Of a DNA stretch of 57,610 nucleotides, positions 1 through 57,610 are shown one piece after another (position 1 is the stretch's first letter; each line of letters opens with the position of its first letter). Source of the stretch: Nemertoderma westbladi (Eukaryota; Animalia; Xenacoelomorpha). The DNA lies in NCBI GenBank assembly GCA_032718475.1, contig JAUCBJ010004502.1:1-57610 (forward strand). Reading direction: 5' to 3'. The position numbers and the translations under genes are program-made. Under the pieces are notes generated by a model, which was not told the origin of the DNA, ran no database searches, and worked only from the letters and a program-made list of their open reading frames with translations.

Positions 1-1260
1 GTATTGCACCCTTCACCCAGGAGTTATAGCCCTCCTAGTAAAGTGGCTCGCCCCAAAGAGAAAAAGACTCTTGCTAGCTTTAAAAAACTGCGTAAATGCC
101 GTCCACGCAAGAAAGACTAACTGTTTAGAGTGTTTTCGTATTTTAGAAACTGTGATTTTGTATATTTTATAGACTTGAATCCCATTTTCTGGGAGCGGTG
201 TAAAAGCTTTTGCGGATATAATCAGTCCTTTTGCCCGCAAAGTACCGTGTAGGTGTTTTAGCGGACATAAAAAGCCGTTTTTGGCTGTATGTGTACTTTA
301 GCGGACATAAAAAGCTGTTTTTTCTGTATGTGTACTTTGGCGGACATAACAAGCCACTTATGCCGCAATGCGCCAAAATCCTCTTAGCACAGTATAGTCC
401 CGATGACTCAGATGACGACATCTACCAGCTGGTTTGCTGACATGGAAACGGCCGTTGGCCCTATGGGTTCTTTGTTCGGCTCAGCAACCAATCAGGGCGA
501 TTTTCATTTTATGTGGAAGGTAACTCCAAAAATCTTGCTGGGCGAGTTCAGTGTTGGTTTTTTCCATCTTCCTGAGCCTAGAACATCGGCTTTGGAATTC
601 TTGTGAGTTTCAGACTTTTAGCCAGCATTAGACTGCTTGATTATAGGATTGTATAACTGTTACCACGACACTCAACAGTACATACTTAGCATATCACTGC
701 TCACATACTCTTATCAAACTTATCATACTGCATTATTTTACTGTCGGTTATTAATTGTCATATATGTTGATGGATATATTGTTATATTTGGAGAACACAG
801 ATAAAGAATCATAATAACCCAAATTTCCTTGATTACTGAAGGTTAGAGGACAGGTTATCTGTAGCAATTGCGACTTACATTATAGTGGTTTTGTGTGAAT
901 TAAATGCTATTTCATAGCCACTACATGTTTCAGTTGCTATTCTCCGTATATATGATCAAATTAAGTGACGGTCGGCAGATTAGTGTGCAGTGGTGTGTGG
1001 TATTGTGCAGGAGTGTGACTGATAGCAAAGCATATCCTAAAGAATGCGCCTTATACAAAAATCATTAGCCATCTCGTTGTGTTTAGTGTAAGTCATAACT
1101 CTGTTTATATACTTATATCGCCACGTCCTAAAGGAACTGTTAATATTTTCCGAAAGTGGATAATATTTGTCAGAGATATTATAGTAACTCGTAATCGAAT
1201 AATACCATAGGTCTACACCGCAATAAAAATCAAAGCATCCGAATCCAGTCTCCCTTAACA
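1..1260 (+). mobile_element. 3' end of LTR retrotransposon family F, copy 1 (internal tail plus 3' LTR)
   Basis: 1-235 aligns by eye to 24090-24320. A purine-rich GGGAGCGG precedes TGTAAAAGC at 199. The terminus GAATCCAGTCTCCCTTAACA (1260) matches GAATCCAGTCTCCCATTCA (24851). Confidence 0.65.
199..1260 (+). repeat. putative 3' LTR (TG...CA)
   Basis: TG start after a PPT-like tract, AATAAA at 1222, CA end shared with the second copy, internal ~39-bp tandem duplication at ~257-350. Confidence 0.6.
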
Positions 1261-3364
1261 GTGGGTGAATGGTCGCGCATAGATTGGTTTCGGCTAATGT
1301 TACTTTATGTGTACTAAGTAGTTTTGTAGGCTAAAGTCCATTCGTAAATTAAAAGACACCTAAAATTGGCAGGTTAAACTGCTAAGAGTCTAAAAGCACG
1401 AACACCAATCGTAAAAAAGAAGCCACACAATTACATCGGTCAATTAGGCATCTAATACCACTAGAAATTCCTAACCCAGATCTTGACCAATCGGCATTTA
1501 ATAAGGTCCAATCTCAAGCAAGTGAAAAAGTGAAGGATAATTATTCAAATCCTAACAGCAAAATTAGTCGATTCCCACGATCTACAAAAACAAATTTGCA
1601 TGATGAGTTTTATAAAATCTAAGACAAAATTGTATTATTACATACATAAATATGTATTCACTGCACGCACACACCGCACATGCACAGCACGCACTACCTA
1701 CGTTTGCATGTCACATAACCAAATATAATAGTAGAGTAGTCCGTAAAGTGTGTATTGCAGCATTTTGTTGGAGGTTATTATTATTAATGTACGAAATGTG
1801 TTTATAGTAATTTGTATTTGTAGTAATATTAGAGATACCTTGTAAAAGAACGGTAATCTGTAATGTTGCTAAATTATTATTAATATATCATTTGTGCTTT
1901 TACGTTGTTTTTAGGAATGTATACAGTTGTCTATCGTTTCATTTAACAATAGAGAAGAGGGCAGTGTAGCAAATTCTGTATAATACAACATTAACTATCT
2001 TAATTAGTAATTTATTCCAATTAGCCCTTTGACAATATCACACCATAACTTTAGAAAAACTGATATTCTAGAATATAATAAGTTTTTTAAGATAAATTGC
2101 TCAATCATAAGAAAACAAATAACGATCAATGATTTATATGAATTCGATAAGTGAAAAATAGACTTTACTTTTAATGCTAATATTGGATTGAGACAAATAC
2201 AAACAATAAAAAAAAAAAAACACAAAACAAACAATGGCTGTAATACCCACCACTAGGAAACAATCATACTTTAAAAATATCTTTTAGGTAGGAGTGGGAA
2301 AAGTCCAACAATATATTATTTACAGGTTTATTTACATTGCCAATGTTGGGAGACTGGCCCCGTCCTCAAATCCCAGACCGCTACGCCACCTCGTGCGAGA
2401 TCCGCGCAGGCAGTGGGAGTCACACCATAACTCATTGTATACAGTCCTATTCCTACAGTAGAATGTCCATTGTTTGTACTGTAGTTAGTAATACGTTCAG
2501 CTGTTGTAAGTGAATGTAGTAAATTGGTTAAATATTGGACTTGAATCAAGAATTGTTTGCGTTACTCATTTATTCATTATATTAGTATTGTATTGAAAAG
2601 ACGCCCCATTTTTTGTTTATTTGAAACTTCCTATCTTTATGACAAACTCATTTGACTTTGGTCAAACCAATTTACGCATTACATTGTCTGCTTAACTTGT
2701 TTTACCATCATATACAATCGACACCGATCCCTTCATACATTGTCTGTTAAACCATATACATTGGGGCGAACACATATACATTGGGGCGTTACATTTGCGG
2801 GCAGGTTGATTAATTCCAACTCTGATCCTATACCACTGCGCTGTTTACAGTCTAATTTCTCCCATTGATTGTTTCCACGATTGTTGATTGTTCAATCTTA
2901 CAGTTTATAGACTGTATTCACCAATGCATTGCTTTATTGCCCATTCATTTTGTAATCATTAATGTACTGCCTAACTACTGACCTTACTGCCAATTGTCTG
3001 ATTCGTAACCATATACAATCCCATACCAGAAAATATTCAACGTCTGTTACAATCATAAACTCATGCTTGCCATTCAGAACCATCTTAATGCCCATTGCTC
3101 ATCATTTGACATGTTCATTGCACTGGCTCATATACTGTAGTTTCAGTTAAACATTCCATTCACGGACTATTTATTATTTAATCATCTAGTAATCTTAAAT
3201 TTATATATTTATTTTCTCTCAACACAGCTTTTAGTTATATACTGTAGTACATTTGTAGTAATGAATTTTTTTTTTACATATAACCACTTACTCTCCAGTA
3301 CTATCCCCCTAGACTCTCTCCATTGCCAGTCCTAATCACCTCAGTAGAGTGATAATCCCACAGC

Positions 3365-4672
3365 ATGTCCCAGGATACACAGCGATGCTGCAACGGCAAA
3401 TCAGGCCATTGTTTGAGATGCGCCTGTGCCAAGCCTGGGCAATTGTGCCATAACTGTGCCCCTTCAAAATACGGGTTCTGCGCTAATGGGGGAATGATAC
3501 AAGGTTCCAACCGAATCCAACCCAGCAGCTACTCACAACCTTCACCAGTCCGAGATACCAGGGATACCTCAATGACTGGCTCTTCCTCACAACCACCCAA
3601 ATCCAGCGATATATTGACAGACAAAGATACCCTTGTAGATGCAGACGAGACCCTGCATGATAGTCTCACAGAAACCAGACCCACAGGTGGCCCAATGCCC
3701 AGATGCTCACTCTTGTAGGACCAGCCAATGGGGCTTCTTTGCCAGCGGATTGGGCTGTCGCAAGTTCTGACAAGCACGCAATTGCGTCAGCCTGTCCCGG
3801 ACAATTAGCAGCACCTCAAGGGGCAATAACGTCTATCCCCGATGAGGTAACACTTGATTTACGTAATCCAGCAAGCCAGAATGACTGCTTAACCGACCTG
3901 GCTGACCCAACTGTCGATTGGCCCATTCTTGCTAGCCCAGCCTTTGGCATACCACCCCAGGCGGGTTCAGAGATCATGTACAACGACCCAGCGTGTTCAG
4001 CAACCAGAGTGAATGTTCCTGCCTGTTCCAGTTCCTTTGCCAACCAGACACTCCCAGTACTCAGTCTGTCCACCCCTGCCGATCAACCAAGCTCAGCAGA
4101 TGATCTTTCAAGGCATTCCAAGCAACATCTTAAAAAACCAGGTGAGAGTCTAATTATGTCACAGTGATCCATGCAACCACATATATTCTGCAGGTGTGAC
4201 GCAAGAGGATGTAGCCCCACCAGCAGATGCAGCTGAAGATGAAGTCGAAGTCGGGCTGCAAAGACTGTATGCCCTAGGTAATGGGACTGTGTAGGAACCC
4301 AATAAGGAGCACCTCTCCAGCCATCTCTAAATCACACAAAATAGATGCCCAACCATCTCCCGTACTTAGCAATGAAGACATCTTCACTGATGCCAGGGAC
4401 TTTTCTCCGTTTGCGTGCCCAAACACATGTTCCAGGGCGAAACCCAGTGACAGTGATCAGCCCCCATCAGGAATACAGAATATCAATATGTATGGTACAA
4501 AGCAGAATCCCTCAACCACCGAATCCTTAGAATCTGCATTCAAGGAGGAGTGGATTAATGCACCCGGAACTTCAAAGGATCCCGACTGAGAGAGCCGACA
4601 TGCCCGCCTCGTTAAGCTACCAGGTTGCAGTTATCTCGTTCCAGGAGGCAATGTAGGCAGAAAAGCTACCGA
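3365..4672 (+). pseudogene. N-terminal fragment of a CRE-like non-LTR retrotransposon ORF
   Basis: Cys-rich CCNGKSGHCLRCACAKPGQLCHNCAP start, a long S/P/D-rich linker, then FKEEW and YLVPGGNVGRK resembling the pre-RT motifs I recall from CRE-clade elements. Frameshifted and truncated before RT. Confidence 0.45.
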
Positions 4673-4689
4673 GCTACCGCCCTGCTATG

Positions 4690-6279
4690 CTATCCCCATG
4701 TGCTTTCTTGCCCCTCATTGGCCTAACTATCAATTCTCGCCTTTGGCACTTTCCCTGAATGTTATCCCTCTCCGCTAGCCTTGACCAGCCCTCACTCCTC
4801 ACTCATTTCCACTAATTTTCTCACAGAACTTACTGTCCCTTTCTCTCCCCCCAGTCCCCTTTGGACTCATCCTTATTCACTGCTCGCTCCACACACTTGA
4901 ATTGCACTCTTCTACTTTTCTCTCATTCTGACCCCTCCTCTTCATACTCCTCTCAAACTCAATCAGCTTTCATTGTCACTCTCTACACCCCTGTCGGATT
5001 CCAATATTCCATTAGTACGGCCACACTAAAGAAATGGGATCCGTTCAATGTCCCGTCCTCCTGTCCTAGTCAATTAATCCCCAGTCCCAGTAGCTAATTG
5101 GAAAAGGTTATATATATGACTATAGTATTTACATTGGTTATATTCGATTATACTGGCTAATTAATAATCTACATACGTACATACTTTATCAATTTGCACT
5201 TGGGAGTTAGTATCTACCCTACTGTGGTGCCTTCCAGGCACACCCACGTCTCAGTCCCCGAGTTCTAGTTTGTCCCTCCCGTCTTCGGGAACCATCTAAG
5301 TTCTCTACCCCTGTCATCATCTTGCTTGGATCGCTTCTTTCCCTCCAGTTTCTCCTCCCTGAGACCTCTCATTCTTGCTGTCACCGACCTGCTGATCCCC
5401 GTCGTCGGTTCTTTAGGTGCCGGCGTTATCAGATCTCAATATCGCTTGGTCAGTGGTCCCTCCGAATGCCCTTCCTGTTTCCCCTTGGTAGCATCCCACA
5501 AGATCATTTTCATCTCCCGCGGCACATGTTCTGCCAGGAAGTCCCGGAACTCGACTCTGTTTTCCGGCGACCACCTATCTAAGTACCTCTGAGCAGTAAT
5601 AACTCCTCCGTATGACGCCACTGTCGCCACCTCCTGGTATGTGAATGGCAGTCTCCTCCTAATAATCTAATGGTGGGCCTTCACGTTAATGTTAAAGAAA
5701 CCCCACCTTAATCGTTGTCTTCTCTCTTACTAGTTCCTGTACCGCCTTTGGCAACCGGTTCAATTTCGGGCCGCTCTTATTCCCGTAGGTTCCCAGGTTG
5801 AATAGAAAGATATCTCCATTTGGCACCACCAAGTGTAGTAGTATAGTTCTAGCCGATCCTGCCAACTCTTTTCTTGAAACCTCGTCATCCTCCACAGTCC
5901 CTTCATCATCTAGGACTATGTATCCGCCCCTGCACACAGAGTCTACAAACCTCCTCCCCTCCTTCTTCAGTGGTTCCCTCGGATGGATCGGTATCCCGAA
6001 CTTCGCCTCATCTCATTTCACTACGTAGCAAAAATGTTGGAGGATCCCGTTGTCTAATGACAGTGTCCCGTAGGTCCAGACCAGTCGTTCCTCATGCATC
6101 TCCTTAAACTGGTCCTGCAGCGCATGCGCTCTGTGGCCCTTCGGCAGCAGTTTGTAGTACCCTCTCGTCTTCTCCTCCGGATACCTCTGCGTGTAGTCCA
6201 CTAGTATTTCTTTTCCAGTCTCCTCCGCCTTTCTCCTCTTTACTCGCCTCTCCGCCATCACGAACTTTCCTGCGCTCAC
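4690..6279 (-). pseudogene. ORF3 of element A: DEDD 3'-5' exonuclease-like (WRN/RNase D/EXD family), disrupted
   Basis: ORFs 6013-6279 and 5692-5937 share a frame split by one TGA. Motifs FVDSVCRGGYIVLDDEG (ExoI DxE), ILLHLVVPNGDIFLFNL and RLPKAVQELVREKTTIKVGF. Decayed coding-like sequence continues to about 4690. Confidence 0.7.
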
Positions 6280-6805
6280 CTAATTGGTGGTGCCTTACCA
6301 AGGCTCAATAGAGTGATGGCTGTTAGATTAAACAAGATGCTAGCTGTTTAGTCATTCAGTGATAGCCTACGCCCTATCGTTGTACTCTCTTGGTCACACT
6401 GTTACACTTTCTTTCCCAAAGGGTGCCCATTTTCCTTAAATTGTAAATTTTGTCCATTACTTTAATTATGGTTCTAGAATCCTTGCTCCCTTGTTGCTAT
6501 AATTTACCAATTTTTAATTTCTAATATTATTTATGTTCCCTTTCCCTGTGCTATTACAATTACCTGCGGATTACTAACCCTAAGTAATCCTTCCTTCCTA
6601 TTGTGTACAGAGCAGACTAGCTATACTTTTATTGCTGTGCTAGCTTTCTACTAGACAGTTTTCTAACTCTGTAACAATACTTTATATTTACACTGCAGCC
6701 TGTGTGGTACAGTAGTCTATTTTGTGTGGCCTACACGGTCCATCCTGCTGAACCCACGTGCCCCCATTTCTTTCCTTATTCCAACATGGCACTCTTAGTG
6801 CCCAA

Positions 6806-7200
6806 CTCTAGTACGGCGTGCGTACATACTATTTCTATACTGGTACGGTGTGTGTACATACTATTTCTATTCTGGTACTGCGTGAGTACATACTATTTCT
6901 GTTCTGGTATGGCGTGCGTACATACTACTAAATTCTGGTACGGCGTGCATACATACTACTAAATTCTGGATGGGCGTGCTTCTAAATTCTGGTGCGGCGT
7001 GCATACATACTTACTAAATCCTCGTACGGTGTGCGTACATACTATTAAATTCTGGTACGGCGTGTGTAAATACTACTAAATTCTGGTACGGTGTGCGTAC
7101 ATACTTACTAAATTCTGGTACAGCGTGCGTACATACTATTAAATTCTGGTACGGCATGCGTACATACTATTTTATTCTGGTACGGCGTGCGTACATACTA
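6806..7200. repeat. ~31-bp tandem repeat, about 12 copies (TCTGGTACGGCGTGCGTACATACTACTAAAT)
   Basis: Directly visible degenerate array between pol and ORF3 of element A. Confidence 0.9.
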
Positions 7201-7329
7201 CATACTATGCAATTTTTTTTTTATTAAAATATATATAAAATGCAGATGAGAAGGGCGTATCGCCCTCATTCCCACCCCCCTCAGTCCAATATATTGGACG
7301 ACTTAACATTAGGGTGATGCTTCCAATAG

Positions 7330-9723
7330 ACAACACTTTCCTACCGCCCTCCTATAGGTTTTCCTATCCTTTTCACCTATTTTTCCTCCGATTCTTTATT
7401 CCACGGTTCTAGTTCTACCGTCTTCCCCTGGGTATGTTTCTACCACTCTAGCCAGTCCCCATTGGTTGTTGATAATGGTGTCGTCTGTGACGATTACTAA
7501 GTCACCTTCTTAAGTTCTCTATTCGATCTCCTCCACTTGCTCCCCCTGTGTAGTGTTGGGAGGTACTCTTCTATCATCTCCTCCAATACTCCGCGCTTAT
7601 TGCTGTGGCGACTTTCCAACTTTGACGTGAATGTATATCATCTGGATCTATATTCCTCATGTCAATCGTCATCGGTCTCTCCATGAGTAAATGGGACGGT
7701 GTTAGGACGTCTAGCGATTCCGGATCATCATTTTCGGGATATAGTGGCCTGCTATTAATAATCCCTTCGCATTTGGCTAACACCGAACTCAGTACGTCTT
7801 CGGTGACTATGTGATTACTCATTAATTTGGTCATGAGCTGTTTGGAGCTTCCTACAAGCCTCTCCACACATCCTTGGGTATGTGGGGCATATGGCGTTCT
7901 CCGCTCCCACTTTATGAGATGTTTTCTCATAGCCGCCCTGACATCTTCTCCTTCCAATATGTATATGGCCTCAGCTAACTCGTTCTCCGCGCTCATGAAG
8001 TTGGTCCCATTATCCGAGTATAATATCTTGACTGACCCAACTCTGCAGGCTACGAACCTTTCTAGGGCATTAATACATGCCGACGCCATGGTGTCCTGTG
8101 CTCGTTCTATCACCTTCTGCTGCGACTCTACCCGCTTATCTGCCATAATCTGTCCTTTTGACATTGTGGGGTTGTCCATCGTTGTCTCCGGTGGTCTATC
8201 CTCTATGGCTTCCATAAACTCCCTGGAGTTGGACTGGAAATTGGTGAGGTTGAAGCCGGATCCTTTTAGGATGTTGCAAACTTTGCGTCCTATCTCCAGT
8301 ATTTCTTCAACCATGTTTCCAGACCCCATTCCATAGTCCACATAGAATCCGCGTCGAATCATGTCGATCGCTTCCCACTGTATTTCCCTTCTTTACCTTC
8401 CACTGTATCTCTTACAGCCATAGTCGTTGTAAATGAGGACGTTTTGGCCCCCATGTTCTGTACAACCATCTTGTACATCGGTATCTCTGAGGGTTCTTCG
8501 TCGCCATTGTACCATAGGAAGCGCTGACTGTTGCTGTCTTCCTCCATCACCTGGACTTGGTTAAACATGCCTTCAATGTTGCACATAAAGGTGTGCTTTC
8601 CGTTCCTGAACCTCAACAGCATCTCTATGCCTGAGTTGTAGATGTTGGGGCCCTCCAGCAGATACTTGTTCAAGCTCTTACCATTCATCTTGGCTGAGGC
8701 ATCAACCACCATCCGTAGTTTGCCCTTCTTAGGGTCCAAAGCCACGTGCAGTGGCAGGTAGTAAGTCCTGTCCATGGTCGGTTCGTTAACTGGTAGTTCC
8801 TTGGCCCACCCTTTATCCACGTATTTCTTAATCGTTTTGTGGATATTTTCATCCTTCTTGTGGCTCCGCCTGAGCATTTGTTTCAGCTTCCAAACCCTTG
8901 TCAGGACCACCCTTTTGTTATCTGGCAGCAGTAACTTTGGTTGTTTCCATACCATTTCCATACTATACCGCCCCCCTTTGCACTTGATCGAGTTTTCCAC
9001 ACTCTCCAGTGCTTGCTTGTCCTCCACTGAGGTCCCGACCCTGGTCTCCTTCAACCCCTCGAAGTCCTGCCGCAGCAGCCTCTTGAGTTGCTCTTCTGCT
9101 CCTTTGTCCTCCATTTCCCTCATCGTGCCCGCAAACATGCACCCTGAGGATTCCGTCACGCTGAATTGGATCTTGGTCTTGATTGGGCTGCTTAGTTTCC
9201 ACCCGAATGTTGTAAGAACTGCCATTGGGTCTCGTTGTCTATCCCCTCCACATATAGTTTGCAGTCTCTCGTGGGCTGTCGGACAGTCCATCCCGACTAT
9301 GAGAGATAACTTCGAGACATCCAATTGTGGTATGGAAAAATCGATTCCGTCCAGGAACTGATATTGTTTGACCTCGATGCCTATGGGTAGCCTGGCGTTG
9401 ATGTTGATCGATTCTATGATCTGGATGGGGTCGATCGCCGCCCCATAATCGCAACCTGGTGCTATTGCCGATATTTCACAATGTCCCGTTTTCATCTTTA
9501 ATACCTCATCCTTACTCGAGATGGTAGTCACCGCCATTTTGCTCGGTCTTGTTTGCATCCCTATCTCTTTGGCCACCCAATTCTCCACCAGCGTGAATGC
9601 CGCTCCACTGTCGATCAACATTAACGTTGTGACCGACCTCCCGCTCTCTCCTATTATCCTCACCGGTACCACCCCGACTAGTACCATTCCCCTTCTCTTC
9701 CCTCCCATGGTGCTCGTTGCCAT
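7330..9723 (-). pseudogene. pol of element A (protease, RT, integrase core; internal deletions)
   Basis: LIDSGA protease; YYLPLH, KLRMVVDAS and YVDY (mutated YVDD) RT; YSDNGTNF, GCVERL and LTPSHLL integrase. RNaseH and the integrase N-terminus are missing. Confidence 0.9.
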
Positions 9724-9780
9724 TGTCTGGCCTCTGTACCCATTACCTTGGTCGTGTTTTATTGGTCACTCTGGACATTG

Positions 9781-12700
9781 CTACGCGATGTGCCCTTGTG
9801 TTCTGCATCGGAAACATAATCCATTCTTCCCCATGTAGGCTATTTGATCTTGTCTAAACAATGTTTCCCAGTTTTTACAATCGCCCATCTTATTTGATGC
9901 GAATATGTGAATCTGACACCTGTGTTTGGGGTCATAGCCTTCCTTAAGGATAGTTTCTAGTGTTGCGTCCAGACCTCTGTCTATCAGTTTAGCGTTTTGG
10001 TTGTTTGGACTCGGCCTATTGGGGGTATTGGGTCTATATTGGCTCGTGTTGTTATTTTGTCTTTGTCCCTGCCATGGTGTGGTTCTACTCCCAGCTGTCT
10101 GTGGACTAGAAGTCCCCTGCCACGGTGTGGCTCTACTTTCAGCCCCCTGTGGACTAGAAGTCCCCTGCATGGTCGCATACGGTAATGATTGTCTTAGTCT
10201 GTGTAGTGCGTTAGTCGCACTATGTTTGGTTTTGGTCGACTTTATTCGCTTCTCGACGCCTTCCCTAGGCTGTCCTCACTATAGACTGGATCTTTTATTA
10301 ACTCCGCCTCATAATTAAGGAAGTTTGACATTTCCTCTAACCCAGGCTCTGCAACTTTCTTCTCTCTGGTGGAGAAGGTGATCTTTCTCCACTTGTTTCT
10401 TAACCAGATCAGTAGTGCCTGCGCTATTGTAGTGATGTTGTTTGATGCATTTAGCTCGTATGGTGCTTCTAGGGTGTTTAATACTATCAGCGCCTTTTCG
10501 ACCTTGTTTGCGAAGGTTTTAATGCTCATGGGGTTATCCTGTAGTCCTCCTGATGTTATTCCCCTTAAGGTTTGTAGTATTATCTTTGCAGGATGTCCAA
10601 ATTCCCTGTCCAGGGCTCGCCTTGCAGTCGTGAATCTTCCCTCAATACCTTGGTACTGTCTCACGATGTCATAAGCTGCCCCCCCTGTATAGACTTGCAG
10701 ATACTTAAGGCACTCAGCCTGTGTGAGATTTTTCGTCAAAATCTCATTGCTGTACATCCACCGGAATTGTAGATATTCTTCCGGGTTACTGCCATCAAAC
10801 TTAAAAGGCTCCACTGGTGGTAGCTCAATTCTGGTCTTTAATGCGTTGATGAGTGTTGCCATTCCCATCGCTTGGACTTCCAGCACGTTTGACGTGAGGA
10901 TGTAGTTTCCTTATGTGTTGCCTGTGCTTCACCTTTTGGGTTTGACAACTTTCCTTGGACGGGGTATTTCATCAGGGGTAATGGCCCCCTCCATATCTCT
11001 TTATCACACGCTTGGTTTGGATCCGAGGGGTTTGGGGTTCTTGTTTTTGGTTGTGTGTATTGCAGATACTGTAACAGATGATTGTTACCCTGCCCCCCCC
11101 CCCCCCCCCCCCCCCCACCGATGTTATATTTGGCATTGGGGTTGATGTTGATATATTGGGGCCCATACACCTATCTGCAATACCCCACCTTTCCCCTGGA
11201 TATATATTGTATCCCTGCATTTTATAGTCATACTGGTGCGCAGGTACCGGTATAGGCCTACCAGGTTCTTGCCTACTAGCCGGTATGTATGCTGCGACCT
11301 CTGGGTCCAATCCCGTCTTTCGCGTTACCCTATCCCCTACACTATCTCTCCCAGCATGGCCTATAGTATGTGCAGTGAGGCCTACAGTATGTCCTGCAGT
11401 CTGCCTGTGTGTTTCTGGATCAAAGTTTAATTTTCTCGAATATTCTGAGAACGCCTCACCGCGACCACAATATCCTTGGTCGGCAGCCATGCTTGAACGA
11501 AAAGTTTCTCTCCGATCCCTACTCTTATATTCCTCCTTGTCACAGTACACTTTGTACCCCTTGCTCGGTGTCTAATACACACGAAGTACGACCCCACTGG
11601 CTTTCTCTCTCTATTCCGACTATCGACGGTTCACTGTCCATCCTCTCTCTCTGGTTGCCGGTAGCAACACTTCTTCTTCCTTCTCCAGTGTAATGCCCTT
11701 TCTCTTGAGGTCCTCTATCAACCTCTCGTAAAAACTCCACTGTTTTTCTTCCGTCTTCCGAGTGGGCTCGATGTTCCCTCTCTTGGCCGCTTACGGCTCT
11801 AACGCCCCTCCCTTTGCCCGGTTGGATGGTCTCTCGCGTATTCGCAATCATCTTACTATCCTCTACAGCCTGCTGCCATGGTTCCCTTATCTCCCTGAGC
11901 ACATTACCTGCCTGATGCCCATGGGGCATTCTCCGCCCCCCCCCCCCTTCTCGTTCTCCGTCGGATGCCAAGGTTCGCTTATCTCCCTGTGCGCATTATC
12001 TGCCGACGCCGGTGGGGCATTCCCCCCCCCCCCCCCCCCCCCCTCTCGCTCTCCATAGGATGCCATGGTGTCCTTATCTCCCTGTGTGCATTATCTGCTG
12101 ACACCCATGGGGCATTCTCCGCCCCCCCTCTCTCGCTATTAATTAGTCCTGGTGGGGCGCCTGTAGCCCCCCCCCCCCCTCCCCCCCACTCATCACCTCT
12201 CGTTTCACCCCTAGTCAACGCATTAGTTCTACTTTTCGTGGGTTCATTTACCCTTGCTCCTCCCTGCGCGACTGTGTGACCAATATTTAAATTATTTTGA
12301 TCAATACCACCAGAAGTACTTATTATATTGTTGTTACCCAAATTATCGTCCAAATTATTTAAATTATTCTGTTGACTGACAGTATTTGTGTTACTATTTG
12401 GATTATTTTGCACATTTAAATCGGAATTATTATTTAAAATACTTTGTTGACCGACATTAGGATTACTATCTAAGTTATCTTGCGCACCAATATTAGAATT
12501 ATTATTATTAACAGATAAAATATTATTCCCTGCAAGAAAGGTTTGATTAGGATTATCTATTACGGTACTATCAATATTAACGCCCTCTATAGTATTATTA
12601 TTATTACCCCCCCCCCCCCCCCTCCCCTCCCCCCCTCCCGTACAGTTACACCAGTCCTGGGACTGTCGTCCGGTACCTGTAAGTGGGGTATTAACAAAGG

Positions 12701-13951
12701 TTTCCATCACCTCTGGTTCCTCATAAATACTACCCGAACCAGCCTCACTCTCCGATAAACCTAGTTTCGCCAGTTCTAGCCGGCGTTTCTGCTTTGCTTG
12801 ATATTGCATCAAGCCTCCCAGCTGGGTATGCATATAATCCCACATACGTTTACCCATCCGCTCTCTTTCTCTATCCTCCCTAATACTCTGGTTTGCTAAT
12901 TCCACCTCCCTTGCCTCCCGTTCTATTTTCCTCGCCTCTCGCTCTTAACATTCGTTATCTACTCTTGCCTCCCGCTCCTCACTCTCTCTCGTTTCTCTCT
13001 CTTCTTGCTCTCTATAGTTTCTCGCCACCTTCTCAGCCCTCTCTTTATACTCTCTGGCTAGCTCTCTCTCTCTTTTTCCAGTAGCGTGGTTCACTCATCT
13101 AACTGCCTTTCTAGTTCTTTCTGGTCTAGCGTGACAATGTCAAGTTGACATGTCAGATATATTTTTAACACCCGTCTTGCTTTTGCAGAGGATGTAGCGG
13201 ACTTATCGGTCGCGACGGACTCCCGTCTCCTCTCTGTCCTACTAATTTTCCCCCGTTTACTGGGGTTCCTGCTAACCGACGACACTGAATGTTCAGGGTT
13301 AACCTCGGATTCGCCATTGTGCGGGTTCGACCATTCCACAAACTTAATTCCCCTGGCATCCACGAGGTAAGGCCCTATGTATACTGTCCTGGCCTCCACC
13401 ACCTTGGATCGCCACAATTCGAACAGTTCTTTGGCAACCCCCCTTGCCCTCTCGCTTGCTAGTTCTCCCTGTCCAAATCGGACTAGATAATAATAATGTT
13501 CGTTGGACTTACCTAGTCCCTTGTATAGTTTGGATTGGTCTACCTGTCCTTCCCGTTTGGCATCTACGAGCAACTTTCTTGAGGCGTTGTACGCCCATCG
13601 GAGGCGGTCGCTCGTCCCGACGTCCTCGTAGTCAACTCCTCCTTCCCTCTGTGTCCAGCGTCATACTGTCGGTCCCACCGTCGCCGTTCCGGTGGACCGC
13701 ACGCCGCCCTCTTCCTGTGGTTGGCTGGCAACTCCGGTACTTCGACAACCGTCGTCCTCTTGTGTCGACTTCTCCTCCTCTCCTCGTCCTCAGCCCTGTT
13801 CCTCCGCCACCGGTGCGTTGCTTGCCGACGAATCCGGCATGGCGGGCCGGTCTCGTCTCGTTGCAGCCTCGCGGATCGTTTCGTTAGTGTTGTCCGGGGT
13901 CTGCAGTGGTGTTCTTTCTCCCGACGAACTTTGGGGCGCTTGGTCGCTCAT
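9781..13951 (-). pseudogene. gag of element A, frameshifted
   Basis: BEL gag core PFKFDGSNPEEYLQF...LKYLQVYTGGAA (10242-10886), knuckle GLCFRCRTQGHIA, Asn/Gly-rich N-terminal half. Probable ATG at 13951 (MSDQAPQ). Confidence 0.8.
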
Positions 13952-14018
13952 TTTCTTTCGCCACTTTCATGGTCACGGTTAGTTCTAACTCGGTTGGCTA
14001 ACTCGGTTCAGTTTTAAC

Positions 14019-14212
14019 TGTAACGGGATCGTGTGACCCCGACCGGTTCTGTTTGAAACAACATCTTTCTCTGTGGCTTACGGCATCCGCCGTTCTCCCA
14101 TTCTGGTTTAAGGTGAGGTTATTATTGGTAGCTTCACCTCTCGACTTATATTGGTAAAACGCCACTCATCCCACTTTGGGTGGATAATGCAAGGGAATTG
14201 AATCCGCTTACA
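14019..14212 (-). repeat. candidate short or partial 5' LTR of element A
   Basis: Inverted termini TGTAACGGGA...TCCGCTTACA just upstream of gag. No second copy in the window. Confidence 0.35.
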
Positions 14213-14224
14213 ATATGTACACGA

Positions 14225-14739
14225 AGTGGGGACTTCGCGCAGCACGAAGTTGGCAGAGTCTTAGCGAATTGACACTGTTAGGGGGTAGGTCAATTTATGC
14301 AAATAGTCACATTGGCCCTCTAGCGGCAGACTGGAGAACTGCAGATGGATTCGCCTCCTTTGAAAGTCACAGCTAATGGTCTAATACATATCTGCCAAGT
14401 TTCGGCTTAAACGGATTAAAAGCAAAGAAATGGGAGGGCATTTAATGTTTAGACATGTGGCCCTCTAGCGGGAGACCATTGCACTGATGGTGTCTGAAAG
14501 TCTCTCAAAAATCTCAACTTTTGCTCATATTGATACCTACAAATTTTCAACTTGGCAGCTTTAAATCCGACGAAGTTATTAGCATGTCAAAATCGTAACG
14601 ACGACGACGACGACGACGACAACGACGACGACGACGACGACAACGACGACGACGACGACGACAACTATTTGCATAAATTGACCCACCCCCTAACAGTGTC
14701 AATTCGCTAAGGCTCCGCCAACTTCGTGGCTCGCCCCAC
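14225..14739. mobile_element. non-autonomous inverted-repeat element (MITE or Helentron/HINE-like)
   Basis: ~65-bp near-perfect inverted repeats at 14243-14307 and 14664-14728, internal (GAC)n microsatellite at ~14598-14662, small hairpin CGAAGT-GGGG-ACTTCG at the left end. Confidence 0.7.
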
Positions 14740-17700
14740 AGGGCCTTTCAATCTCTTTGTACCTGTGTACCTTTTGTTGCCCTGGTTAAACAAACACTAA
14801 GTCTCCAATTTTGTATTTATTGCTATTGTTTGTCACACAGTTTAAGGGTGCTCTATGTTGAGTTATTCCTGGTAGGTCCTTGCAGTTGTTATATTAAACC
14901 AGAATCCCATCTGTCTGGGATCTTTTTTTGACCTGGCTGCCCATGCCTTTACTGTTCTATGTATTCTTTCAACAGCGTTCCCTTTTGGCTATATGCGCAT
15001 GTAAGTGTTAGTTTAACTTCCCATCGATCCAGGAATTTTTAAAATTTGCGACTATTAAACAGTACATTATCCGCTATGATTTCTTCTGGAGGTCCCCATT
15101 CTAGAAATACTGTCTGAAGTTTGGTGATAACGCTTGCAATATTTTTTTTTCCAACCTTATGCCAGATAGTAAAGTTAGTGCAGCAATCCATGATGGTGAA
15201 ATAGCAGCTTTCCTTATGGTCGGTAAAGTCAACAGAAAGGCGCAGCCATACTTCCTCAACCTTGCAGGTTCCCATTTTCATTCGTTTTGGTGCAGGATCT
15301 ATACTTTGACAGTCTACGCAGTGGTTGCAAATTTCTAGAAATACGCTTCTTGTAATATTTGTTTCTTTCAATATTTTGTGTTGTTTACAGTCTTTCTAGC
15401 CGCTCAGACCCTACATGGGCTATTTTATGAATAGTTTTTACTCTATTATAGATTTCTTCCTTATTGATATTGCTGATAGGCTCATTTTCTTCTGTTCCAG
15501 CTGCTAATATTACCTTCTCCTTTTGAGGTTCTGTTACCGTTAGCCATGTTTTGGGGATTCTTGTGAGTTTATTTGCAATGTTTTTTTCTGATGGAACTAA
15601 CTTTATAGTTACGTCGAGATTGTACTCTTCGATAGTTTTCTTCAGTAATTCTAACCGCCTTCTTATTAGCATCTTTGAGAGACCATTAGTCCTTAAGCGT
15701 TTCTCATCATTTAACATTGACCTTACCCAACCATAAACCGTGGCAGAATCTGTATGCAGTTTAATCTTTTGTAGTTTCCATTCCAGGGCCATATTAATAC
15801 CCTGTATAATTGCACTCAGTTCTGCAGAGTTGATGTGTTCTGGGTCACAGTCATTTCGCAGCCATGCACCATCTTCAGCAGTTTTTCCCCCAATTTTTAC
15901 CAGGGCCCCTGTTGCCAAGTTGCTTGCATCTGCCCAAACTTCTCCTTCTGCTACATTCTCGATTGGTCAATCTCCTTTCATTGGATCATTTTGATGAACA
16001 CGTTCTATTGTTTCGATTATTTTTCTATGCCATGATTCATCTACAAGTTCATCCATACCTACTTTCGAAGCCTGTCGCTGTATCCAGCCTGTTGCCACTC
16101 GTAGCCATCCTCCAATTAGGTAGTTTCCTCGTAGTTGTCCCACTACATCCAAGACTTTCCTGTGTGTCAGAGAAGCAGGTATTTCTCTTAGTTTGGGAAT
16201 TTTTGAGTCACGTTGCCATTCCCCATTTGATACAAAAACCCCTAATACTCTTGCTCCGTTTCTAATTTCAGTTTCGATTTTAGATTCAAGACCATATCTT
16301 GCTAAGTGTGCTCTGAGCTCATTTGCTGTAACTCCTGTGTCCAAGTTGAATGTAAATATTGTCTCTGAAACTTTCAGTTGCTTTCCAAATGCATTTTGTC
16401 TTGTTGCAGTGTCACTTCCACTATATTATCTAGAATTTTTGATGCTGGTCCCAACCCGAATCTGAGCCGTGTCATTGCATACCTTTTCCCCTCGAATATC
16501 ACAGTTTGGTAGGTATGCAGTTTTCCAGCCACTCTAACCTGCATGTACGTACAGTATGCCCATTTCAGGTCTATTATTGCTGTATTCCCCCCCATCCGAA
16601 TCCATTTCCTAATCTTTTCTGTGCTTGCTGCTGCCTCTGCCCCTGGTTGTTTAATCAGGTATTGGTTTAATTCGCGAAAGTCCATTATGGGCCGGACTCT
16701 GTCTTTTCGTTATAAGTGGAATAGTCCCATGTAAATTCCACCAACGAACCCTGGTCGATCCATTCTCTAACTGCATTCTCGAATTTGTTTCTTATTTGGG
16801 ATGGAATGTGGTATTCCTGGACTTGATTATTTGTAAGTTTCGCAGGCCTCTCTCCAGATTCGAAGTTGTACTCAACTTCCCATTGTTTACCATTAAATTT
16901 TGTAGTAAAATCGTGTTTTTTTATTTCAAATTCTGGTGGCAAATCTATTTTTTTTTCTTTCTACTATTCTCTCGATTTTTTTTTATTTGGTTCCTTCTCT
17001 TTAACTTTCTCTCCTACACTACACTACTACTAGTACTAGTGGCTACACAAGCTGTTACTTGTTTTTATAGTTTAACAAAGTTTATTTCTAACTGATTGCT
17101 GTTTGTAACTACAAATGATACCCCACCAAGTTTCTTAATTAAATCCCATCCAATAATGAGGTCTATTTCCCCTACAATTCTATTAACAACTGTAAATCCC
17201 CACAAAATCTCAGGATTTCCGTCAATCCGTACTCTTGTTTCAAATTTCGCCCCACTTTCTGTTGTTTGCGTCCCGTCCAGCATCGTTACAGATGTACCAG
17301 TCCCTTGGTTTTTTACCCTCCCTACAACACTGTCTATTAACCCTATTAGTACCGGGCTATAAAATGCTGTACAAATACCGGGGGGGGGGGGGGGTCATAT
17401 TGACCCATCCCTCTATAATCTACAAATATTAACGAAAACGTCTGATTTTTTGTTTGTACGTAGGTATCACTAGTCTGGATCCGACCGAAAAAAAAAAATT
17501 TTCAAAAAAATGTACTGGGGTGGTAATATTGCAGCACCAAAATTACAAGTAGTGCACAATTTTCACACAATTTGAAAGTTACACTTTTCGGCTAATTGTT
17601 TTTCAATACAGGTTTTCTGGGGCGCAAAATACATTGGAAAATATTTAAAAATGATATGATTACCATAAATGCCTGTTTAGTCTTCTATGCGTAGGAAAAA

Positions 17701-20058
17701 AAATGAAAAAAACAAGTAACCAGCACTTTTCAGTTAGAACACAAAATTTTTAATTCACTTATACGATGCTATAAATTCACATTTTCAGGTTTTCGAGGGC
17801 GCTGATTCTAATGGAATAAATTTCAGATATGTCAGATCATTGCTACTTGTATTTTTCGGCGTAATTTGGCAAATTTTGGTGCTAGCACCAAATTTCGTAC
17901 CCATCACCAAAAAGTACAAGTTTGCGATGTCCAGTGCTGTTTTTATTGATTCCATCGGATTCAGGACCCTCATAAACCCGTATAACGCAAGAAACAAGAT
18001 GATACTATCTACTGATCAATTTACTCATTTTCCAAAATTGGTGCAAAACAACAATTTTCACCCACTGGCGAAAAATACAAGTTTGAAAACTCTTATGAAA
18101 TTTTACTGATTCCATTGAATTTAGAACACTAAAAAACCCGTATAACGCAAGAATCAAGATGACACAATAAATTGATATATTTGATGGTTTACAAAATTTG
18201 GTGCTAGCACGACATTTTGCACCCACTTCCGAAAAATACAAATTTGAGATGTCTAGTTCGATAATTATATATTCCATTGAATTCAGAACTACCATAAACC
18301 TCTAAAATGCAAGAAATAAATTGTCACAAGCAATTTTATCTATTGAATGGATTTTCAAAATTTTGTGCTAGCACCAAAATTTGCACACAGCACCGAAAAA
18401 TACAAGTTTGATACGCTTTGTGCAACTCGTATATATTTCATCGAAACCAGAACCCCAAAAAACCCCAATTGCGTAAAAAACAAGCTTCAAACAATCAATT
18501 TACAAAATTGACATATTTCAAAATTGGTGCTGGCACCAAAATTTGTCACCCGCCGAAAAAAACAAGTTTGACATTTCTAAATCAATTTATATGAATTTAA
18601 TCCAATTGCTAACACCAAAAAACCGGTGTAAATAAAAAATAGAGATGCTACAATTGATATTTAATGAAATGTAATTTTCAAAAAAAGTGCCAAAAGTAGT
18701 GTTAAAAAATGGTACTATAACTCGAAAACTACCCAATATTTTTGAAAACGGTTTTCACTACTAGGAAGACAATAGATTTTTAGGAAAAGTCATAAAATTT
18801 CAGATTCCCAACTGCGTTTGTTTCAGAATTATAATAAAAAAACCACGGGAAGGGTCATATTGACCCCCCCCCCCTGGGTTTAATAGTCTTAATGCCATAG
18901 TTTGCTTACCTCCAACAGCAATCTCGATAACCGGTAGATCGCCTATTTGTACACAGGGGAAACGACCACTGGCGCAAAGATCTTATCCCCTCAAGCGTTT
19001 CCCAAACTTGTTGCAGGGGGGGGTTCGAATCTCGGCAACGCAGCCCCTTGCTAGGTGATCGGTTACGCCACAGCGGTAGCATCCTGAGTTCCTATTAGAT
19101 ACCCTGCAGTTTCTTGCAATATGGACTTGCTCATCACATCGAAAACAGGACCGCCTGTTTGGTCCATTATCCCAATTTCGGCTGCGAAATCCCGAATCTT
19201 GGGCTTCGGAAAAGTTTAATCCGCCGCAGCCTCGTCGATTGTATCCATATTCGGTTCTGGGTTGTCGGAACCGTCCACTGATTCCCGCTGCCCCAAACTG
19301 ATCGTCTACCTTTTCGGACTGTCGCTGTTCCTCCCTTTCCGATAGTAGGTGTCGGGCCTGTCCCATCAGCTGCACCAGATCGAGATATCCGGCTAGCGCC
19401 TTAGTTTCCCCTTGAATCTACTCAGGAAGACCACTTACTAGTTGGGAGGCGATCATCGCCTGGGCGCATTCTCCTTCCATATCGTCGGTAATCAGTGCAA
19501 GTACTCTCTTTAAGTCTGCCCCAAAATGTCCACTGCTTCTCCTGTTCTTAATTCCCGTTTTTTGAAACGTTCATACACTGTATATGGATTGATAGCAAAT
19601 GCCGTTATCAGCGTTTTGGAAGTTTCGGTAAGACTCTTCTTTGCTTCGTCTGAGAGTTGATTAATGACTGCGTAGGCTGGCCCTTCTAGAGATAGTCACA
19701 GGTAGGTTGCACGCGGTGCCTCTGTTAGTTTCGATTCCATTTTTAGTACATCATATATATAATTAAATGTTTGTAGCCATGCCTGGGGATCCGTCGTCCC
19801 GTCGTACTTTCTCACGTAGTCCGAAAGTTTCGGAGCCATTAGGATTAGACTTGGGCCCAGTTAGCTTATAAGAATGCAAGTCTCTCTTAATATCAATATT
19901 TTATTACAGTAGCAGTAAGATCAGCATAATATAGCAATAACAGAACACAGCAATATACAGATAGGCCAAATACAATAATCGGACACTGCAATCCCCTTTC
20001 ACCAATCAGTCCATCCGTCATACCCTCTCATTTCTGCCCTACACCTATATCTCCTGCA
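14740..20058 (-). mobile_element. Element G: decayed Ty3/Gypsy-like LTR retrotransposon, 3'-truncated
   Basis: gag (MAPKLSDYVRKYDG at 19839; two CCHC knuckles in 18983-19375), protease ALIDS, RT (DFRELN, IDLKWAY), RNaseH (VWADAS, HINSAEL), integrase (H-H-C-C, LSVDFT, IIADN) in Gypsy order. Candidate 5' LTR ~19867-20058. Confidence 0.85.
17341..18888 (-). mobile_element. piggyBac-like non-autonomous element (MITE), copy 1
   Basis: TTAA at 17337-17340 and 18889-18892, CCCTATTA terminus (other end mutated), subterminal GGGTCA...TGACCC palindromes. Reverse complement of 47010-48561; strand label is relative to that copy. Confidence 0.9.
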
Positions 20059-20774
20059 CTGGTAGGTCCTAATAACTGTAGCTAGTACATTTCTTAGTAT
20101 TTATTCTTTAAAGTGTGTTGGTTACAGTTGTCATACTAATGACAGAATTTTCGAATCCAAATCCGCAGATTTGTAAAGTAAAGAATCTTGCTGGTTATAG
20201 CTGTTAATAGTCTCAAATAAGTACTGGCATTACAGCGCAGTATAGCACAATATCAATAAAGTTCTTGACGACGGTTAAAAACAGTTTGGGCTTCAATCTA
20301 CTAATAGCCAACTAAAGGCACAATTAATAAGGTAACGGTTATATACAATATGGGTTACACATTGCTACCTAAGTTTGGCCTAGCCAATGGATGCGTTGTG
20401 ATTATCAGCAATTATTGGCGATTATTGGCATTATTATTTGTCAAACTCAACTTCCCCTGAGATCGGCTATGCGCCAGCATCTCTCTCTGTGACTGACAAT
20501 AATTATTGCCCTGGTGGTGGTTGGTATCCAATATTGTGCTGACAATATTGGATGGTTAATCATGATTTGTAAATCATGACTTTCCCCATTTTCCACTGGG
20601 TGGTGTAGCGAATTGGATGCGCTTACATGCAGTCAAGAATTAGTAAGACAGGGAGAAGTCAATTGGTGGACATAATTTATTGAAACAAGACCATGATATA
20701 ATAAAAAAGGAAGGCTTGCAAGTCTTCCACCCCTCTTGTTCCCTTAATTTTAGTCCCCACCCAACTGTACCCTG

Positions 20775-22485
20775 AAATCCATTCACTGGAGAATCAATTT
20801 TTCTAAAATTTCAAATCCAAATGGATTGTCTGAATCTGTTAAAAATTGTCTCAAATTGTGAGTTCTAAGTAGAATTCCATTTTCTTATACACACAATTCC
20901 CGCTCCTATGTGATACATAAGGGCATGACCCTTAATGTTCACATACAAAGACAATGGAACTCTACTGCTGTCTTCATTACAGTGAAGGTACAGGTACATT
21001 GACAACTATTTGGTAATCACTAAAATTATTTACTACTACTACTACTACTACTAGGATCGGCATGCTGCATTGCAGCTGCATTTTTAAGAATGCTGTGCCG
21101 GCTTGTCAACAAAATTGCACCGCCACAACTCCCTATCACCCATGACATTTGCTAGATCATCCGCATCTTCAAGGCCAGTGTCGTTTAAGATGCGTCTCAA
21201 GAAAGTCATGGGCTGTCCACCATGCTTATTCACTCCATGAGGCTGCCAAAGTACAAGATTATGCACTGGCTGGTCCTCACGGCGAAAGCAATGTCCTGCA
21301 AAGCGGAGGCGATTTTGTTCTAGTGTCAAGCTTAGGGGAACCAATGAGACACCTCCAATGTTATATAGTGTCTGGTTGGAGATGTGTGCATTGTACTTGA
21401 CACAATGAACCCGGCGTAGCATTCTTGTGAATGTGCCATCCAGAGATTTTGTGTCCTCAGCAGTTAGAGCCCAGCATGGACTCCCGTAGAGGAGTACTGG
21501 AACTACTGCTGCTCTAAATAATCGGACCTTAAGTTTCCGATTAATTCTAGGTGACTTCCAAATCCTGGAAAGCCTATTCAAGGCTGCCCATGCCTTTCCC
21601 TTACGTATTCGAAGGTCCTCACCTGACTTCCGGATCCATGATCCCAGGTAACAGAAGTCGTCCACATGCTCAAGCATACCATCCTTTGAGCTTATGCTCA
21701 TCCGATCAGAGACTTGCTGAGGACTTTCAAAGTTAACTGTCAGAATTTTGGTCTTTCTGGAGTTAATAAAAAGACCAACACTAGAAGCAGCATGTTCTAA
21801 TGAGCTGAGGAGCCGTTGGGCTCCCTCTAATGATTCTGAGAGTACTCCTAAGTCATCAGCAAAGTCTAGATCAGTTAGGTACTTGGCAGGATTTCCTCGA
21901 CTTCTGGAGCCAGTAGGTGGAGTTATCATCACCCCATCATCATTATGATGATCTAAGGACATGCGTAGAACATAGTCAACCACAATAATGAACAAGAATG
22001 GTGCAAGTGTGTCTCCTTGGAGGACGCCCCATAACACTTCAAATGGTTCTGTGTCACCATCAACAGTAGACACAAATGTTGTCGAACCATCGTATACTGA
22101 TCTGATTGCTGCAATAATTTCATCAGGAATCCCATATAATGAAAGTATGCTGAACATACGTGACCGAGAGACTGAATCAAAGGCCTTGAAGAAGAAGAAA
22201 GATTTACTAGATTTACGTGGAGACTTATTATCTCCAGTCTCATTACAAGTCTCTTCAAGAAGTACGAGATGCTGAATCGGTCTGTTTCTAGTACAACAAT
22301 TGTCAATTGTCTGTACAGTCACGGTTCGAATTACTGTATCCAGAGATGGGTATGTATTCAAAATGACACCAGTCATCCAAAACCGTCTCTTTAGATTCAC
22401 TTCAGCGAATAGTACATGATCACCCGGCTTTAAAAAATGGGTGTTACTGTACCATGTAGTTCTGGCAGAAATAGAGGGCAAATAA
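20775..22485 (-). mobile_element. Element E: 3' fragment of a C-family BEL-like element (integrase C-terminus plus 3' UTR), interrupted by a LINE
   Basis: LPSISARTTWYSN...LVLLEETCNETGD is closely similar to ORF 52668-52946. 20775-21027 is the reverse complement of ~52945-53190. Confidence 0.85.
21036..22201 (-). mobile_element. 5'-truncated RTE-like non-LTR retrotransposon (RT C-terminal part)
   Basis: KAFDSV, GVLQGDTLAPFLF, LDFADD, FCYLGS and LLYGS motifs; (TAG)n tail; TSD ATTTACTA at 21028-21035 and 22202-22209. Confidence 0.9.
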
Positions 22486-22699
22486 TTCGCTGGTTGTTGT
22501 TGCTTTGTAGCTATTATGTTGGCAAAAGGCATAGCGAAAGCAGCACCAGCGCTGATGACCTTTGGCTGTCCTGAGGGTAGTTGGGGGAAATTAAGGCAGC
22601 GACGCCCACTGGCCTTCTTATCATATCTCTATATTAATAAACTCTAAACCTCACATATATATGATAATATACTTGAAAGAAGAGGATCTTGTTATTAAT

Positions 22700-24183
22700 A
22701 AGAGATATATTTAATATCTACAAGCGTTTCTCAATAGTCTATTAAGCAGTGATATTAGTGGAGAGACTGTAACGGATGATGGACGCTACGTCAAATCACC
22801 TATGACCAAAGAACAACTCAAGCGTAAATTTGATTATCGAAAGTTCATCTCGCGCTACATTCATCAAAATGATACGTATATGGATTTCCTAACTATTGGA
22901 CACTCTATCGATCTACGAGATACGGACGAACTAGACACATAAGCTGAGATGGTTTTTTTCGATTTCATGCGCAAAGACAACGTTGCAATGAACACCATAA
23001 ACCAATCATGATATCATCTCGAATGCGTTTATTCTGCTTCAGCAGAATTGAATTTTGAATACGTCAGCTCGTGGAGAACCATATTGTGATTGGTGCAGTT
23101 TACAATCTCACGAGTGTTCCCATACGTCCTTTCTTAGACATCTATGCCATATTTGAGAACACCGCACTTTCCGAATGGTTAGACGATGTGTGCAGTTGAG
23201 CAATACGTTCTCAATCCATCATCTTGGCAACTAAGCTTGCTAAATTAGACAAACACAATAAGTTCATTTGGTTGGAATGTTTTAGGCACTTTCTGACTCC
23301 CTTTTGGAATGTTGATAGTCAGTTTAAAGATCGCGCGTTGATCAAACCCAGCTTCCTGGACGCCACCGCTGAGAATCTGGTTAGGGCTTGGTTTGCCATC
23401 TTTAAAGATGTTTACACCTAGAACCCACATTCCTCCATCCTATAACGACCCAAGATACCCTCGCTCGAGATAATCAGTAGTGGAGATTCAAATCGAGAAC
23501 CTGGAGAAAGCTATCGATTCAAGATACGTCTACTTCCTATCTAATTTCATGGAAGAAAGGTGACGTCAATCTGACAAGAAAATTAGTTAGGGGAGAAGCA
23601 TGTCGAGATACTACTCCATTAGGATCTAACAAACTTTGTTCTTATTTCAAAGACCAACCCTTAATAGAGATTTATTGTGCTTATTGTCACATAAATAATG
23701 AGCATATCTTAGTTGTCTGCTATCTTGGTTAATGGGACCAGTTAACGAGAACCTGAATACAGTGAGAGGTTCATTAACGCACACCCAGAATTACAAGAAG
23801 TCCACTGACATCCTTATGAGAACAAGGCGAGGGAACAGGAGTTAGAAAGAACTGTTAAACTCTTCCAATTCCTCACTACTCACGGTCTATCTACAGCAGT
23901 CGTACAGACAACTAACCAGGTACAGGTAAAAGCTGCTGTCCTGACTCGGGCCTTAAAGTTCCCTAGTTCCTTTAGATCCACCAAAAAGGATATCACTATA
24001 ACAGCCCCCTCGATAGAGAGAAGTGAACAACACATGGATATCAATCAACTGGGTACCTTGACCAGAATCCAAATCCTTCTGATGCAATTGTATTGCACCC
24101 TTCCCCAGGAGTTATACCCCTCCTAGTAAACTGGCTCGCGCCAAGGAGATAAGGACTATCTCATGTGTCCAGAAACTCCGTAA
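22700..24183 (+). pseudogene. decayed accessory ORF upstream of the family F 3' LTR, ending in a CCHC knuckle region
   Basis: Long coding-like frames broken by stops and frameshifts; IYCAYCHINNEHILVVC at ~23670-23720; not recognisable as pol. Boundaries approximate. Confidence 0.5.
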
Positions 24184-24287
24184 ACATCGTTCTAGAAAGA
24201 AGGACTGATTGTTTAGAGTAGTTATTATATTAAAAAACTGTGATTTTATGTATATTTTATAGACTAAGTCCCATTACCTGGGAGTGG

Positions 24288-24851
24288 TGATAAAGCTTTT
24301 GCGGACAAAATAAGTCATTTTGTGCAACAACAAAAAAAGGCCAACATTGTTCTAAAGTGTTGGAGGAAGCATAAACTTATTCAACTAAGTGTCTGTCTTA
24401 ACCCAGAATTAACATGACGAAATTTACCAGCTGTTTTTTATGCATAGAGAATATACTATGTTTCAGCCAATCAGCGCGATTTTCACTTTGCGAACTCTTT
24501 GTTGACATATGTAAATGACTCAAAACGGCAAAATTCATTCATTCTGTGATTCTGCACTCCTAATTTCGAACGAGAAACATCAGAGTCATGCGAGAATCAT
24601 AGAACGCAAATCTATTAAACTTTCATAACATTCATACATTTCATACATTTAACATTTGAGACTTTTATACCGGCATAATTCATACTCTTGCGCACTAAAA
24701 TACTGCTGTTGTGCGCTGCTAACACCGTTCACCTTGTACTGTTCTTATACTGTTATTAGTTGTTGTAACATATTGATTAATGTTTATATTTGGATAATAC
24801 AAAGTAGCCTGCCTACCCTTCTCTCTGCAATAGAATCCAGTCTCCCATTCA
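24288..24851 (+). repeat. putative 3' LTR of family F, copy 2
   Basis: GGGAGTGG then TGATAAAGCTTTTGCGGA start and CCAGTCTCCCATTCA end, both matching the termini of 199-1260. Confidence 0.6.
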
Positions 24852-25009
24852 CTGTGATCTCATAAAGATACTATCCATATTTCCCAAAAGTTAAGTGCAG
24901 TTCTAGAATCCTGTAATGAGTGGTTGGTTGATAATAAGCTATCCATTCACTACGGTAAGACTGAAAGTATTTTGTTTGGTTATAAAAGAAAGTTAAAGAA
25001 GGTAACTAA

Positions 25010-26230
25010 GTTTCGTCACCTTCAAGGCAGAATCCCCTAAGTCGATTTTTTTCAATTTTCATGTTTTTGACTTTTTGGGTAATTTGATAGCGGCTTTTTC
25101 GTCTGGCAGAACCCCGAAGCTTTTCAACCAGCCATTTTTGAGTTATAAGCCAAAGACAGTTCCCCGTAACTTATGCCCACTTCGAGGCAGAAACCCACAA
25201 GTCAATAATTGGCTTGCAAAACACCGTAAATTCAAGTATATGATATTCAGTCCACCTGGCAAAACCCCTTAAGGGGGGGGGGGGGGGGGGGGGGGTTATA
25301 CCCCCCTAAGGTAAAATTTTCAAATTATTGTTTCTTTATTTCACCTAGAGCAGAATTTAATGAGGATTACAAATCTGAAAACCGCTTAGTGAGACCTCTT
25401 TAAGTTCTCGAGTTATCGCTGTTTTTCCGTATGACGGTCTGACCGTCAAATTGTAAGAAAGACAGAAGACCGACAGACAGACAGATAGACTAAATTCCAC
25501 CAAAAATTAAAACTGACATTGGAATTCAAATCAGCGACCCCGAAAACCCCAGTAATGAACATTTTAGCTTGTTGGTGTGCATCCTTCGTGCCAGAAATAA
25601 TCAACCAACCAGAACACAGACAGCCAATTTTGGTGGGACGGTTTAAACTTTGAAGGGCATTTTCTCGGAATGACATTTTTCATTTTAAAATTACTACTCC
25701 TCCGTCATTTTTCAACCAATTTTCTTCGTTTATGGCTCATTCGAACGAGCTTTGGAAGCTCTTTAAAAGTTGTCTTATGGAATTTTGATAAATATAACCA
25801 TTTTTCCTAATTAGCCATTTTTAATTAAAAATATGATAATTAATTAATTAAAATAATTAATTAAAATAAAATTGGCTAATTAAAAATTCTATAAGATAAC
25901 TTTTGTAGAGTCGATCACGCTGAGTCCAAAAAAGTTGGTTTCAAGAAATTTGGACCAAAATTGAGGGACTAGTAGCAATTTGAGTGAAATCTTTAATTCC
26001 TCCGCCAGCCGCTAGGGGGAGGCTGCAAATTTTCAAATTTTACTATAAAGGCTATTTGGCCTTCCATACAGAGGTTGACCATTACAAAATAGCAATATTA
26101 TCATTTAACACTAATTGACAGCCATTTTAAAAAAAGATTCATGGGGGGGGTATACCCCCCCTTAAATCAGAAATAACAACCTGTAAAACCCCTTAAATCA
26201 AAAACAATAGCCTGTCAAAACCCCATAATT
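25010..26230. mobile_element. non-autonomous DNA-transposon-like repeat (Helentron/HINE-like)
   Basis: (GACA)n microsatellite at ~25470-25490, TCAGCGACCCCGAAAACCCC motif, GGGGG(T)TATACCCCCC palindromes at ~25290 and ~26145. Boundaries uncertain. Confidence 0.4.
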
Positions 26231-26274
26231 TCTCATTTATATACTGGTTTTATCATTTCATTTCAATTTGTTTC

Positions 26275-26588
26275 ATTAATGAGGGACACAAATATAAATG
26301 AGGGACACAAATATTAATCAGGTACACAAACATTAATGAGGGACACAATCATTAATGAGGGATACAATCATTAATGAGGGACACAAACATTAATGAGGGA
26401 CACAAACATTAATGAGGGACACAAATATTAATCAGGGAAACAAACATTAATGAGGGACACAAACATTAATTAGGGACACAAATATTAATCAGGAACACAA
26501 ACATTAACGAGGGACACACAGTAATCAGGGAGACAAACATTAATGAGGGATACAATCATTAATGAGGGACATAAACATTAATGAGGGT
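26275..26588. repeat. 19-bp minisatellite (ATTAATGAGGGACACAAAC), about 16 copies
   Basis: Directly visible tandem array. Confidence 0.95.
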
Positions 26589-26716
26589 ATATAATTATAT
26601 CCTCATAAATGCCGTGGATTTTCAAAATTTTATTTTGTTCGAATAAACTTGATATAAAGATTACATTAAGTTCTCATTTGTATTTACCATAGCTTATTGT
26701 ACGACATTATTCAAGT

Positions 26717-26800
26717 GGTTCAGTAGCTCAGTCGGTTAAGCGTTGGAAATTTGTCTAGTAGGTATAGAGTTCAAATCCTAGCAGGTGCAAATTGTTTTTT
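26717..26800 (+). promoter_or_regulatory. tRNA-derived Pol III module at the head of element C
   Basis: A box TAGCTCAGTCGG (26724-26735), B box AGTTCAAATCC (26768-26778), T-run at ~26795. Acceptor and anticodon stems do not pair. Confidence 0.65.
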
Positions 26801-26865
26801 GTGCTGAATTTCATCTAATTTAAATTGACCGCTACAGTTTAATTGCATGCACTTAGGTAGATTAA

Positions 26866-27030
26866 CCAATGTAATTGCAGTTATTTGATAGTAACCAATG
26901 TCGTGTAAGATATGTGTTTGCTGGACCAATAGTTATCTTTAAAATCCAATATAACTCATGGAATGTTCTTGATTGTTTGCAGCACTAATTTGCTATAAAA
27001 GGTGCAGTTTCGTTCATTAGTTATCAATCT
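26866..27030 (+). promoter_or_regulatory. Pol II promoter-like region of element C
   Basis: Four CCAAT boxes followed by TATAAAAGG at 26994; same layout as 53435-53700. Confidence 0.55.
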
Positions 27031-29259
27031 ATATCTATACAACATTCACTTAGTATTTCTGTTAGTTGTTTAAGATTACATTGTTGGTCATCTGTAATAA
27101 ATCAGAATTATCGCTCTATCTGCCTTATCTTTTATTATGCTTCACTACGGTGAACCCAATTGAGGGACAGATGTCTGGCTAGAGAGCGGACCGCAGCGGT
27201 AGACGGGAACATCGAGGGAATGTAGGAGGAGACAACCCACAATATCATTCTTAGTTATTCACCCATCGCCTGAAAGGTTAGACAGCGTTCGATGCCTTGC
27301 TACCTAAGTGTAAGACCAAAGATCGAAGGTAGAGGTAGTGACACGCTGTACGCCTAAAATTACATCTAGAGACTGTACTGTCTTAATTCAGAGAAAACCT
27401 GCAGTAGACCTTCAAATTCCTACGGGGGGGGGGGGGGGAGGGGAGGAGGAGAGCAGGCAGAGAGATACTAGTACACAGATAGGACGCAGGCACACCAGTA
27501 CAAAGCATACACATTGGTAGGGTACAGCAAGCTGTACGCCTAACTCTTGCTAGGTATAGGTGCGTCGGTGACTGTTTGTAGTACAACGGTGTCCATTTGC
27601 GTTAGAACTTGTAGGCTAGAAGAAGGGTTACTGTGTTTTACCTGAATTGGGATTGTGCCGTTCAGGCGGTAGGGCAGTTTATTGCTAGGCGGAAATAAAT
27701 TGAGGCTATTAGGGATACTAACATCTACCGTGTCCCCACCGACATCCTGATAGGGAGTTGCCGTGCCCACCTAGGCAACCAAAATTCTAGATAGGACGCC
27801 AGGCCAGCTATTCGTAACTGTACGCCTACAGTAGTAAACTAACACATTTCTTCTTAGTATTAGGGACCTGGTAAATAAAATTGCCGAATTCTGGGCGTAG
27901 CATTAACCTTATGCCTGAATTTGAGTCCTGGAAATACACAAAAGGGGAAGGAGCCTTATCATTCGTGAGTATTGGACCTACAAGTTACAAAATTAGAATA
28001 AAATGTACACCGGACCCAATAATTATATATGTGAAGGATTAAAACTGATTTTGACCGTTAGAATCAAGACACACACGCGTTAGAAATTATTTATACCTCG
28101 AAATATACAAAATATATAAAATAATTTTGTCCATACTGCGCTTTACCCGCTAGTTATTTGTAGCTAGCGCCTCTCTATCTCTCACCGCATATAAATCACA
28201 CCGTGGCAAAGTATACGAGCGCCCTTAGTCCGTCAGTGAGTCAGCCTGATTTTAGGATTCGCTGCGCGGGATTTTGTTTATCGAAGTTTGTCCGTTCGTA
28301 GACTGTTTTCTGCCTCACCGGTTATAAGAGACCGATACTGCAATAGATTAGCCTACTTAGAGTTTACTGTTTTGGTGAGAAGGTCGGATTACGTTTGATT
28401 CTCAGACTTTACAGTAGGATATTGCAGGGTACGTTGCTGTCTCTTCCAATAGTAGGAATGTGTTTTACTGAAAAAACGGTTCAGTAGGACTAAAGTTATT
28501 TAAATTTTGTATTTTGAGGTAAAAATTTGTATTTGATTAGCTAAGTGCTAATTTTTTGAAATAAAATTTGATTTGAACCGAGTGTAAAATATTTGGAATT
28601 GAATACCGGTGTTTAAAAGGGTTTAAATACCATATTGTACCGGTACAAAATTTTCGTAAAAAGTAAAACCAAACTCTTTTGTTTTTCAGGATTCAGAGCT
28701 CATTTCTAGACTGTAACGGGAGCAAGACCGTGTTTAGCAAGTTTGGGAGATAGATAACTCAACAACTTTGGTTGGGAAAATCGCACTTCGTCCGCAACGC
28801 TGGAAACGGAAAGGTTCACGTCCGGTTTGTATCTGGGAATCTGTTTCTCTGGAGAATTATTGGAGTGGGTAAGTTTGAAAAGTTGCATAAATCAGTTAGG
28901 CATTACCGTATTAGTTAAAATTATTGTGGGTTCCACTGTCTCAAGTATTTATGCATTCCGTACGATTTCTTTGTTTATTGCTGAATTAGTCCGTAATTAT
29001 TTGTGTTTGATTTACATTTTGATAACGTATATCGTTATCTGATTTATTTGTTATAAAATTGGCCATTAGGCTAATTTTATTATATACTTATACCGTGACA
29101 TTTATTTGCTGTAAAATTGGCCGTTAGGCTAATTTTATCCATTTGCTATAAAATCGGCCGGTAGGCTAATTTTATATGACTGTAATTAGTACCGTTTAGA
29201 TATAAATACGGTAAGTTTGATACTTTGACACTCACTTTACTTGACTTACAACTACCGAA

Positions 29260-31387
29260 ATGAGTGACAAACAAGACTTTACGAAGAATACACCTACCGA
29301 CTATGACTCATGTGACGCGGATAAGTCAGCAGCGGAAGAACCACAGGGGAAGACTCGTGAGCCTACCGAACCTATACCGTGTGCGTCACCAGTACATCCA
29401 ACGGGAGTACCGGATGCCGTAGTACGAGGCGATGGCAGGACCGAGGACTTTCTAACTGTTCCGCAACCTAGATATAGGGAAACGGACATGGTAAGTTCAG
29501 CAGGAAGCCAGGAAAGCGTTGTTAGAAGCGTCGGAGGTTACATGGCGCATATTACCAGGAGTATTGGAGAAGGATAACGCATATTAGACGAGTTGACCGC
29601 TCCGATGTCTCGGTTTGAGTTCTACACCCTCCAGGTTAGAGTACAGAGTAAAGTACATAAGTCCGTAGATAACCTTATCAGTCTACAAGATCTAGCTAGA
29701 CAGAGACAGGACGTGGACACTCAACTTAGAATCCTCGAGAAATTAATGATCGCCAGGGAACGCTTAATTCAGTTTAAGTTGACTGTTAGACAGATACAAC
29801 AGGAACAAGCGGATAAGTTATTAGGTGAGTCAGTTTCGGACGAATTATTGCAACCCGAGGAAGAACAGGAACTGTACAAACTGGATGGACAATTAAAACA
29901 TCTGACGGATCACTTGCGTATGTGTGGCGAAAACGTCGGAGATTGGGAAACTTCACCCGCACAAATCGAACCGGCACCAGGGATACTAGATCAATCACTG
30001 GTGAGTATTCGCAGTGAAATTGGCGAGGTGAGTATAGTAACGTCAGAAATTTCTCGACAACAACAACAGTACCACAGACAACAACGAGAAATAGAAGAAC
30101 AAACTCAACTGTTAACGGTACAAGCGGCCGTAGAGGAAGAGAAACTACGCGTTGCGAATGTTGCGAGAATCTCTCATCTACAAGAAGCAGCTGAACTAGA
30201 AGCGGCCGAGATGGAAAGGTTAGAGTTGGACATTGCGCAACAAACGGCAGCAGCCGAGTTAGCGCAACAAACGGCAGCGGCCGAGTTAGAGCGACAAACG
30301 GCAGCGGCAGCGGCTGAGTTAGAGCGACAAAGGCAAGCTTCGGAAGCTCGAGCCGAGTTGAGAAAACGGCAGATAAAGGCTCAATCAGCTATACGACAAG
30401 CGGAGTTCGAAGCGCAACAACAACGGACGGAACAACGTGAGAAAGAAGTTAAACTTCATTTCGAACTTGAAAGAAAGGCGAGAGAACTAGCTGAAGCCAA
30501 GGAAGATCTGGATCTTCTAGCTCGCGATCGATTGATGAGATCTCGAGACGGACATGATCTAGACCAGTTAGAGGTAAGGCATAGTCAGATTCAGGAACGA
30601 AAGAAGGAAGGAAGTGTAGGAGCACCTGGACGAGAACGACAATTAGTAAAAGACTTATGTCAACGATTCCCACAAGTAACTCCTATGTTTGCACCGATTA
30701 CGACTAAGGAACCTGTTTCGATTGCGGGTAGTAGTAATATTTCTCCTATCCATAGTACGACGGAACACAGGTATGTTATTCCGGACAAGTTTATACCGCC
30801 AAGAGCGACGTCGTCGCCTATTCCGAAAGTCAAGGTTAGTAACCCGCCGATTACCGATTGTAGTAGTTTATTGACCGGACCTGCACTAATAACGACTAAA
30901 CAGGTGAGTCCACCTTCGACATCGAAACCTGTCACGCACTACGAATACCCAATGACGTTTCTGCCTACAAGGCCTTTGGATTCAAACGCTATCACGCGAC
31001 CACCGACTCAGTTTACATCGCAATCTACGACTTCGAGGAAGACTTGTGAGCCTACCGAACGACAGAAACCAGTAGACGATGTTCCGAAACGGAATGTTAG
31101 AATTCGAACGACGCAACGGACGCGAGCACGTCGACCACCGTATCCAGGTGACAGTAGTACTTCGAGTGAATCGGATTACCCGGAACGCGAGGTATTTAGA
31201 ACAGGAGCGGCCGACGAATGTAAACGTGAGCGTTCAGACAATTCCTTTATCGAGAATCCTCCGCAAAATACACCAACACAAAAGGCGTTACAACCAACGG
31301 ACGCAATCAGTACACAACAATTCGCCGACATTCTGCGACCAGTTGTCAACAAGTTGGCCCAGATTGAGGAACGCTTACCTAAAGAGG
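29260..31387 (+). pseudogene. gag N-terminal part of element C
   Basis: ORFs 29260-29577 and 29593-31401 share a frame split by one TAA, where element D has TTT. Coiled-coil and P/S/T-rich regions. Confidence 0.8.
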
Positions 31388-32569
31388 TGAGGTCTCTATA
31401 GGGGTGAGCGTAACAGGCGGCGGTGGACTCGTGAGGGTCCGGGGGCAAGTTAAATCTCCTCATAAGTGCAAGGGAGATACTGAAGGCCCTCGTGTCTAAC
31501 GAACCATGAATTGCCATGGTGCCGTGGTACCGTCTAGTCGGCCTGTTGCTGTACTGCCAGTCCTGTACACAGTAGGGGTGGTGGCATGGCATGATTTGTG
31601 GTTCATGTGGCGTGAACTATGTTTTGTATGTGGGCGATCAGTGGCAGTTTGCTTGGGGCTTGGATGGTTCCATTGGCTAGCAGCTGTTCCGTTTTTTTGA
31701 TACTATATATTATTGTCTCCATGTTCAGCTGATTGGTCTTTGGTGGCATTGGATTAAACCGTCTGGTCTTTGAGCTTTCTGTTGCTGTGGGTACGTGAGT
31801 ACACGTGATTGTATGTGTGGCCACTGCGAGTGAGTATGGGAACCCTTGCCAGTTGGACCAGACGCTGCTGGTATTAGTAGGACCATACTTTACTGCGCCC
31901 CAGCATACTTTGTGCAGACAAAGTTATTTTACCCTGTCGGTAAAATAAAGTACTCTCGACTCTTTTCCTGTTCTTGTCGATACAATTTTGTCCCCTCCGA
32001 TTTGTCTTTCCCGATTTTGACCCCGATTTTGTCTTACCCGATTATGTCCTCTGTGTGTGCATGGTATGTGTCAGATTTTGTGTTTACCGTAGTGTACTTG
32101 ATTTCGTGAACATCTGTTGAGTACACGTGTACAGGACGGGTAAGTGATTACTTGTTCCTAGCTTTCGAGCTAGTCAATATTGTTTGTGGAACTTACTTCC
32201 CCTCAATATTGCCAGCGAGGCAGGTGAAAACGTGTCAAAATTCCAATGTTGGGTAGCGCAAGCCCACGTGGGACAAGACCGTCGGTTAGGCCCAAGGGCG
32301 ACCTTGGTGCTCGATCACTATCGACTGGTCCACCTGCCGGTTGACTCTTTGTTATACTTTGAGTTGGCTCAATGTACAGTCAGGCCACAGTAAGTTGACA
32401 GTAGCCGCCCATCTGGCTACACGTTCGACGAGCTGTGCTGGTGTGATCGGGGGACCGAAAACAGAACCCGGGAAGCATCAGGCCACCCTACGGCCTGGTC
32501 TGATAATAACATCTGTCAGACTGGCCCCAGGGGTGGTGGAAACACGTCCGCCTTGTGGGTGCACCTCGG
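31388..32569. mobile_element. ~1.18-kb non-coding insertion in gag of C, probable solo LTR
   Basis: Abrupt loss of coding character; TGAGG...CCTCG termini; imperfect flanking repeat AGAGG/GGAGG; TATA-like at ~31704 and AATAAA at ~31944. Confidence 0.5.
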
Positions 32570-32574
32570 GGAGG

Positions 32575-34287
32575 AGCCCAAAAGGACGAAAGTGGGAGGA
32601 AGTTCAAACTGATAGTTCGAGGAACACCGAGTTCGAACACAATAGACACTCGAAGGATCCGCAAAGACCAATACCTTCGAGAAACACCTCGTATCAGAGA
32701 AAAGCGCCAAGAAGGGAGAACATCAACCAGCTTACCAACCAAGGACGTGAAACTCTGAACGTTGCCGAGGAAATAGCGAAATTCGCAGCTAGACAAGGAC
32801 TACCGGTGCAACAACCACCTAAGTTTTCCGGTAACTCCAAACACTGGCATACTTTCGTAGACTATATTGAATCTCAGATCACTGTGTGCGCCTTTACATC
32901 AAGGGAGAAGTTCAACTACCTGCTTCAAACGTTGTCGGGAGAACCCAAACGTTTGGCAGAGACCTTTGTTGGTGTACCAGACGCCTTCGAACTAGCGTAT
33001 GATCGCTTAACTTCGATCTACGGAGGTACAGTCAGTATGGCCAAGTCAGTGATAGAGGAACTCTGTAAGGGAGGGGCTATTACCAAACCCGTCGACTTAC
33101 TGAAACTGGCTGACGAAATTAAGAACGCTATCACTACGTTAAGATCTATTGGACAACTTGACTACGGGAATACCCCTACAGTCCTATTAAAGATCATAGG
33201 GAGACTCCACCATCGACTTCGTCGGGAGTGGAGGAAGATCGAATTCCAGCACGAAGAAAGGGGTGGATTCTTAAAACTGGAAGATGTATGCCTTTTAATA
33301 TCCAAGGAAGCGGTGGTAGAGATGTGATCCAACTACACTGACCAACACATCGTAGCGGAGGGAATAACCTTACCATCCTCCTACCAACAAAAACAGCCGA
33401 CGACATCCACCAAGATGGCCACTTACGCCACACCGACGGAAAGCCGACAATTTTCGGACGGTATCAGGGTGTCTGCGCCCATTGGAACAAAACAAACCAG
33501 ACAACAACTGAATGCAGACTTCAGCGGTTGCCAATACTGCGAGCAGTTAGGCAAGCGGCATACCGGTCACAAGTTAAGAGGTTGTCGGTTATTTCGTGAG
33601 TTAAACTCGGTAGAACGACGGCTGCAAATACGGCCATTAGATTCTTGTTGGCAGTGTACGCAACATGGACACGTCCGTAAGGACTGCCCAAATACCGACA
33701 CATGTCCTTCCTGTGGACGCAACCATGACGGTCTGCTCCACACAGACAGCCATACGCCGACAAAACGCTTCACCAGGGAACACCCGGAAGCTGCAGCAAA
33801 ATGCAATACTGCATACAGGAATCGAGAATCGAGAACGACGCTGACATTTGTGACGCACATTAGGGATTGCTTCTCAGAACAATCCGGATCGTCGGACGAA
33901 GAGTCGGAAGACGACGACGCTTATTTTGATACTGGGGACGAACAACCATCGATTGCGCTTCTGACGCCTGATCAGCTGAAGGGATTCAGCATAATTCCTG
34001 TCAAGATTACGGGCACCAAAGGGAGCAAAAGGATCTACGCTATCCTGGATTCAGCCTCATCTCATAGCTACGTGGACGAGAAGGTAGCTGATGTCGTGAC
34101 AGATCTACGACAAGGTAAGCACGTCAAATATACTGTAAGTAGTATGCATGGACAACGTGCAATACCAGTGACACGAGTTAAGTTAAACCTAGACACTCTT
34201 CTTCCGAAATCGCAACATAGCGAAAGAGAGAGGTCTTTGTTACCCTTTAAGGATCTAACCTTTGTGGCCACGAAGGACTTTAGTAAC
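32575..34287 (+). pseudogene. gag core, zinc knuckles and protease N-part of element C
   Basis: PKFSGNSKHWHTF...KFNYLLQTLSGEP; BEL-type knuckles (CWQCTQHGHVRKDC, CPSCGRNHDGLLH); AILDSAS protease; one in-frame TGA at 33325. Confidence 0.85.
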
Positions 34288-35817
34288 TGTTGCCGTTATC
34301 CCTACACCAGGGGGAAAAAACGCCGATGCTGGAGACGTGACTTAACAGACCACCGAGCCCCGGCCAGTCACCGGATATTGATTGTGGGGAGGGAATATTT
34401 TCTGAGATGCAAGTTTGCGGTTGATAAAAAGCTGCATTAGTTGGATATACTCTTTAATGTAACTTCCTATAGTTGAAACCCGTTCAACATCATTGAAACT
34501 TGATTAAGAATAATTTTGGGCTTCCCCAAATCAATATACACCAAATATTCACAATAATTATACGCGATAATATAAATCCCTACAGTATATTATTTAATTA
34601 CCCACTGTTCGCTCAGAATTTTAGCCTACCTAATGTTCCCCAGATTTTCCCTCGGTCCCAGTCTTAGTGCCGTAGTGTCGGTGTCGGTCGACCCTGTCGC
34701 GTGTCCGTTCCACCCCTCACGAACCCCGAAGGGAACGATCATCGAGAACCAGCCCGGCTTGGCTAAGGGTCGGTCCAGTCGGTAGACTCTGTCGCGTATC
34801 CGTACCACCCCTCTCGAACCCCGAAGGGTTCGGTCATCGAGAACCAGTACGGCTTGGCTAGGAGTCTGTCGTGTCGGTGGACCCATTCGCGTGTCCGTTC
34901 CACCCCTCACGAACCCCGAAGGGTTCGATCATCGAGAACCAGAACGGCTTGGCTAGGGGTCCGTCGGTTCATCACAGAAACCCAACCACCTAGGCTTTCC
35001 GAGTCCGTTTCAGGCTCGTAGTCGCTTCGGCAGCCGAGAAACTGCTCCGAACAGTCGAGAACCAGAATCATCGAGAACCAGTATGGCTTGGCTAAGGGGT
35101 CTGTCGTCGGTTCCCGTCGCAAATCCCAGTACAAGCAGTCAGCGTTCCGAGTTCTTTTCAGTCTCGTAGTAGCTGCCGTTGACCAGAGACCGCTAAGGGC
35201 AGTTCTCGTCAAACCCGTCCTGTGGCCAGCCCTTTCGCATGTCCGTCCCACCCCTCGCGAACCCCGAAGGGATCGGTCATCGAGAACCAGTACGGCTTAG
35301 GTCAGGGGGCAGTCGTTAGTTGGCCACCCGTTCGCGTGTCCGCTCCACCCCTCACGAACCCCGGGGTTCGATCATCGAGAACCAGAACGGCTTGGCTACT
35401 AAGGGGCCGTCGGTGCCCGTCGCAAATCCCTGACACAAGCAGTCAGCGGTCCGAGTTCTTTTCAGTCTCGTAGTGGCTGCTGTTGGCCAGGGACCGCTAA
35501 GGGCAGTCCTTGTCCTTTAGGCCTGGCGCATTACCAAATCCACCCCTACAGGCTGCAGGAAGTTGGCCAGGGCCTAATAGTACTCAGGCTAACCTGAATA
35601 CTGCTTGCATTTTCCATCCCCCCCTGGCCCTTATAACTATGAAATTATTCCCGTACCCTGTAAGTTGCCCCAAAGTTCGCCCATAAATCGCCCCCAGTTT
35701 ATTGAATGTGCCCAAAACCCCTGGTCCCGCACCCAGTAGTAATATCGGAATAATCAATTTTAAATAAAATACAAAAATATTCAACTCGCGTTATGGAAAG
35801 TTGAAATACCGCGAACA
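34288..35817 (-). repeat. 3' LTR of element B (1530 bp)
   Basis: Direct repeat of 48611-50213 with about a dozen substitutions and three indels; adjacent to the PPT. Confidence 0.97.
34689..35479 (-). ncRNA. putative structured RNA array (kink-turn/UUCG hairpins) in the 3' LTR
   Basis: Five intact units plus one remnant; stems covary between units (see findings). Expression unproven. Confidence 0.6.
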
Positions 35818-35828
35818 GTCCCCCCCAA
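35818..35828 (-). other. polypurine tract of element B
   Basis: Minus strand reads TTGGGGGGGAC immediately before the TGTTCGCGG LTR start. Confidence 0.75.
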
Positions 35829-35982
35829 TGACCTTCGTGAAGTCTGTCGGTCGATTGAGTTTGCGTAGGTCATTCCCAATATAAAAAACCCAAATTTAAT
35901 ATTGCATAGTTTTTAATTAATTTGGCCTAGAGTTTGTATAAAAATAAATGTTCGATAAATGTTCCTGGAATATCCCGATCCA

Positions 35983-38583
35983 CTATTTCTTTCTCTGATA
36001 CGCCTTTCGTCTCTTCGCCCGTCGACTCTCATCGATCGCTATGGCTGGTAGAGGAGCATCAACATCCATCGTGAGTAACGCTTCGGCTTGTCTCCTGGCG
36101 GCTCTTCCTTTTGAAGGCATTGGGATCATGTCGATTCGTCTCTCCAACTCAGATTTGCGAGCCTCTAGGAACCATTCTCCGTCACCGAACTCCTCTTTAT
36201 ACGAGTATAATCGTCTAATGACTTCAAATGGACCGAATAATCCGGCGCTCAGTAGCAGATCCACGTAATGGAAAGGTAGCGTGGCCGACGTGTGGAGGCG
36301 TTCCGGGAAGGAGAAATATCCGCACGCCATCTCCTGCGCGATATTCCGAGCGTTTCTCCGAACCTTGGTCTTTAAGTGGCTGTTTGCGTATGTCTCAAAC
36401 ATGACCATATTGCCCATAGCGGTAACGTCTTTGGTTGGACATTTGATATAGCAGCGGGGGCTAGCGGAATGTCCACGGAAACCGCACGTGGTGCAGAGGT
36501 TATAAAGGATCGGACAGACGGAAACGTCGTGGCCCGATGTCGCGCAGTATGGGCAATAGAGTATCCCGAGGAGCTGGAGGCAAGAATCGGTAACCCGATT
36601 CCTTCTGCCGCGTGGGCACTGCTCCGAGCCGCAGTCGCCGCATACCTCCAACTGCGTCTCTCGACCGGGGAATATCGGAATCGGGACGCCGACGTAGTAT
36701 TCGAGTCGTCGGTCGCTCTTCGGAATATTCTCGGTGGTCGGTAGCCCGCGGAATGCTAGGCTTTTGCGTAATAGGTTCTCGCTCCGATAACCTTCTTTGT
36801 GTCCCGCTGGTCTCAACTCGGATGACCGTTTCTGGCGGTGGATCCATTCAGTTTGCTCGGCGTACCAATGGGTTAGTCGCATAGGGTCCTGAGGAACGGC
36901 GGGTGTAGTAGCCACCGCTGGTCGGTGAAGAGGTGCCGGGGTTTTCGACGGAGGGATACTGAGGAGATCGTCGGGGGTCGGCGCGTCGCTGGGGCCCTCC
37001 TCGATCAGTATCGCTGCGCGGGTCCGTTGGTGGCTGGTACTCGGAATCTCCGATGACCAATCTTCGCCACCCGGGAAAGGATACGGGGATAACCGTTGGC
37101 ATATGTCGCCGAAGTCGCTCAATGCAGCTGTAGTGGCTACCTCTCTCGCGGGGCTACCGGAGCCGCGTGGGGTGTAGACGCCTGCTTTCTTCATCGGTTC
37201 GGCCGAGGCAACCCGTTTGGCGGCCGGTCCATACGCGGCCTCCGGCTCGAGTTGTCGCTTCGGGGTGGAGAGTAGAACACCCTCGTTTAGCCATATCTCT
37301 TCCCCTTCCGAGGAGATCAGAGGCTCCTCCGCACCGAGAAGTTCGGTAATCGTAGGGATGTCGTAAGGTCCGCTCTCGTCCCAGGAATCGATAACGGCGG
37401 GTGTTTTCGATTCTCCCGGTGTAATGTTATCGACCGCTTTAAACGCGTTGTTTATAACCTCGTTCCAGTCGTAGTCGACGAAGGAAAGGGGGACCGCCGT
37501 AATAAGGTTATCGAGAGTTTTACAGATAAACTTAGCGACGGTGTAGCATTCCATAACGACGTAAACGTAGTTCCGTCGATCGGGATTCTCCCATCTTTGG
37601 TGTATCGTCCACTTCCGATCAACGTCCTTCCTTTGACCCTCTCGCTCGCTCTTTATTTCCAATCCCGGGTATCCACCGTATATTTTATTATAGTCCCGGA
37701 ATTTCTGGGGTTTGAAGTCGATACCGCCGTTGAGCACAGCGAGGTAGCCGATCCCTGATTTCGTCGGTCTCACCTCTTGGAATCCTCGCATGAACTCGGC
37801 GAATCGTAACCAGGCTAGCAGCGTTTGAGTGTCGATGCAATGGCTAAGGGCGTTGAGGTCGTCTCGTCGGTTTCTTCCTGTAGGAGCGTTCGCGTAGTCG
37901 TTCCGGACGTCTGCCTTGATATCCGACCCGATTTTAATGACGTCGAAGTCGAAGAGGATCTTTTGGATTTCCGGAGGCAGCAACCAGATCGCTCCGGCTA
38001 CCTGCACTTCCTGTCTGGGTGTCGGGAATATTCGGCACACCAGTACCAAACCGTCCAGGGTTCCGAGGACGACGACTAAGGATCGACCGTATTCTTTCGC
38101 CCCGTACTTTTCCTGGTAGTCGTCTCGGTTCTGGATAATCGATACGCGTTCCTCTCGAAGCGTCGCCGTACACTCCGACAGGTTTCCCCAGTGGGCGAGG
38201 TACGTACTCTTGTCGTCGACGAAACTTTGACATCTCGCCAACGTAATCGCTTTCGAGGTGGGCGTCGCGTTTCCCTCGTTGTCGTAGATCAAACATCGGG
38301 ATCTGTAGACGCTCTGCCGGAATGTTTCCCAAAACGACGAATCGTCCCCTCTGGTTGCCTTTGCGTTCCGAGTTCTTTTCAGTCTCGTACTAGCATCGGC
38401 TAACCGGAGGGCTCGTAGATTCTTAGAATCCGGTCCCTCTCGCCCGGTGAATTTAATGACTCGCACGTTCTCATTTAGCAGGGTGCTCCAATTTGTATCA
38501 AAGTCAGGGGATCCAGGTTGCGAATATTCCAGTAGATCTATCGTGTTACGTAATTCACCGATAATTTGGCGATTTGGGTCCAT
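35983..38583 (-). CDS. ORF3 of element B: DEDD(y)-like 3'-5' exonuclease domain, disordered linker, CCHC zinc knuckles (866 aa)
   Basis: Intact ORF. ExoI LIYD101NE103G, LPPEIQKIL...IKIGSDIKAD225 (ExoII), CIDTQ, W331...Y341VVME345 (ExoIII-like); knuckles CPYCATSGHDVSVC and CTTCGFRGHSASPRC. Confidence 0.85.
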   Translation of the reverse strand: MDPNRQIIGELRNTIDLLEYSQPGSPDFDTNWSTLLNENVRVIKFTGREGPDSKNLRALRLADASTRLKRTRNAKATRGDDSSFWETFRQSVYRSRCLIYDNEGNATPTSKAITLARCQSFVDDKSTYLAHWGNLSECTATLREERVSIIQNRDDYQEKYGAKEYGRSLVVVLGTLDGLVLVCRIFPTPRQEVQVAGAIWLLPPEIQKILFDFDVIKIGSDIKADVRNDYANAPTGRNRRDDLNALSHCIDTQTLLAWLRFAEFMRGFQEVRPTKSGIGYLAVLNGGIDFKPQKFRDYNKIYGGYPGLEIKSEREGQRKDVDRKWTIHQRWENPDRRNYVYVVMECYTVAKFICKTLDNLITAVPLSFVDYDWNEVINNAFKAVDNITPGESKTPAVIDSWDESGPYDIPTITELLGAEEPLISSEGEEIWLNEGVLLSTPKRQLEPEAAYGPAAKRVASAEPMKKAGVYTPRGSGSPAREVATTAALSDFGDICQRLSPYPFPGGEDWSSEIPSTSHQRTRAAILIEEGPSDAPTPDDLLSIPPSKTPAPLHRPAVATTPAVPQDPMRLTHWYAEQTEWIHRQKRSSELRPAGHKEGYRSENLLRKSLAFRGLPTTENIPKSDRRLEYYVGVPIPIFPGRETQLEVCGDCGSEQCPRGRRNRVTDSCLQLLGILYCPYCATSGHDVSVCPILYNLCTTCGFRGHSASPRCYIKCPTKDVTAMGNMVMFETYANSHLKTKVRRNARNIAQEMACGYFSFPERLHTSATLPFHYVDLLLSAGLFGPFEVIRRLYSYKEEFGDGEWFLEARKSELERRIDMIPMPSKGRAARRQAEALLTMDVDAPLPAIAIDESRRAKRRKAYQRKK

Positions 38584-39129
38584 ATTTACGATTATATCCG
38601 TTACAAATTAGATCAGTTAATTATAAGTCCAGAAAGTCTGAAACTATAGCGATAGCAGAATAATTCAGTTTTTTATTTAATTCAGTTTATTAATAACATT
38701 GCTATATAGGCATCTATCATCTTATTGCTAATACATTCAGCATTTACAGTTACTATAGCTATACATTAATATCCAACCAGTTTTTTATGACTTTTTTGTC
38801 CTTTTCTTTTTTCTAATTCTTTTCTTTAGACCTTTTTATACCTTTTTTTTGTCTTTTTTCATTTCATTATTATTTCATCTCATTTCATTTATTTCCACAT
38901 ATTTCAACACATTTATTTCCACCATTTATTTCACATTTATTTATTTCCACATCATCATTGGGTTTATAGCCCCCCGGCTATCATCATTTGTTATAAGCGC
39001 AACACCAGGGTGCGCATCATTACATTTTCATCAGTATACGCGTCATCATTCAGGTTTATAGTAGAGTTGTCTGATCCTTTTCATCGTTTCCAACAATATT
39101 CAATCATTTTCTTTGGTTAATCTTTGTCG

Positions 39130-39560
39130 TGGAAGGGGTGTTACGCGGCAATCTTGGATCTACAGCTGGACTCTTTACACCGCCTACGCCCCAAACTGCG
39201 CACGTAACGGACAATTACGACGCTGGGAGTGAAGTCACGTGGATGCACCAGGGACCCACCAGAATAACACTCCCAACAACATAAAGCTCAGTCGACGAAG
39301 TCATGTGGGATGGGGTTACGCAACATTCTGGGATCTACAGCTGGACTCGTTACACCGCCTACGCCCCAAAATCCATGCAACGGTCCCACCAGAATAACGC
39401 GACTGAGAAACATAAAACCCTCTATCGTCGAAGTCACGTGGATGCACCATGGACCCACCAGAATAACGGGATAGAGGGGGTGTTGCGCGGCAATCCAGGA
39501 TCTACAGCTGGACTCATTACACCGCCTACGCCCCGAACTGCGCACGCAACGGACAACATA
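39130..39560. repeat. ~170-bp degenerate tandem repeat (about 3 copies) between pol and ORF3
   Basis: GGATCTACAGCTGGACTCnTTACACCGCCTACGCCCC at ~39156, 39331 and 39498; GAAGTCACGTGGATGCACCA at ~39231 and 39430. Confidence 0.85.
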
Positions 39561-39830
39561 ACATACTGCAATGAATACAATGAATTCCACTTCAAATCTT
39601 TTCCATTTCCAATAATCCAATATCGTTGGTCCCAATGACCAAAATCAGGGTAAACAATACATAAACGACCCTGTTTCAGTCGAAACATCTGCAGGGTGAT
39701 GCTCGACTCCACATAACACACGAGGAAACACAAATACCATTGCGTGGTTACAGTTGGTTTAAGGGGGGTCCATAATTCGTTGTCGATAAATCACAGTTTA
39801 AAAAGAGTTTGTCAACATTATGAGAAGGGT

Positions 39831-42800
39831 TTAAACGCATTTGTAATTGTCACCAATGTCTGCAGCAGGATCCGTAGTAGGGAACTTATCACCTCTTGTA
39901 GAATCACCACTGTCATTGCCTTCAAGGAGGCACAGCTTCTGGATGGGGCGTTGGTAGTGGCCCGATTTCGTTCGTATCGTCACAGTCCTCGCAAGTCCGT
40001 CTTTGCTTGGGTGTATGGTCACGACCCGCGCCACAGGCCAGTGAACGCGGTCTTTGAGATCTTCTTTAACTAGTACCATGTCGCCAACTGCGACGTTCCG
40101 GTAGGTGTTGTTCCATTTCCTCCTGGTCCGGAGGGTTATGAGGTACTCCTGGGCCCAAATTCTCCACCAATGCGCTGCCAACACTTGGGCCTTTTTCCAG
40201 TTTGTATGTTTCGCGATCTCGTTGGGATCCGGGAACATGGTTTCCGGGAGGAGGTGGGTTTTGGGTCTCCCCAGTAAGTGGTTAGGAGTGAGGGGTTCCA
40301 GGTCTGTGGGGTCGTTGCGGATAGGAACAATGGGTCGGTTGTTCAGGGTAGCCGTGATCTCGCAGAATGTTGTGCGGAGGGTGTCATGGGTTACCCGGGT
40401 ATCGCCTAGAGCGATGCGCATGGATCGTTTCACTAGGTCGATCAGTTTCTCCCATACCCCGCTCGTATGGGGTGCTAAGGGGGTCTGGAAGTGCCACTGT
40501 ATCTGGTGTTCCTTCCAGACTTGGGATGCAGTGTTATCGGTAAACCATCCCTCGATCGCCTCTCTAAGTTCTCTTTCTCCTCCCACAAAGTTTGTACCAT
40601 TATCGGAATACATGTGGCGGCATGTCCCGTTGTTCGCCACGAACCGACGCAGAGCGTTGATGAATGCGTGTTGTGTCAGATTTACCACGATATCTAGGTA
40701 AATTGCCCTAGACCTTAGGCAGGTGAAGATGGCTCCCCAGCATTTGATGTTGGATCGTCGTTCAATAACCGTGAACGGTCCGAAACAGTCCACTCCGGTG
40801 ACGTAGAATGGTGGGGAATCCGCTTGTAGACGGGTGGCTGGTAAGTTGGCCATCTTTTGGGTGATTGGTGGCGCTAGGTAACGTCTGCAGGTGAAGCAAC
40901 GTTTCAACACTTTCCGGATCAGTGGCTGGATGTGGGTGATCCAATATCTTTGTCTTATATTAGCTATAATCCAATTCTGTCCTGCGTGGTGGTTGTCCTC
41001 GTGACATTGTAGAATTAATAGCTTAGCTAGTGTCGACGTTCTGGGCAGAAGCGCCGGGTATTTAACCTCATATTCGACCGGGGCGTTTGCCATCCGGGTA
41101 TTCAGTCGGATCAGTCCGTCCTCTCCCATCATTGGTCTCAGTTGGTAGACTGGGCTGTCCGGTTTCAACGTTTTGCCCGCACTAAGTTGTTCCCATTCAT
41201 CGGGGAAACTTTCTTTCTGGACATATCTAACAATACACTTCTCCGCAATAATGAGTTCTTGTATATTCCGTTGAACTATCGGTTTGTTGTTTTTCCACCG
41301 TAGGAAGTTGCGAAGGGTTATAACGTGATAGACGAGCCGTCTCATGGATGAAGTTCGCTCGATCAACTGATGTAAAGACGCCGCTAGTTGGGTGATCGTC
41401 GCGACGTTATAGTGCCTGCCCGAGTCCTTTGCAGGCTCAGTCAGACAACTATAAATTTCCACCGCGTTGCTTCGATGGACTTTACGGATCTCTTTATCGT
41501 CCTCGTAGTATTTTCCGCTATCGAGCTCGGGGTCGAATCGGGTACTCCATGTTAATTGTGGTTGCTGTAGGAATTCCGGGCCTGTAAGCCAGAGTTTACT
41601 TTTACCGAGTTGTTTTGGGGTGGCGCCTCGGCTTGATAAGTCCACTGGGTTTTCCTTCCCGTTCACGTGATGCCACTGTTCTCGGCCAGTACACTGTTTA
41701 ATCTCCATGGCTCGGTTTGCAACAAACGTGGTGTGACGCCGTGATGGAGAGTGGAGATAATAGAGAACTATACTCGAATCTACCCAGAAGTGTTGAGATT
41801 CTATGGGGATCCGTAGATTCCGCATGACCATGCGATTCTGTCTTACTGCCCAAACTGCAGCTTGTAGCTCGAGTCTCGGAATCGTTGCTACGAATTCCCC
41901 GGATACTGTCTTTGCTTTGGAGAATAAGAAGCTTGTATCGCCGTTTCCATCGTTACTTAGTCTCCGTAAGAAGGTGACTACGCCGATTCCGGTATTCGAA
42001 GCATCCGAAAAGGTGTGGAGCTGGAAGATATCGGTGGGCAATTTATCGAGGAAGAACGGTCTAGGTATCCGCATAAGATGTAGGTGTTCGAGCTGCTCCG
42101 TCCATTTTCTCCATTTGACGCTGAGGTATGGGGGGAGCTCTTCGTCCCATCCCAGTCCTTCTATCCACATTTCCTTAATCAGGTTCATTCCGGCCAAGGT
42201 TACTGGAGATATGAAATTTAGTGGGTCGAAGATGGCGCTTTTTATCGACAAACATCCCCTTTTTGTCATAGGCTTGGGCAGGGGTTTATATTTGAAGATG
42301 AATTCGTCTGATTCTATGTCCCATTCAATCCCAAGTACACGATGTTCCACATCCTCTGAATACATTTTGTTATTTTCCAGCCGGATGTCCTCCGGAAACT
42401 TTTCCATAAGTGTTTTGTCGTGGGATCTGAACTTCACGAGCGGAAACCCTCCTTTCTTTAGACATTCTACCATTCCCATTGCTAGCTGATATGCCTCATC
42501 CACATTGTCCGCGCCGGCGCATCCGTCGTCTACGTAGAAGCATCGTTGAATGGTTTCTATGACGGTTGGAGGGAACTCGTTTTTGCACATAGTTGCCGTC
42601 CTCTTTAGCATGTCGCTGCATGCTACCGGCGAGTCCTTAGCGCCGAAGATCCTGACGACCATACGCATTACGTCTACGTCCTTTATCGTGAATTGGCTAA
42701 TCTCCTGTTGAGTAAGCGTTTTATCCGTCCATAGGATACGTAGACAGTCCGAGTCTCTTGGTAACGTACGAACTTGATGAAACATGGCCTTGATGTCACA

Positions 42801-43187
42801 GGTGAATGCTACCTGGTTTTCCCTGAACCTGATCAATACGCCAATGAGTGTGCTATATATGTTGGGTCCCGTGTAAATTTGACTGTTTAGGGATTCGCCC
42901 TGGTACATAGCGGCAGCATCATTTACCACTCGGATTTTCCCACCTTTGCGGGCTTCTACTACATAGTGGGTTGGGAGATAATATGTTCTTTCACCACCTT
43001 GCAGTTCATTCCGTGGTACCATTTCTGCTAATCCATCATCGAGATATCCTTGGATTACGGTATTATATTTCTCCTTTATCTCGGGTTGGTCATTCAGCCG
43101 GCGTAGAATCCCTTTAAGTCGCCTAAGTGCCATGCTGGCGTTGTTTGCCATTGGTTTGTTTGGATCCTTCCATAACATGAACACCAA
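39831..43187 (-). CDS. pol of element B: RT, Pao-type RNaseH, integrase
   Basis: YYLPTH, DIKAMFHQV, FYVDD; FSDAS, TIPRLEL, WVDS; HEDNHH...CFTC, GVDCFGP, YSDNGTNF, GVWEKL. Separated from gag-PR by a one-base frameshift. Confidence 0.95.
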   Translation of the reverse strand: MVFMLWKDPNKPMANNASMALRRLKGILRRLNDQPEIKEKYNTVIQGYLDDGLAEMVPRNELQGGERTYYLPTHYVVEARKGGKIRVVNDAAAMYQGESLNSQIYTGPNIYSTLIGVLIRFRENQVAFTCDIKAMFHQVRTLPRDSDCLRILWTDKTLTQQEISQFTIKDVDVMRMVVRIFGAKDSPVACSDMLKRTATMCKNEFPPTVIETIQRCFYVDDGCAGADNVDEAYQLAMGMVECLKKGGFPLVKFRSHDKTLMEKFPEDIRLENNKMYSEDVEHRVLGIEWDIESDEFIFKYKPLPKPMTKRGCLSIKSAIFDPLNFISPVTLAGMNLIKEMWIEGLGWDEELPPYLSVKWRKWTEQLEHLHLMRIPRPFFLDKLPTDIFQLHTFSDASNTGIGVVTFLRRLSNDGNGDTSFLFSKAKTVSGEFVATIPRLELQAAVWAVRQNRMVMRNLRIPIESQHFWVDSSIVLYYLHSPSRRHTTFVANRAMEIKQCTGREQWHHVNGKENPVDLSSRGATPKQLGKSKLWLTGPEFLQQPQLTWSTRFDPELDSGKYYEDDKEIRKVHRSNAVEIYSCLTEPAKDSGRHYNVATITQLAASLHQLIERTSSMRRLVYHVITLRNFLRWKNNKPIVQRNIQELIIAEKCIVRYVQKESFPDEWEQLSAGKTLKPDSPVYQLRPMMGEDGLIRLNTRMANAPVEYEVKYPALLPRTSTLAKLLILQCHEDNHHAGQNWIIANIRQRYWITHIQPLIRKVLKRCFTCRRYLAPPITQKMANLPATRLQADSPPFYVTGVDCFGPFTVIERRSNIKCWGAIFTCLRSRAIYLDIVVNLTQHAFINALRRFVANNGTCRHMYSDNGTNFVGGERELREAIEGWFTDNTASQVWKEHQIQWHFQTPLAPHTSGVWEKLIDLVKRSMRIALGDTRVTHDTLRTTFCEITATLNNRPIVPIRNDPTDLEPLTPNHLLGRPKTHLLPETMFPDPNEIAKHTNWKKAQVLAAHWWRIWAQEYLITLRTRRKWNNTYRNVAVGDMVLVKEDLKDRVHWPVARVVTIHPSKDGLARTVTIRTKSGHYQRPIQKLCLLEGNDSGDSTRGDKFPTTDPAADIGDNYKCV

Positions 43188-46100
43188 TGTCCGTCTTTAA
43201 ACGTGGCCTGGTCGAGAACGTCCATACAGTATTGGTCCTCTTTGGATGGGTTTTCATCCTTTTCCGCGAACTCCTGGGTCTCCAAATTAAAATATTTCGT
43301 CATCTCTCGTTGGGTTTTCTCGGTTTCCAGAAACAAATCCTCGTCAAGATCTGAAGCTGAGCAATAACCCACAGAGGTTACATTCTCTTTAATCTGACAT
43401 TTAGGAAGGTAGGTATAGGTGTCCGTAGTTTCCTCCTTAATGCTGCAGAGTGTCCATCCCATTATTGTTCGTTCAGCATAAAATCCATCATCCTGGTTTA
43501 TAGATCGAGCGATATCTCTGGTGGGGATGTGTAGTTCTGGTGTATCAAGTCCAATCAGTAGGGTGATACGGTTCACGTCCAACTGCGGACACCTCAGGTC
43601 TACATCGTCTCGGTCTAATTGTATGAGGGGGGCGTACTCGGCTGATTGTCGGAACCGCACCCGGAGGTCTGTGTGTACCAAGGCGTTCTTGATAGTTAAC
43701 TTAGCCGTTTCGTAGCCCTTCATCACTCCTTCCATCTGGAGTTGTACCTCCCCGGACTCTACATCTCTGTTATCGGTGATGGTTTGTATGGGCCGTTTAC
43801 AAGGTTCATATTCTAGGCCGAGTTGCTCGAGGAAATCCCGGTCGATGATGGTTCCGTCAGACCCGTTATCGAGGAACGCGAGTGTCGTCAAGGATTTGCT
43901 GACTCCTTGGATCCTTACTGGGATTACCTTTGCGAAAACCATGTAGCGGCGATTTATAAGATTAATCGTGGCCGAAATATTGGTTACTTGTGATGTATCG
44001 GTGGAGATCTTAAACGGGTTGGTTTCTCTCCGTTGGGTTGTCCAGGTTCCTTTGAAGATGTGGTTTGTTTCTCCTCTTCGCCTGGCTTCGATCCGAAAGG
44101 GGAGGGTAGTAAAATCGAAGTTCGCGGGGATGTGGAGGAGCGTGTGATGGCGTTGGTCGTTACAGACAGTACAGCATGATCTTTGGTCGCACTCCCGAAC
44201 ATAGTGACCTGTTCCAAGACACTGGAAGCATCCTCGGTGTTTCATTATCGCCTCAAAGCGTGGGACGAGTTCGGCGAACTGAAACTTTCTGCAGAATTCC
44301 ACTTTGTGTTTCTCCCCACAGAAGAGACAGAGCAGGGAATTTGTGATGCCTTCCCTTTTGGGTGCCCAACTCGCGAGATAACATGCCCATTCCTCGGCGG
44401 ATGTCGGTTCCTCGTAGTCTTCGTCGTCGGAATCCTCGGCCATGGTAATGGCCATCGTTCTTACCGGTGGGGGGCGGAATCTCGGTTTCGGAGGGGTTAT
44501 CTTACTCCTGGAGTTGCTCTCTATTCCGTCCAACTTTGCGAGACTTTGTTTTGAAAACATCGAGTCATTCATGGCTTCGGAGATATCGTCCAGGAATGCC
44601 GACATTTCAAGGAAGCTAGGATCTCGATCTGGATGTCTGCGCCGGAGATCTACACATTTATAAGCCCACTTACTTTGTAGCCATCCGGGGAACTTCTTGG
44701 CGATCTGTCGGAGGTTTAGAATGTTGTTCACCTGGTCCTCCTTATTTAAGGGTTTCAAAGTATAGTATGCATCCTTCATAGAGTCGGAGAATTCCTGTAT
44801 GTTCTGTGGGTCCCCTAGTGATCCCGCGTCCTGTATCAGTCTCTCTAGAGTTTTATTAATTATAGTTCCGGTATTTCCGTATCTTTTATCTAGGGTTTTC
44901 CATGCGTCATAGTATGCCTCATGAGAACCTCCTTCAAAACATGCAACAATTCTGCGTGGTTTGTCACCCAGGTATTGCGATAAATATACCAATTTCTGTG
45001 CGTCGGCTATGTCCGTTGATCCGATCTGCGCAAAGAACCGTTTCTTGAATCTGAGGTAATCGACGGGATCTCCTTCGAAGGTGCGAATCTCCATCTTAGG
45101 CATGGCAAGGCGGTTCTCCAATGCCCGGATGATGCTGACGTCGTCTGAACTAGAGTGACTCGGAGGGTTATAGTTATTGGCACTCACTCCCATACTTGAT
45201 GGATCAATAATAGGTGGAGTTTTAATAATGACGCGGCTACGAGTTTGTGGTGTGGATGTAAATGGGTTGTTAGATCGGGGAGTGGCGTCCCGTTCCGAGT
45301 CCCTTTCAGGCTCGTACTTGGGTACACTCGCTGTCGTGGTGTTGGATGGGAAATAAGGTTCCTCATTCTTTAGCGTAGCTGGTGGGGGATGGAACACCGG
45401 GGCTTGTGCCGATAGCGTAGACTGTTTGGTAGGCGGGATCTCGGGTTTCGGAGGTTTCGCCGCTGTTGGTGTAAATGACTTTTCTAACTCCGGTACCGGA
45501 ATTGGTTCATATTCCTGATCTATATCCCTTTCCCAGTCCTCGTAGAGTTGAATATCTCGTTCGATAAGTGCGGCTTCGTATTCTGCGAGTTTTGCAATGT
45601 CCGCATTCTTTTTGTGGATGAGAATTGCTTGGGCCTCGGCGTGTTGTTTACGCATTTCCGCTTCCCATTTACGTTGTTCGATCTCTCGTTCGGCCTCTCG
45701 TCCACGTTGTTCGGCCTCCTGTTTGCGTTGTTCGGCCTGCCGTTCGTCCTCCCGTCTATGTTGTTCGGCCTCCTGTTTGCGTTGTTCGGCCTGTCGTTCG
45801 TCCTCCCGTCTATGTTGTTCGGCCTCTCGTCTATGTTGTTCGGCCTGTCGTTCGGCCTCTCGTCTATGTTGTTCGGCCTCCTGTTCACGTTGTTCGGCCT
45901 GCCGTTCGGCCTCTCGTCTATGTTGTTCGGCCTCCTGTTCACGTTGTTCGGCCTGCCGTTCGGCCGCTTGTTCGGCCTCTCGCTTTTGTGTTTCGGCGGC
46001 TAATACATCTTGCTCAGCTTGCAGTTGAATATACTCATCTTCCATCCGAGCTTTGAGGGCTAATGCCTTCCGTTCTCGCAGTTGGTCTCGGAGTGGCGGC

Positions 46101-46615
46101 GCCCCTTGAGAACTGCGCGCCGAGCCGGATATCTCGCTCCTAGCGCTGGAGTGCTGATTTCTAGCGGACCCCGTTCTCTTTCTATGTACTGCTGTCCTGA
46201 TGCTGAAGGATCGTACTGATTCCGCGTCAGCCCTCTTGTAATACTGTTCCTCATAGCCTCTCACAAGGCTGAGGGTCCTCCGGTGTTGTTTGCGGAACCC
46301 ATCTAGATGTACAACGTGTTCTTCCAACTTGGGGTAGTTTTCCTGATCGGTGGGGGGAACGAGCTCTTGGTACGCCTGTATCATTCTTTCGTACCGCTGT
46401 AGGATATTTCGGATACTTTGAAGCTGAGTTTGTACCTCATTGAGGGGGGTTTTGACTCCCTTGAGTTGTTTCTCCATCCGTTGATACGCTCGGGTTACTC
46501 CGCCTTTAAGCACCCCTAACCGACGGGTCATGTTCTTGACGTTTGGTACCTCGTCGGCTTCCGAGTCTGTGTGGTGATCCATCTCGTCGGTATCGGATAC
46601 GTTATTTGTTGTCAT
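43094..46615 (-). CDS. gag-protease of element B
   Basis: EQ/R-rich coiled-coil repeats, TFEGDPVDYLRF gag core, three Cys/His knuckles, AFLDNGS protease. Confidence 0.95.
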   Translation of the reverse strand: MTTNNVSDTDEMDHHTDSEADEVPNVKNMTRRLGVLKGGVTRAYQRMEKQLKGVKTPLNEVQTQLQSIRNILQRYERMIQAYQELVPPTDQENYPKLEEHVVHLDGFRKQHRRTLSLVRGYEEQYYKRADAESVRSFSIRTAVHRKRTGSARNQHSSARSEISGSARSSQGAPPLRDQLRERKALALKARMEDEYIQLQAEQDVLAAETQKREAEQAAERQAEQREQEAEQHRREAERQAEQREQEAEQHRREAERQAEQHRREAEQHRREDERQAEQRKQEAEQHRREDERQAEQRKQEAEQRGREAEREIEQRKWEAEMRKQHAEAQAILIHKKNADIAKLAEYEAALIERDIQLYEDWERDIDQEYEPIPVPELEKSFTPTAAKPPKPEIPPTKQSTLSAQAPVFHPPPATLKNEEPYFPSNTTTASVPKYEPERDSERDATPRSNNPFTSTPQTRSRVIIKTPPIIDPSSMGVSANNYNPPSHSSSDDVSIIRALENRLAMPKMEIRTFEGDPVDYLRFKKRFFAQIGSTDIADAQKLVYLSQYLGDKPRRIVACFEGGSHEAYYDAWKTLDKRYGNTGTIINKTLERLIQDAGSLGDPQNIQEFSDSMKDAYYTLKPLNKEDQVNNILNLRQIAKKFPGWLQSKWAYKCVDLRRRHPDRDPSFLEMSAFLDDISEAMNDSMFSKQSLAKLDGIESNSRSKITPPKPRFRPPPVRTMAITMAEDSDDEDYEEPTSAEEWACYLASWAPKREGITNSLLCLFCGEKHKVEFCRKFQFAELVPRFEAIMKHRGCFQCLGTGHYVRECDQRSCCTVCNDQRHHTLLHIPANFDFTTLPFRIEARRRGETNHIFKGTWTTQRRETNPFKISTDTSQVTNISATINLINRRYMVFAKVIPVRIQGVSKSLTTLAFLDNGSDGTIIDRDFLEQLGLEYEPCKRPIQTITDNRDVESGEVQLQMEGVMKGYETAKLTIKNALVHTDLRVRFRQSAEYAPLIQLDRDDVDLRCPQLDVNRITLLIGLDTPELHIPTRDIARSINQDDGFYAERTIMGWTLCSIKEETTDTYTYLPKCQIKENVTSVGYCSASDLDEDLFLETEKTQREMTKYFNLETQEFAEKDENPSKEDQYCMDVLDQATFKDGHWCSCYGRIQTNQWQTTPAWHLGDLKGFYAG

Positions 46616-46803
46616 TGTAACGCCTCGTCGATGGCTAGATACGCGATGTCGTAAAACAGTTCCTCGTAGGTATTGTACTCAGCTTGGACCACCCGAATAG
46701 TAATCCTGAATCGTCCAACGTTCGTTCCTTGTACCTCAACTTCGACGTGCCAGATTCCTGGCTCAACTTGAATTATATCAATGGGTGTGATCGATACTTC
46801 CAT
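46612..46803 (-). CDS. small upstream ORF (63 aa) overlapping the gag start by ATGA
   Basis: ATG start, protein-like amphipathic pattern, stop overlaps the gag ATG at 46612-46615. Confidence 0.4.
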   Translation of the reverse strand: MEVSITPIDIIQVEPGIWHVEVEVQGTNVGRFRITIRVVQAEYNTYEELFYDIAYLAIDEALQ

Positions 46804-47009
46804 TCCCTGTTAACAACTCTCCAAATATGTGATCTGCCGACTACGAGTTGGTTAGATCGAGTTTGTTGCTTAATTAAACCACGACTTTGTCTCAACTCAA
46901 ATACCAGAGTTTCCTCGTAGTGGGTGCTGGCAAGCACGTAGAGAGTTTTTGAAGAGTATTGAAGGATTCTCAACTTCCACCAGTTGAAGTTGACCGTAAT
47001 TATCCTTAA

Positions 47010-48561
47010 CCCTATTAAACCCGGGGGGGGTCAATATGACCCCCCCCCGTGGTTTTTTTATTATAATTCTGAAACAAACGCAGTTGGGAATCTGAAATTT
47101 TATGACTTTTCCTAAAAATCTATTGTCTTCCTAGTAGTGAAAACCGTTTTCAAAAATATTGGGTAGTTTTCGAGTTATAGCACCATTTTTTAACCCTACT
47201 TTTGCCACTTTTTTTGAGACGTTTTTTGAAAATTACATTTCATTAAATATGAATTCTAACATCTCTTTTATTGATTTACACCGGTTTTTTGGTGTTAGAA
47301 ATTGGATGGAATTCATATAAATTGATTTAGAAATTTCAAACTTGTTTTTTCGGCGGGTGCCAATTTTTGGTGCCAGCACCAAATTTTAAAATATGTCAAT
47401 TTTGTAAATTGATTGTGTGAAACTTGTTTTTTACGCAATTGGGGTTTTTTGGGGTTCTGGTTTCGATGAAATATATACGAGTTGCACCAAGCGTATCAAA
47501 CTTGTATTTTTCGGTGGTGGGTGCAAATTTTGGTGCTAGCACAAAATTTTGAAAATCCATTCAATTGATAAAATTGTTTGTGACAATTTATTTCTTGCGT
47601 TTTAGAGGTTTATGGCTATTCTGAATTGAATGGAATATATAATTTTCGATCTAGGCATCTCAAACTTGTATTTTTCGGAAGTGGGTGCAAAATGTGGTGC
47701 TAGCACCAAATTTTGAAAACCATCAAATATATAAATTGATTGTGTCACCTTGTTTCTTGCGTTATACGGGTTTGTGAGGGTTCTGAATTCAATGGAATCA
47801 GTAAAAATTTCATGAGAGTTTTCAAACTTGTATTTTTCGCCGGTGGGTGAAAATTGTTGTGCCAGCACCAAATTTTGGAAAATAAGCAAATTGATCAGTA
47901 GATAGTATCATCTTGTTTATTGCGTTATACGGGTTTATGAGGGTCCTGAATCCGATGGAATCAATAAAAACAGCACTGGACATCGCAAACTTGTACTTTT
48001 TGGTGATGGGTACGAAATTTGGTCCTAGCACCAAAATTTGCCAAATTACGTCGAAAAATACAAGTAGCAATGATCTGGCATATTTGAAATGTATTCCATT
48101 AGAATCAGCGCCCTAGAAAACCTGAAAATGTGAATTTATAGCATCGCATAAGTGAATTAAAAATTTTGTGTTCTAACTGAAAAGTGCTGGTAACTTGTTT
48201 TTTTCATTTTTTTCCTACGCAGAGAGGACTAAACAGCCATTTATGGTAATCATATCATTTTTAAATATCTTCCAATGTATTTTGCGCCCCAGAAAACCTG
48301 TATTGAAAAACAATTAGACGAAAAATGTCAGCTTCAAATTTTCTGAAAATTGTGCACTACTTGTAATTTTGGTGCTGCAATATAACCACCCCAGTAAATT
48401 TTTTCGAAAATTTTTTTTTTCGGTCGGATCCTGACTAGTGATACCTACGTACAAACAAAAAATCAGACGTTTTCGTAAAAATTTGTAGATTTTAGAGGGG
48501 GGGGTCAATATGACCCCTCCCCGGTATTTGTACAACATTTTATAGCCCGGTACTAATAGGG
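47010..48561 (+). mobile_element. piggyBac-like MITE, copy 2, inserted in the 5' leader of element B
   Basis: TTAA at 47006-47009 and 48562-48565; CCCTATTA...TAATAGGG termini; inverted copy of 17341-18888. Confidence 0.93.
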
Positions 48562-48610
48562 TTAATTTTGACACCCTGTCAAAATTAACCGCATGAATTA
48601 TTCTTAATTT

Positions 48611-50213
48611 TGTTGCCGTTATCCCTACACCAGGGGGGAAAAACGCCGATGCTGGAGACGTGACTTAACAGACCACCGAGCCCCGGCCAGTCACCGGATA
48701 TTGATTGTGGGGAGGGAATATTTTCTGAGATGCAAGTTTGTGGTTGATAAAAAGCTGCATTAGTTGGATATACTCTTTAATGTAACTTCCTATAGTTGAA
48801 ACCCGTTCAACATCATTGAAACTTGATTAAGAATAATTTTGGGCTTCCCCAAATCAATATACACCAAATATTCACAATAATTATACGCGATAATATAAAT
48901 CCCTACAGTATATTATTTAATTACCCACTGTTCGCTCAGAATTTTAGCCTACCTAATGTTCCCCAGATTTTCCCTCGGTCCCAGTCTTAGTGCCATAGTG
49001 TCGGTGTCGGTCGACCCTGTCGCGTGTCCGTTCCACCCCTCACGAACCCCGAAGGGAACGATCATCGAGAACCAGCCCGGCTTGGCTAAGGGTCGGTCCA
49101 GTCGGTAGACTCTGTCGCGTATCCGTACCACCCCTCTCGAACCCCGAAGGGTTCGGTCATCGAGAACCAGTACGGCTTGGCTAGGAGTCTGTCGTGTCGG
49201 TGGACCCGTTCGCGTGTCCGTTCCACCCCTCACGAACCCCGAAGGGTTCGATCATCGAGAACCAGAACGGCTTGGCTAGGGGTCCGTCGGTTCATCACAG
49301 AAACCCAACCACCTAGGCTTTCCGAGTCCGTTTCAGGCTCGTAGTCGCTTTGGCAGCCGAGAAACTGCTCCGAACAGTCGGTAGGCCAGTAGAGTCTAGT
49401 CGAGTCTAGTCCTTTGTCTTTCGACCCCATCGCGTGTCCGTTCCACCCCTCACGAACCCCGAAGGGAACGATCATCGAGAACCAGTACGGCTTGGCTAAG
49501 GGGTCTGTCGTCGGTTCCTGTCGCAAATCCCAGTACAAGCAGTCAGCGTTCCGAGTTCTTTTCAGTCTCGTAGTAGCTGCCGTTGACCAGAGACCGCTAA
49601 GGGCAGTTCTCGTCAAACCCGTCCTGTGGCCAGCCCTTTTGCATGTCCGTCCCACCCCTCGCGAACCCCGAAGGGATCGGTCATCGAGAACCAGTACGGC
49701 TTAGGTCAGGGGGCAGTCGTTAGTTGGCCACCCGTTCGCGTGTCCGCTCCACCCCTCACGAACCCCGGGGTTCGATCATCGAGAACCAGAACGGCTTGGC
49801 TACTAAGGGGCCGTCGGTGCCCGTCGCAAATCCCTGACACAAGCAGTCAGTTCTTTTCAGTCTCGTAATGGCTGCTGTTGGCCAGGGAGTGCTAAGGGCA
49901 GTCCTTGTCCTTTAGGCCTGGCGCATTACCAAATCCACCCCTACAGGCAGCAGGAAGTTGGCCAGGGCCTAATAGTACTCAGGCTAACCTGAATACTGCT
50001 TGCATTTTCCATCCCCCCCCTGGCCCTTATAACTATGAAATTATTCCCGTACCCTGTAAGTTGCCCCAAAGTTCGCCCATAAATCGCCCCCAGTTTATTG
50101 AATGTGCCCAAAACCCCTGGTCCCGCACCCAGTAGTAATATCGGAATAATCAATTTTAAATAAAATACAAAAATATTCAACTCGCGTTATGGAAAGTTGA
50201 AATACCGCGAACA
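48611..50213 (-). repeat. 5' LTR of element B (1603 bp)
   Basis: Direct repeat of 34288-35817, followed by the TSD GTAAC. Confidence 0.97.
49012..49875 (-). ncRNA. complete six-unit hairpin array in the 5' LTR
   Basis: Unit cores start at 49021, 49116, 49211, 49431, ~49640 and 49737 (plus coordinates). Confidence 0.6.
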
Positions 50214-50218
50214 GTAAC

Positions 50219-52946
50219 CTACTAGGTCCAGTGCCGGATCAATCCTTAGAGGACCATAAGTATTTCAGACACCTTGGTGTACCTGAATGTCCTGTCAATT
50301 ATAGATTAGTAGCAATGCTGATCGGGACAGATCAATTCAATTTACATCAAGTGTGGGAAACCAGACCATCGGTAGTCGTAGCGGGAAACGCATACGCCTG
50401 TAGAACGCCGATAGGGTGGTATACTCGAGCGCCTGTGCGCACACTAGATATAAGTGACGAAGAGGATGATGTACAAAGTACATGTAGTTTATTAACTACA
50501 ATTTCAATTCATTCCTTTTCACATGACAAGGACCATACTACCTTACGTACAAAACACAACAAAGTGACAAGTACGACTTGTGTAGCGAATACAATAAAAG
50601 CAAAGAAAAGGACGACGGCTAAACTCAAGAAAAAACCAAAGGCGAAATGGAAAGATATAACTTCCAAAGTCAAGAAGGGAAGACTTGCTAGCCTTTCTAC
50701 TCCACACATATTGCCAGACGGTCAACCAGACACGTTACTAGACAGTCAACCAGACGTTTTGCCAGACATGTCACTAGATATTTCCGCCGGATGTTCCGCG
50801 AAACATTTTGCCAGACATGTCACAAAATGTTCAACAAGACACTAGTAACATATTGACACAAGCGAAAGCCGCAGTTTCTCTATTGGAGCGGCCTTCTATT
50901 GACAAACAACCAGACGCGTTAATAGACGGTCAACTAGACATTTTGTCAGACACCTCACGAAATGTTCTACCAGACACTAGTAACACATTGACAAATAATA
51001 AAGCCGCAGTTTCTCTATTGGAGCGGCCTTGTATTGACAAACAACCAAACTTGACACTCTTGAGTAATCATAAGCACAGTGAAACCTCATGTATTACAGA
51101 TGTGGGTAGTACCTATATAAATGTAAATACAGGTGTTACTTTGCGCTCAAGAGACATACCAAACTTGCAACCTACGGTGAGACCTGGGATTAATATTGGC
51201 AGAAAAATAATTTTACCGAAACCCAGTGACCCCATAGAGTTCAAACCACCATTAACGATCGACTTACAAAGTACCGACAATCAAGGTAAGAAGACGAAGA
51301 AGGACAAATTACTCGTGGACCCGGACGGATCAACAGTCAACAAGGGAATACCTACCGGCGGACTCGTGGGCCCATCTAGTAAAACAAAACCTTCCAAACT
51401 CACCATTGACTTACCTGATGACGTCATAAATACTTACGTCGACCGCATTGTAAACCTGACAGATTCTTGGACGAGCGCTTGCCAAAAATTAGCGTGGATT
51501 ATACGTTTTGTACAATACGTTAAAGGCAAACGCGACTTTACACGCCGACTTACATTGACTGAGATTGACAGATGTGAAATTAAATTAATTCGCCATTATC
51601 AATTACGATATTTCGCACGCGAATTCACATCTATAAGTCAAGGTCAACCAATCAAGTCGTCACCAATATTGAGTTGGAGTCCGATAATTTATAATGGCTT
51701 AATTTGTCATAAATCTCGGCTTCAAAACATTGACCTTAATACTGATTTTAGGTACCCAATAATAATACCGCAACATCACGAATTACAACGTGCAATGATA
51801 CTGGACGCACATTTACATTTGAAACACGCTGGAAGACACCACTGTCTTTGCTACTTACGTACTAGATTTGTAATAATTAGACCCAGTAAAGCGTTAAGTT
51901 CAGTGACGCGTACGTGTATTATTTGTAAAAAGGTACACTCTAGAATAGGTACCCAAGAAATGAGTGAACTTCCACAAGCACGACTTCAAGCATTCAGACC
52001 ACCTTTTACAGAGACTGGAACTGATTGCTTTGGTCCCATACATACGAAACGTGGACGTATACTAGTAAAACGCTGGGGACTGATTTTCACATGTATGTCC
52101 AGTAGGGCAGTTCATATTGAACACGTGATGGATCTTTCCACCAACGCATTCATACTAGCATTGCGGCGATTTATCGCTAGACGCGGACTAGTAAAATGCT
52201 TGTACTCAGACCAAGGTACAAACTTTGTTGGTGCTCGAAATGAAATTGCTAGAGCCTTTAAGAAATTAGATCATGATCAAATCTCAAACGAACTACGTCC
52301 TTACAAGATTGTTTGGAAGTTTAATCCTCCAGACAGTCCATGGAGAGGCGGAGTCTGGGAGAGACTGATAAGATATATCAAAACGGCCATGGCAAAGGTC
52401 ATTCCAGTAAACCACATCTTGACAGACGACCAATTGACTACATTGTTTGTTGAAATCGAGGCGATACTAAATACTAGACCAATAGTATTAGTACCCGATG
52501 ACAAACAATCCCAATTTGCTTTAACACCAGCACACCTGCTAAAGCAGGCACCGACTACTTTGACGCCTATTTCTATTCCAATAGAAGGCGATAGCTACGG
52601 TAGAAAAGCGTGGAAAATCACGCAACTACTAGCTAACAAATTCTGGGAAATATGGCAAAACCATTAGTTGCCCTCTATTCCTGCCAGAACAACCTGGTAC
52701 AACAATACTCGCGCTTTAAAGCCAGGAGATCACGTGCTGTTAGCGGAAGTGAATCTAAAAAGACGCTTCTGGATAACAGGTGTAATTTTAGCCACACATC
52801 CATCTATGGATGGAGTGACAAGAACCGTGACGGTATGGACAATTGACGGTCGTACAGTAGACAGACCGACTCAACGTCTCGTACTTCTTGAAGAGACTCG
52901 AAACGAGTCTGGAGACTACAAATCTCCAACTAGTGTTAGTAAATAA
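50219..52946 (+). pseudogene. protease C-part, low-complexity linker and integrase of element C
   Basis: MLIGTD...TPIGW protease end; ~300-aa linker with one frameshift (~50810); HLHLKH...CIIC, GTDCFGP, YSDQGTNF, GVWERL; one TAG at 52665. Confidence 0.9.
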
Positions 52947-53317
52947 TTAGGAGTTTACAAATAGATTTCCACGTACCTGTACACTGTAGTAAAGACAGCG
53001 GTAGAATTCCATTGTCTTTATATGTGAACATTGAGGGTAGTACCCTTATGTGTCACATAGGAGCAGGATTTGTAGGTATAAGAAATGGAATTCTACTTGG
53101 AACTCACAATACTGAGACATTTTTGAAATTTTAGACAATCCATTTGGATTTGAAAATTTTTTAAAATATTCTCCTGATGAATTATTTCACTATAAGGTAG
53201 CATTTGTAGTTTAACTTTAACGTAAAAACTTTGAAAATCCGACGTATTTTGATTAAGTTACAGTAATGTAATATGCCTATTTATATTTGTACACATAAAA
53301 CCCTTAGGTACTCTCGT

Positions 53318-53398
53318 GGCGTAGTGGTCAGATGGTTAAGGCGTTGGATACATTACGTAGGTTACGAGTTCGAATCCCAGTCGGGAAATTTGTATTTT
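53318..53398 (+). promoter_or_regulatory. tRNA-derived Pol III module at the head of element D
   Basis: A box TGGTCAGATGG (53325-53335), GGTTAAGGCGTTGGA, B box AGTTCGAATCC (53367-53377); homologous to 26717-26800. Confidence 0.65.
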
Positions 53399-53434
53399 GG
53401 GGCCATTTATTTTCATGTGGTGCTAATTGGTAGG

Positions 53435-53700
53435 CCAATGAGAAGCGTACAACGTAGCGAATAATGAGCCAGGCCAATCATAGGGCATAAATTACCTTAT
53501 TGCTCAAATGTGAGGCAGTGGAAAATTCTGTTAGGATTCCATGTCCCAGATTAGTGTAAGGGCCGGACTGCGTTGAACGATGAGCTGGGCCAATCATAGA
53601 GCACGAAGCACTTCATTGCTCAATTGTGAAGCTGTGGAAAATCCTGTTTAGATTCCATGTGCAATTTCTAGTATAAAAGGCCGGTTTGCCTTCGGTTATC
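53435..53700 (+). promoter_or_regulatory. Pol II promoter-like region of element D
   Basis: Three GGCCAAT boxes, a ~116-bp tandem duplication, TATAAAAGG at 53672. Confidence 0.55.
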
Positions 53701-56464
53701 ATGTTACATACCTGACATGTCGTTGTTATTCAGGTCGTCATTGTTTATTTTGTAAAATTAGTTAATTCGGTTTCTTGTTGAAACTTTATTTGATAAATCC
53801 TTTTGTAAAACTGTAAATATACTGCAATTTCCTGACATGTTTTCCTTTGGTCCGACTTCGGGACAGCCGAACACCAGGGAGATGGCAGCCTAGATCGTTA
53901 GGCCGTAAGCAACGCAGGGAAGGGATGTCCACAACACGCTAGCGCCCACATTGGATTGACCGCGCACCCCCTTTGCCCCTTCGAAATGCTCAACTTGCTA
54001 TGCAGCGCCCGCTTTGTGAGAAGGTAAGACTTTGTTCGATGCCCTTGCCCGCCGTAAGACCTATAGATCAGGGTAAGCGTGACACCGTACTGGACGCCGC
54101 AAATTTAGGATCAAATAATTATATCCAGACAACCCCCCCCCCCTTTGTCAAGTCCTACGAATCCCTGGGTTAACCTGTACTTCCTACAGGTGCGAACTAT
54201 TGCCATTCGTCAGTACGCGAGTACATATTAGGTACGGACAGCATATGTTCCATAATTTAGTGAGTCGTAGCACTGACTGTTTGGTACCGGTTCGCTTTGT
54301 AGAACGTACATTAGTACCCCCCCCCCCCCCCCCCCTCCTGTCTGGAGTTAGCTATTTGATCAGGCAAGGAGCATTTCTGCTACCGGCACACTGCTTGGCC
54401 TAGGGAGGTTTATTAATATCCTACCGCGCCTTGCCACGTACTGATAGGTATTGCTGCTAACTACCGCAGCAACAAAGTTCTAGAATTAAATTAGTATACC
54501 AGATCAGCTAACGTACGGTAGCAATTAAACCCTATTCTTATCTTACAACCAGAATCTGGTATTAGTGCCGATCACGGGTGTAGTTACTAACACTGTGGTT
54601 GCCCATTGGGTTGTGGATAGGAAGGAGAGAGCTTTGACGTCATTCGTGAGTATAAAGTTCTACAAACGCGACTAGTTTATTTTAGTAGCTAGCGCACGGT
54701 ATCACTTAGTCAGAAAATCACTAAAACCTAGTAAAAGGAATTACACGAAATTGTTTTATTTGTAACACACCCACACACACACGCCCTAAAACATATCGCC
54801 CTTAAAGTTCTACTAGCTATAGCGTACTATACATTACTTTAGGTGGAAATTATCTGTATTTGTACAATTAGGATCTGATTTAGTTGCGGCAAGATAAGGA
54901 GTATTTCATTTTCGTTATTAAACTGTTGTTTGTCTGGACAACGGTATTGTTACATTTAGGCCTGACCTTTTAGACTGATTTCGTACAGGGGGATCAGTTA
55001 TTGTTACATTTAGGCACGACCTTTAGGCTGATTTCGACAGGGATGATCAGCATTGTTACACTAGGTCTGTTAACCACCTAGTTCGTATATAAACCATATA
55101 AATCACACCGTGGCAAGTTACTGTATTTAGGACTGTCAGTGATAGTTAGGATTCGCTGCGCGGGGATTGTTTTCCCGTGAGTTTGGTCTGTTACTGTAAC
55201 TGTACATCTGCCTCACCGGTTAGAGGACAGGTATCCTTCTGTCTAGTACGTAGGCATTCGACCCGCTCACGTACATAGAATAGATACAAGGCTCTGTTCC
55301 TCGCCAGTAGTCGTTTGTGTACTGTATCTGTTTGTTTAGATATCCTGGACTGGGATTTGTTGTCAGATACTGTACAAGCCCGTATACATTACTAGAGTCT
55401 CATAGTAAGATACATCGTTACTAGGATCTGGTAAGCGGTATACTACTGGACCCTTACAGTAGGAAGTATATTATACAAATTCTGAAATTAGTGTATAGTA
55501 CTTCTATCGTAGTGTAAATATTCCTACCTTACAGTAGGAAGTATTTATATAAATTAGTATATAGTATTTCCGCCGTAGCGTATAGTATAGTTTAGAATTG
55601 TTAGCTATTGAAAGTAGGAGATATTTAAATCTAAGGTTAGTAAATTTGGTAATTTAGAACGTCCCCTGCTTCAGTAGGCTTTTAGGGTAGCTAGTACTTT
55701 CGTATTTAATCTTTGACTAGCTAACAGTTAGTTTGTAGCACTTTGTTTTACGCCGTGTGTGTGCGGTGTTACTTTTCGGTACTTGAAAAGGTACATAGGG
55801 TTTAAAGACCAATTTGTATCGGTACCTAGGAAGATTTTTCGTAAGCGTAGAAGTAAAACTCTCACCTTCGACCTTTTCAGGACTCAAGGACTCATTTCTG
55901 GACCGCTTCGAGGATTAGACCGCTTTTCGCAAAGTTTGGGAGACAATAAATTCGTCCGCGCCGCCGAAAAACGGAAAGACCCACGTCCGGTTTGTATTTG
56001 GGAATTTGTACGACTGGAAGATCAAAGGAACGTAAGTTTTACGACTCGTGTCGTTCAAACTTAAGAAAGCACAGTAGTACTCAAAATTTGTGGGTTTCAC
56101 TGTCTATTTAGTAGTGTTGTTGGTACATATTTTCCCTTTAGACGTTGCTGTTTGGCCTATTGTTTGTACTTGTTGATCTACATTTTGTTAACGTATACCG
56201 TTATCTCACTTATTCGTACAAATTTAGCCGGTAGGCTAGATTACTACTTATTTTATTATATACTTTGTTAGTTTATTTGTACATATATCAAGGTAAGTTT
56301 GACATTTGTACATTTCGACATTTTGACATTTCGACATTCTGACTTGTTGATTTATTTGTACCGGTTAGGGTATATATGTATTATATATACCAAGGTAAGT
56401 TTGACACTTCAACATTCAGACACTTTGACATTTTATTACCCGTACTTGACGTATATAATATGAC

Positions 56465-57610
56465 ATGAGTGACACACCCCATTCGACGAGATACCCACCT
56501 ACCGACTATGACTCGTGCGACCCGGACAGATCGACAGTAGACGAACCGAGAAGGAGAACCCGAGATTCCACCGATGTCACACCGCTTGCGTCGCCGGTAC
56601 CCCGAACGGAAATACCGGAAGCCGCAACGCGTGGCGACGGCAGGATCGAAGATTTCCTTACTGTCCCGCAGACTAGATCGCGGGAACCGGACATGGTAAG
56701 TTCGACTGGAAGCCAGGAGAACGTTATTAGAAGTATAGGAGGACACATGGCCCAGATTACTCGGAACCTCGGAGAAGGTTTTCGCGTTTTACGCGAGTTA
56801 ACCGCCCCGATGTCGAGATACGAGTTCTACACCTTACAGGTAAGGATAGAAAGTAGGGTACATGCCTCCGTAGATAAACTTAAAGGTTTGCACGAACTTG
56901 CAGAGTTGCGTGGCGACAACTTTACTCAGGTAAAGATAGTAGATAAATTGGTAAGTGCGAGAGAAAGCCTTATCCAGTTTAAGTCGGTAATAAGCTTGGC
57001 TCAACAGGAGCAGTTCGACCAACTGCTAGGTGAGTCAGTTTCGGACGCGTTGTTACAACCCGAAGAGGAAGAAGAACTCTACTGCCTGGACGGAAGGTTG
57101 GAAACGCTGACCAATTTTCTTCGTAGATGCGGTGTACCGATCGACGAACCGGAAGTCGAACCGCGAGGGACGACGGAAGTTCTCACTACGGAAGGCTCGC
57201 GAGCCTACCAACATCCACCACTGGATAGATCGTTCGTTAGCGTACGGAGCGACGTTGGCAACGTTGGCGACGTTAGTAGAACAGCGTCTGGAATTACTCG
57301 ACAACAACAGGAGGTTGCACGCCGACAACAAGTCGCCGAGGAAGAAGCGCGACACCAGATGGCACAGATCGCCATCGAAGGAGAGAAACAACGTAGAGAA
57401 GACGAGGCAAGAATTGCACAACTCAAGGCGCAAGCTGAATTCGAAGCATCAGAAATGCGCAGATTGGAGGAGGACTTAGTGCGAGAAGCAGCAGCTGACG
57501 AGTTAGCACGGAAAAAGGCAGCATCCGACGCTCGTGCCAAGATGGAGGCACGGCAAATAAATGCTCGATTAGCTATACAGGAAGCGGAATTAGCGGCACA
57601 ACAACAGGAC
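56465..57610 (+). CDS. gag N-terminus of element D, open to the window end (absent from the ORF track)
   Basis: Manual translation MSDTPHSTRYPPTDYDSCD...ELTAPMSRYEFYTLQVR...LLGESVSD has no stop in 382 codons and is colinear with gag of C. Confidence 0.85.
   Translation, partial: MSDTPHSTRYPPTDYDSCDPDRSTVDEPRRRTRDSTDVTPLASPVPRTEIPEAATRGDGRIEDFLTVPQTRSREPDMVSSTGSQENVIRSIGGHMAQITRNLGEGFRVLRELTAPMSRYEFYTLQVRIESRVHASVDKLKGLHELAELRGDNFTQVKIVDKLVSARESLIQFKSVISLAQQEQFDQLLGESVSDALLQPEEEEELYCLDGRLETLTNFLRRCGVPIDEPEVEPRGTTEVLTTEGSRAYQHPPLDRSFVSVRSDVGNVGDVSRTASGITRQQQEVARRQQVAEEEARHQMAQIAIEGEKQRREDEARIAQLKAQAEFEASEMRRLEEDLVREAAADELARKKAASDARAKMEARQINARLAIQEAELAAQQQD

Follow-up and report, generated by a model that had tools for sequence, protein, structure and literature searches.

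Little is known, for the BEL/Pao group, of the means by which LTR retrotransposons export, protect and select unspliced RNA. One such element in Nemertoderma westbladi displays candidate cis signals directly, as short repeated modules with matched changes, and the locus raises the question of what these modules do. The window, by which we mean the whole stretch of DNA analysed here, covers positions 1 to 57,610 of one contig (GenBank assembly GCA_032718475.1, JAUCBJ010004502.1). A first-pass annotation had described six minus-strand hairpin units in it, and all six are present with the letters quoted (U1 to U6, 49012-49812). That annotation did not mention that the array lies in a duplicated LTR, that the second hairpin type shares a common basal scaffold with the first, or that this second type recurs in the genes.

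The window contains nested LTR retrotransposons of the BEL/Pao group, which PMC3601003 describes as confined to animals, and the Pfam domains DUF1759, Peptidase_A17 and DUF5641 were found in several of its ORFs. The array lies in the 5' LTR of one minus-strand element (48611-50213, 1603 bp, TGT...ACA). Its second copy (34681-35408) lies in the 3' LTR (34288-35817, minus strand, 1530 bp, TGT...ACA), where five of the six k-turn-type units are found and the counterpart of U4 is disrupted by a deletion. Only 15 differences separate the two LTRs over 1521 aligned sites, so the insertion is young. It is bounded by a 5-bp target-site duplication (50214-50218, with its twin at 34283-34287), and the polypurine tract, a G-run at 35820-35826 (minus strand), ends 2 nt upstream of the 3' LTR. 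Read on the minus strand, the internal region comprises a gag-protease ORF (43094-46678; DUF1759 and aspartyl protease), a pol ORF in another, overlapping frame (39831-43196; Peptidase_A17, integrase zinc domain and DUF5641), a 1.2-kb spacer and an ORF3 of 866 amino acids (35983-38583). The defining features of BEL/Pao are therefore present, namely a DUF1759 gag, Peptidase_A17, DUF5641, TG..CA LTRs and a short target duplication; among pol proteins the nearest reach at most 38% identity. Three DNA sequencing runs from three studies contain the family in abundance, and contig fragments from sequencing runs differ in the number and order of units. The overlap between gag-pro and pol spans about 100 nt (43094-43196) in different frames, and gag also contains tandem coding repeats that are rich in E, Q, R and A and coiled-coil-like (45600-46020, minus strand).

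Within the 5' LTR the array forms a GC-rich structured block on the minus strand (48981-50000; GC 0.58 against 0.42 and 0.40 in the flanks). Its type-1 units lie at 49012-49095 (U1), 49107-49190 (U2), 49202-49285 (U3), 49423-49505 (U4), 49633-49714 (U5) and 49726-49812 (U6), all on the minus strand, with start-to-start spacings of 95, 95, 220, 209 and 97. This agrees with the annotated repeat of 95 bp interrupted by longer linkers holding a second hairpin type. The long linkers are three type-2 modules on the type-1 basal scaffold, again on the minus strand: C (49290-49375, with a GAAA-type top), B (49515-49605) and A (49818-49900, with 9 nt fewer than its counterpart in the 3' LTR), which bring the block to nine modules. 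The common base runs from a short stem through a small internal loop, whose final A faces GA, and a 2-bp step to a 4x4 loop and a long stem. U1 shows the k-turn pattern with a U·U pair and a UUCG loop; the basal stem of U5 resembles that of type 2; and U6 has an AGUA/GAA internal loop at its base and has lost the UUCG loop, as had been noted, the loop being kept in five of six units. Model R1 gave 11 strong matches in the window, of which the 5' LTR contains six and the 3' LTR five; no type-1 unit was found outside the two LTRs in the 57.6-kb window, where the next R1 match had an E-value of 0.57. A G-quadruplex scan returned scores of at least 1.2 in 58 of 840 windows and found no canonical four-tract motif. 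Two more hairpins, one with a perfect 10-bp stem and one irregular, open the structured block at 49910-50000 (minus strand).

Is the pairing of these modules selected? The claim that the basal stems differ from unit to unit and nevertheless stay paired was borne out: in permutations that take no account of phylogeny, although the units descend from one another and all alignable sequence comes from one element, the natural pairing of the basal arms was the best of 720 for the six units and the best of 24 for U1 to U4, and was equalled by 5 of 362,880 for all nine modules. The outermost basal pair is C-G, A-U or G-C depending on the unit. Among the 27 pairs of the named structure, 5 are doubly changed, 4 of them basal; 3 of 500 shuffles (likewise not phylogeny-aware) reached as high a count and slid controls reached at most 1. 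The middle stem did not live up to the covariation claimed for it, which rests on one pair, doubly changed in U2 alone, and was matched by 72 of 720 permutations, a result that is not significant. The apical stem carries U·U mismatches in three of the six units. For the type-2 basal arms the natural partner ranked only 7 of 9 (B) and 4 of 9 (C). Several mismatches are private to the copy in the window, since other copies carry other letters there. At position 49247, U·U accounts for 60-83% of the summed contig depth in three runs, depth not being equivalent to copy number. The variant table lacks the 49251 change of U2 and U5, and we did not take absence from it as invariance.

Folding of single units gave modest z-scores, from +0.7 to -2.8, and when the LTR was scanned in 25 sliding windows of 120 nt, none went beyond a z-score of -3 on the sense strand, the lowest value (-3.7) being antisense. 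Sense z-scores were below antisense z-scores in five of six units. The sense fold was also the more stable in 13 of 14 modules, a comparison of raw energies, which favour the G-rich strand. In a span-limited fold U1 to U4 each fold on themselves, and in the unconstrained fold U6 pairs with U1.

Matched changes in tandem repeats could also arise at the level of DNA. Tandem duplications in U3 could act as enhancer repeats or palindromes, their paired changes stemming from template switching or hairpin-templated repair. The basal stems of U1 to U4 are pure Watson-Crick palindromes, which is what such repair would be expected to leave; the variation in unit number and order among family copies and the probable position of the array in U3 also fit, and the complement of a UUCG loop forms a stable mini-hairpin in DNA. 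Palindrome-rich cis regions have likewise been described in maize Sirevirus LTRs (PMC4728375). However, four pairs are invariant G·U and a fifth is mostly G·U, and all of these would be A·C on the other strand. Further, the mismatches of the middle and apical stems persist, so repair is not homogenising the hairpins. We consider this DNA-level origin improbable, and the strongest argument against it comes from outside the array, where a structured signal is kept in the genes and the spacer as well as in the LTR.

The type-2 top reads UA, a 4-bp stem, a bulged A, a short stem, a GAAA-type cap and GA. A blastn search with this top identified one copy in the gag ORF (45279-45331, minus strand; E = 8.4e-6), which has its own flanking stem, and one in ORF3 (38347-38411, minus strand; E = 1.4e-10), which has a long stem; elsewhere in the window the search found nothing beyond the LTR, gag and ORF3 copies. 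Pol probably contains a third coding copy (41403-41455, minus strand), where the bulged A is kept beneath a GCAA loop (model R2 E = 0.0058, blastn only E = 0.13, z = -3.0); this copy was not in the R2 training set. The gag copy translates as E-P-E-R-D-S and the ORF3 copy is read in a different phase, so the top is kept as nucleotides. Its presence in two or three ORFs, in different phases and on unrelated stems, is not explained by an enhancer. Among five copies of the type-2 top, each on its own stem, 2 of 9 flanking pairs are doubly changed; 5 of 500 shuffles reached the covariation score of this set and 61 of 500 its double-change count. The ORF3 copy folds strongly (z = -5.4, antisense -5.7) and the gag copy weakly (z = -1.1), both of them equally well or better on the antisense strand. 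The gag copy, the ORF3 copy and the base of U6 share AGUA opposite GAA, which we take to be the sarcin-ricin/loop E motif; the LTR copies have ACUA. If one hairpin is indeed kept in three genes and two reading phases, it would constitute a dispersed signal, of a kind known from RNA viruses.

A third hairpin type occurs in three copies in the spacer between pol and ORF3 (39135-39556, minus strand). Each is a long hairpin with a near-invariant 38-nt top, a GUA/GUA internal loop, a 10-nt loop and compensatory lower stems, and 4 of 25 pairs are doubly changed. These spacer hairpins may drive ORF3 expression. Taken together, the basal covariation, the invariant G·U pairs and the recurrence of the same hairpin top inside ORFs support a selected, multivalent RNA structure on the sense strand of the element, in keeping with the scaffold that the first-pass annotation had proposed from the letters of the DNA.

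What the type-1 tops fold into is less clear-cut. The sequence rule for standard k-turns given in PMC5061560, a 3-nt bulge followed by G·A and A·G, is found in all six units, where the GAU bulge and both GA steps are invariant. The next pair varies as had been annotated (U·U in four units, C·C in U5 and C·A in U2). The invariance of the GA steps carries little weight, given that 56 of the 96 alignment columns are invariant. A strict k-turn descriptor matched 17 times in the 57.6 kb, 11 of the matches being these units. Compared with standard k-turns such as those of box C/D snoRNAs and U4 snRNA, as far as these are described in PMC5061560, PMC4382518 and PMC1874613, the units share the 3-nt bulge, the G·A and A·G pairs, a U at L3, a next pair that is not Watson-Crick and, after it, two Watson-Crick pairs. 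They differ in standing as six tandem copies in a retrotransposon LTR, in having no box C/D sequence, in a C helix that is half U·G (C-G at -1, then U·G, C-G and U·G in all six units, invariant in the window), in having a more stable rival register and in being known from sequence alone. In that register GAG pairs with CUC and leaves a 5-nt bulge; it lies 3.6-6.6 kcal/mol below the k-turn register in six of six units under an energy model without a k-turn or protein term. The kink-turn assignment thus stands as a sequence pattern and not as the predicted lowest-energy fold. RNAalifold, suggested earlier as a check, did yield a consensus structure for the units, but the one it picked is the 5-nt bulge.

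Because the relevant columns never vary, the window alone cannot decide between the two registers. Family variants in contig fragments keep a pyrimidine run able to pair with GGG(G). In a contig from run X6 the pyrimidine run before the bulge ends in UCCU and pairs with GGGG in the k-turn register, whereas the bulge register would carry a C·A mismatch if the 3' arm is like that of U5 (with three unseen differences from U5). A contig from run X3 has a related arm capped as CCU-GAAA-GGG, its helix ending where the C helix of the k-turn ends. Each of these rare variants is a single low-depth contig with the other arm only partly visible, and the two favour the k-turn register. We put the adoption of a k-turn by the type-1 units at about even odds. 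As to a partner, PMC1874613 gives a U at L3 with a U·U neighbour as the preference of Snu13, and a C-G fourth pair as the orientation that SBP2 disfavours; the units have these features, the U·U neighbour in four of the six, and they favour Snu13 over SBP2. A C at position 3b, as in U2 and U5, allows k-turn folding in ions alone according to PMC4382518. Binding of the type-1 units by Snu13 in the cell we consider somewhat less likely than not.

A plainer possibility is that the RNA structure is selected, the type-1 top is an ordinary 5-nt bulge, and the modules bind a protein of the element itself, ORF3 or Gag, much as Rec does with the RcRE, no L7Ae-family protein being involved. The bulge is the minimum-energy fold of every unit and the element encodes in ORF3 a candidate RNA-binding protein, with an exonuclease-like fold and a Cys/His domain. 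On the other side, the closing pair of the bulge register would be G·A in U2, and the C·A mismatch that the X6 variant would give (its other arm only inferred) is absent from the k-turn register. We regard the plain bulge as rather unlikely; it would be a sub-case of the docking platform set out below.

Our search for relatives of ORF3 (minus strand; a DEDDy-exonuclease-like domain and a Cys/His zinc-knuckle-like domain) returned 8 distant relatives with HMMER, with four clusters having contigs of 9-11 kb, and no match in a word search; scans for the family confirmed 0 of 50 viral and 0 of 16 metagenome candidates. The exonuclease-like domain gave a weak structure model (pLDDT 48) with EXD2 as the best Foldseek match (E = 4.5e-4), and the first acidic motif was not found at the position seen in relatives. 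The ORF3s of rotifer LTR elements, reported in PMC5408684 to be DEDDy exonucleases, resemble this ORF3.

This likeness is also part of the case for an anti-silencing or anti-decay device, in which the array would serve as a decoy for host RNA-binding proteins, a roadblock to 3'-5' decay (including that by its own ORF3 exonuclease) or a hairpin source of small RNAs. The array is likely near the 3' end of the RNA, rotifer ORF3s provide an exonuclease parallel (PMC5408684), and PMC4728375 describes Sirevirus LTR palindromes as siRNA hotspots. The stems here, however, are short (2-8 bp) and broken by loops and would make poor Dicer substrates, and copies dispersed in genes are more in line with binding sites than with a roadblock at the 3' end, which leaves this device with only a small share of our confidence.

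Self-cleavage, raised by the first-pass annotation, fared worse. Units of this kind could be ribozymes or decayed hammerhead cores whose GAUGA...GA mimics a k-turn: the order GAUGA, stem, GA coincides in part with domain II of the hammerhead, and in one family variant the corresponding letters are CUGAUGA. In the window's element, by contrast, neither strand of either LTR contains CUGAnGA, the stem is followed by GAGG and not GAAA in 6/6 units, and no third stem or cleavage strand was seen, so that a hammerhead in any permutation, as far as PMC10085705 defines it (CUGAnGA, GAAA, cleavage strand, three stems), was rejected. Rfam gave no ribozyme match even at E-values up to 10, and cleavage inside U3 would presumably remove the poly(A) end. 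We consider a ribozyme very unlikely.

Several other known RNAs were compared with the units. A comparison with Rfam, also suggested earlier, produced 0 family matches at gathering scores in the 57.6-kb window; relaxing the cut-off to E-values up to 10 gave 3 weak matches for the LTR and 1 for the spacer, none of which came close to threshold. Box C/D snoRNAs were rejected as the only RUGAUGA of each LTR lies outside the six units, the D side reads GUGA, GCGA or GAGA, and no Rfam match was found. An HDV-like nested pseudoknot was dropped by eye (no P4 closure, cross-unit pairing no better), as were twister, an H/ACA guide (the stem base lacks both boxes, H and ACA) and the 11-nt tetraloop receptor, to which there is a partial likeness. 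SECIS elements carry apical adenines. With the SECIS, the binding site of SBP2, the units share the AUGA...GA core, a U·U or similar neighbour and a likely place in a 3' UTR, but measured against the description in PMC1874613 they have a 7-bp helix, a UUCG loop, a C-G and not a purine-pyrimidine fourth pair, and no apical adenines; the long ORFs contain no in-frame UGA. Scans with the k-turn-top pattern gave 0 matches in viral contigs and 0 in metagenome contigs, and the type-2 and spacer-hairpin patterns gave 0 in viral contigs; together with the ORF3-family scans, these turned up no homologous locus and no relative from another host.

Where the array falls in the transcript depends on the start of R. 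No tRNA-type TGG start follows the 5' LTR. A 13-nt candidate self-priming site (48596-48608, minus strand) starts 2 nt after the LTR and is exactly complementary to an LTR stretch (48826-48838, minus strand) that we infer to be the start of R. Of 5000 block shuffles, 4 gave a match of at least 13 nt, and the predicted fold includes the duplex. This complement beside the LTR suggests Tf1-like self-priming. A transcript start near 48840 would follow from the match and would place the array in U3, i.e. in the 3' UTR; an ATTAAA is found at 48781. In an alternative layout, with TATAA at 50031 and a strong hairpin at 49997, the array would lie in a long R. The array is probably in U3, and under either layout the LTR life cycle implies that genomic RNA includes it on the motif-bearing strand. 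Run X6, which is only guessed to be RNA and also contains flanking DNA, was excluded as evidence for transcription or transcript ends. A complement to an LTR stretch just after the 5' LTR is common to Tf1/sushi elements (PMC7175516, PMC6317226), where it is 11 nt in Tf1 against 13 nt here; the present element is BEL/Pao and its start is predicted from sequence, whereas the self-primers named in the portions of those sources available to us are Tf1/sushi, Tcn1, TAR, Houba and Osr-1. PMC6317226, whose coverage is plants, names self-primers only in Gypsy and Copia in those portions. If true, the match would extend the Tf1-type mechanism to BEL/Pao.

Given its occurrence in both LTRs, the sense-strand polarity of the loop motifs, the basal double changes and the type-2 tops in genes, we think the array is probably a selected, multivalent RNA docking platform for the export, protection or packaging of the element's RNA. 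The hairpin block would act on that RNA as a multivalent protein-docking (RNP) platform that licenses it for export while unspliced, shields it and routes it to packaging. Every part of the LTR should be present at least once in genomic RNA, and the self-priming match would set the block in U3 and hence in the 3' UTR, 200-1200 nt downstream of the polypurine tract. With a basal stem specific to its unit, each repeat would fold on itself and not cross-pair with its near-identical neighbours. For the type-1 tops we predict that a host protein of the L7Ae family, Snu13/15.5K being the likeliest, would draw them into the k-turn register, a step to which we give somewhat less than even weight. The type-2 tops, with their loop-E-like loop, 4-bp stem, bulged A and GNRA-like cap, would be bound by a protein of the element itself, either ORF3 or the Gag nucleocapsid. 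All of these partners, Snu13 as well as the Gag knuckles or ORF3, are putative. A k-turn array of this kind would, if real, provide a route from transposon RNA into the host snoRNP machinery, for which we found no precedent in the literature searched. The fullest version, in which six k-turns in the 3' UTR hijack Snu13, the hairpin signal in three genes and the LTR provides dispersed packaging or response signals for the element's own Gag or ORF3, and priming is tRNA-free, is speculative; we judge it unlikely as a whole.

A structured cis element in an LTR element is of a known kind, and it is the modular build that is unusual. The RcRE of HERV-K, as described in PMC11379458, is a precedent for a structured export element in U3. 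The array resembles it and the constitutive transport elements in being a long structured RNA that probably lies in U3 or beside the 3' LTR, in an element with an accessory ORF. The array differs from both in its nine tandem modules with k-turn-like and loop-E-like motifs, in having one module also spread through the genes, in belonging to BEL/Pao and not to a retrovirus, and in having export as a candidate role only. GA motifs serve as RNA transport codes in ID SINEs (PMC4033767): the hnRNP A2 transport signal of BC1 RNA shares a tandem G·A in a retroelement-derived stem-loop, but there, in what PMC4033767 describes, it is a single motif in a SINE, whereas the array is multimeric and belongs to an autonomous LTR element. 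Among LTRs the nearest parallel is found in maize Sirevirus elements, whose palindrome region (PMC4728375) is likewise a fast-evolving block of hairpin repeats in a cis region; these are plant Copia elements, and the parts of PMC4728375 available to us speak of palindromes and of siRNA hotspots but of neither non-canonical RNA motifs nor genic copies. Literature searches on k-turns in retrotransposons and LTRs and on LTR export structures, covering mostly non-subscription journals and in part only portions of the texts, described no such array, and neither did searches, equally partial in their sources, on T-loop and sarcin-ricin packaging motifs, BEL/Pao LTR structure and BEL self-priming.

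The surroundings of the element are themselves composite. Its host site is another, broken BEL/Pao element on the opposite strand (29578-34287 and 50214-52900, plus strand), one contig from run X6 joins both flanks of the insertion, and a further related element begins near 55000-57610. A single ORF at 21084-22628 (minus strand) combines a BEL/Pao DUF5641 end with a non-LTR-type reverse transcriptase with DUF6451 and is probably a nested insertion. Two tRNA-like heads, recognised by eye with no ARAGORN call and possibly SINEs, lie at 26713-26790 and 53308-53385 (plus strand). Finally, two 93%-identical, TTAA-flanked non-coding transposons with terminal inverted repeats and internal repeats of about 163 bp were identified at 47006-48566 and 17336-18892, one copy lying about 25 nt after the 5' LTR; we take their ends to be piggyBac-like.
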